Assembly (NCBI GenBank): GCA_035504095.1
Contig: DATJSN010000040.1
Coordinates: forward strand, 1-47,118
DNA length: 47,118 nt
Direction of reading: 5' to 3'
Origin: Phycisphaerae bacterium
Lineage (GTDB): Bacteria > Planctomycetota > Phycisphaerae > WQYP01
The notes under the pieces: generated by a model
Seen by the model: only the letters and a program-made list of their open reading frames with translations
Told to the model about the DNA's origin: nothing
Database searches by the model: none
Translations under genes and position numbers: made by a program
Shown: one piece after another, positions 1 through 47,118 of the stretch
Position numbering within the stretch: the stretch's first letter is position 1
Layout: each line of letters opens with the position of its first letter

Positions 1-3000
1 TGGTGTTGCCGACGTCCCCTTTAAAGTCGGTCTCGCCGGTGGTGTCCACGGTGAGGCTGTCGGTCCCGGCGGCGTTGCCGTCATTAATGGTTGAATCAAA
101 GGTGATGTTGCCGGCGTCGATATCCTTAAGCGTGGTGGTCGTGGTGATTAACACGGCGCCGCCATACGTCTGGCCGCCGGAGTCGGTAGTCACGCTGGCG
201 CCATTGATGTCAGTGGTGCCGCCGGAATAGCCCATGCCGGTATCAACGTCGAGATATTGGAGCGCGGTAGTGTTGCCGACCGAACCTTTAAAGTCGGTCA
301 GGCCGGTGGTGTCCACCGTCAGGCCGTCGGTCCCGGCGGCATTGCCGTCATTAATCGTTGAATCAAAGGTGATGTCGCCGCCATCGGCGTCCGTCAGCGT
401 GGTTGTCGCCGTGATTAACACGGCGCCGCCATACGTCTGGCCACCGGAGTCGGTAGTTATGCCGGCGCCGTTAATGTCGCTGCTGTTGTCCACGTCGAGG
501 TATTTAAGCGCCGTGGTGCCACCGACATCTCCGTCAAAAGACGTCAGGCCGGTGGTATCCACCGTCAGGCCGTCGGTCCCGGCGGCATTGCCGTCATTAA
601 TCATTGAATCAAAGGTGATATTGCCGGCGTCGGTGTCCTTAAGCGTGGTCGTCGCCGTGATTAACACCGCCCCGCCATATGTCTGGCCGCCGGCATCCGT
701 GGTTATGCCGGCGCCGTTAATGTCGCTGCCGCCGTCGACGTCCAGGTATTGCAGCGCCGCAGTGTTGCCCACCGATCCTTTAAAATCGGTCAGGCCGGTG
801 GTGTCCACCGTCAGGCCATCCGTCCCTGCGGCATTGCCGTCATTAATCGTTGAATCAAAGGTGATGTCGCCGGCGTCGGTGTCCTTAAGCGTCGTGGTCG
901 TGGTGATTAATACCGCGCCGCCATACGTCTGGCCGCCGGAGTCGGTAGTTATGCCGGCCCCGTTAATGTCGCTGCTGTTGCCCACGTCGAGGTATTTAAG
1001 CGCCGCGGTGTTGCCCACCGATCCTTTAAAGTCCGTCAGGCCGGTGGTGTCCACCGTCAGACCATCGGTCCCGGCGGCGTTGCCGTCATTAATGGTTGAA
1101 TCAAAGGTGATGTCGCCGCCATCAGTGTCCGTCAGGGTGGTCGTCGCCGTGATTAACACCGCGCCGCCATACGTCTGGCCACCGGAGTCGGTAGTTGCGC
1201 CAGCGCCATTGATGTCAGTGGTGCCGCCGGAATAGCCCATGCCGGTATCGACATCGAGGTATTGCAGCGCCGCAGAATTGCCGACCGATCCTTTAAAGTC
1301 GGTCAGGCCGGTCGTGTCCACCGTCAGGCCGTCCGTCCCCGCGGCATTGCCATCATTAATCGTTGAATCAAAGGTGATGTTGCCGGCGTCGGTGTCCTTA
1401 AGTGTGGTCGTGGTTGTGATTAACACCGCGCCGCCATACGTCTGGCCGCCCACATCCGTGGTTACGCTGGCGCCATTGATGTCGATGTCGCTGCCGAGAT
1501 ACACGCCGGTGTTGTCCACGTCGAGGTATTGCAGCGCCGCAGAATTGCCGACCGATCCTTTAAAGTCGGTCAGGCCGGTGGTATCCACCGTCAGGCCATC
1601 CGTTCCGGCGGCATTGCCGTCATTAATCGTTGCATCAAAGGTGATGTTGCCGCCATCAGTGTCCGTCAGCGTGGTCGTCGCCGTGATTAACACCGCCCCG
1701 CCATATGTCTGGCCACCGGAGTCCGTGGTTATGCCGGCCCCGTTAATGTCGCTGCTGTTGTCCACGTCGAGGTATTCGAGTGCCGTGGTGCCGCCCACCG
1801 ATCCTTTAAAATCGGTCAGGCCGGTGGTATCCACCGTCAGGCCATCCGTCCCTGCGGCATTGCCGTCATTAATCGTTGAATCAAAGGTGATGTCGCCGCC
1901 ATCGGTGTCCGTCAGCGTGGTCGTCGCCGTGATTAACACCGCGCTGCCATACGTCTGGCCGCCGGAGTCCGTGGTTACGCCGGCTCCGTTAATGTCGCTG
2001 CTGCTGTCGACTTCGAGATATTGCAGCGCCGTAGTGTTGCCGACATCTCCGTCAAAAGACGTCACGCCGGTGGTATCCACCGTCAGGCCGTCCGTTCCGG
2101 CGGCATTGCCGTCATTAATCGTTGAATCAAAGGTAATATCGCCGCCATTGGTGTCCGTCAGTGTGGTCGTCGCCGTGATTAACACCGCGCCGCCATACGT
2201 CTGGCCGCCGGCATCGGTAGTCACGCCGGCGCCATTGATGTCAGTGGTGCCGCCGGAATAGCCCGTGCCGGTATCGACATCGAGGTATTCGAGCGCCGCA
2301 GTGTTGCCCACCGAACCTTTAAAGTCGGTCAGACCGGTGGTGTCCACCGTCAGGCCGTCGGTCCCGGCGGCGTTGCCGTCATTAATCGTTGAATCAAAGG
2401 TGATATTGCCGGCATCCGTGTCCGCCAGCGTGGTGGGCGCCGTGATTAACACCGCACCGCCATACGTCTGGCCGCCGGAGTCCGTGGTTACGCCGGCGCC
2501 GTTAATATCGCTGCTGTTGTCGACGTCGAGATCTTGCAGCGCCGTAGTGCCGCCGACAGCACCGTCAAAAGACGTCAGGCCGGTGGTATCCACCGTCAGG
2601 CCATCGGTCCCGGCGGCATTGCCGTCATTAATGGTTGAATCAAAGGTGATATTGCCGGCATCCGTGTCCGCCAGCGTGGTGGTCGCCGTGATTAACACCG
2701 CGCCGCCATAAATCTGGCCGCCCTCATCCGTGGTTATGCCGGCCCCGTTAATGTCGCTGTCGCCGTCTACGTCGAGATATTGCAGCGCCGTAGTGCCGCC
2801 GACATCTCCGTCAAAAGACGTCAGGCCGGTGGTGTTCACCGTCAGGCCATCAGTCCCGGCGGTGTTGCCGTCGTTGATCGTCGAATCAAAGGTGATGTTG
2901 CCAGCGTCGGTGTCCGTCAGCGTGGTCGTCGCCGTGATTAACACCGCGCCGCCATACGTCTGGCCGCCGGAGTCCGTGGTTATGCTGGCGCCGTTAATAT

Positions 3001-3470
3001 CGCTGCCGCCGTCGACATCGAGATATTGCAGCGCAACAGTGTTGCCGACATCTCCGTCAAAAGACGTCAGGCCGGTGGTGTCCACCGTCAGGCCATCTGT
3101 CCCGGCGGCATTGCCGTCATTAATCGTTGAATCAAAGGTGATAGCGCCGCCATCGGTGTCCGCCAGCGTGGTCGTCGCCGTGATTAACACCGCGCCGCCA
3201 TAAATCTGGCCGCCCACATCCGTGGTCACGCCGGCGCCATTGATGTCGATGTCGCTGCCGAGATATACGCCGGTGTTGTCCACGTCAAGATATTGCAGCG
3301 CCGCAGAATTGCCGACTGATCCTTTAAAGTCGGTCAGGCCGGTGGTGTCCACCGTCAGGCCGTCTGTCCCTGCGGCATTGCCGTCGTCGATGGTCGATGT
3401 AAAGATAATATCCGCGCCATCGGTATCCAACAGCGAGATGGTCCCACCGATCAGCACCGGTCCGGTATAA
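1..3470. repeat. Tandem array of about 13 or more near-identical coding repeats of about 250 bp (about 83 aa, ...INDGNAAGTDGLTVDTTGLTDFKGSVGN...) inside TpsA. A longer super-period of about 1005-1026 bp is also visible, and the array continues off the left edge.
   Basis: The string gccgtcattaat(c/g)gttgaatcaaaggtgat recurs at about 85, 340, 590, 838, 1085, 1350, 1620, 1870, 2115, 2380, 2625, 2870 and 3120. ccgccggaatagcccatgccggtatc recurs at about 221, 1226 and 2252. Confidence 0.85.
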
Positions 3471-6439
3471 GTTTGTCCACCGCCGGAAGTATTCACGTCG
3501 CCGTTGAGCCTGATTTGGCCGACGGTGGTACTCAAGTCAACGTAACCGGCGGCCGAAGAGGCACCGATGGCGGAAATCGCGCCGATTTGCACGTTCCCCG
3601 CAGCGGAAACATTAACAAATCCCGCATTCCCATTCCCCTCATAACCATATCCGCCGTTGGTGTTGATGGCGCCGGAGACCGTAACCGTCCCAGCGGCACC
3701 AGTGGAGTTCAGCTTAACGTTGCCGCCGCCGCCGCCATAAGCGCCGCTGCCAAGATAACCTGCGCTGCCGCCAACTGCCGATATGTTGCCGGTTGATATG
3801 TCGCCAGCGGTTGTTATATGAATGTAATTTGCAGATCCGGCGGTGCCGTAATACGCATCGCCGCCCGATGCTGTTAAATCTCCGGTCGATACCGCGCCGC
3901 CGGCCGCGATTTTGATGTATCCAGCAGAACCACCTCCCTCATAACCATAACCGCCGCTGGTGTTGATGGTGCCTGTATTAATCGTCCCGGTCGCACCGGT
4001 GGAGCTCAATGTTACATTGCCGCCGCCGCCGCTATAAGCGCCGCCGCCATAAGCACCGCCGCTGCCACCAACTGCCGAGATGTCGCCGGTTGATATGTCG
4101 CCAGCGGTTGTAATCTGAATGAAACTTGCAGATCCGGCATTGCCGTAATACGAGCCACCGCCCGATGCTGTTAAATCTCCGGTCGATACCGTGCCACCGG
4201 CAGTGCTTTTGATATAACCCGCACTTCCGCCTCCCTCATAACCATATCCGCCGCTGGTGTTGATGGCGCCGGTGACGGTAACGGTACCGGCCACACCAGT
4301 GGAGTTCAGCGTAACGTTGTCGCCGCCGCCGCCATAAGCACCGCTGCCGAGATAACCTGCGCTGCCGCCGACCGCCGATATATCGCCGGTTGATATATCG
4401 CCAGCGGTTGTAATCTGAATGTAATTTGCAGATCCGGCATTGCCGTAATACGAGCCGCCGCCCGATGCTGTGAAATCTCCGGTCGATACCGTGCCGCTGG
4501 CAGTGATTTTGATGTAACCCGCAGACCCGCCTCCCTCATAACCATAACCGCCGCTGGTATTGATGGCGCCGGTGTTGATCGTACCGGCAGCGCCGCTGCT
4601 GGTCAGCGTTATATTTCCGCCCCCGCCGCCGTTACCAGCATTTGACGCGCCCCCAATCGCTGAAATATTGCCGACCGTAATGTTCCCCAAAGCCGTCAGA
4701 CCCACATTTCCCGCTGCATAGCCGCCTGTTGGACCATTGGTCGTGATGCCGTAATAACCACCGCCCCCATTGCTCGCGAACATGATATCCCCGCCGGTGG
4801 AATCAATCATGCAATTTCCGCCATTGGTAGTGATGTCATCATTAACTGTAATGTTGCTTCCGGCCATCAGGCTTACATTCAGTCCACCTGTTCCTGTCGG
4901 GGCTATCGTCACGCCGCTTTCGATAATAATTTCTCCCGCCGCATCAAGCGTCAGGGTCACCGTACTGCTCAGACTTGGATCGATATCCACTCCCGTTAAC
5001 ATCGTAATATTCCCGCTCTCGCCTCCCGAATTGCCGGTGGTAATCATTATGCTGGTCCCGCCGGTTAGATCGGTGTTGATTTGCCCGTCGGTGATTGTTG
5101 CGCCGCTGACGTTGGCATTGTAAGTTCCCGAACCCCCTCCTCCGCTAAAACCGCTGTAACTCGCCGCTCCCGAAGTGATCGTCACGTTAAACGGATCCAG
5201 TAACCATACCCCCGCCGCCCCACCCCCGGCTCCATCCGCCGTCACTGTAGCGCCGGGACTGACGTACAGCAGTTCGCCCGACGAATCGATTAGCCCGCCG
5301 TTCCCCTTAACCGTGGCGCTGGCGTTGAGCACTGCCGAGGCGCCGATGTAATCAAATTCACTTGCATCGGTATATCCGGTTGATGAAGCCGGGTCCGCCG
5401 TTACGCCGATGAGTATGCTGCCTCCGCCCATCGTCCCGCTCGCATCGATTGTTACCGGCGCATCCACAAAGGCGCCGCTGGCGTTTTTATTCACGCCAAC
5501 GCCGATATTCCCGCCGTTGATACTAACGGTTCCACCCGTGTTGCCGGGTCCTTGGTTGGCCGCGTTAAGTTTGCCGGAAACAAGTACTGTGGAAGCATCT
5601 CCATTTGCCGCAATGTTAATGTTGCTTGCCTGGACGGTTCCCGAAGTGTTGATGGCCAGCGAATACAGGTCACCGGCGCGAATGGTCACGTCGCCGCCTT
5701 GAGCGTTAATCGTACCGCTGTTATTTACTCCGGTCGTTTCCGACTTGCCGCCGGCAACTTGTACGACGATTGGGGACCCAAGCTTACTGACATAAACGTT
5801 GTTGCCGGCAGCCATCACCACCATGCCCTCGGGCGTAGCAATAGTGCCGCTATTGACGATATTCTGTCCTACAAAACTCACTGCACCGGCGTGAATCGTG
5901 CCGGCATTGATTACGGCTCCGGTTGCATTGGTGAAATTGTTGGTTCCGGAGAGAAAGTCGGCGTCAGACATGTGCGCTGCCGCGGCGTAAATCTGGCCTA
6001 CATTGACCACCGCGTCCCCACCGAATGTGACGCCCGCGGGATTCACAAAATAAACTATTCCATTGGCATTCAGATTGCCGTCAATCAGCGTAGGTGTTGG
6101 GCCGATGATTTTATTTAGAACAGTAGCGGAAGCCGATGGCTGAACGAAATCCACCGTATTTCCTTTGGGAATGTTGAATTGTTGATAATCGATGATTGAA
6201 TGATTTGCGGCGGTGATGGTCATCAGGTCACCAACCTGATCGAAACTTGCCTCGCCGGCAGCAACATGATCAACTACGATTGGTCCATTGGCATGGGCGT
6301 GGTCCAGGTTTGCCGAAAATGCCGCCACGGCGGCTGCAGCTGACAGTAAGATTGCTCTTTTGCGCAGCAGTCCAAACTTCGGAAGGAAGCTGGCTCGCGA
6401 TCTGTGTTTCGCGATCTTCGTTGTCTTAAGCGGCAACAT
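1..6439 (-). CDS. Giant two-partner-secretion exoprotein (TpsA-like adhesin/toxin), C-terminus beyond the left window edge. It has a signal peptide, an N-terminal TPS (haemagglutination-activity) domain, then a repeat-rich beta-helical passenger.
   Basis: I translated the minus frame by hand at three places and it is open: 6439 downward reads MLPLKTTKIAKHRSRASFLPKFGLLRKRAILLSAAAAVAAFSANLDHAHA (signal peptide). That runs into ...NIPKGNTVDFVQPSASATVLNKIIGPTPTLIDGNLNANGIVYFVNPAGVTFGG..., which fits the TPS-domain NPNGI / secretion-domain pattern. Around 3481-3610 and around 1-290 it is also open, reading VGNTTALQYLDVDTGMGYSGGTTDINGASVTTDSGGQTYGGAVLITTTTTLKD...INDGNAAGTD..., which resembles autotransporter-associated beta-strand repeats. 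The start codon is 27 nt downstream of, and in frame with, the TpsB stop at 6467-6469. The ORF track omits this gene because its stop lies outside the window. The plus-strand ORFs 3..230, 234..1235, 1239..2261, 2265..2711, 2730..3203, 3222..3470 and 3473..3796 are P/S/V-rich antisense readings of it. Confidence 0.75.
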   Translation of the reverse strand, partial: MLPLKTTKIAKHRSRASFLPKFGLLRKRAILLSAAAAVAAFSANLDHAHANGPIVVDHVAAGEASFDQVGDLMTITAANHSIIDYQQFNIPKGNTVDFVQPSASATVLNKIIGPTPTLIDGNLNANGIVYFVNPAGVTFGGDAVVNVGQIYAAAAHMSDADFLSGTNNFTNATGAVINAGTIHAGAVSFVGQNIVNSGTIATPEGMVVMAAGNNVYVSKLGSPIVVQVAGGKSETTGVNNSGTINAQGGDVTIRAGDLYSLAINTSGTVQASNINIAANGDASTVLVSGKLNAANQGPGNTGGTVSINGGNIGVGVNKNASGAFVDAPVTIDASGTMGGGSILIGVTADPASSTGYTDASEFDYIGASAVLNASATVKGNGGLIDSSGELLYVSPGATVTADGAGGGAAGVWLLDPFNVTITSGAASYSGFSGGGGSGTYNANVSGATITDGQINTDLTGGTSIMITTGNSGGESGNITMLTGVDIDPSLSSTVTLTLDAAGEIIIESGVTIAPTGTGGLNVSLMAGSNITVNDDITTNGGNCMIDSTGGDIMFASNGGGGYYGITTNGPTGGYAAGNVGLTALGNITVGNISAIGGASNAGNGGGGGNITLTSSGAAGTINTGAINTSGGYGYEGGGSAGYIKITASGTVSTGDFTASGGGSYYGNAGSANYIQITTAGDISTGDISAVGGSAGYLGSGAYGGGGDNVTLNSTGVAGTVTVTGAINTSGGYGYEGGGSAGYIKSTAGGTVSTGDLTASGGGSYYGNAGSASFIQITTAGDISTGDISAVGGSGGAYGGGAYSGGGGNVTLSSTGATGTINTGTINTSGGYGYEGGGSAGYIKIAAGGAVSTGDLTASGGDAYYGTAGSANYIHITTAGDISTGNISAVGGSAGYLGSGAYGGGGGNVKLNSTGAAGTVTVSGAINTNGGYGYEGNGNAGFVNVSAAGNVQIGAISAIGASSAAGYVDLSTTVGQIRLNGDVNTSGGGQTYTGPVLIGGTISLLDTDGADIIFTSTIDDGNAAGTDGLTVDTTGLTDFKGSVGNSAALQYLDVDNTGVYLGSDIDINGAGVTTDVGGQIYGGAVLITATTTLADTDGGAITFDSTINDGNAAGTDGLTVDTTGLTSFDGDVGNTVALQYLDVDGGSDINGASITTDSGGQTYGGAVLITATTTLTDTDAGNITFDSTINDGNTAGTDGLTVNTTGLTSFDGDVGGTTALQYLDVDGDSDINGAGITTDEGGQIYGGAVLITATTTLADTDAGNITFDSTINDGNAAGTDGLTVDTTGLTSFDGAVGGTTALQDLDVDNSSDINGAGVTTDSGGQTYGGAVLITAPTTLADTDAGNITFDSTINDGNAAGTDGLTVDTTGLTDFKGSVGNTAALEYLDVDTGTGYSGGTTDINGAGVTTDAGGQTYGGAVLITATTTLTDTNGGDITFDSTINDGNAAGTDGLTVDTTGVTSFDGDVGNTTALQYLEVDSSSDINGAGVTTDSGGQTYGSAVLITATTTLTDTDGGDITFDSTINDGNAAGTDGLTVDTTGLTDFKGSVGGTTALEYLDVDNSSDINGAGITTDSGGQTYGGAVLITATTTLTDTDGGNITFDATINDGNAAGTDGLTVDTTGLTDFKGSVGNSAALQYLDVDNTGVYLGSDIDINGASVTTDVGGQTYGGAVLITTTTTLKDTDAGNITFDSTINDGNAAGTDGLTVDTTGLTDFKGSVGNSAALQYLDVDTGMGYSGGTTDINGAGATTDSGGQTYGGAVLITATTTLTDTDGGDITFDSTINDGNAAGTDGLTVDTTGLTDFKGSVGNTAALKYLDVGNSSDINGAGITTDSGGQTYGGAVLITTTTTLKDTDAGDITFDSTINDGNAAGTDGLTVDTTGLTDFKGSVGNTAALQYLDVDGGSDINGAGITTDAGGQTYGGAVLITATTTLKDTDAGNITFDSMINDGNAAGTDGLTVDTTGLTSFDGDVGGTTALKYLDVDNSSDINGAGITTDSGGQTYGGAVLITATTTLTDADGGDITFDSTINDGNAAGTDGLTVDTTGLTDFKGSVGNTTALQYLDVDTGMGYSGGTTDINGASVTTDSGGQTYGGAVLITTTTTLKDIDAGNITFDSTINDGNAAGTDSLTVDTTGETDFKGDVGNT
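3520..4700. repeat. Second tandem array inside TpsA: four copies of a Gly-rich coding unit of about 300 bp (...GGYGYEGGGSAGYIKITASGTVSTGD...).
   Basis: ccctcataaccata(t/a)ccgccg(c/t)tggt(g/a)ttgatgg recurs at about 3640, 3935, 4235 and 4535, with long near-identical flanks. Confidence 0.8.
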
Positions 6440-6466
6440 AATGCCCTTCTCCGGAAATACCGTCCG

Positions 6467-8503
6467 TTAGTAGCTAATTGAAAACAAAAAATTAAACTGG
6501 CTCGATCCAGCGGATACGCCTCCCTGGCCAGTTGCTTCCGGACTCACGGGTGTCAAGGCAATGCCCCAGTCCACCAGGGCCGAAACGTTTTTCCATAGCG
6601 TGACCTGCGCCCCCACACCTGTGCTGATTAACGTCGCCCCCGCTTCATATGACTGTGGATGGCTTTGTCCCACTTCTCCTGCATCCACAAATGTGCTCAA
6701 TACCAGATCCCAATCCGGCTGGCCGTATGGTGTTGGTGGCGCGGTATAAAACGGTTGGCCCAGAAAAGTTGTTGGGTTTGGATTGACCGGAAACAGCCGT
6801 GGAATGTGCAGGTTGTATTGAATTGTGCCCCAAATGGCGCTATCACCTGCGACAATCGTCTGTGGATAACCGCGGACCGTAAATAGTCCGCCTATGACCG
6901 CCTCTTGCTGCGGAACCAGACGCTGGTCGAAAGCCTCCTGGCCGTTGATGCGGAACACAATTTCATTGGCCATTGTGCTGGTTCCGCTTGCGAAACTCTG
7001 CGGGAATAGCAAAGGTTCCAGATAGAAGGAAACTTCGTAATTACCTTGCAGAATTGCCCACGTCGGATCAGTGTTCAACCTCCCCAGGTTATTGAGTTGC
7101 GTTGAGCTTGAGGAAGTATATTGACCGAGCACCGTCAAATTTCCGTTTTGTTGAGATGTGTTGCCAACACGAGTCATCCTCAGCGTAAGATAAGGGTAAA
7201 GAAAGTCAGCTTCGCCGGTCTGTTGGAAAGCTACGTCATCGACATAAGAATACTCGTATTCTGCGCCCAGTACGCCGTAAAAAAATAGTTTATTAAACTG
7301 AGCAAGGGTCAGAATGACTTCAGCACCTCCTGAAGCGAGTTCGCCGTTTAAATTTGAATTGCCCAAACCGATATTGGACGCAGTGTATTGTTCATAGCCG
7401 CCATACATACGGCCTTGCAGTTGATTGATGCCAATAATTGGAAATTGGTATGAGGCACTAATATCATTCATTTTGGAAAATCCGGCAGTGGCATAACTAA
7501 GGTTAAGAATATCGTCGTGGCCGGTCAGTTCAGTATCGTTAAACCCGAACTGTTCCATCCATGGATTCGTTTGTTTTGTGCCGGTGTTGGACAACTGCGC
7601 GTAAGCCACCCATGGTTTTGATTGATTAACGAGGTAATCCAATGTCACTGAATCGACCTGATTGCCGGGCGAGATCGCGATGCTAACCCGCCGACTCGTC
7701 TGCTGATTCAGGAGCGATATGTAATCATCAAGAGCGTCTTCTTGAAGGAGATCTTTCGTTTGCATTTGGTTGGTACTGCTCGCCGGTTGGATTGGCGAAT
7801 GTTGCCGGATGAAGGCGGCCTGTGGATTGTTAATCACCTGCGTTCCTGACATCCCCGGTCCAGACGAAATCGTTCGAACGTCGGTCACAATTGCGGTGTG
7901 AATCACCAGATGTAAGAGCGTATCACCAGCAGGGCGCAAATCGCGTGGCCCACTAAAGTCTTTTGTTGAGACTTGAACATACAATCCGATGATGTGCCTT
8001 TGATGTATTGCCGCGACAATCTGAAGTTCGATGCTTTGCAACGCGCTGGAATAAAAACGATGCGGTATGTTTTGCGCGTTGAACTGCGCCAGCGTCATGG
8101 TACTCGATGGATATATGATTCCACGACTTTGAGCAGATGTTTTGACCGCGACATATCCGTCACGGCTCAACGCCAATTGGATCGGCAGGTCCATCAGTGT
8201 GGTTAGTGCTGGAAGAGCCTCGCGATCGTGCGCGTAACTTAACACGAATTGGCTGATGCTGTAGGCACGGCCGTCGTCCGGCTCCTGGGCGGGTGGAAGA
8301 ACATTGGAGGATGGAACATGCGATGGTGGTGTGCTTTGGGCAGTGGTGGAACCAATTGCCATTGCGGGTCCGCTGAAGGCGTTAAGAATGCCCGCCAGGG
8401 CTGCTGTCAGGAGAAACCCGGCGCCCCATCGTTTATATTTTTTGTAAATTGGGCTAGTCAAGACGCTTCGTCGCGGCCATTTTAACAAACGCTGTGCGTC
8501 CAT
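6467..8503 (-). CDS. TpsB outer-membrane transporter of the two-partner secretion system (ShlB/FhaC/HecB family, POTRA plus beta-barrel).
   Basis: 678-aa ORF with a signal peptide (GFLLTAALAGILNAFSGPAMA) and a long region rich in beta-strand-forming residues. It ends in an aromatic residue (…FSISY), as Omp85/TpsB barrels typically do. It is immediately upstream of, and co-oriented with, the TPS-domain exoprotein, which is the classic tpsB-tpsA order. Confidence 0.7.
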   Translation of the reverse strand: MDAQRLLKWPRRSVLTSPIYKKYKRWGAGFLLTAALAGILNAFSGPAMAIGSTTAQSTPPSHVPSSNVLPPAQEPDDGRAYSISQFVLSYAHDREALPALTTLMDLPIQLALSRDGYVAVKTSAQSRGIIYPSSTMTLAQFNAQNIPHRFYSSALQSIELQIVAAIHQRHIIGLYVQVSTKDFSGPRDLRPAGDTLLHLVIHTAIVTDVRTISSGPGMSGTQVINNPQAAFIRQHSPIQPASSTNQMQTKDLLQEDALDDYISLLNQQTSRRVSIAISPGNQVDSVTLDYLVNQSKPWVAYAQLSNTGTKQTNPWMEQFGFNDTELTGHDDILNLSYATAGFSKMNDISASYQFPIIGINQLQGRMYGGYEQYTASNIGLGNSNLNGELASGGAEVILTLAQFNKLFFYGVLGAEYEYSYVDDVAFQQTGEADFLYPYLTLRMTRVGNTSQQNGNLTVLGQYTSSSSTQLNNLGRLNTDPTWAILQGNYEVSFYLEPLLFPQSFASGTSTMANEIVFRINGQEAFDQRLVPQQEAVIGGLFTVRGYPQTIVAGDSAIWGTIQYNLHIPRLFPVNPNPTTFLGQPFYTAPPTPYGQPDWDLVLSTFVDAGEVGQSHPQSYEAGATLISTGVGAQVTLWKNVSALVDWGIALTPVSPEATGQGGVSAGSSQFNFLFSISY

Positions 8504-8780
8504 GAGGCTACCTTTGTTTCTCCGACCCTTCTACCACGCTCTAATCGCACCACACAAATACTCCGGCATACTCGCGAAATCGCTAACATTGATTTGTCAA
8601 ACTTTTTTGGAGCGGCGCGCACTAGGCCAGAAGTACTCTTAAGACATTCCCTGTCACTTATCTATTAATAGAGGCGATGTTACATTTGGTCTGATTGATA
8701 TGTCAAGTATTAATAGCATATTTGTCGTAGTTTGTGAAAATTTCAGTGCTCGTTCGACATAACCGCGTGGGCTTGTATAT

Positions 8781-9800
8781 CTAGCTAAGGAACGAAGGAG
8801 CCGGCTTATCACCGGCTGAACGACATACAGTGAGATAATCACGCACTTGCTGTAGAAATTGCGGATTGAGTTCAAACGGAATGTCGCTTACCAGGGGCAT
8901 TCTCGCCAATCCGGCACGCAAACAGAACAAGGCCGCTGGTTTCGGTTCGCCAATAATCAAGTCAACAAAATCATTTCGATTATCCGTTTTGTCCTTCGGC
9001 GACCAATATTCTATCGCGGAAACCGGATAGGTTGCGCCAAGCATTGAATGAATTAAGGAACACCACATACGGGCGGAAAACCACTTTTGCTGATCGTTCA
9101 ACGGCAGTCGTAATGATTCAGTGGGGGCATCAGCCGGGTCGTGCGATATTGCGTCAATCGCCCTTTGAGTCGCGTAGAAAATGCGTGAAGCAGCAACGGG
9201 TTCCTCATTGGCAAATAGCATTGCTACCTGATCGCCGGTCATGGAGTGGTTCACTTTTGTGTTGACCGGTGTCAGTTGTTTGGCAGCAATAGTTTGAATC
9301 TTTTGTTGTGTTGCGCTTACTTTTGTCCGCACTTCATCAGCGGAATCGGTGTTTTGCAGCGAATCACGCAATTCCAGAAGCAACGGGCAGATTTGCCGCT
9401 CTACTTCGGCTGGACTGAAACCACGTGACTGCAGGGCCACCACCAGCGGATAAAGACTCCTGCCCTTGCCGTCCGTGGAAGCGGAAAGTGTTGCCCAAAA
9501 ATAATGGCTATCACGACTGTATACTAAGAGATGATTGAATTCCGGGAGCCGTTGATCGACGGACAGTTGTGCCCAGGTACCTGAATCAATATTTCTTCCA
9601 ATTCCCTCCACGTATATGATGCGTTTGAATTCCTGCATGTCACGGCTTTGTTCCCCAATATCGTCCATGTGATCATCCCAGGCGGGATGCTTGCCGAACA
9701 CGCTTAAGGCCAGCAAGGGCTCTGTGGACATAGCGGAGAAAATTCGAGATTTAAACTTCTGGAGGAAATCGCCCAATTGATCACCTTTTTCGACTAACAA
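8781..9800 (-). CDS. tagF: TagF-like type VI secretion-associated protein (DUF2094 / ImpM family).
   Basis: The N-terminal FGKHPAWDDHMDD resembles the TagF FYGKLPxRGDF motif, and ...DGKGRSLYPLVVAL resembles the conserved GRxFPL block. The gene is translationally coupled just downstream of tssM, as in tssL-tssM-tagF operons. Confidence 0.5.
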   Translation of the reverse strand: MLVEKGDQLGDFLQKFKSRIFSAMSTEPLLALSVFGKHPAWDDHMDDIGEQSRDMQEFKRIIYVEGIGRNIDSGTWAQLSVDQRLPEFNHLLVYSRDSHYFWATLSASTDGKGRSLYPLVVALQSRGFSPAEVERQICPLLLELRDSLQNTDSADEVRTKVSATQQKIQTIAAKQLTPVNTKVNHSMTGDQVAMLFANEEPVAASRIFYATQRAIDAISHDPADAPTESLRLPLNDQQKWFSARMWCSLIHSMLGATYPVSAIEYWSPKDKTDNRNDFVDLIIGEPKPAALFCLRAGLARMPLVSDIPFELNPQFLQQVRDYLTVCRSAGDKPAPSFLS

Positions 9801-9812
9801 CTCGGTGGAATT

Positions 9813-12800
9813 CTATTCCTTTTCATGCGGCCAGTCAGATAGTTGTGGCAGGGACCTGGAGAAAATCATCTCAAGGTGCGTCATATGGTCCTTATGAAAT
9901 TGATCTTGTATATGAATAGTAATCGTCCATGTCATTCCATCTTTGGTTGTCCCGTTATTCAGGACCAGCAACTTTAAAGCCGCCCAGGGACCCCGGAAAT
10001 CCATGGTCACCGGAATGGCTCCGGCCACCGTCGGGTCTGTTTCAAAAAAATTCAGCTTGAGCGACGCCTGGGGTTGGTCCGGTATCGTGAGTTGACCCAG
10101 ACTGTCATCAGAGAGGTTGTCAAAATTTGCTATTCCCATGAGTTTGGCTTTCTCTTGCTCCGCACCCATGTCTGTAACGGTCATATAGGGCCAGATCGCT
10201 GATACCGTGTTGTTTGGATCTTGTTTGATATCCTTTGTAATAAACAGCTGACAGGTTAGCGCAGGCTCTGCTCCATTGCCAATGATAGCATCCAGTATCT
10301 TATAAATAGCGGCCACATTCGCGCCTGTTAAGTCAAATTTCTGGTAAGAGATATTCCCCTGCAGAACACTCCACCAATGGTTGAAATCGTCGTTATTGGT
10401 ATCCGCTACTTCTAAAGAAGACGTCGATGAGTCGAGCAGGTTATGAAAGTCCGGCGATAGCGTATTCAAATCGTAGAGCGACCATTCATTCTGCGGCGAA
10501 TCGGCGGAAGCGGGGATATATAAAGGAAAAGCCGGATTTTCCCATATCTTCGTCAGAACAACATCAGCCCGCTGTTGGCTTTCTTTGGCCAGGGTTCTTA
10601 AACCGCTCAGTGTTAACTGGCAGATATAGTTCGAGGCAAAATTCGGCGTTGTTGATGATGGTACGAAGATATAGTCGTTATATACTTTATCCGGCAATTC
10701 AGTTAACAGCGTTTGTCTGGCAACGGCGTAATCGTTCGCCAGTTGCGTCCATTGATTCAGCTTGTTCTGCACGTCATTTGCAAAGGACGTCTCGTTGAGG
10801 AGATTAAGACCCATTTTTATGTTGTTTTTAGCGTCGCTGATCCTGTTACTTAGTGAGTCTGGAATCGCGACCGCTTCCAGTGAACCGTTTACTTGCGCGC
10901 CCAGACTTTCCAGAGCGGCCAAAAGATGGCCTTCCTGTGGTAACTGGCTCAGATAGTTCGTCCATTTTCCGTCAGGTACATCGATCTTCAAACCGTCATC
11001 TAAAGTTGACAGCCAATAGACAAAGTAGGCTTGCCGGTAAGCGTCAAAGGCCGAGTTGGCTTGTTGATACTTAACGGAAAGATTGCTGGCATCAGCAATT
11101 GAATTGTAATTGTTTATTCCGCTGACGGCGTCAGAAAGCAGTTTTCCACACTGATACCATCCATCAAGCAGTTTCGCCGCTGGCAAGGGATCAAACGCGG
11201 GATTGAATGTTCCACCGGCATCGGAGGTGAATGGTATTGAAGGCTTGACTGGCGTTGTTGATCCGTTGACAGACGCCTGTTGTACTAATGATTCAATGGA
11301 TGCCGCATCGGCTGGAGCCTGACGAATGGCCAGGCCGATGGCCTGTCCGTATCGATATGACTCAATCAATGTCAGCGCTTTGAGTGCCGCTTGAATTGCT
11401 TCACTATTGTATGAAGCGTTAGCTTCCGAACCGGCGGCTTCAATCGTGTTCTTGGTCTGCTCAATCAGCGTTTCGGTTTGGGGCAGTTGGTCGGTGCTGA
11501 ATTCCTCCAGCCATCCTTTGATTTGCATAAGCGATGTCGGATCGGCGGGAGTATTGACCAAATTCGCAAGCGACTGATACATCGCCTGCCGCTGCCATAT
11601 CTCCAGGTCGGTCCCCGCCGGGGAAAGAAATTTTTGATCCAAATCAGCAAATTGCGGGTCGGCTTCTGTAGCGCTATTGGTTATTGCTGTTTGCAGGCTA
11701 TTCCACGATTGCTGGAGTGTTCCCGCCTGTGGCATCGAATTATCCATTGATTTAAACCAACCTGCGGCCTGTTCCAGGCGGTCCCACACCTGCAGTCGAT
11801 TTTGATTTAAAGCCGAGGCATAGTTCAGGTAAGAAATGGTAAGAGTGCCGAATTTTCCCAGCGCCGGCAAATTAGCACGAACTTGTGCGGCTGAAGTGGC
11901 CAATTCTTGCAGCAGCACCACAAGTTTGTTGTAAGACGCAGAGTCGGCGCCGTCGGTTGGAGTATATGCCGCGGCGACATTCATCATCTGACCCTCTGTC
12001 GCCTCATAATTTTCCAAAGCTGTCTCAAGATTCATGAGATGCTGTATATTCTTGTTTCCCGCCTTAACTATATTGTTTTCCCCATTAATGACGCTCTGAA
12101 TACCATTGGCAATGGAGTCCGCCGGATCCGCGGATTGGATTATGCTTTGCAGAGCCGACGACCACTGTTGATCCGGTGTATAAAGCGACCGAATGATTTT
12201 CTGGTTCAGAACGCTTTGATACTGCTTGTAGCTTTGGTAATCAGTCGGAGATAAAACGTAAGCGACCAGATAATCGATATTTGCCCGACTGTTCTCAGAC
12301 GCGTATGAGGTATCTTGAGGGTAATAAGCCAGATGCGCCAAATCAATTAATTCGCACAGGGCATCGGTACGCACCTTAAGATCCATTGGCGTCGCGGATT
12401 GTTGATCCAATGGTTCAGCGGAAAGCTTTGATTCACACGCCTGAATGATGGGCAACAGGGCTTCATCATTATAAATTTTCATGAATGCCTGGTGTTGTTG
12501 TTGATTGATCTTGTCGCCAAAGGCCAGAGAAATGGGCCGAAATATCCAGGGGATTTGAATATCTTTGCGGACAAGCTCGAATCCATCATTGTAAAAATCG
12601 GCCAGACGGCTTTCATTTGCTTCAATGGTATGCTTGCCGTTGTACCCGTAATTGGAGCCGTTATCGGAATCGTGAACGATCATTGCCATGTAATCGGGAT
12701 TATTCGACGTGTAAATCTGCGCGGCGACCTGCCAATATTGACGCGGATATCCCACGCTGTTTGTCAATTCGAAAAAAGCGTAAAAAGTGGATGCGAGTAG

Positions 12801-14192
12801 AATACCAACGGCCGCAAAGCCACTTACGAGCACCGCAATCTTGCGACGGCTCTGAAGTTTCTTGGCGTTGTTGGCACGCGTGACCAATCCATGTTCTTTG
12901 AATATTTTCTGAACGAACAGGTCACGCAGAAAATAGGCACGATCGCGCCGCCACACGCCACTCGACGGGAGCGCGTCAATGGACACCCCCAACGCCTGGG
13001 CCAGATCAGCATCTAACGCTTTACCCTCCGACAAAGAAGACGTGAAATATATGCCTCTTAGAAACAACGGTTTGGCCGACCATTCCCCAACGGCAAAAAT
13101 AATCTCCAAGTACTGTTTCAGCCGAGATGTAATTTGTAAGAGCGCCTCTGGAAATGCGTATAGCGTATCCATCTGATCCATCCGGCGCATATTGGGATCT
13201 TCTGTTTGGGCAGGATGGGCTAAGAGCAATCCTCTGCGTTCGGCCAGTTGGTCGCGTACTTGTTTAAGATAACTATCCAGTTTTTCGACATTGAATGGAA
13301 CATCAAGCGGCTCGGGATTGGACCATCCCATGATCTGATGTTGCAGGCGCGGATCCGTCAGATCATCAAAAAATTGACTAAAGCCCGGCAGATAGTCGGA
13401 TTTGGTTATTAAAACAAATACCGGAAAGCGCACACCCAGCGTGCGTTGAATATTAACAAGTTGCTGAGAAATTTTACCCGCGTTTTTAGCAATTACTTCG
13501 GCGGAATCCGTCAACAGACTCTCGGCGGGTATCACCAGTAACATGCCGTTAATCGGACAATTAGGCCTGTACGAACGAAGCAATTTAAGAAATTCCTGCC
13601 ATTCGCTGCTGGTGCCGGGCGCAACCTCCTCAAACATCAGCCGACCGGCGGTGTCGAGAATGACAGCATGGTTCGTAAACCACCAATTCATGTTGACTGT
13701 ACCGCCGGCGCCCTGGAGTTGATCGTGTAAACCAGGCGGAAATCCTACAGCGGAATGACGGATCGCTTCGGTCTTGCCCGACCCCGGCTGACCGACCAGA
13801 ACAAACCACGGTAAGCTATAAAGGTCTTTACCTGCCGCGCGAAATTTTTCTATGCCAGCAGCAAAAACGCGGCGTAACGAATCCAGATCCGCTAATTTTT
13901 TCGCTTCGCTGACCTGCTGTGGCGTCGACCCGGCGTTGGCCGCCAGGACTTTTTCCATCGGTTTGGATTTGCTTTTATTCCACCATCCCAGGATCACCTG
14001 AAAAAGCGCATACGCGACAATCGCGACAACCAGCAAGATCACCAGCAACAGCAATAATTGACCATGTCCCTCAACGGCCAGTGCGATTGCGCCCACCAGG
14101 CCCGCGCATACAACCGCGATTGCAGCTATCTTCTGAATGATGGACAGGTTTCCAACAAACGACAGGAAATCCATAGTCTTATTCACCTGCAA
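9813..14192 (-). CDS. tssM: Type VI secretion system membrane subunit TssM (IcmF family), 1459 aa.
   Basis: Two N-terminal TM helices, then a cytoplasmic P-loop NTPase domain (Walker A, VLVGQPGSGKTEAI). A third TM helix follows at about residues 440-465 (KIAVLVSGFAAVGILLASTFYAFFEL), then a very long periplasmic region. This is the canonical TssM/IcmF topology. Confidence 0.75.
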   Translation of the reverse strand: MQVNKTMDFLSFVGNLSIIQKIAAIAVVCAGLVGAIALAVEGHGQLLLLLVILLVVAIVAYALFQVILGWWNKSKSKPMEKVLAANAGSTPQQVSEAKKLADLDSLRRVFAAGIEKFRAAGKDLYSLPWFVLVGQPGSGKTEAIRHSAVGFPPGLHDQLQGAGGTVNMNWWFTNHAVILDTAGRLMFEEVAPGTSSEWQEFLKLLRSYRPNCPINGMLLVIPAESLLTDSAEVIAKNAGKISQQLVNIQRTLGVRFPVFVLITKSDYLPGFSQFFDDLTDPRLQHQIMGWSNPEPLDVPFNVEKLDSYLKQVRDQLAERRGLLLAHPAQTEDPNMRRMDQMDTLYAFPEALLQITSRLKQYLEIIFAVGEWSAKPLFLRGIYFTSSLSEGKALDADLAQALGVSIDALPSSGVWRRDRAYFLRDLFVQKIFKEHGLVTRANNAKKLQSRRKIAVLVSGFAAVGILLASTFYAFFELTNSVGYPRQYWQVAAQIYTSNNPDYMAMIVHDSDNGSNYGYNGKHTIEANESRLADFYNDGFELVRKDIQIPWIFRPISLAFGDKINQQQHQAFMKIYNDEALLPIIQACESKLSAEPLDQQSATPMDLKVRTDALCELIDLAHLAYYPQDTSYASENSRANIDYLVAYVLSPTDYQSYKQYQSVLNQKIIRSLYTPDQQWSSALQSIIQSADPADSIANGIQSVINGENNIVKAGNKNIQHLMNLETALENYEATEGQMMNVAAAYTPTDGADSASYNKLVVLLQELATSAAQVRANLPALGKFGTLTISYLNYASALNQNRLQVWDRLEQAAGWFKSMDNSMPQAGTLQQSWNSLQTAITNSATEADPQFADLDQKFLSPAGTDLEIWQRQAMYQSLANLVNTPADPTSLMQIKGWLEEFSTDQLPQTETLIEQTKNTIEAAGSEANASYNSEAIQAALKALTLIESYRYGQAIGLAIRQAPADAASIESLVQQASVNGSTTPVKPSIPFTSDAGGTFNPAFDPLPAAKLLDGWYQCGKLLSDAVSGINNYNSIADASNLSVKYQQANSAFDAYRQAYFVYWLSTLDDGLKIDVPDGKWTNYLSQLPQEGHLLAALESLGAQVNGSLEAVAIPDSLSNRISDAKNNIKMGLNLLNETSFANDVQNKLNQWTQLANDYAVARQTLLTELPDKVYNDYIFVPSSTTPNFASNYICQLTLSGLRTLAKESQQRADVVLTKIWENPAFPLYIPASADSPQNEWSLYDLNTLSPDFHNLLDSSTSSLEVADTNNDDFNHWWSVLQGNISYQKFDLTGANVAAIYKILDAIIGNGAEPALTCQLFITKDIKQDPNNTVSAIWPYMTVTDMGAEQEKAKLMGIANFDNLSDDSLGQLTIPDQPQASLKLNFFETDPTVAGAIPVTMDFRGPWAALKLLVLNNGTTKDGMTWTITIHIQDQFHKDHMTHLEMIFSRSLPQLSDWPHEKE

Positions 14193-14230
14193 AAACCGCT
14201 TTACTCATTTTGGCGGTTCGACAAAAAACT

Positions 14231-14962
14231 TTATTTTTGCAAAATTTTATCCAAAGCATTATTTAACTGGCCGATACTTTGGTGGAAAAGATAAAAATTC
14301 GCGATCAACAGTGTCACAAAGCACACCAACAACACCACGGCAATGCCGAAAAGTTTTACCCCGGGCGGTTCGATAAGATTAGCGGTGTTAACGTGCTCAT
14401 AATTTTCAGGACAAATTTTTCGCATATCCGTGTCCTTCGCACCGGCATAAAGCCGCGCACGAACCTCTTTGATCTTTTTCTTCAAATACTCGGGTTGGTC
14501 TCTGTAGGAACCGGTAAAGCCTAAACCCAAACAGGCAGAGAATATTTTTAATCGCCATATAGCCGCCGGCGATTTGTCCTTCAGTGTTTCGTCCAACAAG
14601 ACGAAAAATTTCTCATTGCCGTTCGGTTCGTTGTAATCGGATGCGATTTCTTTAAACTTTTTGGAAATCGTATAGCCGCCTTCTTTTATGGTAAAGTCGG
14701 CGAAAAAGATCAGGGGCTGTTCAATTTTTTCAAATTCTACGGCTAATTCATCAGAGGCAGTTGCCCCGTTTTTCATCTTTGCTAACAGTTCATTGATGTC
14801 AGCCCGCACTTGATCGGCGTCTATTTGTGCGCCATTACGTGCTGAGCGGTTCAGGCGGCAAAAATATTGAAAGAATGGTTCTGTAAGGTCCAGAAGCGTC
14901 AGTCGCGCTTCGCTGGCGTGCAGAAAATGAAAAAATGGATCGTTCAGATCTACAAGCGTCAT
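14231..14962 (-). CDS. tssL: TssL / DotU-family protein (T6SS membrane-complex subunit); cytoplasmic domain plus a single C-terminal TM anchor.
   Basis: 243 aa, a size typical for DotU. There is a single C-terminal TM helix (LFGIAVVLLVCFVTLLIANFYLF). It lies immediately upstream of tssM on the same strand. My sequence-level recognition here is moderate and rests on architecture and position. Confidence 0.55.
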   Translation of the reverse strand: MTLVDLNDPFFHFLHASEARLTLLDLTEPFFQYFCRLNRSARNGAQIDADQVRADINELLAKMKNGATASDELAVEFEKIEQPLIFFADFTIKEGGYTISKKFKEIASDYNEPNGNEKFFVLLDETLKDKSPAAIWRLKIFSACLGLGFTGSYRDQPEYLKKKIKEVRARLYAGAKDTDMRKICPENYEHVNTANLIEPPGVKLFGIAVVLLVCFVTLLIANFYLFHQSIGQLNNALDKILQK

Positions 14963-15025
14963 AAACTATCCTGTTCCGTTAATGAGTGCGTGACGTTGGT
15001 CCATCGACGCGCAGTCAGGCATTGT

Positions 15026-15991
15026 TTAGATTACCCTATCCACGAATTCACGAACAATCTCCCTGATCTCATGATCCACGTCCGCTTCATCAAGATTTTC
15101 TGCAGCCAGTTCACAGTATTTTTCCCAACACAAAATTTTTATAGATGCCAGAAACTTTTTGTGTTCGGTTCGAACAGCGGCTTCAATTTCTGCCGGTGCG
15201 AATTTCTTTCCGTAACGAGATGAAAATTGGCGCCCCGTTTCCCCCACGGAAGATAGCAACGCCGCATTAAGTTTTCGAAGCTTTTCCAATTCGTTTGACA
15301 CCTGCTCGCGGGATACTTCCGGATCGTTGGCCATGAAACGGCTTATAAGACGTTGCAGCGGCGCTCCACGATGCATTTTCGATCCCGGTGCGATGATCTT
15401 CCACATGTTCCACGCAATTTGATCGATGCTCAACGTTAAGTCGGAAAGTATGAGGGCCAGTTCCAGCACATGGCCCGCATGGGGATGTAAACCATCTTCC
15501 AATTGGAGACGGTTTCGAAATTTAGACAGTGGTTCGCCAGGCCAGTCCGGACCGGATCGTGGAATAAGGCCGGCATCAGCCAATCGTTCAATTAGAGTTT
15601 CTTTTAGCGCCTGCGGCAATTTGGGGGCCAGCTTGCAAAGTTGTTGCACCAGAAAGAATGGGTCCTGCTGATCCATCGCGCCGGCATTGGAATTCGCCTC
15701 TGTTTGGCTTTGCACGGATGCGTTAACCTGTTGTCGGGTGATATCATTGCCATCCCAACGCGGAAATTGTTCAGCAAGGGCGGAGCAAAATTCCGGTCTT
15801 TGGGTTGGAGCAATTACCGCCATCGACCGCTTGATTTCATTGGAAATAAATTCCTGTCGAGCCTGAAGCGGTTCCTGCATCATGTCCGCTTGAAGGGCTC
15901 GGATTCGGTTGGCAAGCCGCGCTGCCTCAGGCAAAATGTCTGAATCCATCTCTGTCATATGATCTCGTTGACGTAATACTGGATCGCGCAA
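15026..15991 (-). CDS. Hypothetical all-alpha soluble protein (321 aa), first gene of the tssL-tssM-tagF operon, occupying the position tssK usually holds. No recognisable family.
   Basis: Long ORF with a 63-bp gap to tssL on the same strand. No signal peptide and no TM helix. Rich in helix-forming residues. Confidence 0.55.
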   Translation of the reverse strand: MRDPVLRQRDHMTEMDSDILPEAARLANRIRALQADMMQEPLQARQEFISNEIKRSMAVIAPTQRPEFCSALAEQFPRWDGNDITRQQVNASVQSQTEANSNAGAMDQQDPFFLVQQLCKLAPKLPQALKETLIERLADAGLIPRSGPDWPGEPLSKFRNRLQLEDGLHPHAGHVLELALILSDLTLSIDQIAWNMWKIIAPGSKMHRGAPLQRLISRFMANDPEVSREQVSNELEKLRKLNAALLSSVGETGRQFSSRYGKKFAPAEIEAAVRTEHKKFLASIKILCWEKYCELAAENLDEADVDHEIREIVREFVDRVI

Positions 15992-16216
15992 TCTTGCATG
16001 GAACGATCAGCCCACTTCTGATCCCAAAGCCTATCCAGATGTTCTAAACTAATATAAAACCACCGCTTATGTAACGCAAGCAAAACATGGCAATTCGAGC
16101 AAAAACCAGAACATGTAGTTGTGAAAATAGCTTACGAATCGCATGATTGCAACAATATTTTTTTAGTGCAGAAGACGCGGAATTTGGTCGTCTTCTCGAT
16201 GTCTTAGCATTTAAAC

Positions 16217-16246
16217 TTGACAGGCCGCTAAACGGAGTTCTATAAC
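16217..16246 (+). promoter_or_regulatory. Candidate sigma70-like promoter for the CHAT-like gene (TTGACA, 18 bp spacer, TATAAC).
   Basis: ttgaca at 16217-16222 and tataac at 16241-16246, about 45 bp upstream of the ATG at 16291. Confidence 0.3.
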
Positions 16247-16290
16247 ACATTACGAGTTGGAAATTAGGTCTTTTTTTTCGAGATGTCATC

Positions 16291-16902
16291 ATGGTCGATA
16301 AAACCCGCGTTTTGTTTATAGCAGCAGATCCAGTGGACGTTGATTCATCGAAATTGAACGAAGAAATTCAGGAAGTAGAGCAACATATTCGAACGCCTGG
16401 TTTTCTCGAAGCTTTTGATTTAACTTCTAAATGGGCTCTTCGCTCTCAGGACCTGATCCAGGCCTTCCAGGATGTTCGTCCGGATATTGTTCACATCAGC
16501 GGCCATCGCTGCCGGATGTCTGAGTTTGTACTTGAGGACGCTCGTGGTATAGCCAAACCGGTTTCAGAATCCGCCCTGACCGAGCTATTCAGTCATGCGA
16601 AAGATAATGCCCGGCTGGTATTGCTTAATATGTGTCATTCGGGGCACCTGGCAAAGGCCATCAGCAACGTAATTGACTGTGCGATTGGAATAAACCAGCG
16701 TATTGACGACAAAGAAGCGGTTGTCTTCTCATCTCAATTTTATGGAGCACTGGCCTTGGGTCAGTCCGTCAGGAATTCATTTGAGCAGGGGCGAACCGCA
16801 CTCATGGTGGATGGAATTCCCGAAGAAAAGACCCCAATGCTTTTCATTCGTCCGGGCGCTGATGCCCTTCAGATTTCTTTTAGCAACCATAAGTCGAATT
16901 AG
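16291..16902 (+). CDS. Minimal CHAT-like / caspase-fold cysteine protease domain protein (203 aa).
   Basis: His and Cys motifs in caspase-hemoglobinase-fold order and spacing: ...DIVHISGHR... (His, about residue 70) and ...LVLLNMCHSGH... (Cys, about residue 115). These resemble the HxxGHG ... C(x)SG motifs of CHAT/C14 peptidases. There are no additional domains. Confidence 0.55.
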   Translation: MVDKTRVLFIAADPVDVDSSKLNEEIQEVEQHIRTPGFLEAFDLTSKWALRSQDLIQAFQDVRPDIVHISGHRCRMSEFVLEDARGIAKPVSESALTELFSHAKDNARLVLLNMCHSGHLAKAISNVIDCAIGINQRIDDKEAVVFSSQFYGALALGQSVRNSFEQGRTALMVDGIPEEKTPMLFIRPGADALQISFSNHKSN

Positions 16903-16975
16903 GCTCTGCTACGCTGATTTTTTGGCTACAAAATATTTATACGTAGCTTTTTAAAAATAAAATACGCGAAAAGAT
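16903..16975. terminator. Possible bidirectional terminator between convergent genes.
   Basis: Inverted repeat gctac...gtagc (gctacg...cgtagc) flanked by T- and A-runs (gtagctttttaaaaataaaa). The loop is long, so this is weak. Confidence 0.25.
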
Positions 16976-18144
16976 CAGATGATTTTGTGCGTCGCCAGGT
17001 CAATAGTGATTTGTTCGCGCAATTCACGATGGATTCCCACCAGGGCATTGAACTGGATAATCAGCAGCTTGGCCGTCGCCGTAACGGTCAAATATCCGTA
17101 ATCCTTAAATGCGCTGCGATAGAAAACTGTGCCGGTGCTGTCATGAACGATGGTGGGAGCGGGTACGGTCTGAAGCCCTATCCCGCCGGTGCCGACAATT
17201 AAATATGGAATGGTGCATTCTTTGCCATTCAAAATTTGCGTACGCACATAATGCTGATAATTATGCGTATGGGCGGAAATGACCGCATCAGGCAAAATAT
17301 TCGCGTCAGTGCAGCAACTATCGATATCCGCAAGCATTTCCGGACTACCCGGATACCCGGGGCCTGAGGAGTGAAATCCGCGCGCAAAAGGCGGATGATG
17401 TACGGCGATGATCAGCGCGTTACGCGGTCCATTGGCGCGGGCGGCGGCAATGGCGGCCAGGCGTGAATGCAGCCAAATTTTCTGCTTATGCCCAATATAG
17501 TGGTTGCTGATAATGCCTACGTTCTCTTCAGAGTTCGAGTAAAGTCCAAGGATATCCACAAATGGGGCCTTCAGATGCCAGTGCGGGCCGGGTTGATTCG
17601 GCATGAGTACGCCGAACTCGGTGGCCAACGGCGGCTGACTTTCCGGCGGCGTGCAGAAGTTTGCCTCAAAAGCGTTTAGCGTCGTCGGGTCGGTCGGTAG
17701 AAGTTCCTCTCCATCGTGGTTTCCGGGAATGGCAAAAATCAAACGGTCGTAGTGATCGTATATCCGGTAGAATTTGTCGGCATACCCCGCTTCTTTGTTT
17801 GATCCGTAAATGATATCTCCCAGAAGAATCAAACAACTCGGTCCCAATTCGTGATTGGTATTATTGATGTCCCGCGCCATGGCTTCGGCAACGTTTTTCT
17901 GCTCATTCGAGCCTACGCCGGTGTCACCGGTCATGTGGAAAATGAATTTGCCGCTGGAGACGATTTTATTGACGGCCTCGGGGCCAAAGTAATAGGTCAA
18001 ATCCATGATGCAATCGGTGCTCGGATGCGGGAAGGGTAGCCCAAGACCCTGGTAATCATTGCTGCTTCGGCGGGACGCCAGGTGCGTGCTCACGGATGGA
18101 AACTTTAAATGCGCGTTTGCAGGCGTTGGAGTGGTTTCGGGCAT
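16975..18144 (-). CDS. Calcineurin-like metallophosphoesterase.
   Basis: Classic motifs: GDTGVG, GDIIYG (GDxxY), GNHD, VHHPP, and SAHTHNYQHY (GH(T)H). Confidence 0.75.
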   Translation of the reverse strand: MPETTPTPANAHLKFPSVSTHLASRRSSNDYQGLGLPFPHPSTDCIMDLTYYFGPEAVNKIVSSGKFIFHMTGDTGVGSNEQKNVAEAMARDINNTNHELGPSCLILLGDIIYGSNKEAGYADKFYRIYDHYDRLIFAIPGNHDGEELLPTDPTTLNAFEANFCTPPESQPPLATEFGVLMPNQPGPHWHLKAPFVDILGLYSNSEENVGIISNHYIGHKQKIWLHSRLAAIAAARANGPRNALIIAVHHPPFARGFHSSGPGYPGSPEMLADIDSCCTDANILPDAVISAHTHNYQHYVRTQILNGKECTIPYLIVGTGGIGLQTVPAPTIVHDSTGTVFYRSAFKDYGYLTVTATAKLLIIQFNALVGIHRELREQITIDLATHKII

Positions 18145-18523
18145 AAGAACACCATTTTGAATTTACAATCAATGCGAACGGACTATCTCGTATTTCGGGC
18201 GAGCCGAAGCCGGGGGTAAGTGTAACACATGAAGGGGATAGGGAATAGTGGTTACACGCGCAATGGTGAAGTGGTGATTAAGCAACTACAGCCGGGCAAT
18301 CTTTACTATGCGTAAGTTTCCTCCTACAGGCCATATTCCGCTGTGTTTTCACTTGGGACGTTTAGTCATCTATACAAAATCGACCCCTGTTCTCAAAAAT
18401 GACCGCCCCGGTTATTATGTCCCCCGGATTTTCGTTGTAACTATTTTTTAATTCGAGCGGTTCATCGGCGCTGGGCCATTTTGGCATGCGATAAAACGCT
18501 AAATTCCCGCAAAGGAGATTCAG

Positions 18524-20521
18524 ATGGCTGGCCAGATTCCTCCCGGTTTAATTATTGCGGGTATATTTTTTGGCGCGCTGGTTGTATTGGCGACTCTGAT
18601 CAAAATCAGCCGGGTTATCGTTTACGTCCCGAACAATATGGTCGGCGTAGTGGAAAAACTTTGGAGCCTCGGAGGCTCAATTGAATCGGGAATTATCGCA
18701 CTGGATCACAAGGCCGGGTTTCAGTCGGACCTTTTACGCGGCGGCATTCATTTTTTTACACCTTTTCAATACCGCATTCATAAATTGCCGCTGGTGACCG
18801 TGCCACAGGGGCGCATCGGCTACGTTTTCGCGCGCGACGGCAAGCCGCTGCAGCCGTCGCAAACGCTGGCCGCTAACGACGTGGCGCAGAATTTTGAAGA
18901 TGCTCGGGAATTCCTAAAGGATGGCCAAAAAGGCCCGCAGCGCAAACTGCTGCGTGAAGGGACATACGCCCTGAACCTGGCCCTGTTTGTGGTGATCACC
19001 GGCGACGCGGCGGCTTTCAGTATTTACACGCTGAACCTGAATTCCCAGGAACAAGCCATGTTCCAGGGAATGGCCAAAGTGATCAATGACCGCAGCGGTT
19101 TTTCGCCCGTGATTATTCGCGACGCCGATGACACGATCGGCATCGTGACCGTACACGACGGACCATCGCTTACCGGTGGAGAAATTATTGCGCCCATCGT
19201 GGGCGACGAAAAAAGCAACCACAACAATTTCCAAAATCCGGACGTGTTCCTGAAACTGGGCGGCCTGCGCGGCAGGCAATATCAGGTTCTGGTGGAAGGA
19301 ACCTATTACATCAACCGCCTGTTCGCCACAGTAGAACTGGTACCGAAAACGGTGGTAAGTATTGGTTTTGTGGGCGTGGTGGTTTCCTACACCGGCAAAC
19401 AGGGCCAGGATGTATCCGGAGACACTTACCGGCATGGCGAAATGGTCAATCAGGGATTCAAGGGCGTATGGGACACGCCTTTACTGCCGGGAAAATATGC
19501 ATTCAACATATACGCCGGCAACATTGTCCTGGTGCCCGTGACCAATTTTATTCTTAAATGGTCCAACGAAGTCACCGAATCACACAAACTGGATGAAAAT
19601 CTTTCGGAAATTTCTCTGATCACCAAGGACGCCTTCGAGCCGCAACTGCCGCTTTCGGTTGTTCTGCATATCGATTACAGCAAGGCGCCGCTGGTGATTC
19701 AGCGATTTGGAGACATCAAGAGGCTGGTGGAACAGACGCTGGATCCGATGGTGAGCGCCTATTTTAAAAACATCGGTCAGAATCGCACGCTCATCGAGTT
19801 GCTGCAGGATCGCAGCCAGATTCAGAACCAGTCGCAGCAGGAAATGCGCAGCAAATTCGCGGAGTACAACCTGGAACTCCAGGAAGTTCTGATCGGCACG
19901 CCGCATCCGCCAGCGGACAAGACCGGAAGCACCAGCAGCATCGAGCAGATTCTGATTCAATTGCGCGACCGGCAGGTAGCGCGCGAACAGGTGGAAACCT
20001 ACAAACTCCAGCAAGCGGCCGCCGAACAGGAACGGTCGCTGCGCGAATCCGCCGCGAAGGCCGCTCAACAGGCGGAGATCACCAAATCGGCGCTGGACAT
20101 CCAGATTCGTGAGAACGTGGGCAAAGCGGATCTGGCCAAAGCGCAGCAGGACGCCGAACGGGTGAAGGTCGAGGCCCGCGCCAATGCGGAACGCCTGAAA
20201 ATGGAAGGTGAAGGCGAAGCATCGCGTGTACAGCAGATTGGTTTTGCCAACGCCGCCGCCACACAAAAACAAGTAGAAGCCTACGGCGGCCCGCAATACC
20301 AAATGCTCCAGCAAGTGATGACCCGCATTGCCGAAGCGGCGGAAAAAGGCCAGATTCCTCTGGTGCCGCAGATCATGGTGGGCGGCGGCGCTGCCGGTCC
20401 CAATGGATCGCCGATGCAAGGAGGCGGATTAATCGAGGGGCTTTTGGCGCTGATGCTTTCCGAAAAACTGCAAAAGCCAGTTCCGCCGGCTAAACCGGCC
20501 GTAACAGCGAGCCCTGGTTAA
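18524..20521 (+). CDS. Flotillin-like SPFH/band-7 membrane protein (YqiK-like) with a C-terminal coiled coil.
   Basis: N-terminal TM helix (LIIAGIFFGALVVLATLI), an SPFH-like core, then a long E/A/Q/K/R-rich heptad region (…AEQERSLRESAAKAAQQAEITKSALDIQIREN…). The 279-aa minus ORF 19580..20419 is antisense to it. Confidence 0.7.
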   Translation: MAGQIPPGLIIAGIFFGALVVLATLIKISRVIVYVPNNMVGVVEKLWSLGGSIESGIIALDHKAGFQSDLLRGGIHFFTPFQYRIHKLPLVTVPQGRIGYVFARDGKPLQPSQTLAANDVAQNFEDAREFLKDGQKGPQRKLLREGTYALNLALFVVITGDAAAFSIYTLNLNSQEQAMFQGMAKVINDRSGFSPVIIRDADDTIGIVTVHDGPSLTGGEIIAPIVGDEKSNHNNFQNPDVFLKLGGLRGRQYQVLVEGTYYINRLFATVELVPKTVVSIGFVGVVVSYTGKQGQDVSGDTYRHGEMVNQGFKGVWDTPLLPGKYAFNIYAGNIVLVPVTNFILKWSNEVTESHKLDENLSEISLITKDAFEPQLPLSVVLHIDYSKAPLVIQRFGDIKRLVEQTLDPMVSAYFKNIGQNRTLIELLQDRSQIQNQSQQEMRSKFAEYNLELQEVLIGTPHPPADKTGSTSSIEQILIQLRDRQVAREQVETYKLQQAAAEQERSLRESAAKAAQQAEITKSALDIQIRENVGKADLAKAQQDAERVKVEARANAERLKMEGEGEASRVQQIGFANAAATQKQVEAYGGPQYQMLQQVMTRIAEAAEKGQIPLVPQIMVGGGAAGPNGSPMQGGGLIEGLLALMLSEKLQKPVPPAKPAVTASPG

Positions 20522-20555
20522 AGAATTTTTAAACCGCGAAAGAATTGTTTACTGC

Positions 20556-21083
20556 TCAATCAGCGGGCGCGGTAGTCGGGGGAAGACTTCCGTTTTCCGT
20601 GTTCCATTTGGAAACAAACATTTTGAGCATGGCCAGGGCGTTTTGTTTGGCCCAATCAGCCACTTTGTCGGCCGGACATATTCCGGTGACGGTGTCCCGA
20701 AAAATAATTTTCTTATTCTCGATTACAAACACGCCTGCCTTACAGGTATGCGTCCCGTCTTGATTGGCGATCGAGCCGAATGTCACAAGGATATGCGGAT
20801 AGCCAGGCAGTGAGCGAGCGACGGATAAATTGATGATCTGGAACTTGCTGTTGTCTTTTATGTATGTAAGGCTCGCCGAGCGTATGGGTCTGTAAGAAAC
20901 GTTGTCCTCATCGACGCCGGCAATCTGTATGTAAATGCTGGCCTTCGTAAAACCAACCAGGCTGACTGCCGGCTGCGTGGCTGAAGGTTGTGTTGCTGGA
21001 GCCACATCAGCGCAGAGAGTTTTAGCTCCCGCGACCAGGATAAACGCCGCCACAGCAAGCCAGAGAATTTTGAATTTCATCAT
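20556..21083 (-). CDS. Small secreted hypothetical protein.
   Basis: Signal peptide MMKFKILWLAVAAFILVAGAKTLCA. A GGAG Shine-Dalgarno sits 4 nt upstream of the ATG pair at 21083/21080. The track's longer start at 21101 is TTG. Confidence 0.5.
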   Translation of the reverse strand: MMKFKILWLAVAAFILVAGAKTLCADVAPATQPSATQPAVSLVGFTKASIYIQIAGVDEDNVSYRPIRSASLTYIKDNSKFQIINLSVARSLPGYPHILVTFGSIANQDGTHTCKAGVFVIENKKIIFRDTVTGICPADKVADWAKQNALAMLKMFVSKWNTENGSLPPTTAPAD

Positions 21084-21190
21084 CTGCTCCAAATAATACA
21101 AGGATCATTGCATTGAGCATGAAACGTCTTTTTAGCGTGCGATAGTATAAGGGAAAAGATGGCACAAACGAAAACTATTGAGGCATCAAA

Positions 21191-22666
21191 TCAGACGGCC
21201 AATCCCAACTGTAATTGGTCCAATGGATTAAATAATGAATTGGACTCCAGACTGTTTATCACATCATTGGAAACGGTATTTACCGCCAATGCCACATGAC
21301 CATTCTGCCCGGCGTTGGATGGATGAGAAACTTTAACGACCTGAATAAAATCAAAGGCATTTCCAGACACCGTTGTATCAGCAGCCAAAGTTGCATTTTT
21401 TGGTACTTCATTTTTCGACGTTGAAGGTCCTGAAGAATTGACGACGCCGGAAGCGGAGGACGATTGCGTACCATTGGAATAATTGACCAAATATGGAATC
21501 AATTGATTGGCGATAGGCGTTCCCAATCCGGTGGCCAGATCAAAGCCCGGACCGGCTTTATACCCATTGGTGCCCGTCGTAATGTCATGGAAATCGGAAT
21601 TCGGAGCGGAAAACAGCGCCGGTAAAAGTTGTGTAGCGCCATTAAGCGATGTTTTGCCCGCCAGTTGACGGCCCTGATCGGCAATTACGACTAAAGCAGC
21701 CCACTGCGGCGCTCCGGCACTGGTGCCCCCGACTTCATACCAGCTTGTACCGCCAGGTATGTATGAACTGTCGGCGACATAAACGCCGGTGTCGGGATTC
21801 GCGTCATAAGATACGTCCGGACTGGCGAGTTTATTGCTGTTGGTCTCAACGTCGCTCTGATAAGCGGGCTTTGGTTCATATTTACTCAGTCCGCCGCCGC
21901 CATCGCTCCACGCAGATTCACTGGCCCATGTGCCGTTGGCGGTCAGGTTAAGGGTCGTGCCGCCGACGGAAAGCACGTTAGGTGAAACCGCAGGATAAGA
22001 AGTCACGCCGCCGGTATCACCAGCCGAAGCTACGAAGGTTATTCCCTGGTGCCCGGCCGGCGTAGTAAATACGTTGTCATAAGCGCCTTCGCTGGAAAAT
22101 TCACCACCGCCCCAGCTCATGGAAACAACGTCCACGCTGGCGACGCTTTTGGCGTAATTAATTGCACTAAATAACGCTCCGAAGCTGGAGTTTTGTGCCT
22201 CAACAAGCAGAATTTTGGCCGCGGGCGCAATGGCGTGCGCCCATTCGACATCCAGTGCAGTTTCGATAGCCCATCCGGAACCAACGGCAGACCCCGCACC
22301 GGCAGCCACCACCTGCGTCAGAAAGCTGCTCGCGGCGCCGAACTGCTGATACAGTGAGGTTTGATTATTAAAGCTCATAGATTGAGCGAAAGTGTTAACG
22401 TCCCTGGCAATGGTCGGATCGTAATAAGCATCGATGATAGCGATGGTTTGTCCGGCGCCGTCGGCGGTGACCGACTGGTCCAGCGAATTGGTAAAACTTA
22501 ACTGATTGAACTGATACGCTTCTCGTATCTGGTAAGGCGTATAAGGTCCGGAAATTGTGGAAGAAGATAGAAGGATGCGCGGCTCAAGCTGTTCAAATGT
22601 GCAACGCGCCAGGACCAGATGATTATTTCTTTTTTTCTTTGAGCCGGAGCCGGCAAACCAAACCAT
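21191..22666 (-). CDS. S53 (sedolisin/kumamolisin-like) serine peptidase.
   Basis: ...VASAGDTGG... and the catalytic-Ser block GGTSAGAPQWAALVV match the sedolisin SGDxG / GGTSxxAPxWAAL signatures. Confidence 0.65.
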   Translation of the reverse strand: MVWFAGSGSKKKRNNHLVLARCTFEQLEPRILLSSSTISGPYTPYQIREAYQFNQLSFTNSLDQSVTADGAGQTIAIIDAYYDPTIARDVNTFAQSMSFNNQTSLYQQFGAASSFLTQVVAAGAGSAVGSGWAIETALDVEWAHAIAPAAKILLVEAQNSSFGALFSAINYAKSVASVDVVSMSWGGGEFSSEGAYDNVFTTPAGHQGITFVASAGDTGGVTSYPAVSPNVLSVGGTTLNLTANGTWASESAWSDGGGGLSKYEPKPAYQSDVETNSNKLASPDVSYDANPDTGVYVADSSYIPGGTSWYEVGGTSAGAPQWAALVVIADQGRQLAGKTSLNGATQLLPALFSAPNSDFHDITTGTNGYKAGPGFDLATGLGTPIANQLIPYLVNYSNGTQSSSASGVVNSSGPSTSKNEVPKNATLAADTTVSGNAFDFIQVVKVSHPSNAGQNGHVALAVNTVSNDVINSLESNSLFNPLDQLQLGLAV

Positions 22667-22835
22667 CCTTCAAACCCCTGTGAAATATACAGACTCTATC
22701 GGCCAAAGCCTCGGCGCGGTTTGGAAACAAAAAATGTTATGAAACCCATTCTTGTTGGACTTGGACCACATATTCACAGGCGCATTCAAACGACGCCTTT
22801 TTCGGACGTTAAGGCTCCGTCTTAAAATACAGAGC

Positions 22836-24455
22836 CTAATATCCAATGTTATTTAATGCCTCCGGACCGAGGCGTTGGCTCAATTGGGCAAGATAAAGAC
22901 TCCCCGGATTCACTTTTGTTCCCTGGGAATCAATTATTCCCTGGGGCAGCAGTGGGGATTTCTGAAAAGGCATGGCCTGAAGATTCTCGCGACCGATGTC
23001 GCCGATGGCCCAGTTTTCCGATCCCGGCGGCTGCTGGATAACAAAGCTCCGGGCCTGGCAATTCCAGGCCACGGCCCAGCCGATGGCCCATCCGTGACCC
23101 GAACCCATCTCGCCGCGATTGATCAGATCAATTCCGCCCTCAGGAACCTGACAATTATCTACCAAAAGTCCGGTGGCCCAGCGCATGTGCGGCTCAATGG
23201 TTCCATCGCCGTGAAAGACGCAGTTGAGCAGGACATTAGGGCCGTTCACGCGGCCAAACGTGGCAAAATAAAACAGGTGGTTGCCGGTATCATAACAGCG
23301 GTTAAAAAGCACCTGCGTCCCCGAGCAGCCGTAATCGGCGAACAAGGCGGCGCCTACCGTGACAACGGTGTGCGTAATGGCTACGTTCTGCACGGTTACA
23401 CGGGCGGCATAATCGCCGATATCGATGCTGCCGACGGTTTCACTGGCAAAGAGATTGCGAATCCATACGTCGGCAGCGCCGTTAACCCGTACCGCGGAAT
23501 ATGGCGTCTGGTTGATGTTGATTCGTTGCGGCGGACAAATGATGCGCAGATTTTCCACGCCGATCTGCGTGATGCGATTGGACAAATTGCAGCGCACTAC
23601 CGATCCGCCCGGCGGACTGATGTAACGCGAATCGAGCGAATCGGTCATGGGCGCATTAAGGCTGATTTGATTTGAGGAAATGCCGGTGATGCTGCGTTCG
23701 GTGGTGATGTTACCCGAAACCCAATGTTCGACTTTATCGCGGCGCGCTAATTCGCTCATGCCCATAAAATCAACCCACGCCGGTGTGGCGGGCCGGTTGA
23801 TGAGAATAGAGTCACCGACATTCAACCCAGCCGTGTCGCGCAGGTCCAGAACCATCGCGCCGGAAGGAACATAGGACTCAGTGATCGGTATGGGCCGTCC
23901 GGTGATCTCCGGAGCTTTAGGCCCGAGAATCTGCACAAATACGTGTGGGCGGCCGGTTAATCTGATGATGGTTCCATCAGGATCGGCTCCGCTGCCGCGC
24001 AGCACCACGCCGCCGGCTTTGATCATTAACGCTTTGCTGCAGATGTAAACCCCGGGATCAAGCACCACCGCGCCGCGAAAACCATTTTCCACCGGCATGG
24101 CGGAAACCTCATCGATGGCACTCTGAATCGCGGAAGAATCATCTGATCCGGAAGGACTGACGCGCCGCGCCACGGGAACCATAGGAATCTTTACGCCGCC
24201 GCCCATGTAACCGGCGGTGGAAAAATCCATGATGTGATCACCCGTGCTTGAGATTCTATAGACCAGCCGGCCATCAGAGCCATAGTAGACCCACTCGCTT
24301 GAAGCATTGCTGTTTTCTTCGCCGTCGTAATAAGCGCGGGCAGGTTGTTCACAGTGAATCATTAGACCGGTCGCAAGGACTAAAAGCCCAAGGCTGGTGA
24401 TAATCAGTAAAATCTGTTTCATAACTTGCGCAGCAACAAACCTGGTGAAAGACAA
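22836..24455 (-). CDS. Secreted right-handed parallel beta-helix protein (pectate-lyase superfamily / GH28-like glycanase or polysaccharide lyase).
   Basis: N-terminal TM/signal segment (ILLIITSLGLLVLATGLMI). There are many short G/N/V/I-rich beta-helix rungs (…NVAITHTVVTVGAALFADYGCSGTQVLFNRCYDTGNHLFY…). The plus ORF 22875..23675 is antisense low-complexity. Confidence 0.55.
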   Translation of the reverse strand: MSFTRFVAAQVMKQILLIITSLGLLVLATGLMIHCEQPARAYYDGEENSNASSEWVYYGSDGRLVYRISSTGDHIMDFSTAGYMGGGVKIPMVPVARRVSPSGSDDSSAIQSAIDEVSAMPVENGFRGAVVLDPGVYICSKALMIKAGGVVLRGSGADPDGTIIRLTGRPHVFVQILGPKAPEITGRPIPITESYVPSGAMVLDLRDTAGLNVGDSILINRPATPAWVDFMGMSELARRDKVEHWVSGNITTERSITGISSNQISLNAPMTDSLDSRYISPPGGSVVRCNLSNRITQIGVENLRIICPPQRININQTPYSAVRVNGAADVWIRNLFASETVGSIDIGDYAARVTVQNVAITHTVVTVGAALFADYGCSGTQVLFNRCYDTGNHLFYFATFGRVNGPNVLLNCVFHGDGTIEPHMRWATGLLVDNCQVPEGGIDLINRGEMGSGHGWAIGWAVAWNCQARSFVIQQPPGSENWAIGDIGRENLQAMPFQKSPLLPQGIIDSQGTKVNPGSLYLAQLSQRLGPEALNNIGY

Positions 24456-24537
24456 AAGTACAAACGTGCAACAGATGCGATTGTTTCAACGCACCGGTGA
24501 ATCGGTCGAGGAATCAGGCTTTGCCACTGAGATCAGT

Positions 24538-25743
24538 TTACAGCGTGCCAAACTTGTAGATTGTCTGCTGGAAATAGGATGGCCCGGGATTGAGAACTGT
24601 GGGAGGAAAATTAGAATGATTGGGCGCATCCGGATAACCGCAGGCTTCAAGTGTGATGCCGCCGAAGCACGGATACGATCCGCCGATGCCGGTCAGCGAA
24701 CCATCGAGAAGATTACCGGTATAAATCTGAATGGCGGGCTGGGTGGTCCAGCATTCCAGCGAACGGCCGCTGATCGGCTCTTCCAAACGTGCCGCGAGCA
24801 CCAGCGCTTGTCCGGCAGTATTCAGGCACCATGTGTAGTCGTAACCATAAGGCAAAAGATCGCCGTTGACCTTGCCTGTGTCCGGTACAGGCGTCAGGCG
24901 CAAACCGATGAGTTGCGGCGACTGGAAATCCAGCGCTGTACCGCGCACCGAAACAATGTCGCCGGTGGGAATTAACTGATCGCTTACCGGCAGATAATTT
25001 TCGCTGAAAATCTGCAATCCGTGATTCAACACTGTGGAACCCGGACCGTTGAGATTGAAATAGGTGTGATTGGCCGGATTCACAATGGTCGGAGCATCGG
25101 TGGTCATACGGTAATTGATGTGAATGCTGTTGTCGTCGTTGAGATAGTACAGCGTCTCCGCCTCCAGGTCGCCGGGGAAGCCGTTTTCACCCGCGGGAGA
25201 AAAATAATTGAATCGCACGCCGGGCGATCCGCCGACAGTAACCGCTGTGGGCGTCCAGATTTTGCTGTCCCATGCATTCGGCCCGCCATTTAAAGCGTTC
25301 ACACCATCATTAAGAGGGATGTGATAAGTGGCGCCGTTTAGCGTGAACGTTCCGCCGGCGATGCGGCCCGCATAACGACCCAGGGTGGCGCCAAAACCGG
25401 CGTCGGCGGCCGCGATATAACTGGGTAAATCGTTAAAGCCAAGGGCGACATCGCCGACATTGCCGTCGCGATCCAGGGAAAGAATTCTCTGCACCCTGGC
25501 GCCATAGCTCAGAAGTTGCACGATCATCCCGTTGGCGTTGGCCAGTGTGTATTGTTCAACCTTGGCGCCATCCTGCATGGCCCCGAAGTCTGCCTTATAG
25601 ACTCCCTTTTTCGGAGGTTGCGGATTGTCCTGAGCTGATGCGCTGCGACTGGAACCCGCAAAAGCCAGACCCGCGGCAACACCGGTTGCGAGAAATCCAC
25701 GCCGTGATATTGAGCTTAATTTTGCGCCGCTGGTATTCGTCAT
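24538..25743 (-). CDS. galM: Aldose 1-epimerase (galactose mutarotase), Tat-exported.
   Basis: Twin-arginine signal SRRGFLATGVAAGLAFAGSSRSASA. Conserved GATLGRYAGRIAGG…YHIPLNDG…NALNGG mutarotase blocks. Confidence 0.8.
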   Translation of the reverse strand: MTNTSGAKLSSISRRGFLATGVAAGLAFAGSSRSASAQDNPQPPKKGVYKADFGAMQDGAKVEQYTLANANGMIVQLLSYGARVQRILSLDRDGNVGDVALGFNDLPSYIAAADAGFGATLGRYAGRIAGGTFTLNGATYHIPLNDGVNALNGGPNAWDSKIWTPTAVTVGGSPGVRFNYFSPAGENGFPGDLEAETLYYLNDDNSIHINYRMTTDAPTIVNPANHTYFNLNGPGSTVLNHGLQIFSENYLPVSDQLIPTGDIVSVRGTALDFQSPQLIGLRLTPVPDTGKVNGDLLPYGYDYTWCLNTAGQALVLAARLEEPISGRSLECWTTQPAIQIYTGNLLDGSLTGIGGSYPCFGGITLEACGYPDAPNHSNFPPTVLNPGPSYFQQTIYKFGTL

Positions 25744-25839
25744 GGCAGGAGCACCTCCGTCGGGCCTAATTTGGTGGCTGACTGCAAAATATATTCCATG
25801 CAGGCAAATTGAGCAAATTAATTCCGGCTAAACCGCTTG

Positions 25840-27060
25840 TTACAAAGTGCTGAAACGGTAAACATTTTCCTGGAAATAGGAAGGTCCCGGATTCAGCACG
25901 GTGGACGGAAAATTCGGCTGATTGGGTGAATTGGGATAATGCTGCGGCTCCAGCGTGATTGCGCCATGGTAATTGTATGGGCCGCCGAGGCCGGTCAGGC
26001 TGCCGTCGAGAAAATTGCCCGTGGCCACCTGAATGCCGGGTTGGGTGGTCCAAATTTCCATTTGACGGCCGGCAGTCGGTTCGGAAATCCGCGTAGCCAG
26101 GGCCATCTGTTTTCCTCCATTCCACCCATTGATGCACCAATTATCGTCGTAACCATAAGGAAACAAATGTGGATTGGCATTGGGATCCGACGGATAGCCC
26201 TGAATGCGATCGCCGATGCGCACCGGAGTGCGTAAATCGAAAGGCGTGCCGTCAACGCGGACAATGTCCCCCTTTGGGATTAAGTCGTCGTTGGTTGGCG
26301 TATAATTACCGGCGTTGACCATCAATGTATGATCCATCACCGAATTGCCCGGTCCAAGCAGGTTGAAATAGCTGTGATTGGTGAGATTGACAACGGTCGG
26401 CGCATCGGTTGTGGCGCGATACAGCACGTGCAGTTCGTTGTAATCATTGAGCAAATAGGTGACGGAAACTTCCAGATTGCCCGGGAAACCATTTTCAAAC
26501 GCCGGGCTGAAATAATTAAACCGCACACCGGGCAGGTCAAGTTGCTGAATGGATGTTGATAGCCAGACTTTGCGATCGAAGGCATTCGGCCCGCCATGCA
26601 ATGTGTTATTCAGTTCAGGTTCATTGATGGGAAGCTTATACGTCACGCCGTCGAGCGTAAATTTTCCGCCGGCGATGCGGTTGGCATAGCGGCCGATGGT
26701 TGCTCCGTAATACCGCGCGGTAGGCAGGGCATAGCTGTCAATTTGAGTAAAGCCCAGAACCACGTCGCCAATCTGACCGTTTCCGTCCGGAACACGGATG
26801 CGCTGAATCCGGGCGCCGTAACTGATCAACTGCACGACCATCCCCTGCGAATTGGTGAGGGTGTACTGGGTTATATTTTCACCTGTGGGCAGCGTACCGA
26901 AGTAAATGGAGTAGACAGCGATTTTACGGGGAAAGTCGACAAAGGCCGGCGGCTGCGGTTGCTGGCAGCCCAACAGCGACCATGTGGCCGCGGCGCCGGC
27001 GGCCGCCAAAAAAGTGCGACGCGAAACCGGATGTACCAAATGATTGTTCTGATCCGCCAT
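25840..27060 (-). CDS. galM: Aldose 1-epimerase paralog, Tat-exported.
   Basis: Tat signal SRRTFLAAAGAAATWSLLGC. Motifs GATIGRYANRIAGGKFTLDGVTYKLPINE…NTLHGG. Clearly paralogous to the upstream gene. Confidence 0.8.
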   Translation of the reverse strand: MADQNNHLVHPVSRRTFLAAAGAAATWSLLGCQQPQPPAFVDFPRKIAVYSIYFGTLPTGENITQYTLTNSQGMVVQLISYGARIQRIRVPDGNGQIGDVVLGFTQIDSYALPTARYYGATIGRYANRIAGGKFTLDGVTYKLPINEPELNNTLHGGPNAFDRKVWLSTSIQQLDLPGVRFNYFSPAFENGFPGNLEVSVTYLLNDYNELHVLYRATTDAPTVVNLTNHSYFNLLGPGNSVMDHTLMVNAGNYTPTNDDLIPKGDIVRVDGTPFDLRTPVRIGDRIQGYPSDPNANPHLFPYGYDDNWCINGWNGGKQMALATRISEPTAGRQMEIWTTQPGIQVATGNFLDGSLTGLGGPYNYHGAITLEPQHYPNSPNQPNFPSTVLNPGPSYFQENVYRFSTL

Positions 27061-27307
27061 GTTTTTCTTCTTTTTATAACTTATAACCGTTCTATTCCAT
27101 CAGTCCCGGTTATAAAGGACACTTGCAAATTTCGCCGTCCCGGAGGCCGGTTGGGTGGCCATCCGGTCTCGGAATATATGTCCGCTGCCTGATTTGAGCA
27201 AGAACTTTTTCGCCGGTTTCGAACAGCTCTGGTGCGTTGAATGGATGCTCCTGAAGTCCTATTATTAGAAGCGCGATCAATGGCCTCGACCAGGGGAGTG
27301 TCTTCAC

Positions 27308-28549
27308 GTGCACGAAAGCGCAACGCATCAAAATTCGACAAATCGCATTTACATGGATAATGCCGCCACCAGCTTCCCCAAGCCCGTGGAAGTAACCCAG
27401 GCCATGGTGGATTACGCACGGAATATTGGCGCATCCGCCGGTCGCGGCGCCTATGCCGAAGCGCGCCAATCAGCGCGGGTTATCCAAAATTGCCGCACGT
27501 TGCTTGCAAGGCTTTTTAACGGAGAAAATCCCAATCATTTTATTTTTACGCTCAATTGCACCGATGCACTGAATATGGCCATTCACGGTTGGCTTAACCC
27601 CGGCGATCACGCCGTTTGCATCGCCATGGATCACAACAGCATTTTGCGGCCGCTAAATGAACTTGTCGCGCACAATGGCATTACACAGACGCGCATAGAA
27701 GTCGATCCGCAAACAGGTTTGGCGGAACCGGAAGACATTCGCAAGGCCCTTCGTCCCCAAACCCGGTTGATCGCCTTGGGGCACGCCAGCAACGTAACTG
27801 GGACCGTGCAGAACATTCAACAAATTGGACTGATTGCACGGGAATCGCAAATCGCATTCCTGGTTGACGCGGCACAATCCGCCGGGCATTTGCCCATCGA
27901 CGTAATAAAGGATCGAATCGATTTTCTGGCCTGCCCGGGTCATAAGGGATTGCTGGGGCCGCTGGGCACGGGATTTTTGTACATTCGCCCGGGGTTGGAA
28001 AATCAACTCAGAACGCGGCGCCAGGGAGGAACCGGCTCGGTCAGCCAGCGCGATGTTCAGCCGGAATTTATGCCCGATCGGTTCGAACCGGGTTCGCACA
28101 ACGCCATAGGCATTGCCGGTTTAGCTGAAGGAATCAACTGGATATTGCGGCGCGGCGTCAACGAAATTGCCCGGCATGAACGGGAATTATGCACGGCGTT
28201 TATTGAAGCCGTGCAAAATATTGAAGGCTTGCGATTCTTCGGACCAAACAGCAGCGCCAATCGCGTGGGCGTTTTCAGCATAAGGATCGATGGTTTCACG
28301 CCGCTGGAACTTTCAGAACAATTGGAGAAAGAATTCGGCATTCTCACACGCGCCGGCCTGCATTGTGCGCCGCTGGCGCATCAGGCCATTGGCACATTTT
28401 CGGATCAGCAGACGGAATCCCAATCCGGAACGACGCGTCTGAGTTTCGGAGTCTTTACACAAAAATCGCAGGTGCAATTCGCCGCAGAAGCGCTGGCAAC
28501 GTTGGCGGCGCGAAAAATCGGAAAAGAACACGTCGGCTCGGCCGTCTGA
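27308..28549 (+). CDS. Class-V aminotransferase / cysteine desulfurase family PLP enzyme.
   Basis: IYMDNAATSFP resembles IYLDxAATTP. PGHKGLLGPLGTGFLYIRPG is an SxHK(L)xGP PLP-lysine motif. The GTG start at 27308 is more consistent than the ATG at 27353, which lies inside the conserved block. Confidence 0.75.
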   Translation: MHESATHQNSTNRIYMDNAATSFPKPVEVTQAMVDYARNIGASAGRGAYAEARQSARVIQNCRTLLARLFNGENPNHFIFTLNCTDALNMAIHGWLNPGDHAVCIAMDHNSILRPLNELVAHNGITQTRIEVDPQTGLAEPEDIRKALRPQTRLIALGHASNVTGTVQNIQQIGLIARESQIAFLVDAAQSAGHLPIDVIKDRIDFLACPGHKGLLGPLGTGFLYIRPGLENQLRTRRQGGTGSVSQRDVQPEFMPDRFEPGSHNAIGIAGLAEGINWILRRGVNEIARHERELCTAFIEAVQNIEGLRFFGPNSSANRVGVFSIRIDGFTPLELSEQLEKEFGILTRAGLHCAPLAHQAIGTFSDQQTESQSGTTRLSFGVFTQKSQVQFAAEALATLAARKIGKEHVGSAV

Positions 28550-28588
28550 TCTGGCAAAGTTTCTCGAAATTGATTAGAGGTTCCCGGC

Positions 28589-29923
28589 TCAGGCGCCAAT
28601 CACATCCATGCCCTTCATGTAGGTTCGTAGAGCTTCTGGTACTTTCACCGAGCCATCGGCATTCTGATAAAGTTCTAGAATGGGAATCAGAATGCGCGGG
28701 CTGGCAATAACCGTGTTGTTGAGTGTGTGGCAGAAAAGCGTTTTTCCATCGGCGGTTTTATAACGTAAATTGCAGCGCCGTGCCTGAAAATCATAAAGCC
28801 GGCTGGCACTATGCGTTTCGCCATAGGCGTTGCGCGAAGGCATCCAGGTTTCGATGTCGATCATCGAAGCGTTTTTCGGCCCCAGGTCGCCGGTGCAGCA
28901 TTGCATGATGCGGTAAGGAAGATTTAACCGCTGCAACACTAACTCTGAATTGGCGAGCATTTCCTTATGCCAGCGAATGGATTCATCACGATCGTTTTGA
29001 CAAATAACCACCTGCTCAACTTTATCAAACTGGTGAATGCGATATAGCCCGGAGGTGTCCTTCCCGTAGGTTCCCGCTTCACGACGGAAGCAAGTGCTCA
29101 CGGTAACGAGTTTGAGCGGAAGTTCAGCATGATCCAGAATTTCATCCATCCGCCAGGCGGTTAAACCGACTTCGCCCGTTCCCGTCAGAAAGCGTTCGTC
29201 TTCGCCGGTTTCATTGATTTCCCCAACGCGATAGGCCTGTTCGCGCCCGGCGGGAAAAAATCCCGTGCCGCGCATGGCTGCTTCGCGCACCAGCACGGGA
29301 ACGGTTAAGGGTTTAAAGCCCTTTTCAAAAACCATCAGGTCCAAAGCGAGGCGCAACACCGCCTGATGCAATAAGGCACCGGCGCCGGTGAGAAAATAGC
29401 TTCGCGAACCGGCGAGTTTCACGCCGCGCTGAACGTCAAAGAGACTCAGCCGCTCGCCCAGTTCCACGTGCGAAAGCGGTTTAAAATCAAACTTGCGAAC
29501 GGTCCCCCAGCGGCGCAGTTCGACGTTGTCCTCCGCCGATTTGCCAACGGGAACGTCGCTGTCCGGAGGCAATGGAATGGTCAGCATGAGTTCATCGATT
29601 TTGGGTTCGAGTTTTTTAAGTTCCTCTTCAATGACAGCGCTTTGTTGTTTTAACTCGGCGGGTTTTTGACGCAGCGCCTGAGCCTGAGCCTCAAGCTCAG
29701 ATTTTATTTGCGGATCTTTTTCCGCCTTGATCCGCCCCATCAGCGGACCAAGATCGCGCGACAGGCGGTTTTGTTCAGTTGTCAGATCCTGAAGTTTTTG
29801 CTGTAAAGTGCGGCGCTGCGCATCAAGCTGGAGCAAGGGATCAAGATCGATGGAAATGTTTTTGGCTTTAGCGCCCTGCCGTACGGCCTCCGGATTTTCG
29901 CGAATGAATTTAATGTCCAGCAT
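28589..29923 (-). CDS. serS: Seryl-tRNA synthetase.
   Basis: MLDIKFIRENPEAV… N-terminus, a coiled-coil arm, then class-II core motifs (…GTGFFPAGRE…, …FRREAG…). The ATG at 29923, preceded by AGGA, is preferred over the GTG at 29944 that the track used. Confidence 0.85.
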   Translation of the reverse strand: MLDIKFIRENPEAVRQGAKAKNISIDLDPLLQLDAQRRTLQQKLQDLTTEQNRLSRDLGPLMGRIKAEKDPQIKSELEAQAQALRQKPAELKQQSAVIEEELKKLEPKIDELMLTIPLPPDSDVPVGKSAEDNVELRRWGTVRKFDFKPLSHVELGERLSLFDVQRGVKLAGSRSYFLTGAGALLHQAVLRLALDLMVFEKGFKPLTVPVLVREAAMRGTGFFPAGREQAYRVGEINETGEDERFLTGTGEVGLTAWRMDEILDHAELPLKLVTVSTCFRREAGTYGKDTSGLYRIHQFDKVEQVVICQNDRDESIRWHKEMLANSELVLQRLNLPYRIMQCCTGDLGPKNASMIDIETWMPSRNAYGETHSASRLYDFQARRCNLRYKTADGKTLFCHTLNNTVIASPRILIPILELYQNADGSVKVPEALRTYMKGMDVIGA

Positions 29924-30014
29924 AAATCCTAAAACCCATTCCACTTAGTCCGAATTTTTCACAACGGAACCACAATTAACGCGGAGATAATGAAGAAACA
30001 CTAAGAACCCCTGA

Positions 30015-30812
30015 TTAATGCGCTGGAATAATCAGTTGTTCGCCGGCCTGGATATTATTCGGATCGTCTCCGATTTTCGCGCGATTGGCGTGGTAAATCA
30101 GCGTCCAAAGGGACGCATGGTGATAAAACTTAATCGCGATTTTTACCAGGCTGTCGCCGGACTGGACCACGTAAGTCTGGCTGGCGGTCATCGTCGTGGC
30201 CGGCTGTTCACCTGTGCCGCCGGGAAGTTCGCCGGCGGTGCCGACTGGCGTTACGCCCGCGATCTCGGGTAAATGAATTTTTTTGCCGACACTCATGCGC
30301 CGGGGATCCAGCCCCGGATTAGCCCGTTCAATGTCTTTGACATATTTGGTCGAGCCATAAACACGTTCAGAAATACCTGATAGTGTATCACCTTTGACTA
30401 TGGTGTAATCCTGGCCGGCAAGAGTCGAATTTTCTCCCGCGCCACCGACCGGCGGCATTTGAGGCTGGCTGTTTAAACCTTCGTTACCGGCGCCAGGACC
30501 GGGTATTTCACCCGGGCCATTTCCGCCGCCAAGAACGATCGTCTGAGTGGCGGCGCCAGGTTCGGATGTTCCGATTGCTTCAGGTTGTGTGCTCGAACCG
30601 GGACCCATCTCAGGCTGGCTGGCGGGAGGAATCTCTATTGAACCCGCGCCATTTTCACTGCCGGGCGGCGCCTGGGTGAGCGCCGGTTGCTGGGTGGGAA
30701 GAACATTGTTCTCTTCAGGCGAAGGTGAATGGCGGATGAAGGCGAAATAAACAACAACGACCAGAAACAGAACCACGACGGCTACCACGCCGACCTTCAC
30801 ATCGGTGCGCAT
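30015..30812 (-). CDS. Membrane-anchored protein with two LysM domains.
   Basis: TM helix VGVVAVVVLFLVVVVYFAF, a P/G/S-rich linker, and LysM-like blocks YTIVKGDTLSGISERVYG and YVVQSGDSLVKIAIKFY. Confidence 0.65.
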   Translation of the reverse strand: MRTDVKVGVVAVVVLFLVVVVYFAFIRHSPSPEENNVLPTQQPALTQAPPGSENGAGSIEIPPASQPEMGPGSSTQPEAIGTSEPGAATQTIVLGGGNGPGEIPGPGAGNEGLNSQPQMPPVGGAGENSTLAGQDYTIVKGDTLSGISERVYGSTKYVKDIERANPGLDPRRMSVGKKIHLPEIAGVTPVGTAGELPGGTGEQPATTMTASQTYVVQSGDSLVKIAIKFYHHASLWTLIYHANRAKIGDDPNNIQAGEQLIIPAH

Positions 30813-31018
30813 GATGCACTCCAGAAGATGGTTGCACTCGGCTTAATAGAAATCAGCAAACCCGTCACGCCAAGCCAGTGGCAACCCTGAATACTGACAG
30901 GTTCAGAACAGCAGCCGTTTTTGCATATAAAAAAGCGGCCTTGATACATTAATACAGAACGAGGAATTGGACAAGCCGCCAAAGACAAAAGGCGATTTTT
31001 AACCGCTAAATCCGCGAA

Positions 31019-34000
31019 TTATGCCCCTACCGGTTTATCCAGCGGGGCCTGGTAAGGCGTAATTTCCACCTTGGGCCTGGGCGGGTTCGGATCGCGGACG
31101 TGCAGGAGCATCGGCGAAGCGATCGCCAAAGTCGAATACGCACCGGTGAGTACGCCGATCAACATGGCATAGGCGAAGCCATGCACGCCTTCGCCGCCGA
31201 ACACATAGAGAATTAATACTACTGAAAAAACCGTGAAGGTCGTCCAGACGGTTCGGCCGAAGCATTGATTGATCGAGTCATTGACGATTTTGCGCGACAA
31301 GGGCTGGCGCGTTCGGCCGCGGTTTTCGCGTACGCGGTCGAAGATGACAATGGTGTCGTTGACGGAATAGCCGATGACCGTCAGGTACGCGGCGATCATC
31401 GTCATGTTGATCTTGAAATTATCCACCAGCAAAAACCGCCCGATGGGCGTATCCGCCAGATAAACCGCCAGAACAGTGGCGGCGACGGCGACAATCGCGA
31501 CGTGCACGAGGGAGAAAATCACACCCAATCCGTAACGGATGCCGCCGAAACGAATCCAGACGTAAAAGACGATCAGAAAAAGCGAAATCAAAACGGAAAA
31601 CACGGCGTTCAGGCGCGCTTCGGCGGCGACCTGCGGGGCAAAACTGGTGACGCCCGCCAGACCGCCGGAGGCGGTCAGTGCGGTGCGAATAATATTCCAC
31701 TCGGGTCCGGCGACCTTATCGCTCCAGGCGGAAATGGTCGATGCGTTCTGGGCGTTATAAAGTAAATCCGGATCAACAGCGACGATGACGGCTTCGGTGA
31801 CCGGCGGCGAGGAAGAAACGGAAACCTGGCCGGAGTAGGTTACAGGGATAACCTTGAAGGGTCGATACTGCAAATCCACGAAGTCCGGCTCCTGGCTCAT
31901 CTTGAGGACGCGCGCGGTGATGTCTTCAACCGTGTCGGCGGGCGAAATGTGATTCAGGATAATCGCCACGCCGCCTTGATAATCGCTAATGTCCACGTTG
32001 GGCATGCCGGGAATCACCTGCTGAAGGCTCGCCTGAGTAATCGGATAAATAACGCCGTTGTCGATTAAATCCTGAACATGATCGGCGGTGGTATCGACAT
32101 GATCGAAATTGAGTGGGCTGACCACTTCGATGACGTCGGCGAATTTATTTTCCAATGCGGAGGTAAGCTGGGTAACAGGCGCGATCTGGCCTTTGGCCTC
32201 CATGGCGTTAAGCTCGTCCTGCGGAGGATTGACGATGCTGCTGATGATCTGGAATTCATTATTTTGATCGCCGATGCTGTAGATCGTCGCGTGTGTGAGT
32301 TGAGCCAAAGCGGGGTCGGTCTGGCCGATCTCGGTGACGCGCTGGCGGACCTGATCGACGGGCATGTGGGCGCCGGCCTTGAGTTCCAGGGTAATCTGCG
32401 TGCCGCCATTGAACTCGGTATCGTATTTATCATTGCCGCGGGCGATAAAGGCAATGATGCCGGCGACCATGATGATTGCGGAAACGGTCCAGAAGTAATA
32501 GCGTTTGGAAATCCAGTCAAAGTTGCTGATGGTAATCACCCGCATGAAGGGCCATCTGCCCTTCAGCCAGGTAAAGGTAAATAAATCCTTGAAGTAATTT
32601 AGCAGCGAAAGATCTTCAATCTCCTTCATGATGCCCCAGCGGATGCAGGCGATCATGAGTGTGCGCGTCACAAACAACGCCGTGAACATGTGCACAGCCA
32701 GACCGATCAGCAGCGTGATGCCGAAGCCTTTGACGTCCTCGGAACCGACGAAAATAAGCACGATGCTGGTCAGCGAGGCCGTGGTGTTGGAATCAAAAAT
32801 AGTCCAGAAGACGCGATCATAACCCTGTTTGACCGCCAGCCAGAGCGAAGCGCCTTTGTGGAGTTCCTCGCGGATGCGTTCGTTAATCAGGATGTTGGCG
32901 TCGACAGCCATGCCCAGCGTGAGCACGACGCCGGCGATGGCCGGCAGCGTGAACGTGGCGCCAATCATGGACATCACGCCTAACAGAAGCAGCAGGTTGA
33001 GCATCAGGGCCATGTCGGCAAAGGCGCCGGTGATGGTGTAGTAAATGAACATGAACAGCAGGACGACGATTACGGCGATCACAGCGCTGTGCAAGCCGGC
33101 GCGTAAATTGTCCGCGCCCAATGTAGAACCGATGGTCAAAACGGAAATCGGCTGCGACTGCAGCGTAGCCGGCAACGAACCCGCGTTGAGAATCTGGGCG
33201 AGATTCTGTCCTTCCGAGACTATGGATTGCGCCGATCGCGTATCCGTCGGATCACCAAGGGTTATTTCTCCATTAGAGCCGATGGCGCCCTGGATGGTCG
33301 GCGCTTCGATCGCTTTATTATCCAACAGAATGGTCATGAATTGACCAATGTTGGCGCTGGTAAGCTGCCGCATGTATATCGCACCGACCGGATCAAGATT
33401 GAATTCGACGAGCGGTTTTCCCGTCTGTTGATCGCGGGTAAAAAGGGCGTTTTCAATTTTCCAGTCTTCACGGCCGGGTTCGTGGGTAAGCGCTTTATCC
33501 GGCGTTGTATAAAGCAGGACGTAATTTTTCCCCTCCCAGTTGCCTATGAAATAAGCGCCTTGCCCGGCTTGAAAATCGAACTTGTCATCAAGCATCGGCT
33601 GGCCATTCTGCTCGTCAACTTCGAACCACGCCGTACCCGGGGGAGTAAAACCATTTTCCGGTCCTTTGGCTGTAAGCTGAGCGACGGCCTGCGCGGCTAG
33701 TCGCACATTGTTGGGATCGGTCGGCGGAAAGCTGATGCGAAAGTCCAGCACGCCCGCACCCTGCAGGAGCCGTTCGAGTTCCTGCGGATTATCCAGACCG
33801 CCGGCATTAAGCGTCATATTCACGTAGGCAACCTGGAGTTGTTTGATCAGATCGGCCTGGTCGGGATGTGCGGCAATGATTTGATTCAAAGCGGCCTGGG
33901 CGTCGGGATTGGAAGTTTCCTGAATCGTGGATAGCAAACCTGCGATTTGTGAAATGTCGATATTAAATGCGAGAACTCTGTCTAAGGCATTTTGGTAATC

Positions 34001-34573
34001 GTTTTTGGCTTTATTGATCAGGACCAGATCGCTGGATGGAATGTTAAGCGGATTATTGGCGTACTGATCTACGATTTTATTGGCGGCGGCAAGTTCATCA
34101 TAAGCCGTCGCCAACTGCTGCAGGGCCGCGAGACGTTTCGAATCTCCCTGGGCCAAAGTTGCCATGCCTGCCTGGCGCTGCGCGCCCTGCTGGGTCATGA
34201 CGGCATTGATCTGGGAAGGCATGACGTTTCGAGCGACGAGTTTTTGCACCAGAGACTGATATTGCTTTTGTGCCGCCTGCGATTCAGCGCTGGCCAGCGG
34301 CATCTGAATTTCAATGCGGTTGCCGGAGAGAACCTTCCAGATCATATTATGGACGCTGTTGGGATCCACGCGGCGGCGCAATACATCAATGACCTGCTGG
34401 GCCAGCGCATTGGGATCACCTTGATAACCTTTGGGAATTTCAAGCTGATAGATCAGATCGGTGCCGCCGAGCAAGTCGATGCCGCCCTTGATGCCGTTGA
34501 GGTAAATGCATAAGAGCGCCAGACCGATGGCGGAGAAAATAACAATAAAACGCGAGACTAAATTGGATTTCAT
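31019..34573 (-). CDS. secDF: Fused protein translocase subunit SecDF (1184 aa).
   Basis: N-terminal TM helix, an IDLLGGTDLIYQL block that is LGLDLxGG-like, a large periplasmic domain, and two six-TM RND-like bundles. Its stop overlaps the yajC start and tgt is downstream, giving the yajC-secD-secF context with tgt. Confidence 0.8.
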   Translation of the reverse strand: MKSNLVSRFIVIFSAIGLALLCIYLNGIKGGIDLLGGTDLIYQLEIPKGYQGDPNALAQQVIDVLRRRVDPNSVHNMIWKVLSGNRIEIQMPLASAESQAAQKQYQSLVQKLVARNVMPSQINAVMTQQGAQRQAGMATLAQGDSKRLAALQQLATAYDELAAANKIVDQYANNPLNIPSSDLVLINKAKNDYQNALDRVLAFNIDISQIAGLLSTIQETSNPDAQAALNQIIAAHPDQADLIKQLQVAYVNMTLNAGGLDNPQELERLLQGAGVLDFRISFPPTDPNNVRLAAQAVAQLTAKGPENGFTPPGTAWFEVDEQNGQPMLDDKFDFQAGQGAYFIGNWEGKNYVLLYTTPDKALTHEPGREDWKIENALFTRDQQTGKPLVEFNLDPVGAIYMRQLTSANIGQFMTILLDNKAIEAPTIQGAIGSNGEITLGDPTDTRSAQSIVSEGQNLAQILNAGSLPATLQSQPISVLTIGSTLGADNLRAGLHSAVIAVIVVLLFMFIYYTITGAFADMALMLNLLLLLGVMSMIGATFTLPAIAGVVLTLGMAVDANILINERIREELHKGASLWLAVKQGYDRVFWTIFDSNTTASLTSIVLIFVGSEDVKGFGITLLIGLAVHMFTALFVTRTLMIACIRWGIMKEIEDLSLLNYFKDLFTFTWLKGRWPFMRVITISNFDWISKRYYFWTVSAIIMVAGIIAFIARGNDKYDTEFNGGTQITLELKAGAHMPVDQVRQRVTEIGQTDPALAQLTHATIYSIGDQNNEFQIISSIVNPPQDELNAMEAKGQIAPVTQLTSALENKFADVIEVVSPLNFDHVDTTADHVQDLIDNGVIYPITQASLQQVIPGMPNVDISDYQGGVAIILNHISPADTVEDITARVLKMSQEPDFVDLQYRPFKVIPVTYSGQVSVSSSPPVTEAVIVAVDPDLLYNAQNASTISAWSDKVAGPEWNIIRTALTASGGLAGVTSFAPQVAAEARLNAVFSVLISLFLIVFYVWIRFGGIRYGLGVIFSLVHVAIVAVAATVLAVYLADTPIGRFLLVDNFKINMTMIAAYLTVIGYSVNDTIVIFDRVRENRGRTRQPLSRKIVNDSINQCFGRTVWTTFTVFSVVLILYVFGGEGVHGFAYAMLIGVLTGAYSTLAIASPMLLHVRDPNPPRPKVEITPYQAPLDKPVGA

Positions 34574-35091
34574 TTCTTATCCGCTTCATCAGACGGATTG
34601 ATGATGCTGACGATTGACGAACGTGTATAGCGCTCCTTGACGTTGGCCGATTCATCAACCTTGAGAACGACTTCATCATCGCGCACGTCCACAACCGAGG
34701 CGATCAAACCGCCCATGGTTACGACCCGGTCGCCGCGCTTCATCGCGGCCAGCATGGCCTTGCGTTTCTTTTCTTCCCGGCCTTTTCCGGAAAACATAAA
34801 GACATAGATCACAACCATGGCCAAAAGAAGCGGGATGATGATGCTGTTAAATGGACTTGGCGTTTGGCCATTGCCCGCGGCATTGCCGCTGGCCGGAGCT
34901 GTGGACGCGGGACCCTGCGGCGGCACAGCGGGAACAGCGTTTCCGGCGGCCGGCGCCACGGAAGCAGCCGGGTTCGCTTGCGCCGGCTTGACCGCAGGCA
35001 CGGCTTGTTGGGTGTCCTGGGCATGAATCGGCCCGACCGACGCCGGGAAGAAAAACAATACCAGCATGAGGCTGATCGCAATATAACGCAT
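34570..35091 (-). CDS. yajC: Preprotein translocase subunit YajC with an extended A/P-rich N-terminal region.
   Basis: The C-terminal half, …IIIPLLLAMVVIYVFMFSGKGREEKKRKAMLAAMKRGDRVVTMGGLIASVVDV…, is classic YajC. A 4-bp overlap with secDF. Confidence 0.7.
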   Translation of the reverse strand: MRYIAISLMLVLFFFPASVGPIHAQDTQQAVPAVKPAQANPAASVAPAAGNAVPAVPPQGPASTAPASGNAAGNGQTPSPFNSIIIPLLLAMVVIYVFMFSGKGREEKKRKAMLAAMKRGDRVVTMGGLIASVVDVRDDEVVLKVDESANVKERYTRSSIVSIINPSDEADKK

Positions 35092-35163
35092 AAAAAACTC
35101 CGGTTTTCCACCAAGCTACTGGGATTTACATACTCAGGGTTCCAGAAGCGCCTGTTGTCCTGT

Positions 35164-36309
35164 CTATAGGATTGGATTGCTCGCTTCATCACCTGCATCC
35201 GCACTCAGGCAGGTGCACTTGAGTACAGATAGGTTATTTTCCCGCATCGCCTGCCGAATGTCCAGCATCCAGCGCTGGAAGAACCGCAGGTTATGCAGGG
35301 ATACAAGCGTAGGTCCCAGCATTTCGCCAACGGTAAATAAATGCCGCAGATAGCCGCGGGAAAATTGCCGGCAGCAAAGGCAATCGCAGTCCGCTTCGAT
35401 GGGATTTTTGTCATTGGTGAATTGGGCGTTCCGCAGCCGCATCGGGCCGGCGGAGGTAAACGCCAGGCCATTGCGGCCATTGCGTGTGGGTAGAACACAG
35501 TCGAACATATCTACGCCGCGTTTAACCGCTTCCAGAATATCCGCCGGATAACCCACTCCCATCAGGTAGCGTGGTTTGTCGGCGGGCAAAAGCGGCGTCG
35601 TAAATTCAATGGCCTGCACCATTCTCCGATGGCCTTCGCCAACCGCCAAACCACCAAGTGCATAGCCATCAAAATCGAGTTTGATTAATTCCTCAGCACA
35701 GCGCCGGCGCTCTTCCTGGTCCGTTCCGCCTTGTACAATTCCAAAAAGGGCCTGCCGCTTATGATCGTCGAGTTTATCGTGCACCCGCCGGCAGATTGCG
35801 GCCCAGCGAATCGTACGGTCCAGCGCCGCGGCAAGCCGTTCAGGCGGACAATCTGCAGGCGGGCAATCATCAAACGCCATGGCGATGTCGGCGCCAAGTT
35901 CAAATTGTGTTTGCATGGATTCAACGGGACCAAGGTGCACCATTTCGCCATCGATGTGTGAGCGGAAATTCACGCCGTTTTCACCAAAGTCCCTCAGATC
36001 GGAAAGCGAAAAGACCTGAAAGCCGCCGGAGTCGGTAAGCATGGGGCCATTCCAGCCGGTGAAGCGCTGTAGGCCGCCTAATTCCTGCACGACTTTTGAG
36101 CCGGGGCGAAGCATGAGGTGATAAGTATTGGCAAGAATAATCTGGCATCCGGCTTCACGCATCATATCGGGCGTGAGACCCTTGACGCTGCCGCGCGTTC
36201 CCACGGCCATGAACGCAGGTGTATCAAAACTACCGTGAGACGTATGCACGCGGCCCAGCCGTGCGCTAGAAGACGAATCCTGATGAAGTATTTCGAATTT
36301 GAGAGTCAT
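35164..36309 (-). CDS. tgt: Queuine tRNA-ribosyltransferase.
   Basis: MTLKFEILHQD…ARLGRVHTSHGSFDTPAFMAVGTRGSVKGLTPD…ILANTYHLMLRPG, and a zinc site CDCLCC…H. The ATG at 36309 is preferred; the track's GTG at 36351 would overlap vapC. Confidence 0.85.
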   Translation of the reverse strand: MTLKFEILHQDSSSSARLGRVHTSHGSFDTPAFMAVGTRGSVKGLTPDMMREAGCQIILANTYHLMLRPGSKVVQELGGLQRFTGWNGPMLTDSGGFQVFSLSDLRDFGENGVNFRSHIDGEMVHLGPVESMQTQFELGADIAMAFDDCPPADCPPERLAAALDRTIRWAAICRRVHDKLDDHKRQALFGIVQGGTDQEERRRCAEELIKLDFDGYALGGLAVGEGHRRMVQAIEFTTPLLPADKPRYLMGVGYPADILEAVKRGVDMFDCVLPTRNGRNGLAFTSAGPMRLRNAQFTNDKNPIEADCDCLCCRQFSRGYLRHLFTVGEMLGPTLVSLHNLRFFQRWMLDIRQAMRENNLSVLKCTCLSADAGDEASNPIL

Positions 36310-36334
36310 GCGACGGCATTTTAACTTAGAGTCT

Positions 36335-36757
36335 CTAAGATTGTTGTGCACGGGAGACGAAGGCCTCGGGAGTCAAAACGGGAATACCGGACTTGCTGAA
36401 GTGGCGCACGTCGCGTGTCACGATGATCCCGACCCCGGCCCGTAAGGCGCTGTGATATTGAACGGCGTCTTCGAAATCGCGCAAGGTTGAAACAATGGCA
36501 TCATCAATTACCGGGCCATCGAGCGGGATAACATGGAAAATATCCCGAAGCAGACGAATGCCGCGCATTGCCGCCGCATGATCCGCGGCGCGGTGCAGCA
36601 GATAATAAACTGTCACGATGCTGACGGCGGAAATTAATCCTTCGATTACACGGGTTTCGGCAAGCGTCCACACCGCGGCTGAAGCCGCGTAATATGGCTC
36701 ACGGCGGGCCAATACATCAAGAAGCACATTAATGTCCACCAAGACCCGCTGCTTCAC
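36335..36757 (-). CDS. vapC: PIN-domain toxin VapC.
   Basis: 140 aa, MKQRVLVDINVLLDVL… with PIN acidic residues D8 and …TRD…. Overlaps the upstream antitoxin gene by 4 bp. Confidence 0.7.
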   Translation of the reverse strand: MKQRVLVDINVLLDVLARREPYYAASAAVWTLAETRVIEGLISAVSIVTVYYLLHRAADHAAAMRGIRLLRDIFHVIPLDGPVIDDAIVSTLRDFEDAVQYHSALRAGVGIIVTRDVRHFSKSGIPVLTPEAFVSRAQQS

Positions 36758-36996
36758 CGGCCATGCCTCGCGGTTATGGCTTCCTGGATCAACTGACGAT
36801 CTGATTTGCCGTGCGGCAGGCGAATCAGACCACTGGCGCGCCGCGTCAAAGGCGTCAGCGACACCCGGCGGCCGCCGGATTCCATGGAGCGGACATATTG
36901 ACTGAACATATTGGAAACGCTTGTGCCGCGTTTTCGGGCCAGTTTTTTGGCCAGATCGATGATTTCGGAATCTGCGCTAAGGGTCAGCTTGGGCAT
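36754..36996 (-). CDS. vapB: Small antitoxin (VapB-like, probably ribbon-helix-helix).
   Basis: About 80 aa, MPKLTLSADSEIIDLAKKLARKRGTSVSNMFSQYV…. The ATG at 36996 has GGAG 5 nt upstream. The track's 117-aa version (start 37107) is an N-terminal over-extension. Confidence 0.5.
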   Translation of the reverse strand: MPKLTLSADSEIIDLAKKLARKRGTSVSNMFSQYVRSMESGGRRVSLTPLTRRASGLIRLPHGKSDRQLIQEAITARHGR

Positions 36997-37591
36997 GGGG
37001 CGCACTCCTAATACGTATAAAATAATTTTAACTATACGTAAGACCCAAATCAAGCGAGAGCAACAATGAGCCATCTTTCCCCTCAACTCTCCATTCTGCC
37101 AAATCAATTCCGTGGTTACATTTTTTTCTCAATTTTTGGCCTTCTAAGCGCAACAACGTAACAAAGGCTTATTTTATAGAGTATTTCACACTTTCTGATC
37201 CGTAACATGATTAGTGCTTGTTGCGCCTTTAAGAGTGGAGGAAACATCTATATTTTCAGGGGTTGTTGCGCTGTAGCGGTTAGATTTTTCCTGCTATAGT
37301 CCAGAAAGCACAGCAGAACGATCCACAGAGAACAACGAAGGGTACAGGCCACAGGCCATAGGCCATGGTTTTTAACCACCCTTCGACGTAGCTCAGGCCA
37401 GGCAAAACGACACCACGACACAGCGGAGAGGATAGGGAATAGTGCCGCGAGGCCACCCGTTGATATTTACTTGTCAAAGAACCGGCTTTAAGAGCCTTTA
37501 TACTGAATAGGGAAACCAACCCCCACGGCGCGGCACGGCGCATTCCGCGCCGAGAACAGGTGAAAGTGGATCAGGCGAACAGTGGAGCAAA

Positions 37592-37620
37592 TATGGATGT
37601 TCGCAAAATTGCGAACGCGC
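37592..37620. repeat. Copy 1 of a conserved 29-nt intergenic motif containing the perfect 18-bp palindrome GTTCGCAAAATTGCGAAC (37599-37616).
   Basis: tatggatgttcgcaaaattgcgaacgcgc. The inverted halves gttcgcaa / ttgcgaac are exact. It is repeated at 44078-44106 with one mismatch. Confidence 0.6.
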
Positions 37621-37686
37621 GTGACGGCGCGACGAAGCCACGCCGAGAGAGTAGAACAGTGGATCAGGAGAGCAACAAAGGGAATA

Positions 37687-37720
37687 GGGTACAGGGCACA
37701 GTTCAAATCCTGTTGCCTCG
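37687..37720. repeat. Copy 1 of the intergenic motif …GGGTACAGrGmACAGTTCAAATCCTGTTGCCTCG, part of a larger 37551-37725 block related to 40888-40972.
   Basis: The 20-mer gttcaaatcctgttgcctcg is identical at 37701-37720 and 40949-40968. Upstream blocks gtgaaagt(g/t)ga(t/g)cagg, gaacaacgaag and ggaatag also recur. Confidence 0.55.
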
Positions 37721-37825
37721 GGATTGTAGTAAAGCCAGCCTTCCCCCCAATGGTTAAAAACAGCTTATGATTTAAAATTTCTTGTCGGATTCAAATTTGG
37801 GCCGGTGTCTATTTAATAGAAACAA

Positions 37826-39637
37826 ATGTTGACCGACGCCGAACTACTGGGTTCATTCGTTCGCGACCGCTCAGAGGACGCATTCAAGACCTTGCTGGAT
37901 CGCCATCTGAAGCTGGTTTATGGAGCAGCGCTGCGCCAAGTAAATGACCCCGGCATAGCTGAAGACATCGCCCAGGGCGTGTTTATGGCGCTGGCCCGGA
38001 AAGCTCCGTCGCTGCAAGGCAGAGCAGCAACTCTCCCGGTCTGGCTCCTGACCGCTACTCGATTCGCTGTTTATAACACGCTCCGTAACCGCATGGTGCG
38101 CGCTCAATATGAGCAGAAAGCCGCTGTTATGAAAACACAATCTGCAACGTCCACCGATTCAAATGTCTTAAGGTCAATAATCGACGAAGCCCTGAATCGA
38201 CTTACTCCACCCGATCGCACAGCCATCGCGGCCTATTACCTGGAAAATCGCAACTTGCGGGAGGTCGGCGACATACTGACGGTATCGGAAGATGCCGCCC
38301 AAAAGCGCGTGAGCCGGGCGTTGGATCGCTTGCGTGAAGTCCTCGCCCGGCGCGGAATCGTGTGTCCGGCCGACGCTTTAGAAGCGAGCCTGCACCAGTA
38401 CGGCGCTGTTGCAATTCCCCCGATGCTTTTGACCGCCATTTTCAACGGAGTGTTTTCTCACGGAGGCATCCCAACCGCAGGCTCGGTTATTGCCCAACAC
38501 ATTTTGAAGAGATTGCTTTTGAAGAAGGTCGCGATTATTGCCTTAAGTACAATGGCCGTTGCCGCTGTTGCCGCGCCTGTTGCGCCAGTGGTTTATCGTG
38601 CCGCATTGGGGAATTCGAGCGTTATATACCCAGTGAGGGCAAGCACAACTGTTGGTTCCGGCACCACAGTCAATTCGGCTGCACAACCCGCCGATTCAGG
38701 AAATAATGATTATCAGCTTGGAATGCAAGCTTTTAATAAACAAGACTATCAGCAAGCTATGGTTTGGTTCCAAAAGGCCGCTGCGCTTGATAATTCTGAC
38801 GCGATGGATGGTATTGGTGTACTTTATCAAGACGGTCTTGGCGTATCCCATGATTCTCACCAGGCGATGACCTGGTATCAAAAGGGAGCGGAAGCGGGAA
38901 ATATAAACTCGATGATGCATCTCGCCATGATGTACGATTCAGGCGGGAAGAAGACCCGGGATTACGAACGAGCTTTTATTTGGTATCAAAAGGCCGCGGC
39001 ACTGGGTAATCCCCAGGCCATGTGTGAACTTGGTTTTCATTACGAGAATGGAATGGGTATACCTCAGGATAATCAGCAAGCAGAATATTGGTATCAAAAG
39101 GCTATCGCTATAGATCATTCTACCGCGATGGTCTCCATCGGCGATATTCATGCAGTGGCCTACGGCATGAGTCACAACAGGAATAAGCAGGCGCTTGAGC
39201 AGGCCATGGTTTGGTATCAGAAAGCTGCGGCTTTGGATAATTATCAAGCCATGATCAATATGGGGGATATCTATCAAAATCTACCAGCATTTGATGCCGA
39301 ATATGACACGGCTGGAGCAGAGCAACAGACTTATCAGCAAGCCATGGTCTGGTACCGGAAAGCTGCTGCCCTGGGCAGTGCTCGTGCCATGTTCAGCATC
39401 GGTATGCTCTACCAATACGGCGATGGTGTACCCCAAGACTATACGCATGCAATGGTTTGGTACCAAAAGGCCGCGGTTCTGGGCGATTCTAATGCCATGT
39501 ATAGCATTGGTTTGTTTTATTACAACGGCTATGGCGTGGTTCAGGATAACGCCAAAGCAAGGGAATGGCTTGAAAAAGCTTCACAATCTGGAAATCAATT
39601 CGCTCAGGCCAAACTCGCCAGTATGCCCACAAAATAA
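37826..39637 (+). CDS. ECF-type sigma-70 factor fused via a TM helix to a C-terminal Sel1-repeat domain (603 aa).
   Basis: Region 2 (…KLVYGAALRQVNDPGIAEDIAQGVFMAL…) and region 4 (…AIAAYYLENRNLREVGDILTVSEDAAQKRVSRALDRLR…). A hydrophobic helix (VAIIALSTMAVAAVAAPVAPVV). Then at least 8 Sel1 repeats (…AMVWYQKAAALGN…). Confidence 0.7.
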   Translation: MLTDAELLGSFVRDRSEDAFKTLLDRHLKLVYGAALRQVNDPGIAEDIAQGVFMALARKAPSLQGRAATLPVWLLTATRFAVYNTLRNRMVRAQYEQKAAVMKTQSATSTDSNVLRSIIDEALNRLTPPDRTAIAAYYLENRNLREVGDILTVSEDAAQKRVSRALDRLREVLARRGIVCPADALEASLHQYGAVAIPPMLLTAIFNGVFSHGGIPTAGSVIAQHILKRLLLKKVAIIALSTMAVAAVAAPVAPVVYRAALGNSSVIYPVRASTTVGSGTTVNSAAQPADSGNNDYQLGMQAFNKQDYQQAMVWFQKAAALDNSDAMDGIGVLYQDGLGVSHDSHQAMTWYQKGAEAGNINSMMHLAMMYDSGGKKTRDYERAFIWYQKAAALGNPQAMCELGFHYENGMGIPQDNQQAEYWYQKAIAIDHSTAMVSIGDIHAVAYGMSHNRNKQALEQAMVWYQKAAALDNYQAMINMGDIYQNLPAFDAEYDTAGAEQQTYQQAMVWYRKAAALGSARAMFSIGMLYQYGDGVPQDYTHAMVWYQKAAVLGDSNAMYSIGLFYYNGYGVVQDNAKAREWLEKASQSGNQFAQAKLASMPTK

Positions 39638-39846
39638 CAATCGCATTTTGATTAACTCCTCTACCCCTCGACAACGGTTATTATACCACCCCGATCTGAG
39701 GGCGTTGGCGTGGGGGCGCAAGGCTGTCATCGTGTGTCCTAAGCCGCGTCGCAGGGCCTGCCCTGAGTAAGATCGAAAGGTATCGTTGTGATAAATAATC
39801 TGTATTAATCTGCGGATCGGTTTTCAACTCTCTATTTTCCAGACGC

Positions 39847-39903
39847 AGCCCGACGGTCGCACGATTCAAGACAATTACGCGAATAGAGCAGGGGATCAGG
39901 AAA
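39847..39903. repeat. Left copy of an about 55-bp direct repeat flanking the 2.2-kb low-GC two-gene cassette.
   Basis: agcccgacggtcgcacgattcaagacaattacgcgaatagagcaggggatcaggaaa versus 42110-42166 agcctggcggtcgcacgattcaagacaatgagccgaatagagcagaggatcaggaga. The core cggtcgcacgattcaagacaat is identical. Confidence 0.6.
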
Positions 39904-39914
39904 ACAAATTTATG

Positions 39915-40595
39915 CTAGTGGATCGTAAAGGGGGGTAGATCGTCGTCAGCCTCTTTCCACATTCTATCCTTGCTACTAAACTCCATTGGTGCTGGTCCTC
40001 CGGCCCAGCCAGCCGGTTCGTCCTCATATACAAAATAGAATTCTTGTCCATCGGAAGAATAGCCGCCATCATCCCGCAGAAGAAAAGGCGGTTCACCCAA
40101 TAAGGAAACAGGAAGCGCCAAAGGATAGGAACCGTTCTGAATTTTGATTTTATCGAGAATGGGCGCAGCATGGGCTACATAGCTGCGCACAGAATAATTA
40201 TTCCAATCATCTATAACAGAACCCATCATATAAAAAACGAAAATGGATATAGTGAACGAGCAACAAATGACAACGGTCCAGCTAAGCCACGGCCAGATCT
40301 TTTTTCCGTCGATTAATCTTGTAAAAGCGATTGCCGCCACCAACAAAGAAATTGGAAAGGAGAAAAAGAACCCCTCCAGCGACAGAACAAAATTAAGAAA
40401 TAGGTCATCCTGAAATATAAAACCCATCAGCGCTCCAAACGAGAGAATGATGATGCTCAGAAACAGTTTCCCGTAGTCGGCTTCGGTCATCTTGAATTTC
40501 TTGAAGAAAAAAGTCATGGAATGAATTATATCAGACATGGTAGAGAGAATTTCGCTACGTATCAATTTCAGAAATCGCATTGATAAGAAGTTCAA
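39915..40595 (-). CDS. Hypothetical integral membrane protein (low-GC gene).
   Basis: Three or four hydrophobic helices (FLSIIILSFGALMGFIF, FSFPISLLVAAIAF, WTVVICCSFTISIFVFYMM). AT-rich codon usage unlike the neighbours. The start is uncertain; an internal Met at residue 20 is possible. Confidence 0.45.
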   Translation of the reverse strand: MNFLSMRFLKLIRSEILSTMSDIIHSMTFFFKKFKMTEADYGKLFLSIIILSFGALMGFIFQDDLFLNFVLSLEGFFFSFPISLLVAAIAFTRLIDGKKIWPWLSWTVVICCSFTISIFVFYMMGSVIDDWNNYSVRSYVAHAAPILDKIKIQNGSYPLALPVSLLGEPPFLLRDDGGYSSDGQEFYFVYEDEPAGWAGGPAPMEFSSKDRMWKEADDDLPPFTIH

Positions 40596-40930
40596 TGGGT
40601 GCGGAAGTATGTACTTGAGTAAAGGCTGAACTATCCTACATGAAGGCGTAATATCTAACTTGTTGGTGGACGGCGTTTTTTAAATAAATACCAACAGATA
40701 AACACTATTAGTGATCCATACCAAAAAAAATCAATTACGTTACCGATAGTCATTGTGTCGGCAATCAATTCCGTTTACCCCGTTTGCGTATCTCCGGTTT
40801 GAGCCAGCCCGATTTAGGACGTTTCTTGGCCAGAGGGGATTATACCCAGCCAATTATTCGAATTAAAATAACGTCATCGGGACAGGTGAAAGTTGAGCAG
40901 GTGATCAGAAGAACAACGAAGAGAATAGCT

Positions 40931-40968
40931 GACAGGGTACAGAGAACAGTTCAAATCCTGTTGCCTCG
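40931..40968. repeat. Copy 2 of the same motif, 130-160 bp upstream of the RDD-family gene.
   Basis: gacagggtacagagaacagttcaaatcctgttgcctcg. The spurious track ORF 40784..41128 is read through this element. Confidence 0.55.
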
Positions 40969-41124
40969 ATACCTTGAAGCTATCATGACCAATATGATTT
41001 GGGATAATGCCACAAACGAATTGCTATATTACCGTTTGCCAAACATAACATATGGGCTGCGCAAGATAATTGGCGACATTAATCAGCCATTATACAAATG
41101 GGAACTCCCACTTGGAGTACATTT

Positions 41125-42111
41125 ATGAAATACCACGTCCAGATCGGCAAAACAATGAAGTCACAATTGCTGTCTATTGATGAAATAAAACAAAAACTTC
41201 AAACTGGGGAAGTGTCGTTAGACTCAAAATGTATGGGCGAGCAAGGCGGGTGGCATGAAGTCAAGGATATATTGGCGGTAGAAGAACAGAAGCCACAAGA
41301 AAATACCCAAGTCACGAATAAGCACACAGCACGCAATATCTTTTTAGGAATACTTTCGACTATATGCTTGGTAAATTTCATTGAGGAACCAAGACCAAGC
41401 AACCAAATTAAGTTAATCATAGTTGCCATCGCCTGTGTTACTACTGGCTGCATTCTCCTATACACGCTTGCTAAACGCACGAAGACACAAGCTGCAACTT
41501 CGTTAGCTGCATCTCCAACTGATCTCTTGAAATACGGAACTGTTTGGCAACGAACTTTCGGGGCACTGATAGATGATTTACTGCTCCTGCCGTTGGGATT
41601 GTTAATCCTTTGGCTGAATCATTTATCGAAGACAACCGCACTGATTGATATGGTGCCGATGGTCGCCATCTCGTTGGGCTATAACATTTATTGCAGTGGA
41701 CGTTTTGGACAGACGGTAGGCATGTGGTTGGAAGGCATTCGAATCGTGAAGGTTGATGGCCGTGCCATTGGTTGGCGCGAAGCATGGTTGAGAAGTTCGA
41801 TAAGAATTATTTTTGTTGTTCCCGACACAATTGCAGGCTTCATTGCTTTACTCAGCATACCTGATACAGCCTACTATGGCGTTGATTGGTGGCAACAGAC
41901 CTTAAATTTAGTTAAATATTATCCATGGTGGTATTTGATCTTACATAGGGCGGGGGGAATTTGGTTTGGATGTGATATTCTGGCCATAGTATTAAACAAG
42001 AAACGAAGAGCATTACATGATTTCATTGCCGGTACCATTGTCATTGTATTACCGAAGAAAGAACAAATCGCAAGTGCAGCAAATACTAGTGAAACGAAAC
42101 CACCGAAATAG
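41125..42111 (+). CDS. RDD-family membrane protein with an N-terminal DUF4339/GYF-like domain.
   Basis: MKYHVQIGKTMKSQLLSIDEIKQKLQTGEVSLDSKCMGEQGGWHEV fits the DUF4339 pattern. RDD-like …FGALIDDLLLLPLGLLILW… and …RFGQTVGMWLEGIRIVKVDGRAIGWREAWLR…. GGAG lies 9 nt upstream of the ATG at 41125; the track start 41098 is also possible. Confidence 0.6.
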   Translation: MKYHVQIGKTMKSQLLSIDEIKQKLQTGEVSLDSKCMGEQGGWHEVKDILAVEEQKPQENTQVTNKHTARNIFLGILSTICLVNFIEEPRPSNQIKLIIVAIACVTTGCILLYTLAKRTKTQAATSLAASPTDLLKYGTVWQRTFGALIDDLLLLPLGLLILWLNHLSKTTALIDMVPMVAISLGYNIYCSGRFGQTVGMWLEGIRIVKVDGRAIGWREAWLRSSIRIIFVVPDTIAGFIALLSIPDTAYYGVDWWQQTLNLVKYYPWWYLILHRAGGIWFGCDILAIVLNKKRRALHDFIAGTIVIVLPKKEQIASAANTSETKPPK

Positions 42112-42166
42112 CCTGGCGGTCGCACGATTCAAGACAATGAGCCGAATAGAGCAGAGGATCAGGAGA
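42110..42166. repeat. Right copy of the about 55-bp direct repeat (starts at the RDD gene stop codon).
   Basis: See the left copy. Both copies sit immediately 3-prime of the gene ends: 39915 (minus gene) and 42111 (plus gene). Confidence 0.6.
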
Positions 42167-42186
42167 CCGAATCAGCGATTTGATGC

Positions 42187-43083
42187 TTATCTAATCCATT
42201 CCAGGTTTGTTCCGATTAGCAATTCGGTCATCCGAGCATGATGGGTATTCTTCATTGCAATGGGCACTACTTTGAAACTGTGCTCTCTCGCCAAGGATCG
42301 AACACTGGGGTCATCGTCATAGGTTAATAGGACATCTCCGGAAACACGGCTCGCTACTGTAAATAATTTTTTGTGATCTAAATGATGATGCACGTATAGT
42401 CGTGATCCGGCGCGTTTGCCGACTTCTCCCGCTGTGTAGGGTGGATCAATAAAGAATACGGCTTGTTTTTTATGACGGTGTGATTGGATAATATCGATTC
42501 CATCACCGTGTATAAAAGTGAATCTGTCCCTTATTTTAGAAATGTCTCTAATTCGTTTCGCTAAGGTCTCTGGATACCAGCGGGAGCGAATTCCTTTGCC
42601 ATTTTCTCCGGTCTTAATCAGAGCAGACCCTGGCGCTAGAATCCCACCATGATAAGTCCTATTTTTTAGGATAGCGCTGAATGCTTGTTCGCGAATCTCA
42701 CCATTTTCCTTGGATAGTTGGCTCCGCACATTTTCAATGGTTAATTTGAATGAAAGAATTCGATCAGCAAGCCAAGCCGCATCTGAACTTAACAACGTTT
42801 TCCATACGGCCGCAATTTGGGCGTCTAATTCAACGAGAATAACATGTTCGACTAATTCCTCGAATGCAGCTGTGAGGCCGACAATAGCACCACCCGCAAA
42901 TGGTTCGATCAAAAGAGAAGGGGGGCGCTCAAAACTCTTGAGCCATTGGCGAATCCGGGGAACAAGCCATGTTTTTCCGCCAGGATAGCGAAAGGGGCTG
43001 CGATGAGGAACAGACGCCACATTCACCACATGTTCCGTTGGCGGCAGCCCGAACATCGTGAGTTGCATATTAGAGAGTCGCAA
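42187..43083 (-). CDS. Dam-family (D12 class) N6-adenine DNA methyltransferase.
   Basis: Motif I …LIEPFAGGAIVG… (FxGxG) and motif IV …FFIDPPYTAG… (DPPY). Confidence 0.75.
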   Translation of the reverse strand: MRLSNMQLTMFGLPPTEHVVNVASVPHRSPFRYPGGKTWLVPRIRQWLKSFERPPSLLIEPFAGGAIVGLTAAFEELVEHVILVELDAQIAAVWKTLLSSDAAWLADRILSFKLTIENVRSQLSKENGEIREQAFSAILKNRTYHGGILAPGSALIKTGENGKGIRSRWYPETLAKRIRDISKIRDRFTFIHGDGIDIIQSHRHKKQAVFFIDPPYTAGEVGKRAGSRLYVHHHLDHKKLFTVASRVSGDVLLTYDDDPSVRSLAREHSFKVVPIAMKNTHHARMTELLIGTNLEWIR

Positions 43084-43936
43084 TGATTGTCTCCGTATCT
43101 GGTGGATTCAGTTTTTCGTCCACTTTTGACTGAAGCATCCCCAAAAACTCCTTAATGTCTCCAGGATCGGACCGGGTAATTTTGTTTAAGCTTTCGTGAA
43201 ACTTCGTATATATGGTTTTGTGCCGCGTGAAAGTATAAACGTCCTTGGATTTATCTTTTTTGAGATCATAGATAAACCATGCAATATCAGCGACTGATGG
43301 ATCGACTTCCTCAAGACTTGGAAGTGTTTGGAAAAAGCCGCGATTAAGTGCTACGGCGGTTTTTTTCTTCCACTCTTTGAGAATTCCGCCCTTAAAAATT
43401 AGCTGAGGCGCAAGTCGCTTGCGAGACGATGAAAGATAGTCGGGGTTGGGATAATTTGGTCGACTGCTCCAATCCATTTTGCCGCGACCCTTTGGATTTT
43501 CCATGAAATATTCAAACGGGTTGCGAACATTGCCAGAAATGTAAACCGCCTGAACCTCAAGTGCTCCAAAATCAGTTATCTTGCCGCGTTCGTTGTAAGA
43601 ACAAAGAACTATGTCAATATTTCCAGCAGATTTATTATGAGCGTCCTTTAGGCGGACTTCTGTAAGCGTAGTCCACTTAGTTCCCTTTGGGAAGAAAAAC
43701 CCCGCGGCATCTTCTGCAATGATCCATTGTTCACGGAATCGAATCGGGCAGGTTATTACAATGTCGTTACCATCGAATATGCTGCATACGCCTAGCGGGT
43801 TGTTCGCCTTATCCTTTGTGCAATTCGGAACCTTGTTATTGAAAGGACAAAGCCTATTTTTTCGATAGCGTGCCGCCTCATCCGTATTATTGGTGATGGG
43901 GAAACCAAACACTTCAGCGAGAGGTTGTTTGGCCAT
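43070..43936 (-). CDS. NotI-family-like type II restriction endonuclease, cognate to the downstream methyltransferase.
   Basis: The N-terminus, LAEVFGFPITNNTDEAARYRKNRLCPFNNKVPNCTKDKANNPLGVCSIF, resembles the NotI N-terminal AEFFG…CPF…C…GVC metal-binding region as I recall it. …GALEVQAVYISGN… resembles the NotI …VLEIQTMDFHGS… block. Overlaps the MTase gene by 14 bp. This comparison is from memory and was not searched. Confidence 0.55.
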   Translation of the reverse strand: MAKQPLAEVFGFPITNNTDEAARYRKNRLCPFNNKVPNCTKDKANNPLGVCSIFDGNDIVITCPIRFREQWIIAEDAAGFFFPKGTKWTTLTEVRLKDAHNKSAGNIDIVLCSYNERGKITDFGALEVQAVYISGNVRNPFEYFMENPKGRGKMDWSSRPNYPNPDYLSSSRKRLAPQLIFKGGILKEWKKKTAVALNRGFFQTLPSLEEVDPSVADIAWFIYDLKKDKSKDVYTFTRHKTIYTKFHESLNKITRSDPGDIKEFLGMLQSKVDEKLNPPDTETIIATL

Positions 43937-44077
43937 TCGAGCGTTCTTTCGAAATGAAAATTTTATCGTAGTTCAAACATTTTAAGCGATCATGCATTAT
44001 CAATGCATGAACCTCTGTAATTGAACAGGGTATATCTTTCGTAGCGGCATATCAAGCACAATTCCCACGATGTACCT

Positions 44078-44106
44078 TATGGATGTTCGCAAAATTGTGA
44101 ACGCGC
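44078..44106. repeat. Copy 2 of the palindrome-containing motif (GTTCGCAAAATTGTGAAC, 44085-44102).
   Basis: tatggatgttcgcaaaattgtgaacgcgc. 28 of 29 nt identical to 37592-37620, followed by a further similar stretch (…cggc(g/a)c…gccgaga…). Confidence 0.6.
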
Positions 44107-44264
44107 AGTAGCGGCACTTGGGGTGCCGAGACGGGAGTCGGGAGTGTTGGCCCCGGGTTTCCACCACGGGGCTGTATTCCGGCAGGATAAACCTGCCGGC
44201 TCTCAATGCGATGGCACGCCCTTCGACGGGCTCAGGACGGAAGCGGAGCGTGCCTGCTACATTA

Positions 44265-45896
44265 TTATAATTCCGCGAATTGCATCAGTTCGACTTTGGC
44301 CTGATGCGTGGGGAGCGCGATTTTGGCGTAATCGGTGAGACCCGCCTGGGCCATCAGTTGGCGCGCCTCGGCGGCCGAATAGGTATCGTGAAGATCCATT
44401 AATCGCCAGAAAACCCTGCCCAGCGGACGCGACCGTTCCAGAGGCGCAATCGCTTGCTGGAAAACCTGGATGCGTCCTTCGAAGTTTTCAAACACGCCTT
44501 CCTTTTCCGCCCACGTGCACACCGGCAAGGCAACGGACGCTTTCTGCACCAGTTCGCCATTATGCGCGCTTAAAACTATAAGAGTCGGCACACTGCCCAA
44601 CGCCGCGACGAGCTGAGATTCGTTATGCGCAATGGGATCGACGGCAACGACGACCGCTTTAACCTGCCCGGATTGAACTTTTTGCCCCAAATCCTCAATG
44701 GACGCGGTGTTGCCGCCGAAATAGGAAATGACTTTTTGGGCGCCTTTGCGGTTCGGTGCTTTTTCCGCCCGGATGGTATAGTTCACCACGCCAGTGGTGG
44801 GATTCTTAAACACCTGATCCTGGCCTTCAACCTTAGGCGGATTGGTCATTAACCAGGCCTGCGGATCGATTTCGCGAATCCACTTTGCGGCCAAAAACAT
44901 TTCTTCGGTGCCGTCAAACGGACTGAGCACCAAGGCCGTCGAACCAGGGCCTCCGGCGGCGACGATTTCTTTAAACGTCCTGACGATCTGTTCGAGCGTT
45001 TTGGACCATCTTTGTTCACCTTGGGCGCCGCGCACGCTGATGGTCGCAAGCCGGTTCTCATGAACGAATTTGAATCCATAACGGATGTCGTCGGAAATCC
45101 ACCATTTGTTGACCTGCTGATTAAAACGGGGCCTGATGCGATAAATTCGCCCCTCGTTGTGGTCGACGAAAATATTTTCCCCGCCGCTGGTAAACGGTGA
45201 TATGCTCGGCGTACTTTTAAGAAACCATACGCGCTGGGTAAATAAGAAATCCTTGTCCAACAGAGCGCCGACCGGGCATATGTCGATTACATTGCCGGAA
45301 AGCGGATTGTCCAGCGATTTTCCCTGAAATACGTCGATCTGCTCCCGGTGCCCGCGTCCAAATACGGCCAGCTCGCCGGTGCCGGAAATTTCCCGCGTAA
45401 AGCGCACACAGCGCGTGCACATGATGCAACGATCGGAGTAAAGCACGACGTGTTTACCGATGTCTTTTTTGGGTTTTTTGTCTTTGTCTTCTTCGAAACG
45501 GCTTTCGGCTCGGCCATATTTATAGCTGTAATCCTGCAAATAGCATTCGCCGGCCTGATCGCAAACCGGGCAATCCAGCGGATGGTTGATCAAGAGATAT
45601 TCCATCACCGCTTTCTGGTTGGCGACAGACTTAGGCGAAGTGCTGTAAACCTTGATGCCATCGGCGGCGAGCGTCTGACAACTTGGCACCAACTTGGGAA
45701 CCCTGACAAGTTTTCCGGGATCCTTGGGATCGGGTTGTTCCATTTCCACCAGGCAGATGCGGCAACTGGCCACAATGGAAAGACCCGGATGATAGCAATA
45801 CGACGGCAACTCTACGCCCGCATCCTGACAGGCCTGAAGAATCATCTTGCGGCCTTCCCAGGAAACCTTCTTACCATCTACTTCCATCGTGGGCAT
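44265..45896 (-). CDS. nuoG: NADH-quinone oxidoreductase subunit G (short form, 543 aa).
   Basis: N-terminal 2Fe-2S ferredoxin-like CYHPGLSIVASCRICLVEM. HPLDCPVCDQAGEC and CIMCTRCVRF 4Fe-4S motifs. Located directly downstream of nuoF. Confidence 0.8.
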   Translation of the reverse strand: MPTMEVDGKKVSWEGRKMILQACQDAGVELPSYCYHPGLSIVASCRICLVEMEQPDPKDPGKLVRVPKLVPSCQTLAADGIKVYSTSPKSVANQKAVMEYLLINHPLDCPVCDQAGECYLQDYSYKYGRAESRFEEDKDKKPKKDIGKHVVLYSDRCIMCTRCVRFTREISGTGELAVFGRGHREQIDVFQGKSLDNPLSGNVIDICPVGALLDKDFLFTQRVWFLKSTPSISPFTSGGENIFVDHNEGRIYRIRPRFNQQVNKWWISDDIRYGFKFVHENRLATISVRGAQGEQRWSKTLEQIVRTFKEIVAAGGPGSTALVLSPFDGTEEMFLAAKWIREIDPQAWLMTNPPKVEGQDQVFKNPTTGVVNYTIRAEKAPNRKGAQKVISYFGGNTASIEDLGQKVQSGQVKAVVVAVDPIAHNESQLVAALGSVPTLIVLSAHNGELVQKASVALPVCTWAEKEGVFENFEGRIQVFQQAIAPLERSRPLGRVFWRLMDLHDTYSAAEARQLMAQAGLTDYAKIALPTHQAKVELMQFAEL

Positions 45897-45914
45897 GATT
45901 TACTCCGATGATTC

Positions 45915-47118
45915 TCAAACGCCGGCGGCAGACGAAAGCAATACCCCGCGTACCTGGCCGGATTTGAGCCGCGACTTAAAATCCTCCGGGAATTTCTGCA
46001 GGAACGTCTTGACCGCCCAATTGGCGCCGTCGGCCAGGCCGCAAATCGTGGTGCCGGGTCCAATGCCCATGCTCAGGGCCACTTCCATTAACAGATCAAA
46101 ATCCTTTGGTTTACCAAAGCCGGCGATAATACGGCTGAGCATTTTATGCAGCCAGGCGGTTCCCTCACGGCAAGGCGTGCACTGTCCGCAGCTTTCGTGC
46201 GCAAAGAACCGCACAATGTTCCGCAGCATCACTACCAGGTCGGTCTGGTCATTCATGACGATTACGCCGGCGGTGCCCAGTCCCAGGACGTTGTATTTGC
46301 GGCCGATGTCAAAATCCAGTTCCGCGTCATATTGATCGGTTCCCAATATCCCCATCGAAACGCCGCCGGGTATGGCCGCTTTATATTTGCCCTTCACGCC
46401 GCCGCAATATTTTTCAATCAATGTGGACATCTTGATGCCCAGCTCATCTTCATAAACGCCGGGCTTATTAACGTGGCCGCTGGCGCCATAGAGTTTGGGA
46501 CCCGCTGAACCGGGCGTCCCCATGGATTTAAACCAGGCAGCGCCATTTATAATGATCGACGGCAGACAGGCGAGCGTTTCGACGTTGTTGATGATCGTTG
46601 GTTTGGCAAATGCCCCCGCCACCGCCGGAAACGGCGGCTTGATGCGCGGCCAGCCGCGTTTACCTTCCAGCGATTCAAGCAAACCGGTTTCTTCACCGCA
46701 GATATATGCACCAGCGCCGCGATGTAGATAGCAATGATGAACGATGTCGGTTCCGGGATGCGGCTTGCCGAAAATGCCGTTGGCGTAAGCTTCCTGGATT
46801 GCTTCCTCGAGAATTTTGGCCTGATAGTGATACTCGCCGCGAATGTAGATATAGCTGATCGCGATCCGATTAGCGTAAGCCGCGATGGCGATGCCCTCGA
46901 GTAGAATATGCGGATCGTAATCACAGAGGTAACGGTCTTTGAACGTGCCCGGTTCGGATTCGTCGTAATTCACCGCAAGGTAGCGCGGATGCAAATCCTT
47001 GGGTAAAAACGTCCACTTGGTGCCGCAGGGAAAACCCGCACCTCCGCGACCGCGCAGGCCCGAGTCGATCACCAGCTTGATAATGTCTTCCGGGGGCATG
47101 GCCATGGCTTTGCGAAGG
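45915..47118 (-). CDS. nuoF: NADH-quinone oxidoreductase subunit F, N-terminus beyond the right window edge.
   Basis: GLRGRGGAGFPCGTKW (NADH/FMN site), …ESCGQCTPCREG… (4Fe-4S), GAGAYICGEETGLLESLEG. The track ORF starts at an internal Met at 47105; the frame is open to the window edge. Confidence 0.85.
   Translation of the reverse strand, partial: LRKAMAMPPEDIIKLVIDSGLRGRGGAGFPCGTKWTFLPKDLHPRYLAVNYDESEPGTFKDRYLCDYDPHILLEGIAIAAYANRIAISYIYIRGEYHYQAKILEEAIQEAYANGIFGKPHPGTDIVHHCYLHRGAGAYICGEETGLLESLEGKRGWPRIKPPFPAVAGAFAKPTIINNVETLACLPSIIINGAAWFKSMGTPGSAGPKLYGASGHVNKPGVYEDELGIKMSTLIEKYCGGVKGKYKAAIPGGVSMGILGTDQYDAELDFDIGRKYNVLGLGTAGVIVMNDQTDLVVMLRNIVRFFAHESCGQCTPCREGTAWLHKMLSRIIAGFGKPKDFDLLMEVALSMGIGPGTTICGLADGANWAVKTFLQKFPEDFKSRLKSGQVRGVLLSSAAGV

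Follow-up and report, generated by a model that had tools for sequence, protein, structure and literature searches.

At its left end the window, by which we mean the whole 47,118-bp stretch analysed here and which is also an entire MAG contig of a Phycisphaerae bacterium, breaks off inside the giant exoprotein gene of a two-partner secretion (TPS) pair, tpsB and tpsA, and this raises the question of what such an exoprotein is for and what its missing end would carry. To our minds, the evidence favours, with somewhat better than even confidence, a TPS pair in a T6SS-i cluster whose TpsA would be a surface adhesin or tether made together with the T6SS, and it is this T6SS-cluster context that forms the main addition to the initial annotation. 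The pair and its surroundings read as follows:

1..6439, minus strand: tpsA (5' part only), 2146 codons of a giant TPS-secreted exoprotein running off the contig end
6440..6466, minus strand: tpsB/tpsA spacer of 27 nt
6467..8503, minus strand: tpsB, Omp85/TpsB-family outer-membrane transporter of 678 aa (NCBI call: 664 aa) with L6 motif 'VRGY'
8677..8706, minus strand: promoter-like site TTGACA-18-TAACAT, from a consensus scan alone, which is not evidence of function

Reading of the frame confirmed the arrangement first described, i.e. tpsB followed after 27 nt by an in-frame tpsA: the tpsA ATG at 6439 lies 3' of tpsB on the same strand and in the same frame, which is open from there to base 1, and the single stop in the minus-strand frame between 6598 and 1 (6467-6469) is that of tpsB itself. 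A stop-codon check of the minus frame from 290 to 3480, set beforehand as a test of the single-gene model, found zero stops and the model survives; the plus-strand ORFs at 234..6118 are, as had been held, antisense shadows of tpsA. Both genes are adjacent and co-oriented in the window and in all relatives. Since the window is the entire contig, the tpsA C-terminus was never assembled rather than cropped and its 3' end is unreadable. Over 11432..2427 and 9644..3712 the window is matched colinearly, at 99.6-99.7% identity, by two assemblies made independently from other samples, and because they agree, the repeat region inside these matched spans is not an assembly artefact.

TpsB matches the Pfam family ShlB (PF03865; E=2.1e-7, 31.2 bits vs a cut-off of 22.7), contains 'FTVRGYPQ', the conserved L6 VRGY/F motif, and has 84 homologues, the named ones being of the ShlB/FhaC/HecB family from Phycisphaerae. 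Sequence-only searches with TpsB gave no Pfam POTRA match and no PDB match. Its AF2 model (pLDDT 84.5) has alpha/beta units at about aa 80-265, which we read as a POTRA-like region, followed by a beta-barrel, and Foldseek ranked FhaC (6e-22) and CdiB (1e-21) at the top, ahead of BamA and TamA. TpsB is thus an FhaC/CdiB-like beta-barrel with preceding POTRA-like periplasmic units, as the model shows.

For TpsA, export signals and two families of repeats can be placed on the translation:

6290..6439, minus strand: putative extended Sec signal peptide, aa 1-50, read from the translation
5603..6211, minus strand: TPS secretion domain, aa 77-279 (PF05860 and TIGR01901)
3446..4642, minus strand: four Gly-rich tandem units of 99-100 aa each, aa 600-998 (TRF period 300 nt, 3.1 copies)
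2..3481, minus strand: 82/89-aa tandem array, aa 987-2146 (TRF period 246 nt, 12.4 copies)

By eye, the n-region of the putative signal peptide is basic; its hydrophobic stretch is AILLSAAAAVAAFSA, and cleavage would fall at an AHA|N or FSA|N motif. The TPS domain that had been anticipated is borne out by a PF05860 match from a scan confined to the N-terminal 491 aa (E=1.7e-22, 81 bits, aa 77-279), a match that a Pfam scan of full-length TpsA failed to show, and by NCBIfam TIGR01901 on the full-length protein (E=1.2e-19). At its N-terminus TpsA shares 52-54% identity with full-length orthologues, which have 2760-3119 aa, and among solved relatives EtpA is nearest (4.5e-29, aa 50-548), followed by HMW1 (4e-17) and HxuA (6e-17). 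Hence, tpsB and tpsA are a genuine type Vb (two-partner) secretion pair, and the original picture of a type Vb operon with tpsB upstream of a giant, repeat-rich, FHA-type TpsA bearing a true TPS domain is supported.

The repeats called for some correction. An array of at least 13 copies had been proposed and the copy number stands, with 13 complete units and one truncated; their length, however, is not 83 aa but either 82 aa (eight units) or 89 aa (five units), and 'near-identical' catches their similarity while slightly overstating it, the units averaging 87% identity in DNA and 89% in protein (unit 1 left out) with no pair above 92% in DNA. Between array units, synonymous codon differences (782) outnumber non-synonymous ones (463). 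In an HMM comparison, orthologues hold the array module as 5-6 dispersed copies, and the tandem array itself is a lineage-specific amplification of this module. The four Gly-rich units of about 100 aa were found as described, the fourth being degenerate, and their HMM detects all four in the window but gives no match in orthologues. A match to PF12951 (PATR), suggested at the outset, did not materialise either on a 264-aa array segment (E<=1) or on full-length TpsA (E<=0.01). These features also bear on whether TpsA might be a pore-forming cytolysin of the ShlA/ExlA/HpmA type, which we regard as highly improbable: TpsB does match a Pfam family named for ShlB, but the nearest solved relatives of TpsA are adhesins and a haemopexin binder rather than HpmA or ShlA, and its size (>2146 aa, with relatives reaching 3300) and beta-helical repeat arrays are typical of adhesins.

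Directly upstream of tpsB lie T6SS membrane-complex genes, which are absent from the initial annotation:

8781..9800, minus strand: 339-aa ORF for a conserved cytoplasmic-looking protein, 49% identical to the 297-aa gene at the same position in locus L003
9813..14192, minus strand: tssM-like gene, 1459 aa, PF14331 (IcmF-related_N) E=8.7e-54, 50% identical to L003 TssM
14231..14962, minus strand: tssL (DotU family), PF09850 E=4e-18, 68% identical to L003 DotU
15026..15991, minus strand: conserved gene of 321 aa that heads the cluster, 60% identical to the 310-aa gene upstream of tssK in L003

TssM matches TIGR03348 at 2e-82, far better than T4BSS IcmF (8e-9), over model positions 31-466 of 1168 and below the curated equivalog cut-off. 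Its resemblance to known TssM/IcmF proteins is limited to the N-terminal third, the periplasmic C-terminal part of about 970 aa being unrecognised, and a PDB search with TssM gave no match. The 339-aa ORF, which probably starts at Met45 to give about 295 aa, has no Pfam, NCBIfam or PDB match; it comes after tssM wherever tssM is linked to tpsB, and in 13 metagenome loci a homologue separates tssM from tpsB. As for the 321-aa gene, its product may share ancestry with the T6SS Fha/TagH C-terminal domain, a distant homologue from L090 giving a borderline match to PF20232 T6SS_FHA_C (23.4 bits vs a cut-off of 23.7). tssK, which would be expected between 15026 and 14962, occurs neither there nor anywhere else on the contig, and no sheath, tube or baseplate gene (tssA-G, hcp, vgrG, clpV, tssK) occurs within the window, which ends inside tpsA; syntenic relatives carry all of these, and in the genome of the window they would be located past the end of the contig or in some other region.

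It is from such relatives that the setting of the pair becomes apparent. L003 and L004 have the order TssK-DotU-TssM-297aa-TpsB-TpsA-TssA, and four further loci (L009, L010, L013, L015) continue as TpsA-TssA-TssB-TssC-Hcp-ImpE-TssE-TssF-TssG-ClpV, with VgrG and DUF4280 inserted after TpsA in L012. Taken together, synteny shows the pair as a predicted member of a T6SS-i cluster typical of Phycisphaerae, whose order would read [321]-(tssK)-tssL-tssM-[339]-tpsB-tpsA-(vgrG-PAAR)-tssA-tssB-tssC-hcp-tagJ-tssE-F-G-clpV. We found no report in the literature of a TPS pair recurring inside T6SS gene clusters.

Could TpsA nevertheless be an ordinary stand-alone adhesin or biofilm exoprotein, functionally uncoupled from a T6SS whose adjacency is a historical accident in Phycisphaerae genomes? 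We think this unlikely, albeit worth weighing in full. In roughly half or more of the tpsBA family loci, T6SS genes are lacking within 10 kb, and because many are stand-alone operons among housekeeping genes that carry the same C-terminal module, the family does not strictly need an adjacent T6SS. In the window, tpsB is preceded by a 277-nt AT-rich gap containing the promoter-like site given above and may therefore be transcribed separately. Moreover, in L014 tssA precedes the same NDH2-like gene that comes after tpsA in stand-alone loci, which suggests that the tpsBA locus is the older and that T6SS genes were inserted around it. Against accident, however, stands the conservation of the arrangement. 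Upstream of tpsB, L005, L023, L025 and L026 have unrelated housekeeping genes; the contigs of the latter two end inside tpsA, yet in L005 and L023 tssA still follows, so that the tpsA-tssA junction is kept though the upstream flanks are wholly different. The order tssK-L-M-339-tpsB-tpsA-tssA-B-C is retained on both sides of tpsBA in L090 and L072 at 33-38% TpsB identity, and T6SS genes accompany 15 of the 35 metagenome tpsB loci with at least 5 kb of upstream sequence, down to 33% TpsB identity, which is far above a chance for random genes of about 1% (a rough estimate, not a computed one). The T6SS-linked TpsBs are scattered over the whole TpsB tree.

The same position, between membrane-complex genes and tssA, might instead be taken to mean that the pair is a structural or signalling part of the T6SS, with TpsB and the TpsA C-terminal module replacing the missing outer-membrane lipoprotein TssJ as the partner of the divergent periplasmic domain of TssM or with the fibre acting as a contact sensor that triggers assembly. 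In keeping with this, TssJ (T6SS-SciN) had no match in any cluster ORF scanned from tssK to clpV (window, L003, L009, L012, L072, L090), the unrecognisable stretch of TssM falls in its periplasmic region, and conservation of the TpsA C-terminal module is high. TssJ could, however, be encoded elsewhere and several known T6SSs do without it; the module also ends TpsAs of stand-alone loci, and passenger length and repeats are too variable for a core structural part. All told, we hold a part of this kind to be quite improbable.

What, then, would the unassembled end of TpsA carry? Nearly all complete family members, which span 1048-3307 aa, end in a conserved C-terminal module, and in library matches too the module lies at the extreme C-terminus. 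Orthologues share 62-83% identity over the final 230 aa, a level of conservation that equals that of the TPS domain and exceeds that of the middle of the passenger, whereas CdiA-CT regions follow the opposite pattern. Searches with the module of relatives found no recognisable fold or family. Judging from orthologues, the missing part of the window TpsA is predicted to consist of a linker rich in Pro and, after it, a conserved and mostly helical module of some 230-260 aa.

This leaves little room for the toxin tip that had been expected off the left edge, that is, for contact-dependent inhibition of the CdiA/BcpA type with a polymorphic toxin and an immunity gene beyond the contig end. Such a reading could draw on the sheer size of TpsA, on the likeness of the TpsB model to CdiB, on the unseen C-terminus itself and on an 'xLYND' motif within the C-terminal module of some distant members, which superficially resembles the Burkholderia (E/Q)LYN motif. 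But the C-termini of relatives are conserved rather than polymorphic, and the pretoxin motif VENN is absent from 33 of 33 family TpsAs (32 relatives and the window part, whose C-terminus is unassembled). Instead of a downstream immunity gene, relatives have tssA (70-160 nt away), vgrG with a PAAR-like gene, or a housekeeping gene, and no small immunity-like ORF directly 3' of tpsA was seen in those examined. Pfam gave no FHA-1/FHA-2 match for the window TpsA or for the L072 and L090 TpsAs, which are complete, and no toxin domain in the TpsA scans. We thus consider contact-dependent inhibition very unlikely: of the 'FHA/CdiA/haemolysin-type' label, the FHA-type two-partner part is supported and the CdiA, toxin and immunity part is not, and from its orthologues the window TpsA would be neither toxin-tipped nor paired with an immunity gene.

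We infer that the most likely role of TpsA is that of a T6SS-associated surface adhesin. Its passenger, which differs in length across the range given above, and its repeats, whose amplification is lineage-specific, are adhesin-like, whereas conservation is seen in TpsB, in the TPS domain and in the C-terminal module. Gene context and analogy suggest adhesin function, surface retention and coupling to T6SS firing. From what is known of the family, TpsA would cross the inner membrane via Sec, engage the periplasmic POTRA domains of TpsB with its TPS domain, be threaded out through TpsB and fold into a beta-helical fibre of great length, built in large part from the lineage-specific tandem repeats. 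The conserved C-terminal module may remain periplasmic by analogy with the FhaB prodomain, anchoring the fibre or governing its release. Outside, TpsA might keep target cells or surfaces within firing range of the T6SS, for which there is precedent in TasL of Vibrio fischeri, an adhesin and very large surface protein encoded in the T6SS2 cluster and proposed to hold targets for T6SS killing (PMC9040878).

Seen against a canonical T6SS-i, relatives carry TssA, B, C, Hcp, E, F, G, ClpV, VgrG, K, L, M and TagJ and the window TssL and TssM; what differs is the TPS pair between tssM and tssA, the lack of TssJ in the ORFs scanned, the unrecognisable periplasmic region of TssM and the absence of tssK from the window. 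With CdiA/CdiB the pair has the TPS architecture in common, and structurally CdiB ranks with the best matches to TpsB, whereas the relatives have no VENN/pretoxin motif, polymorphic C-terminus or immunity gene. The FhaB prodomain (PRR plus ECT) of Bordetella stays periplasmic and controls maturation. FhaC is the best match to the TpsB model, both systems have a giant TpsA, and the Pro-rich stretch and conserved extreme C-terminus of TpsA relatives recall that prodomain, albeit with no sequence similarity to it and no FHA-1/FHA-2 Pfam repeats in TpsA. TasL resembles TpsA as a surface protein of very large size whose gene lies in a T6SS cluster, the role proposed for TpsA being read from gene context; TasL is, however, a putative lipoprotein rather than a TPS substrate and has no homology to TpsA. 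The EtpA/EtpB (ETEC) and HMW1/HMW1B (Haemophilus) adhesin systems have a cognate glycosyltransferase gene (EtpC or HMW1C), of which there is none near the window pair, whereas the window TpsA is much larger, has its own 82/89-aa and Gly-rich repeats, a C-terminal helical module conserved in its relatives and an operon embedded in a T6SS cluster. Common to all three are tpsB before tpsA, a TPS domain at the N-terminus and a long passenger of beta-helical repeats.

The tpsA frame on the minus strand is open from base 6466 to base 1, and the sole stop in 6598..1 is that of tpsB (6467-6469). This upholds the single-frame tpsB-tpsA model of the initial annotation; the plus-strand ORFs listed at 234-6118 are antisense shadows of tpsA.

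6439 (ATG) to base 1, minus strand: tpsA, starting 27 nt past tpsB in the same frame, with 2146 codons before the sequence ends

Since the window is the complete 47118-bp contig (record 'MAG TPA: Phycisphaerae bacterium'), the TpsA C-terminus was never assembled, and leftward extension by an exact-match TpsB look-up led only to two shorter contigs, both also breaking inside repeats. Two independent assemblies from other samples (99.6-99.7% identity) are colinear with window 11432..2427 and 9644..3712, so the Gly-rich repeats and the first main-array units are not an assembly artefact.

The identities previously proposed for both partners, a TpsA with a TPS domain and a TpsB transporter, stand up to profile and structure comparison. 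In a PF05860 search, the Pfam TPS domain matches the first 491 aa of TpsA (1.7e-22), and the full-length protein matches NCBIfam TIGR01901 (1.2e-19); Pfam missed the domain when the whole repeat-rich TpsA (1..6439) was scanned, and it was recovered when the N-terminal 491 aa were scanned alone. A Pfam TibC_1st score on full-length TpsA (E=2e-10) was rejected as summed repeat noise because no single stretch passes. TpsB carries the loop-6 motif VRGY and had no sequence match in the PDB; its AF2 model (32 homologues, pLDDT 84.5) finds its best structural matches in FhaC and CdiB, ahead of BamA and TamA. A rival reading, which we rate as very unlikely, sees a cytolysin in the TPS pair: a TpsB score modestly above the Pfam ShlB threshold (31 bits) speaks for it, and the closest solved TpsA relatives, the adhesins EtpA (4.5e-29, aa 50-548) and HMW1 together with the haemopexin binder HxuA, speak against it. 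Taken alone, the tpsBA operon is ordinary and already auto-annotated as ShlB/FhaC family plus FHA N-terminal domain protein.

Four Gly-rich units of 99-100 aa each (aa 600-998) precede the main TpsA array (aa 987-2146), which holds 13 complete units and one truncated unit, the complete ones being 82 aa (8 copies) or 89 aa (5 copies) long. With unit 1 excluded, main-array units share a mean DNA identity of 87%, no pair exceeds 92%, and synonymous differences outnumber non-synonymous ones (782 vs 463), which suggests selection maintaining the protein repeat. PF12951 (PATR), for which a search had been suggested earlier, gives no match on TpsA. HMM comparison with orthologues found only 5-6 weak, dispersed copies of the 82/89-aa unit in them and the Gly-rich unit in the window only, so the window's arrays are amplifications specific to its lineage, a common trait of surface adhesins.

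To see how such proteins end, we turned to complete TpsAs (1048-3307 aa) from loci encoding TpsB homologues and from loci found via the conserved C-terminus. They finish with a module of about 230-260 aa that is mostly helical and comes after a Pro-rich stretch, and a module HMM gives a C-terminal match in nearly every complete family member. Among orthologues, identity in the module is 62-83%, on a par with the TPS domain (67-79%) and above the passenger middle (42-70%). A homologue search with the C-terminal alignment returned two fragments only, proteins above about 1000 aa seemingly lying outside its returns; an exhaustive library search recovered 151 clusters with the module, whose proteins are very large and nearly always carry it at their extreme C-terminus. 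The module had no match in Pfam, PDB sequences or PDB profiles, and its AF2 model (mean pLDDT 45) was too poor for a fold search. The TpsA of a stand-alone operon (L020, 12055..16845, 1596 aa) is without the module; its end is a low-complexity region rich in S, N, Q and G, after which comes a hydrophobic segment resembling a glycine zipper (GISFGLIGGMLGGPAGGMVGALGG).

These ends bear on the reading of the TPS pair as a CDI system. The FhaC/CdiB-like fold of TpsB accords with it. The initial annotation had gone on to propose looking for a toxin domain, a pretoxin motif and an immunity gene, and this CdiA-like part finds no support: the C-terminal module is conserved, the VENN motif occurs in 0 of 33 family TpsA proteins (window part plus relatives) and a small immunity-like ORF was never seen as the next gene after tpsA in the relatives' loci. 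A Phycisphaerae-wide TpsA family with a conserved non-toxin C-terminal module appears to be new, no account of it having turned up in the literature searched.

The four genes directly upstream of tpsB share its strand: a conserved 339-aa gene, a TssM-like gene, tssL/DotU and a conserved 321-aa gene. The TssM-like protein (1459 aa, window 9813..14192) matches IcmF-related_N (8.7e-54) and, over its first third only, TIGR03348 (2e-82); likeness to known TssM/IcmF models is limited to this N-terminal third of about 490 aa, and the C-terminal ~970 residues, presumably periplasmic, had no Pfam, NCBIfam or PDB match. In the related loci L003 (2060..3421) and L090, tssK sits between the 310/321-aa gene and tssL; in the window it is cleanly missing from this slot (14962..15026), where 63 nt separate the two neighbouring genes, and nothing TssK-like occurs elsewhere on the contig. 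The window's T6SS may be split or degenerate. The 339-aa protein is cytoplasmic-looking and always follows tssM and precedes tpsB (window 8781..9800, L003 8797..9690 and 13 metagenome loci); in the distant locus L072 its counterpart forms the N-terminal portion of a larger protein (1257 aa). Its position after tssM and an 'FGKHPAWDDH' motif hinted at TagF, but no similarity to TagF was detected and the assignment was rejected for want of Pfam, NCBIfam or PDB support. A metagenome scan with this family, whose back-translated patterns were too specific, gave no matches. Just upstream of the T6SS/TPS cluster, on the opposite strand, a 203-aa CHAT-domain protein (window 16291..16902, plus strand) is encoded, with a metallophosphoesterase and an SPFH/Band-7 protein of 665 aa as its neighbours.

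Could this neighbourhood be coincidental? Since the nearest outgroups have stand-alone tpsBA operons, T6SS linkage at first seemed limited to a single narrow clade. Unrelated housekeeping genes lie upstream of tpsB in four relatives, of which two (L005, L023) still have tssA 70-90 nt past tpsA and two (L025, L026) have contigs ending inside tpsA. The closest full loci (L003/L004, TpsB 56-67% identity) read [310 aa]-TssK-DotU-TssM-[297 aa]-TpsB-TpsA-TssA; four others (L009, L010, L013, L015) continue as TpsA-TssA-TssB-TssC-Hcp-ImpE/TagJ-TssE-TssF-TssG-ClpV, and in L012 TpsA is followed by two inserted genes, VgrG and a PAAR-like DUF4280. Even at 33-38% TpsB identity (L090, L072) both sides are kept, with [321]-TssK-DotU-TssM-[339]-TpsB-TpsA-TssA-TssB-TssC. 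The idea of a narrow clade was overturned by a metagenome scan with a TpsB alignment as query: of the 35 loci with 5 kb or more of upstream sequence, 13 show co-oriented TssL/TssM/339 upstream and two a T6SS core in divergent orientation, and T6SS-linked loci are scattered across the whole TpsB tree. Two L090 proteins have cluster members (≥90% identity) that bear the label Phycisphaerales. No TssJ match was found among ORFs scanned from tssK to clpV in related clusters. Distant cluster versions, often immediately upstream of tpsB, also share a region of about 350 aa that is absent from the window and for which Pfam gives a single match, to FGE-sulfatase (SUMF1-like), below threshold at E=8.7e-4.

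L072, 6855..9545: ~350-aa region
L090, 145..819: ~350-aa region
L045, L050, L092, L083, L042, L087 and L043, just upstream of tpsB: ~350-aa region

Elsewhere on the contig, a NotI-like restriction endonuclease (PF12183, 6e-63) adjoins a D12-class N6-adenine methyltransferase (42187..43936) within a low-GC patch (~40000..44000, 42-45% GC vs ~52-55% in the flanks), probably a horizontally acquired R-M island. Beside tgt, a PIN-domain gene (PF13470) and the DUF6364 gene upstream of it overlap (36335..37107) and are likely a toxin-antitoxin pair. Two aldose 1-epimerase paralogues (401 and 406 aa) lie in tandem at 24538..27060, and in a 603-aa fusion protein (37826..39637) Sel1/TPR repeats are joined to regions 2 and 4 of an ECF-type sigma-70 factor. 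Rfam and tRNA scans across the window gave no matches.

While we document domain content, folds and synteny of the TPS pair directly, its coupling to T6SS function is suggested throughout by gene order. One reading would make the pair integral to the T6SS, with TpsB and the TpsA module as outer-membrane anchor or contact sensor that replaces TssJ or takes a TssJ/TagQRST role along with the unusual TssM periplasmic domain (~970 aa). If true, this would amount to a hybrid type V/type VI apparatus; to our minds it is quite improbable. The variable length of the passenger and its private repeat expansions are more in keeping with a surface adhesin than with a fixed structural part. [quoted passage not shown] Gene context and the precedent of TasL, a T6SS-cluster-encoded adhesin of Vibrio fischeri (PMC9040878), suggest that this fibre is probably a T6SS-associated adhesin securing target contact, and, more speculatively, the conserved C-terminal module may be retained in the periplasm like the FhaB prodomain.

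Such coupling, if functional, would reveal how planctomycetes that are planktonic or attached to particles ensure the contact on which a contact-dependent weapon relies. It would also supply a candidate, amenable to testing, for the outer-membrane partner that TssJ-less T6SSs are missing. The literature we searched describes no TPS pair among the conserved components of T6SS clusters, and the recurrent placement of this family inside such clusters in Phycisphaerae, in the interval from tssM to tssA and without TssJ seen, appears to be new. The closest concept we found is TasL, which is unrelated to TpsA yet sets a precedent for an adhesin associated with a T6SS (PMC9040878).

What the first reader, a model, noticed from the sequence alone, without database searches (positions are those of the whole stretch)
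8781..15991. Isolated T6SS membrane-complex-like module with no sheath or baseplate genes, wedged between a TPS operon and a CHAT protease gene
A four-gene operon on the minus strand (novel 321-aa protein, TssL/DotU-like, TssM/IcmF with a clear P-loop and 2+1 TM topology, TagF-like) reproduces the tssK-tssL-tssM-tagF order of canonical T6SS clusters. The rest of the 47 kb window has none of the other core genes (TssA/B/C/E/F/G, Hcp, VgrG, ClpV, TssJ, Fha). In the usual tssK slot there is a shorter, unrecognisable helical protein.

This could simply be one piece of a T6SS split across loci. Alternatively, a TssL/TssM/TagF trio plus a new partner could be a reduced or repurposed envelope machine, in the way IcmF/DotU were co-opted by T4bSS. 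It is co-oriented with, and only 277 bp upstream of, a two-partner secretion operon encoding a giant exoprotein. The TssM is unusually long (1459 aa), with about 1000 periplasmic residues.
Basis: partly seen in the sequence, partly recalled or inferred. Interest (0 to 1): 0.75.

Follow-up and report, generated by a model that had tools for sequence, protein, structure and literature searches.

The report
T6SS membrane-complex operon missing tssK
This is the membrane-anchor operon of a type VI secretion system typical of Planctomycetota, but this lineage has cleanly lost the tssK gene that normally links the anchor to the firing apparatus, while the remaining genes, and a two-partner secretion pair just downstream, are still kept intact by selection.

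Summary
The four co-oriented genes exist as described. TssL/DotU and the N-terminal 480 residues of TssM, including the P-loop and the 2+1 TM layout, are firm hits. The 339-aa protein is probably a remote TagF.

The "novel 321-aa protein" does not replace TssK. It belongs to a large unannotated family (671 clusters at 50% identity) related to the C-terminal domain of TagH/Fha, without the FHA domain. In every relative it sits upstream of a normal tssK.

The ancestral unit is X–tssK–tssL–tssM–Y. In most relatives it lies inside a complete T6SS cluster, collinear with the canonical tssF–tssG–tagH–tssK–tssL–tssM–tagF. In the window's Phycisphaerae clade it stands alone among housekeeping genes. 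Only the window and two sister lineages have lost tssK, leaving a 63-bp spacer. No relocated orthologue was found in the protein database.

The four genes and the downstream TpsB remain under purifying selection (dN/dS 0.13–0.22). A TpsB–TpsA pair follows the module in 10 of 42 relatives.

I could not determine whether sheath and baseplate genes lie elsewhere in this genome. This is a new variant of a known system, of moderate interest.

The parts
15026..15958 (-). X: a cytoplasmic, all-helical protein of 310 aa. It is an FHA-less relative of the TagH/Fha C-terminal domain. The longest possible ORF extends to 15991.
   Evidence: - The family has 671 clusters at 50% identity, all about 300-315 aa.
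- Of 150 members, 71 hit PF20232 T6SS_FHA_C (best E 1.4e-6) and 9 hit TIGR03354 TagH.
- hhalign against three TagH proteins gives 85.6% probability and E 5.6e-6, aligning X 207-292 with TagH 412-489.
- X lies between tssG and tssK in about 20 relatives, which is the tagH slot of canonical clusters.
- The AF2 model has pLDDT 88 and is all helices. X has no TM segment.
- The window's own copy has no direct Pfam hit.
14963..15025 (-). The 63-bp spacer between X and tssL, at the site where relatives carry a 453-aa tssK.
   Evidence: - Every other locus with enough sequence has tssK here.
- Only the window, L001/L002 and L113-L115 lack it.
- tblastn finds no tssK remnant in the window.
- The spacer is homologous in the window, L001 and L113.
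14231..14962 (-). TssL/DotU, short form: 243 aa with one C-terminal TM segment and no OmpA-like domain. It has a 20-residue N-terminal extension (14903-14962) that repeats its own N-terminus.
   Evidence: - PF09850 scores 66 bits and TIGR03349 scores 43 bits, the latter below its cutoff.
- The TM segment starts at aa 202.
- The extension is present only in the three tssK-less lineages.
- Its 60 nt match the following 60 nt at 33 of 60 positions. Random 60-mers from the window give a mean of 15 and a maximum of 29.
9813..14174 (-). TssM: two TM segments, a cytoplasmic P-loop domain, a third TM segment, and a divergent periplasmic region of about 990 aa. The longest possible ORF extends to 14192.
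   Evidence: - PF14331 scores 183 bits.
- TIGR03348 scores 278 bits over aa 49-486 only, against a cutoff of 388.
- Topology and Walker A position match canonical TssM.
- The periplasmic part matches no IcmF model. hhalign against canonical TssM gives only E 0.02, at a C-terminal GPWA motif.
8781..9776 (-). Y: a TagF-like protein of 331 aa from the TTG at 9776. The NCBI record starts it at 9731 (316 aa). The longest possible ORF extends to 9800.
   Evidence: - It is always the gene after tssM.
- The motifs FGKHPGW[DN]DH and SxDGKGRxxYP parallel TagF's FGKLPxxGDF and PSxDRVGRRFPL.
- Of 36 family members, 11 hit PF09867 TagF_N weakly (best E 0.027), and it is the only recurrent family.
- An HMM of the Y family ranks a genuine TagF first among 1014 proteins, at E 0.02.
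- hhalign is not significant, and a profile search of the PDB found nothing.
6467..8503 (-). TpsB (ShlB/FhaC-type Omp85 transporter), 277 bp downstream of Y.
   Evidence: - PF03865 scores 31 bits against a cutoff of 22.7.
- It is 33% identical over its full length to the TpsB that follows the module in L025.
- dN/dS is 0.13-0.20.
1..6439 (-). TpsA-type giant exoprotein. The first 2146 aa are in the window and the gene runs off its left end.
   Evidence: - A single ORF covers this span.
- Residues 57-384 are 43% identical to the L025 TpsA over the region that hits PF05860 TPS at E 5.5e-24.
- The window's copy itself has no PF05860 hit at E <= 0.001.

Best explanation
**What it is.** This is the membrane-complex operon of a Planctomycetota-type T6SS (subtype i-like), in a Phycisphaerae MAG.

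**How the ancestral unit works.** The ancestral unit is X-tssK-tssL-tssM-Y.
- TssL and TssM form the inner-membrane-anchored complex that spans the envelope.
- TssK docks the TssEFG-VgrG baseplate onto that complex.
- X is a TagH/Fha-type assembly factor that has lost, or never had, the FHA domain.
- Y is a TagF-type protein that holds assembly in check, by analogy with TagF sequestering TagH.

**What happened in this lineage.** In the window's clade the unit lies apart from the tail and baseplate genes. In the window's own sub-lineage tssK was cleanly deleted. TssL gained a 20-residue N-terminal repeat.

**My commitment.** The four proteins still assemble a regulated TssL-TssM envelope complex, and it most likely still serves a T6SS whose other parts lie outside the window.

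**Shown:** the homologies, the gene order, the deletion and the purifying selection.

**Inferred:** the protein interactions, the TagH/TagF-like regulation, and the existence of tail genes elsewhere.
For: **Identity of the parts**
- TssL and TssM.
- X is related to the TagH C-terminal domain.
- Y is TagF-like.

**Source organism**
- Y is 100% identical to a Phycisphaerae MAG protein, VMG59_05005.
- All 13 genome loci found are Planctomycetota or Phycisphaerae MAGs.

**Context in relatives**
- The order X-K-L-M-Y holds in every relative that has enough sequence.
- tssF-tssG lie directly upstream of X in about 20 loci.
- TssA, TssB, TssC, TagJ, TssE, ClpV and VgrG are nearby in others.
- The order is collinear with canonical tssE-F-G-tagH-(tssJ)-tssK-tssL-tssM-tagF on plasmids.

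**Selection**
- dN/dS is 0.13-0.22 for X, TssL, TssM, Y and TpsB among the three tssK-less lineages, at dS 0.25-0.54. All ORFs are intact.

**Literature**
- TagF represses assembly by sequestering TagH, and TagH promotes assembly (PMC13584744).
- T6SS occurs in Planctomycetota (bioRxiv 10.64898/2026.06.16.732483).
Against: - TssK is essential in studied T6SSs, and it is missing here.
No extra orthologue at 65-85% identity appeared, as a relocated copy would.
- No T6SS core gene lies within 10 kb of the module in any locus of the window's clade, nor within 31 kb on the X side in the window.
- TssJ is absent, and the TssM periplasmic domain matches no IcmF model.
- dN/dS for X and TssL is about twice that of a tssK-bearing sister pair at similar dS. 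For X it is 0.18 against 0.076, and for TssL 0.15-0.18 against 0.083. This would fit the loss of a binding partner.
- The rest of the genome could not be searched.
Confidence: 0.5

Rival explanations
1. The module is a repurposed machine that no longer needs a contractile tail. After tssK was lost, the TagH-like, TssL, TssM and TagF-like proteins were kept for another envelope function. That function may be tied to the co-inherited TpsB-TpsA pair, for example scaffolding, gating or regulating export or display of the giant exoprotein. IcmF and DotU were co-opted in a similar way as stabilisers in type IVB secretion.
For: - tssK is deleted in three lineages, yet all four genes and TpsB are intact with dN/dS 0.13-0.22.
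- No relocated tssK orthologue was found in 5.8 billion protein clusters.
- No tail or baseplate genes lie near the module anywhere in the window's clade.
- TpsB starts 277-284 bp after Y in all three tssK-less lineages. The same layout occurs in the distant L025, and a TPS pair follows Y in 10 of 42 informative loci.
- The TssL N-terminal repeat arose in exactly this lineage.
Against: - No functional link between TssL/TssM and two-partner secretion is known. I found none in the paper library.
- The TPS linkage also occurs in loci that have tssK, tssF and tssG (L025, L028, L031). The linkage therefore predates the loss and fits plain co-regulation of two contact-dependent weapons.
- A paralogous or very divergent tssK and a tail cluster elsewhere in the genome are not excluded.
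Confidence: 0.28
2. The module is a decaying remnant. The T6SS was inactivated when tssK was deleted, and the remaining genes are drifting toward loss.
For: - tssK is missing.
- dN/dS for X, TssL and TssM is about 1.5-2.4 times that of the tssK-bearing sister pair L007-L026.
Against: - All ORFs are full length in three lineages that have diverged to dS 0.25-0.54.
- dN/dS is 0.13-0.22, far from 1.
- The Walker A motif and the TM layout are intact.
Confidence: 0.08
3. The genes are an IcmF/DotU pair belonging to a type IVB (Dot/Icm-like) secretion system rather than to a T6SS.
For: DotU and IcmF homologues without sheath genes are what a T4BSS locus would show. There are weak NCBIfam hits to IcmF_IVB (34 bits) and IcmH_DotU_IVB (17 bits).
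Against: - Both hits are far below their cutoffs of 1000 and 50. The T6SS TssM model scores 278 bits.
- Relatives carry the same genes inside clusters with tssK, tssF, tssG, tssB/C, clpV and vgrG.
- No Dot/Icm genes are in the window.
Confidence: 0.02

Closest known systems
Canonical T6SS-i membrane-complex and regulator block, tagH(fha)-(tssJ)-tssK-tssL-tssM-tagF. Examples are the Pseudosulfitobacter, Parasedimentitalea and Paraburkholderia plasmid clusters fetched here, and the P. aeruginosa H1-T6SS (the latter from my own knowledge).
   Same: - The gene order and strand are the same.
- TssL has a DotU domain.
- TssM has the same 2+1 TM layout, P-loop and IcmF-related N-terminal domain.
- The first gene is related to the TagH C-terminal domain.
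- The last gene carries TagF-like motifs.
   Different: - tssK is deleted.
- No tssJ is present.
- X lacks the FHA domain.
- No PpkA/PppA kinase or phosphatase genes are nearby.
- The TssM periplasmic domain is about 270 aa longer and matches no IcmF or IcmF_C model.
- TssL is the short form, without a peptidoglycan-binding domain.
- Y is about 100 aa longer than typical TagF.
- The block stands alone among housekeeping genes.
The X-tssK-tssL-tssM-Y unit found in Planctomycetota (including Phycisphaerae and Sedimentisphaerales) and at least one Kiritimatiellae MAG. This is the family the window belongs to.
   Same: X, TssL, TssM and Y are orthologous, at 24-90%, 29-88%, about 30-88% and 27-90% identity respectively. 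Their order is the same, and a TpsB-TpsA pair is often downstream.
   Different: - All other members have tssK.
- Most non-clade members have tssF-tssG directly upstream and sheath, TssA or VgrG genes nearby.
- The window's clade has none of these within 10 kb.
- The window's sub-lineage also lacks tssK and has the TssL N-terminal repeat.
IcmF/DotU (IcmF/IcmH) of type IVB secretion systems
   Same: These are homologous TssM-like and TssL-like proteins that work without a contractile sheath. They serve as a precedent for co-option.
   Different: The window proteins score far better against T6SS models than against T4BSS models. Their relatives lie in T6SS clusters, and no Dot/Icm genes are present.

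Membership tests
TssL / DotU | DotU domain (PF09850) above the gathering score | tested here: met
   66.2 bits against a cutoff of 27, covering aa 23-219. The NCBIfam TIGR03349 hit is below its cutoff: 42.9 against 89.95.
TssL / DotU | Single C-terminal transmembrane anchor | tested here: met
   The hydropathy peak is 2.84 at aa 202-220 of 243.
TssM / IcmF (T6SS) | IcmF-related N-terminal domain with a Walker A motif between TM2 and TM3 (2+1 TM topology) | tested here: met
   PF14331 scores 183 bits. Walker A is at about aa 127. TM segments lie at 15-33, 39-57 and 445-463, as in five canonical TssM proteins.
TssM / IcmF (T6SS) | Periplasmic IcmF-related and IcmF_C (TssJ-binding) domains; full-length match to TIGR03348 above its cutoff | tested here: not met
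   There are no PF06761 or PF06744 hits. TIGR03348 scores 277.7 bits, below its cutoff of 388, and matches only model positions 31-466. hhalign of the periplasmic region against canonical TssM gives E 0.02 and 2.4% probability.
TagF | TagF_N domain (PF09867) | tested here: inconclusive
   - The window's Y has no hit.
- Of 36 family members, 11 hit weakly (best E 0.027), and TagF_N is the only recurrent family.
- In the reverse HMM search, genuine TagF proteins rank 1st (E 0.02) and about 5th (E 0.15) of 1014.
- hhalign gives 6% probability.
- Both TagF signature motifs are present.
TagF | Encoded directly downstream of tssM | tested here: met
   This holds in the window and in every related locus, and in four canonical clusters.
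TagH / Fha | N-terminal FHA (phosphothreonine-binding) domain | tested here: not met
   No FHA hit appears in the window's X, and FHA is not among the 25 families most often hit by the 150 members. The AF2 model is entirely helical.
TagH / Fha | T6SS_FHA_C C-terminal domain (PF20232) | tested here: inconclusive
   - Of 150 family members, 71 hit PF20232 (best E 1.4e-6), but the window's copy does not.
- Nine members hit TIGR03354.
- hhalign of the family profile, with the window sequence as reference, against three TagH proteins gives 85.6% probability and E 5.6e-6.
TagH / Fha | Encoded between tssG (or vgrG) and tssK | tested here: met
   This holds in about 20 related loci and in canonical clusters. 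In the window itself the flanking tssG and tssK are absent.
Complete T6SS (13 core genes) | tssA-G, tssK, hcp, vgrG and clpV present with tssL and tssM | tested here: not met
   Only tssL and tssM are present in the 47-kb window. Absence from the whole genome cannot be tested with these tools.
Two-partner secretion (TpsB/TpsA) | ShlB/FhaC-type transporter next to an exoprotein with an N-terminal TPS domain | tested here: met
   TpsB hits PF03865 at 31.2 bits against a cutoff of 22.7. The window's TpsA has no direct PF05860 hit. It is 43% identical (E 5e-73) to the L025 TpsA across that protein's PF05860 region.
Type IVB IcmF/DotU | Scores above the NF038226 and NF038228 cutoffs; Dot/Icm neighbours | tested here: not met
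   The scores are 34 bits against 1000 and 17 bits against 50. There are no Dot/Icm genes in the window.

The most novel reading that the evidence does not exclude
A TagH-like/TssL/TssM/TagF-like complex that has lost TssK is maintained by selection as an envelope machine that needs no sheath or baseplate. It is functionally coupled to the TpsB-TpsA pair that is always found directly downstream in this lineage. This would be a second independent co-option of TssM/TssL, after IcmF/DotU in type IVB secretion.
Probability: 0.25. Interest if true: 0.8.

Novelty: new variant of a known kind. Interest (0 to 1): 0.42.

Why it matters
**Annotation.** Two large families of "hypothetical" proteins can now be named. 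X has 671 clusters at 50% identity, and Y has at least 374 clusters at 90% identity. X is an FHA-less TagH-type protein and Y is a TagF-type protein, in a T6SS subtype of Planctomycetota that has barely been studied. A TagH relative without its phosphothreonine-reading domain, with no kinase nearby, suggests that the TagH-TagF switch can work without threonine phosphorylation.

**The tssK loss.** TssK is regarded as indispensable, so a lineage that deletes it yet conserves its membrane partners for a long time is a natural experiment. Either the membrane complex has a function of its own, or the baseplate can dock by another route.

**The TPS linkage.** A two-partner secretion pair sits beside this T6SS unit in about a quarter of loci. 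That points to coordinated use of two contact-dependent systems.

If the tail genes turn out to lie elsewhere in the genome, the locus is an ordinary split cluster with an odd deletion.

Tried and rejected
1. An exact look-up of the TssM ORF from its TTG start found nothing.
2. AF2 on X with a 16-sequence alignment gave an unusable model, pLDDT 49. It was repeated with 150 sequences and reached pLDDT 88.
3. Foldseek of the good X model against the PDB gave no match with E <= 0.001; the best was E 1.8. The AFDB library was not available.
4. A profile search of PDB sequences with Y returned only coiled-coil noise.
5. Metagenome scans seeded with the broad X alignments failed because no stretch was conserved enough. 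The Y motif FGKHPGW worked instead.
7. I tried to extend the window's own contig past TpsA through TpsB and Y look-ups. These returned only short ENA contigs, so the gene after TpsA remains unseen.
8. I considered whether the 20-residue TssL extension is a leftover of the tssK 5' end. It matches tssL's own 5' end better: 33 of 60 nt, against 23-26 of 60 for tssK and a null maximum of 29. I rejected the tssK origin in favour of a tssL duplication.
9. The T4BSS reading was rejected on scores and on the context of relatives.
10. Promoter and terminator scans were at chance level overall. One 10/12 sigma-70-like site lies in the Y-tpsB spacer.
11. I did not search for sheath genes with TssC. Several hundred closer relatives would have filled the 120 rows shown, so I spent the last search on TssK instead.

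Full report
**What is in the window**

On the minus strand there is one run of co-oriented genes:
- X, 15026-15958
- tssL, 14231-14962
- tssM, 9813-14174
- Y, 8781-9776
- tpsB, 6467-8503
- a tpsA that starts at 6439 and runs off the left end of the window after 2146 codons

The spacers between these genes are 63, 56, 36, 277 and 27 bp. A 203-aa gene with a borderline CHAT hit (24.2 bits against a cutoff of 24) lies divergently upstream.

The rest of the window is housekeeping or unrelated:
- a metallophosphoesterase and an SPFH protein
- two aldose epimerases
- serS, secDF, yajC, tgt and nuoFG
- a sigma/Sel1 protein
- a PIN toxin pair
- a NotI-like restriction-modification pair

tblastn with TssA, B, C, E, F, G, K, ClpV and VgrG taken from related loci finds nothing in the window.

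Y is 100% identical to protein VMG59_05005 of a Phycisphaerae MAG.

**The two firm assignments**

The 243-aa protein is a short-form TssL/DotU. It hits PF09850 at 66 bits and has one C-terminal TM segment.

The large protein is a TssM. Its evidence:
- PF14331 scores 183 bits.
- TIGR03348 matches over aa 49-486.
- Walker A is at about aa 127.
- The TM layout is 2+1, as in five canonical TssM proteins taken from plasmids.

Its periplasmic part of about 990 residues matches no IcmF or IcmF_C model. Against canonical TssM it aligns only faintly, at a C-terminal GPWA motif (E 0.02). This long, divergent periplasmic region is shared by all relatives, at 964-1058 aa against about 720 aa in canonical TssM. 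It is a family trait, not a peculiarity of this locus.

**X is not a TssK substitute**

A word-indexed search found only 15 relatives of X. A full HMMER search of 1.84 billion representatives found 671 clusters, 236 of them at E <= 1e-30 and nearly all 300-315 aa long.

In every relative with enough sequence, X is followed by a normal 453-aa tssK (PF05936), then tssL, tssM and Y. X therefore sits one slot upstream of tssK.

In about 20 metagenomic loci, tssF and tssG lie directly upstream of X. The resulting order, tssF-tssG-X-tssK-tssL-tssM-Y, is collinear with the canonical tssE-tssF-tssG-tagH-(tssJ)-tssK-tssL-tssM-tagF seen on annotated plasmids. X occupies the tagH slot.

The sequences agree with this placement:
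- Of 150 family members, 71 hit PF20232, the C-terminal domain of the T6SS FHA protein (best E 1.4e-6).
- Nine members hit TIGR03354 TagH, which is the most frequently hit NCBIfam model.
- hhalign of the X profile against three TagH proteins gives 85.6% probability and E 5.6e-6, aligning X 207-292 with TagH 412-489.

The window's own copy is too divergent to hit directly. X has no FHA domain. With a 150-sequence alignment AlphaFold gives a confident all-helical model (pLDDT 88), which has no counterpart in the PDB.

**Y is probably a remote TagF**

- Y is always the gene after tssM.
- It carries FGKHPGW[DN]DH, present in 117 of 120 relatives, and SxDGKGRxxYP. These parallel TagF's FGKLPxxGDF and PSxDRVGRRFPL.
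- TagF_N is the only Pfam family that recurs among members, in 11 of 36, but weakly (best E 0.027).
- In a reverse HMM search, genuine TagF proteins rank first and about fifth among 1014 proteins, at E 0.02 and 0.15.
- hhalign is not significant.

I treat the assignment as likely but not proven.

**The module belongs to a real T6SS lineage**

Scanning metagenomes with the Y motif gave 459 matching stretches, of which 80 loci were kept. Clustering the flanking ORFs and scanning representatives with Pfam showed TssF, TssG, TssA, TssB, TssC, TagJ (ImpE), TssE, ClpV and VgrG next to the unit in many loci.

Named sources are Planctomycetota, Phycisphaerae, Phycisphaerales and Sedimentisphaerales, plus one Kiritimatiellae MAG. 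T6SS is reported in Planctomycetota.

**What is special in the window's clade**

X of the window is 47-64% identical to its closest relatives that carry tssK. Those are 13 species-level genomes plus metagenomic contigs. In all of them the five-gene unit sits among housekeeping genes, and no T6SS core gene lies within 10 kb. So the unit is separate from the tail genes across the whole clade.

**What is special in the window's own sub-lineage**

Only the window, L001/L002 (about 89% amino-acid identity) and L113-L115 (about 85%) lack tssK.
- The X-tssL spacer is 63 bp in the window and holds no tssK remnant.
- TssL in these three lineages, and in no other, has a 20-residue N-terminal extension. 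The extension repeats TssL's own N-terminus: 33 of 60 nt match, against a null maximum of 29.
- A profile search with the sister clade's TssK recovered seven clusters at 76-99% identity and five at 61-63%. Below these come only hits at 57% or less. Nothing sits where a relocated orthologue would be expected.

This is evidence for true loss. The limits are incomplete assemblies and the possibility of a divergent paralogue.

**Selection**

Among the three tssK-less lineages dS is 0.25-0.54 and all ORFs are intact. A tssK-bearing sister pair, L007-L026, has similar dS of 0.54-0.68.

| Gene | dN/dS, tssK-less lineages | dN/dS, L007-L026 |
|---|---|---|
| X | 0.16-0.19 | 0.076 |
| TssK | deleted | 0.031 |
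| TssL | 0.15-0.19 | 0.083 |
| TssM | 0.14-0.22 | 0.106 |
| Y | 0.15-0.19 | 0.191 |
| TpsB | 0.13-0.20 | not computed |

The genes are clearly still constrained. X, TssL and TssM are about 1.5-2.4 times more relaxed than in the sister pair, while Y is not. This would fit loss of a binding partner. It rests on few pairs and no formal test.

**The TPS neighbour**

- The window's TpsB is a full-length orthologue (33% identity) of the TpsB that follows Y in the distant L025.
- The window's TpsA N-terminus is 43% identical to the L025 TpsA across that protein's Pfam TPS domain.
- Of 42 non-redundant loci with at least 3 kb after Y, 10 have a TpsB-TpsA pair downstream. In six of them it starts within 1.5 kb. 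Two more loci have it upstream of X.
- The pair also occurs in loci that have tssF-tssG upstream and tssK in place (L028, L031), and in L025 tssA follows TpsA.

The linkage is therefore old and recurrent, and it predates the loss of tssK. I found no paper that describes it.

**How it most likely works**

From what is known of the families, TssL and TssM form the inner-membrane-anchored channel complex. TagH promotes its assembly, and TagF blocks assembly by sequestering TagH (PMC13584744).

I infer that X and Y do the same here, without phosphothreonine signalling. X has no FHA domain, and I saw no recognisable PpkA or PppA genes near the unit.

In relatives, TssK would dock the baseplate. In the window's lineage that link is gone. 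My probabilities are:
- about 0.5 that the complex still serves a T6SS whose other parts, and some form of adaptor, lie outside the window
- about 0.28 that it has a tail-independent role, possibly with the TPS pair
- about 0.08 that it is decaying
- about 0.02 that it is a T4BSS IcmF/DotU pair

The remainder is left unassigned.

**Verdict**

The central interpretation, a new protein in the tssK slot of a self-contained four-gene module, is wrong. The locus is a new variant of a known system: a Planctomycetota-type tagH-like/tssL/tssM/tagF-like operon with tssK deleted. The open question is whether tail genes exist elsewhere in the genome, and it can be answered with the full MAG.

Noticed in passing
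L007 2823-9745 (minus strand), L010, L026, L024 1-1881, L040 14891-20901, L066, L075, L091, L096 and others: Three further genes recur beside the X-K-L-M-Y unit in at least 15 relatives.
- A 1444-2100-aa protein with a C-terminal FGE-sulfatase domain and a kinase-like N-terminal motif (FGGYELVREIHRSGLGAV).
- A 165-190-aa lipoprotein with a lipobox, about the size of TssJ, with no Pfam hit.
- A protein of about 650 aa with no Pfam hit.

They may be the PpkA-like and TssJ-like parts of this T6SS subtype. None is present in the window.
   Followed up: partly
L088 11030-12577 (minus strand); also L030, L045, L067, L069, L070, L089: A conserved 515-aa ORF opposite the module combines a TssB-like segment (aa 30-139) with a TssC-like core (aa 209-507, aligning to TssC 71-375). 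It lacks the TssC C-terminal domain, so it looks like a single-chain sheath-like protein.
   Followed up: partly
L001 10928-11308: The X-tssL spacer of the closest relative holds an insert of about 310 bp bounded by perfect 21-bp inverted repeats (AGCCTCTAACAAAATGAGGCG). It looks like a MITE. The window lacks it.
   Followed up: no
L107 (Sphingomonas plasmid NZ_CP155750) 1-6680; L106 21238-22737: In a proteobacterial plasmid, a gene for a protein with a filamentous-haemagglutinin N-terminal domain and a 1039-aa CHAT protein lie a few kb upstream of tssK-tssL-tssM-tagF. Another plasmid has a caspase-family gene near its T6SS. This echoes the TPS and CHAT genes that flank the window's module.
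   Followed up: no
window 16291-16902 (+): The 203-aa CHAT-like protein is much shorter than the 289-position Pfam model and only just reaches the cutoff. It keeps candidate His (HISGH) and Cys (NMCHSG) motifs. It is conserved next to the module in L001 (90% identity, dN/dS 0.26) but is replaced by a YhdP/DUF748 gene in L113. It is therefore not a fixed part of the module.
   Followed up: partly
window 42187-43936 (minus strand), within 39000-44000: A NotI-like restriction endonuclease and a D12-class adenine methyltransferase sit in a low-GC patch (0.42-0.45, against about 0.53 around it). This is probably an acquired restriction-modification island.
   Followed up: no
window 24538-27060 (minus strand) and 36335-37107 (minus strand): There are two tandem aldose 1-epimerase paralogues, one of which has a weak, sub-threshold TAT-signal hit. 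Separately there is a PIN-domain/DUF6364 toxin-antitoxin-like pair.
   Followed up: no
window 1-6000: GC is 0.57-0.61 across tpsA, against 0.47-0.49 across the X-tssL-tssM-Y-tpsB block and about 0.53 elsewhere. The plus-strand ORFs listed at 234-3203 are shadow ORFs inside tpsA.
   Followed up: no

What the first reader, a model, noticed from the sequence alone, without database searches (positions are those of the whole stretch)
16291..16902. Stand-alone minimal CHAT/caspase-fold protease divergently transcribed from the T6SS-like operon
The 203-aa protein has His (…VHISGHR…) and Cys (…LNMCHSGH…) motifs in the order and roughly 45-residue spacing of caspase-hemoglobinase-fold proteases. It has no partner domains, whereas CHAT domains are normally embedded in large multidomain proteins with TPR, SAVED or effector modules. 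It shares a 300-bp divergent control region with the operon, and that region contains a good sigma70-like promoter and a perfect 8-bp hairpin. It could be a regulator, a processing protease or an effector of the neighbouring secretion modules, or a trimmed defence-system component.
Basis: partly seen in the sequence, partly recalled or inferred. Interest (0 to 1): 0.55.

Follow-up and report, generated by a model that had tools for sequence, protein, structure and literature searches.

The report
Orphan stand-alone CHAT caspase-like protein
This is a real, selectively maintained 203-residue caspase-fold (CHAT) protein in a Phycisphaerae bacterium; it is an unusually diverged, partner-less copy of a very common bacterial conflict-system protease module, and nothing beyond adjacency ties it to the secretion operon next door.

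Summary
The ORF (16291-16902, +) is real and encodes a single-domain CHAT/caspase-fold protein. It passes Pfam CHAT only narrowly (24.2 vs 24 bits). A family profile matches the protease domain of SAVED-CHAT (8TL0) at E 1e-18, and a confident model (pLDDT 87) superposes on it (TM 0.80). His72 and Cys115 align with the validated dyad H375/C422.

It belongs to a huge family of compact ~200-aa CHAT modules (22,339 cluster representatives), usually fused to hypervariable partners (TIR, NACHT, EAD/Death-like, FHA, TPR). Solo forms make up 14% of the sample, so "stand-alone" is not exceptional. Other solo copies sit beside STAND/NACHT/TPR genes; this one does not.

It is the most divergent of 228 members: 30 of 92 conserved positions are changed, and the clan-CD His-Gly/Ala-Cys motif reads His-Arg/Met-Cys. 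It is not decaying. A 90%-identical orthologue shares these changes and dN/dS is 0.26.

The link to the TssL/TssM-like operon is weak. CHAT is absent from 80 homologous operon loci and from the 85%-identity relative, and present only in the 90% relative. It behaves as a ~780-bp lineage-specific cassette at a synteny breakpoint.

Verdict: new, diverged member of a known kind. Whether it is catalytically active is unresolved.

The parts
16291..16902 (+). Gene for the 203-aa single-domain CHAT (clan CD caspase-like) protein
   Evidence: ORF. Pfam CHAT, 24.2 bits. Profile hit to 8tl0 at E 1.2e-18. AF2 pLDDT 87.3 and Foldseek TM 0.80 to SAVED-CHAT. dN/dS 0.26 against the L098 orthologue.
16504..16509 (+). 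Codons for His72 (catalytic-position His) and Arg73. Arg73 replaces the near-invariant Gly of the clan CD His-Gly motif.
   Evidence: His72 aligns to SAVED-CHAT H375. At position 73 the family has Gly in 223 of 227 members and Arg in none. The same Arg is present in the L098 orthologue.
16630..16635 (+). Codons for Met114 and Cys115 (catalytic-position Cys). Met114 replaces the Ala of the Ala-Cys motif.
   Evidence: Cys115 aligns to SAVED-CHAT C422. At position 114 the family has Ala in 210 of 227 members and Met in none. The same Met is present in L098.
16217..16246 (+). Promoter-like element TTGACA-N18-TATAAC, ending 45 bp upstream of the ATG
   Evidence: Read from the sequence. Not called by the consensus scan because the final T is missing. 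Conserved in the L098 orthologous locus with one spacer change. Function is inferred only.
16170..16196 (.). Perfect 8-bp inverted repeat with an 11-nt loop; probably fortuitous
   Evidence: Found. The left arm has 3 of 8 uncompensated differences in L098. The chance expectation is about 1 per kb (my estimate).
16136..16914 (+). Lineage-specific ~780-bp block (hairpin, promoter-like element and CHAT ORF). Present in the window and in L098/L099, absent from L100-L102.
   Evidence: blastn collinearity runs window 15027-16914 with L098, and only window 15020-16135 with L100. L100-L102 carry tRNA-Arg(CCT) there.
15992..16290 (.). Divergent intergenic region shared with the first gene of the TssL/TssM-like operon (15026-15991, minus strand)

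Best explanation
What it is. The gene encodes a cytoplasmic, single-domain member of the compact (~200 aa) CHAT subfamily of clan CD caspase-like cysteine peptidases. This is the same module as the protease domain of SAVED-CHAT. In thousands of relatives it is fused to, or encoded next to, sensor or adaptor modules of bacterial conflict systems (TIR, NACHT/STAND, EAD and Death-like domains, FHA, TPR).

How it got here. The window copy is a lineage-specific orphan. A ~780-bp block carrying a promoter-like element and the ORF lies at a synteny breakpoint beside a TssL/TssM-plus-two-partner-secretion operon. The block is found only in this organism and in a ~90%-identical relative.

How it has evolved. 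On the way it fixed about 30 replacements at positions conserved in the family, including His-Gly to His-Arg and Ala-Cys to Met-Cys. Since then it has been kept by purifying selection.

Most likely mechanism (inferred). It acts as a self-contained His72/Cys115 endopeptidase with a remodelled substrate site. It is switched on by self-association or by a partner encoded elsewhere in the genome, as in other caspase-fold enzymes. It acts on cytoplasmic target(s) and is not a built-in part of the neighbouring secretion operon.

What is shown: fold, family membership, dyad alignment, orphan context, selection. What is inferred: catalytic activity, mode of activation, substrates.
For: Fold and family:
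- Pfam CHAT hit and PADLOC SAVED_CHAT hit.
- Profile hit to 8tl0 at E 1.2e-18, with H72/C115 aligned to the chain's H355/C402. These correspond to the published H375/C422 with a constant offset of 20.
- AF2 pLDDT 87.3, and Foldseek TM 0.80 to SAVED-CHAT followed by caspases.

Family size and partners:
- 22,339 cluster representatives at E<=1e-3.
- 144 flanking segments fall into 110 clusters.
- Pfam partners include TIR_2, NACHT, EAD1/EAD11, bDLD3, FHA, FGE-sulfatase and TPR.

Solo forms:
- Solo architecture in 32 of 228 members.
- Other solo copies lie beside HetE-N/NACHT, nSTAND1, TPR or kinase genes.

Orphan status:
- No CHAT in 80 TssM-operon loci.
- None in 8 loci of the convergent phosphoesterase.
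- No homologue in the window of any partner domain seen fused to relatives.
- No defence-family hits for the neighbouring genes.

Divergence:
- Mean identity to the family is 43.7%, against 63.8 +/- 3.1% for other members; it ranks 1st of 228 for divergence.
- 30 of 92 conserved positions are changed; R73 and M114 are never seen in other members.

Selection:
- The orthologue in L098/L099 is 90% identical and shares 29 of the 30 deviant residues.
- dN/dS = 0.26, Fisher p 1.2e-5, close to the operon genes at 0.16-0.22.
- Only 1 of 20 differences between the orthologues falls at a conserved position, against 9.1 expected (P 5e-5).

Cassette boundaries.
Against: Catalytic activity is not shown.
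- The Gly after the catalytic His supplies one oxyanion-hole amide in caspase-1 (PMC10088814). It is part of the clan-wide His-Gly...Ala-Cys motif (PMC12445089).
- Here both small residues are replaced by bulky ones. Several near-invariant polar residues are also lost: D23N, R27Q, Q120L, R158Q.
- Because a third of conserved positions have changed, keeping both His and Cys could be chance (about 0.45), so their retention is weak evidence for catalysis.

The AF2 confidence comes from the family alignment and does not test the effect of these substitutions.

Only the window is available, so a cognate partner elsewhere in the genome is conjecture.

In the one close relative that has the gene, it is still next to the operon while the far flank differs. 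This leaves some room for a lineage-specific link to the operon.
Confidence: 0.55

Rival explanations
1. Non-catalytic pseudo-protease. The caspase fold is kept, but the remodelled active-site surroundings (His-Arg, Met-Cys, loss of D23, R27, Q120 and R158) have abolished peptidase activity. The protein would then work as a binding, adaptor or decoy module, in the manner of catalytically dead caspase homologues.
For: R73 and M114 are absent from 227 relatives, and four near-invariant polar residues are lost. 30 of 92 conserved positions are changed. Purifying selection shows the gene has a function but does not show catalysis. The Gly is an oxyanion-hole and clan CD motif residue (PMC10088814, PMC12445089).
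Against: His72, Cys115, His68, Asn113 and Ser117 and the strands that carry them are retained in both orthologues. The oxyanion contribution comes from the backbone amide, so Arg need not abolish it. No experimental data exist either way.
Confidence: 0.27
2. One reading: the protease is a regulator, processing enzyme or effector of the neighbouring TssL/TssM-like plus two-partner-secretion operon, co-regulated through the shared divergent intergenic region.
For: The divergent arrangement with a ~300-bp shared region exists. The adjacency and the promoter-like element are conserved in the 90% relative even though the far flank has been rearranged.
Against: 0 of 80 homologous operon loci carry a CHAT gene, 60 of them with >=1.5 kb upstream. 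The 85% relative has the full operon without it. The protein has no signal peptide: its N-terminus forms the first beta-strand of the fold. Relatives of the module associate with STAND, TIR and EAD systems and never with T6SS genes in the contexts examined.
Confidence: 0.1
3. Functional pair with a right-hand neighbour: either the convergent calcineurin-like phosphoesterase (16975-18144) or the SPFH/Band-7 protein (18524-20521).
For: Two relatives (P0161, P0236) fuse a partial Band_7 segment to the CHAT module. That segment matches the window SPFH protein at pairwise E 8e-5 and 0.006.
Against: Collinearity with the 90% relative ends 12 bp after the CHAT stop. That genome has neither the phosphoesterase nor the SPFH gene nearby. 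Eight loci of phosphoesterase relatives lack CHAT. With more than 70 Pfam families fused to this module, one coincidental match among the neighbours is unsurprising.
Confidence: 0.04
4. Decaying remnant: a truncated fragment of a multidomain conflict-system protein drifting towards pseudogene status.
For: It has no partner domain or partner gene, it is the most divergent of 228 members, and its Pfam score is borderline.
Against: dN/dS = 0.26 with p 1.2e-5, like the neighbouring genes. Differences between the orthologues avoid conserved positions (P 5e-5). The reading frame is intact and spans the whole module in two lineages. There is no relic of a lost domain in the 72 bp downstream or elsewhere in the window.
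Confidence: 0.03

Closest known systems
CHAT domain of SAVED-CHAT (Haliangium ochraceum type III-B CRISPR/CBASS hybrid; PDB 8TL0; bioRxiv 10.1101/2023.06.23.546230)
   Same: Best sequence match (profile E 1.2e-18) and best structural match (TM 0.80). The compact ~200-residue caspase fold is the same, and His72/Cys115 align with the mutationally validated H375/C422.
   Different: The window protein has no SAVED sensor domain. There is no cyclase or Cas10, PCaspase or sigma-factor gene nearby. It carries His-Arg and Met-Cys where SAVED-CHAT has His-Gly and Ala-Cys. Sequence identity is only about 20-22%.
Caspase-like effector/signalling peptidases of NTPase-centred conflict systems coupled through EAD, Death-like or TRADD-N adaptors (Kaur et al., eLife 2020 PMC7159879; eLife 2021 PMC8195603)
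   Same: Sequence relatives of the window protein carry EAD1, EAD11, bDLD3, NACHT and TIR domains, or sit beside HetE-N/NACHT/nSTAND1 genes. They show the same pattern of a constant peptidase module with hypervariable partners.
   Different: The window protein has no adaptor domain and no NTPase neighbour. Its sequence is far off the family consensus.
EACC1-caspase two-gene membrane-associated system (System 4 of PMC7159879)
   Same: A constant N-terminal caspase-superfamily domain followed by a highly variable C-terminal domain. This is the commonest architecture in the sampled family (111 of 228 have a C-terminal extension).
   Different: No 5' gene for a small transmembrane protein precedes the window gene: no plausible same-strand ORF exists in the 300 bp upstream. 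There is no variable C-terminal domain. No EACC1 annotation appeared in the five solo contexts examined.
TPR-CHAT / Csx29 (Craspase, type III-E CRISPR) and separase
   Same: The CHAT protease fold (Foldseek hits to 8eex_B and 9hn5_A).
   Different: Those are large multidomain proteins regulated by Cas7-11 or securin. The window has no TPR region and no CRISPR genes.
Type IV Thoeris TIR + caspase-like protease (bioRxiv 10.1101/2024.10.24.620036)
   Same: A small caspase-fold protease used as an immune effector. TIR is the commonest identifiable fusion partner of the window protein's family (6 of 112 members).
   Different: No TIR gene was found in the window. Homology to that particular protease was not tested here.

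Membership tests
Pfam CHAT (PF12770) / MEROPS clan CD caspase-like peptidases | Significant match to the family model | tested here: met
   24.2 bits against the 24-bit gathering cut-off, E 2.7e-5, so a narrow pass. 111 of 112 sequence relatives match CHAT. The profile hit to 8tl0 has E 1.2e-18.
Pfam CHAT (PF12770) / MEROPS clan CD caspase-like peptidases | Caspase-hemoglobinase alpha/beta fold | tested here: met
   AF2 pLDDT 87.3, pTM 0.87. Foldseek matches SAVED-CHAT at TM 0.80, then caspases 11, 9 and 4, CED-3, MALT1 and separase. The model depends on the family alignment.
Pfam CHAT (PF12770) / MEROPS clan CD caspase-like peptidases | Catalytic His then Cys, each after a hydrophobic beta-strand | tested here: met
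   H72 follows strand 66-71 and C115 follows strand 109-113. They align to the validated H375/C422 of SAVED-CHAT. The His-Cys distance in the model could not be measured because coordinates are not exposed.
Pfam CHAT (PF12770) / MEROPS clan CD caspase-like peptidases | His-Gly ... Ala-Cys motif (PMC12445089); the Gly amide contributes to the oxyanion hole (PMC10088814) | tested here: not met
   The window reads His-Arg and Met-Cys. In the family, Gly occupies the first site in 223 of 227 members and Ala the second in 210 of 227; Arg and Met are never seen. The L098 orthologue has the same residues.
Pfam CHAT (PF12770) / MEROPS clan CD caspase-like peptidases | Peptidase activity | not testable with these tools
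   Requires biochemistry.
SAVED-CHAT (cyclic-oligonucleotide-activated protease) | N-terminal SAVED sensor domain | tested here: not met
   The protein is 203 aa and the CHAT module fills residues 1-~198. The PADLOC match covers only the CHAT part of the model, positions 308-451.
SAVED-CHAT (cyclic-oligonucleotide-activated protease) | Genomic association with a cyclase or Cas10 and a PCaspase substrate | tested here: not met
   No such Pfam, PADLOC or NCBIfam hits in the window genes that were scanned.
EAD/Death-like-coupled or STAND-linked caspase effectors (Kaur et al.) | Fused adaptor (EAD, bDLD, TRADD-N) or adjacent STAND/NACHT NTPase | tested here: not met
   There is no extra domain. 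The neighbours are a phosphoesterase, an SPFH protein and TssL/TssM-like genes. No homologue of any of 144 partner segments is present in the window. A partner elsewhere in the genome cannot be excluded.
EAD/Death-like-coupled or STAND-linked caspase effectors (Kaur et al.) | Peptidase module homologous to those of such systems | tested here: met
   Relatives at 40-57% identity carry EAD1, EAD11, bDLD3, NACHT or TIR domains, or lie in HetE-N/NACHT clusters.
EACC1-caspase two-gene system | 5' gene encoding the single-TM EACC1 protein | tested here: not met
   No plausible same-strand ORF exists in the 300 bp upstream, and the upstream gene is divergent. This rests on ORF inspection only; no EACC1 model was run.
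T6SS (or T6SS-like) accessory component | Conserved co-occurrence with tssL/tssM-type genes | tested here: not met
   0 of 80 homologous operon loci carry it. It is absent from the 85% relative and present only in the 90% relative.

The most novel reading that the evidence does not exclude
A conflict-system caspase-like module was captured as a minimal promoter-plus-ORF cassette. Its active-site surroundings were re-engineered (His-Arg / Met-Cys and a new set of pocket residues). It was then domesticated in one Phycisphaerae lineage as a dedicated cytoplasmic processing or regulatory protease, or a protease-dead regulator, of the adjacent TssL/TssM-plus-TpsB/TpsA secretion operon, with which it shares a divergent control region.
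Probability: 0.08. Interest if true: 0.55.

Novelty: new member of a known kind. Interest (0 to 1): 0.25.

Why it matters
The practical value is mostly corrective.

- Small CHAT genes that barely pass, or fail, Pfam thresholds can still be genuine caspase-fold proteins under selection. The 90% orthologue has no Pfam hit on record.
- "Stand-alone" CHAT modules are a common state of a very large family of conflict-system peptidases.
- Adjacency to a secretion operon should not be read as function without comparative support.

The one biologically interesting point is a natural experiment. Here a caspase-fold protein has replaced both hallmark small residues of the clan CD His-Gly/Ala-Cys motif and is still kept by selection. 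Testing whether it still cleaves would say how dispensable those residues are. If it does not cleave, this would be an example of a bacterial pseudo-caspase.

Tried and rejected
1. First AF2 run with 4 sequences. The model was unusable (pLDDT 42.6). It was redone with 100 sequences.
2. Genome scan with the divergent neighbour (the 321-aa protein). No confirmed relative was found. The scan was repeated with the TssM-like protein, which succeeded.
3. Rosetta-stone test. 144 partner segments fused to CHAT in relatives were searched against the window by tblastn. Only chance-level hits appeared (best E 0.009 over 144 queries).
4. Relic of a lost C-terminal domain downstream of the ORF. None was found, and only 72 bp are available there.
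5. A second CHAT copy in the window. None was found.
6. EACC1-type upstream gene. There is no candidate ORF.
7. Phosphoesterase as a conserved partner. Rejected.
8. SPFH as a partner. There is a weak domain-level similarity to two fusion proteins, but the SPFH gene is not conserved next to the orthologue.
9. Pseudogene or decay hypothesis. I favoured this mid-way because of the extreme divergence. I rejected it after the orthologue was found (dN/dS 0.26).
10. Hairpin as a regulatory element. It is not conserved and its frequency is at chance level.
11. Island integration at a tRNA. The tRNA-Arg is present only in the relative that lacks CHAT and is absent from the window and from L098. A simple tRNA-integration model is therefore not supported.
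12. The afdb50 fold library was unavailable.
13. PADLOC and NCBIfam scans of the unannotated neighbours found nothing relevant.

Full report
**Observation**

The window has an ATG-initiated ORF at 16291-16902 (+) encoding 203 residues. It contains VHISGH72R and LNMC115HSGH, 43 residues apart.

It lies between two genes. Upstream is a divergent 321-aa gene (15026-15991, minus strand), which heads an operon. Downstream is a convergent calcineurin-like phosphoesterase gene (16975-18144, minus strand), 72 bp after the stop codon.

The resemblance to CHAT is not a chance pattern:
- Pfam CHAT scores 24.2 bits against a 24-bit gathering cut-off (E 2.7e-5).
- PADLOC's SAVED_CHAT model matches at E 1.7e-7, over its CHAT part only.
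- A profile of the protein and its two nearest full-length relatives hits PDB 8tl0 (SAVED-CHAT) at E 1.2e-18.

**Fold and dyad**

An AlphaFold2 run with only four sequences failed (pLDDT 42.6). With a 100-sequence alignment the model is confident (pLDDT 87.3, pTM 0.87).

[quoted passage not shown] Caspases 11, 9, 4 and 1, CED-3, MALT1, Csx29 and separase follow.

In the HMM alignment, His72 and Cys115 pair with chain residues 355 and 402 of 8tl0. Both are offset by exactly 20 from the H375 and C422 that Steens et al. mutated to inactivate the enzyme. The fold and the positions of the dyad are therefore established as far as computation allows. The His-Cys distance could not be measured because model coordinates are not exposed.

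**The family**

An exhaustive HMMER search of 1.84 billion cluster representatives returned 22,339 proteins at E<=1e-3 and 6,146 at E<=1e-30.

In the best hits the ~200-residue module is very well conserved. Other members average 63.8% identity to the rest of the family. What is attached to the module is not conserved:
- 144 flanking segments fall into 110 sequence clusters.
- 112 members carry 73 different Pfam families, including TIR_2, NACHT, EAD1, EAD11, bDLD3, FHA, FGE-sulfatase, pentapeptide, zinc ribbons, HEAT, TPR and CHASE2.

This is the constant-peptidase, variable-partner pattern that Kaur et al. described for conflict systems of multicellular bacteria (PMC7159879).

Among 228 single-module proteins the architectures are:

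| Architecture | Count |
|---|---|
| C-terminal extension | 111 |
| N-terminal extension | 78 |
| Both | 7 |
| Solo | 32 (14%) |

A further 16 proteins have tandem modules. Stand-alone is therefore a recurrent state, not an oddity.

Five solo members on informative contigs all sit in tight same-strand or adjacent arrangements with likely partners:
- HetE-N plus NACHT (L086, L087).
- nSTAND1 (L088).
- An overlapping TPR gene (L089).
- Two kinases plus an RNA_pol_A_CTD protein (L003).

**Context of the window copy**

No such partner is present here.
- The left operon reads: 321-aa protein, DotU/TssL-like, TssM/IcmF-like, 339-aa protein, ShlB/TpsB-like, then a giant ORF of >=2155 aa that runs off the window.
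- To the right lie the phosphoesterase, an SPFH protein, three unannotated genes, and then housekeeping genes.
- PADLOC and NCBIfam find nothing defence-related in these neighbours.
- None of the 144 partner segments has a homologue in the window.

A genome scan with the TssM-like protein retrieved 80 loci, almost all from Phycisphaerae/Planctomycetota MAGs. Operon genes recur in them:

| Gene | Loci with a homologue (of 80) |
|---|---|
| DotU/TssL-like | 76 |
| 321-aa protein | 67 |
| 339-aa protein | 64 |
| TssK | 54 |
| CHAT | 0 |

CHAT is absent by tblastn and by hmmsearch at E<=1. Sixty of the loci have at least 1.5 kb upstream of the first operon gene. Eight metagenome loci of phosphoesterase relatives (62-67% identity) also lack CHAT.

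**Close relatives**

Searching with the 321-aa protein found orthologues at 90% identity (L098/L099) and 85% identity (L100-L102).

L098/L099 carry a 203-aa orthologue of the CHAT gene in the same divergent position. It is 90% identical in protein and 92% in DNA. It has no Pfam hit on record.

Nucleotide collinearity shows where the shared sequence ends:
- With L098 it runs over window 15027-16914 and stops 12 bp after the CHAT stop codon. Beyond that point L098 has an 86-aa ORF, a GH79-like gene and a kdp operon, not the phosphoesterase.
- With L100 it stops at window 16135, inside the intergenic region. L100-L102 have a tRNA-Arg(CCT) and a YhdP-like gene there, and no CHAT.

The unit that comes and goes is therefore a ~780-bp block, 16136-16914. 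It contains the inverted repeat, the TTGACA-N18-TATAAC element and the ORF, and it sits at a synteny breakpoint where three related genomes each have a different neighbour.

The promoter-like element is conserved in L098. The 8-bp hairpin is not: 3 of 8 left-arm positions differ without compensation.

**Divergence and selection**

The window protein is the most divergent of the 228 single-module proteins.
- Its mean identity to the family is 43.7%, against 63.8 +/- 3.1% for other members.
- Its nearest relatives, P0002-P0004, are 74-85% identical to each other but only 52-57% identical to it.
- It deviates at 30 of the 92 positions that are >=85% conserved.
- Several of its residues are never seen in the other 227 members: S20, N23, Q27, R73, M114, E142.

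R73 and M114 replace the Gly and Ala of the clan CD His-Gly...Ala-Cys motif (PMC12445089). In caspase-1 that Gly provides one of the two oxyanion-hole amides (PMC10088814).

At this point I favoured a decaying remnant. The orthologue refutes that:
- Nei-Gojobori dN/dS between the window and L098 is 0.26 (dN 0.051, dS 0.194). Synonymous versus non-synonymous changes give Fisher p 1.2e-5. The five operon genes give 0.16-0.22.
- Of the 20 amino-acid differences between the two orthologues, only one falls at a family-conserved position, against 9.1 expected (P 5e-5).
- 29 of the 30 lineage-specific deviant residues are identical in both.

The protein is thus a stable, selected variant.

**Interpretation**

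What is shown:
- A genuine CHAT-fold protein with the dyad residues in place.
- Functional in the sense of being under purifying selection.
- Lineage-specific.
- Without any detectable partner in cis.
- Without conserved association to the TssL/TssM-like operon beyond one close relative.

What is inferred: it still cleaves. A third of the conserved positions have changed, so retention of both His and Cys has a chance probability of about 0.45 and is weak evidence on its own. The strands and the neighbouring residues H68, S70, G71, N113 and S117 are also kept, which favours an intact catalytic centre with an altered pocket.

My estimates:
- About 0.55 for an active, self-contained peptidase. 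It would probably be activated by self-association or by a partner encoded elsewhere, as in SAVED-CHAT filaments and caspases.
- About 0.27 for a pseudo-protease.
- About 0.1 for a specific role with the adjacent operon.

**Novelty**

The kind is known: CHAT is in Pfam, SAVED-CHAT has been solved, and the conflict-system caspase modules have been described. Solo forms are common.

The particular features are:
- The His-Arg/Met-Cys active-site flanks, kept under selection.
- The orphan, cassette-like genomic behaviour.

This is a new, strongly diverged member of a known kind and of modest interest.

Noticed in passing
window 2-15991 (minus strand); loci L005-L084, L098, L100: The neighbouring operon combines TssL/DotU-like and TssM/IcmF-like genes with two unannotated genes (321 aa and 339 aa), a ShlB/TpsB-like outer-membrane protein and a giant ORF of >=2155 aa that runs off the window. 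It therefore mixes T6SS membrane-complex parts with a two-partner-secretion pair. tblastn confirmed 224 related stretches, nearly all in Phycisphaerae/Planctomycetota, with a few in Verrucomicrobiota. This may merit its own study.
   Followed up: partly
window 14962-15026; L011:7856-9217; L025: Most related operons (54 of 80 loci) have a TssK/VasE gene (453 aa; Pfam T6SS_VasE, E 1e-73) between the 321-aa gene and tssL. The window and its close relatives L098 and L100 lack it: only ~63-380 bp lie between the two genes, and tblastn finds no TssK in the window.
   Followed up: partly
window 234-1235, 1239-2261, 2730-3203, 5552-6118 (+): These plus-strand ORFs of 150-340 aa have no Pfam hits. They lie opposite the giant minus-strand ORF 2-6466 and are most likely shadow ORFs rather than genes.
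   Followed up: partly
L100:6828-6901, L101:4640-4713, L102:282-355: In the 85% relative a tRNA-Arg(CCT) gene occupies the place where the window and L098 have the CHAT block. Neither the window nor L098 has any tRNA gene. The region upstream of the operon is a rearrangement hotspot, with three different neighbours in three related genomes.
   Followed up: partly
window 18524-20521 (+); proteins P0161, P0236, P0243: A 665-aa SPFH/Band-7 protein lies two genes from the CHAT gene. Some family members fuse a partial Band_7 segment (P0161, P0236) or a PspA/IM30 domain (P0243) to the CHAT module. This hints at membrane-stress-linked versions of the family.
   Followed up: partly
proteins P0005-P0012, P0015, P0026, P0030, P0033, P0034, P0036, P0079, P0102, P0107, P0112: Sixteen of 244 sampled relatives contain two or three tandem CHAT modules in one polypeptide. 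Their modules are more divergent than those of single-module proteins.
   Followed up: no
L003:1363-6136: The nearest relative, P0002 (233 aa, solo), is the sixth gene of a same-strand cluster. The cluster has two protein kinases, an RNA_pol_A_CTD-domain protein and two unknown proteins. Its start overlaps the stop of the preceding 402-aa gene, which suggests translational coupling.
   Followed up: no
window 42187-43936 (minus strand): A NotI-family restriction endonuclease gene overlaps a D12-class N6-adenine methyltransferase gene, which looks like a type II restriction-modification pair.
   Followed up: no
window 37826-39637 (+): A 603-aa protein fuses sigma-70 regions 2 and 4 (ECF-like) to Sel1/TPR repeats.
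   Followed up: no
L098:9055-9666: The 90% orthologue of the CHAT protein has no Pfam hit on record in the public collection, and the window protein is flagged only 'faint'. Automated annotation would miss this lineage.
   Followed up: yes
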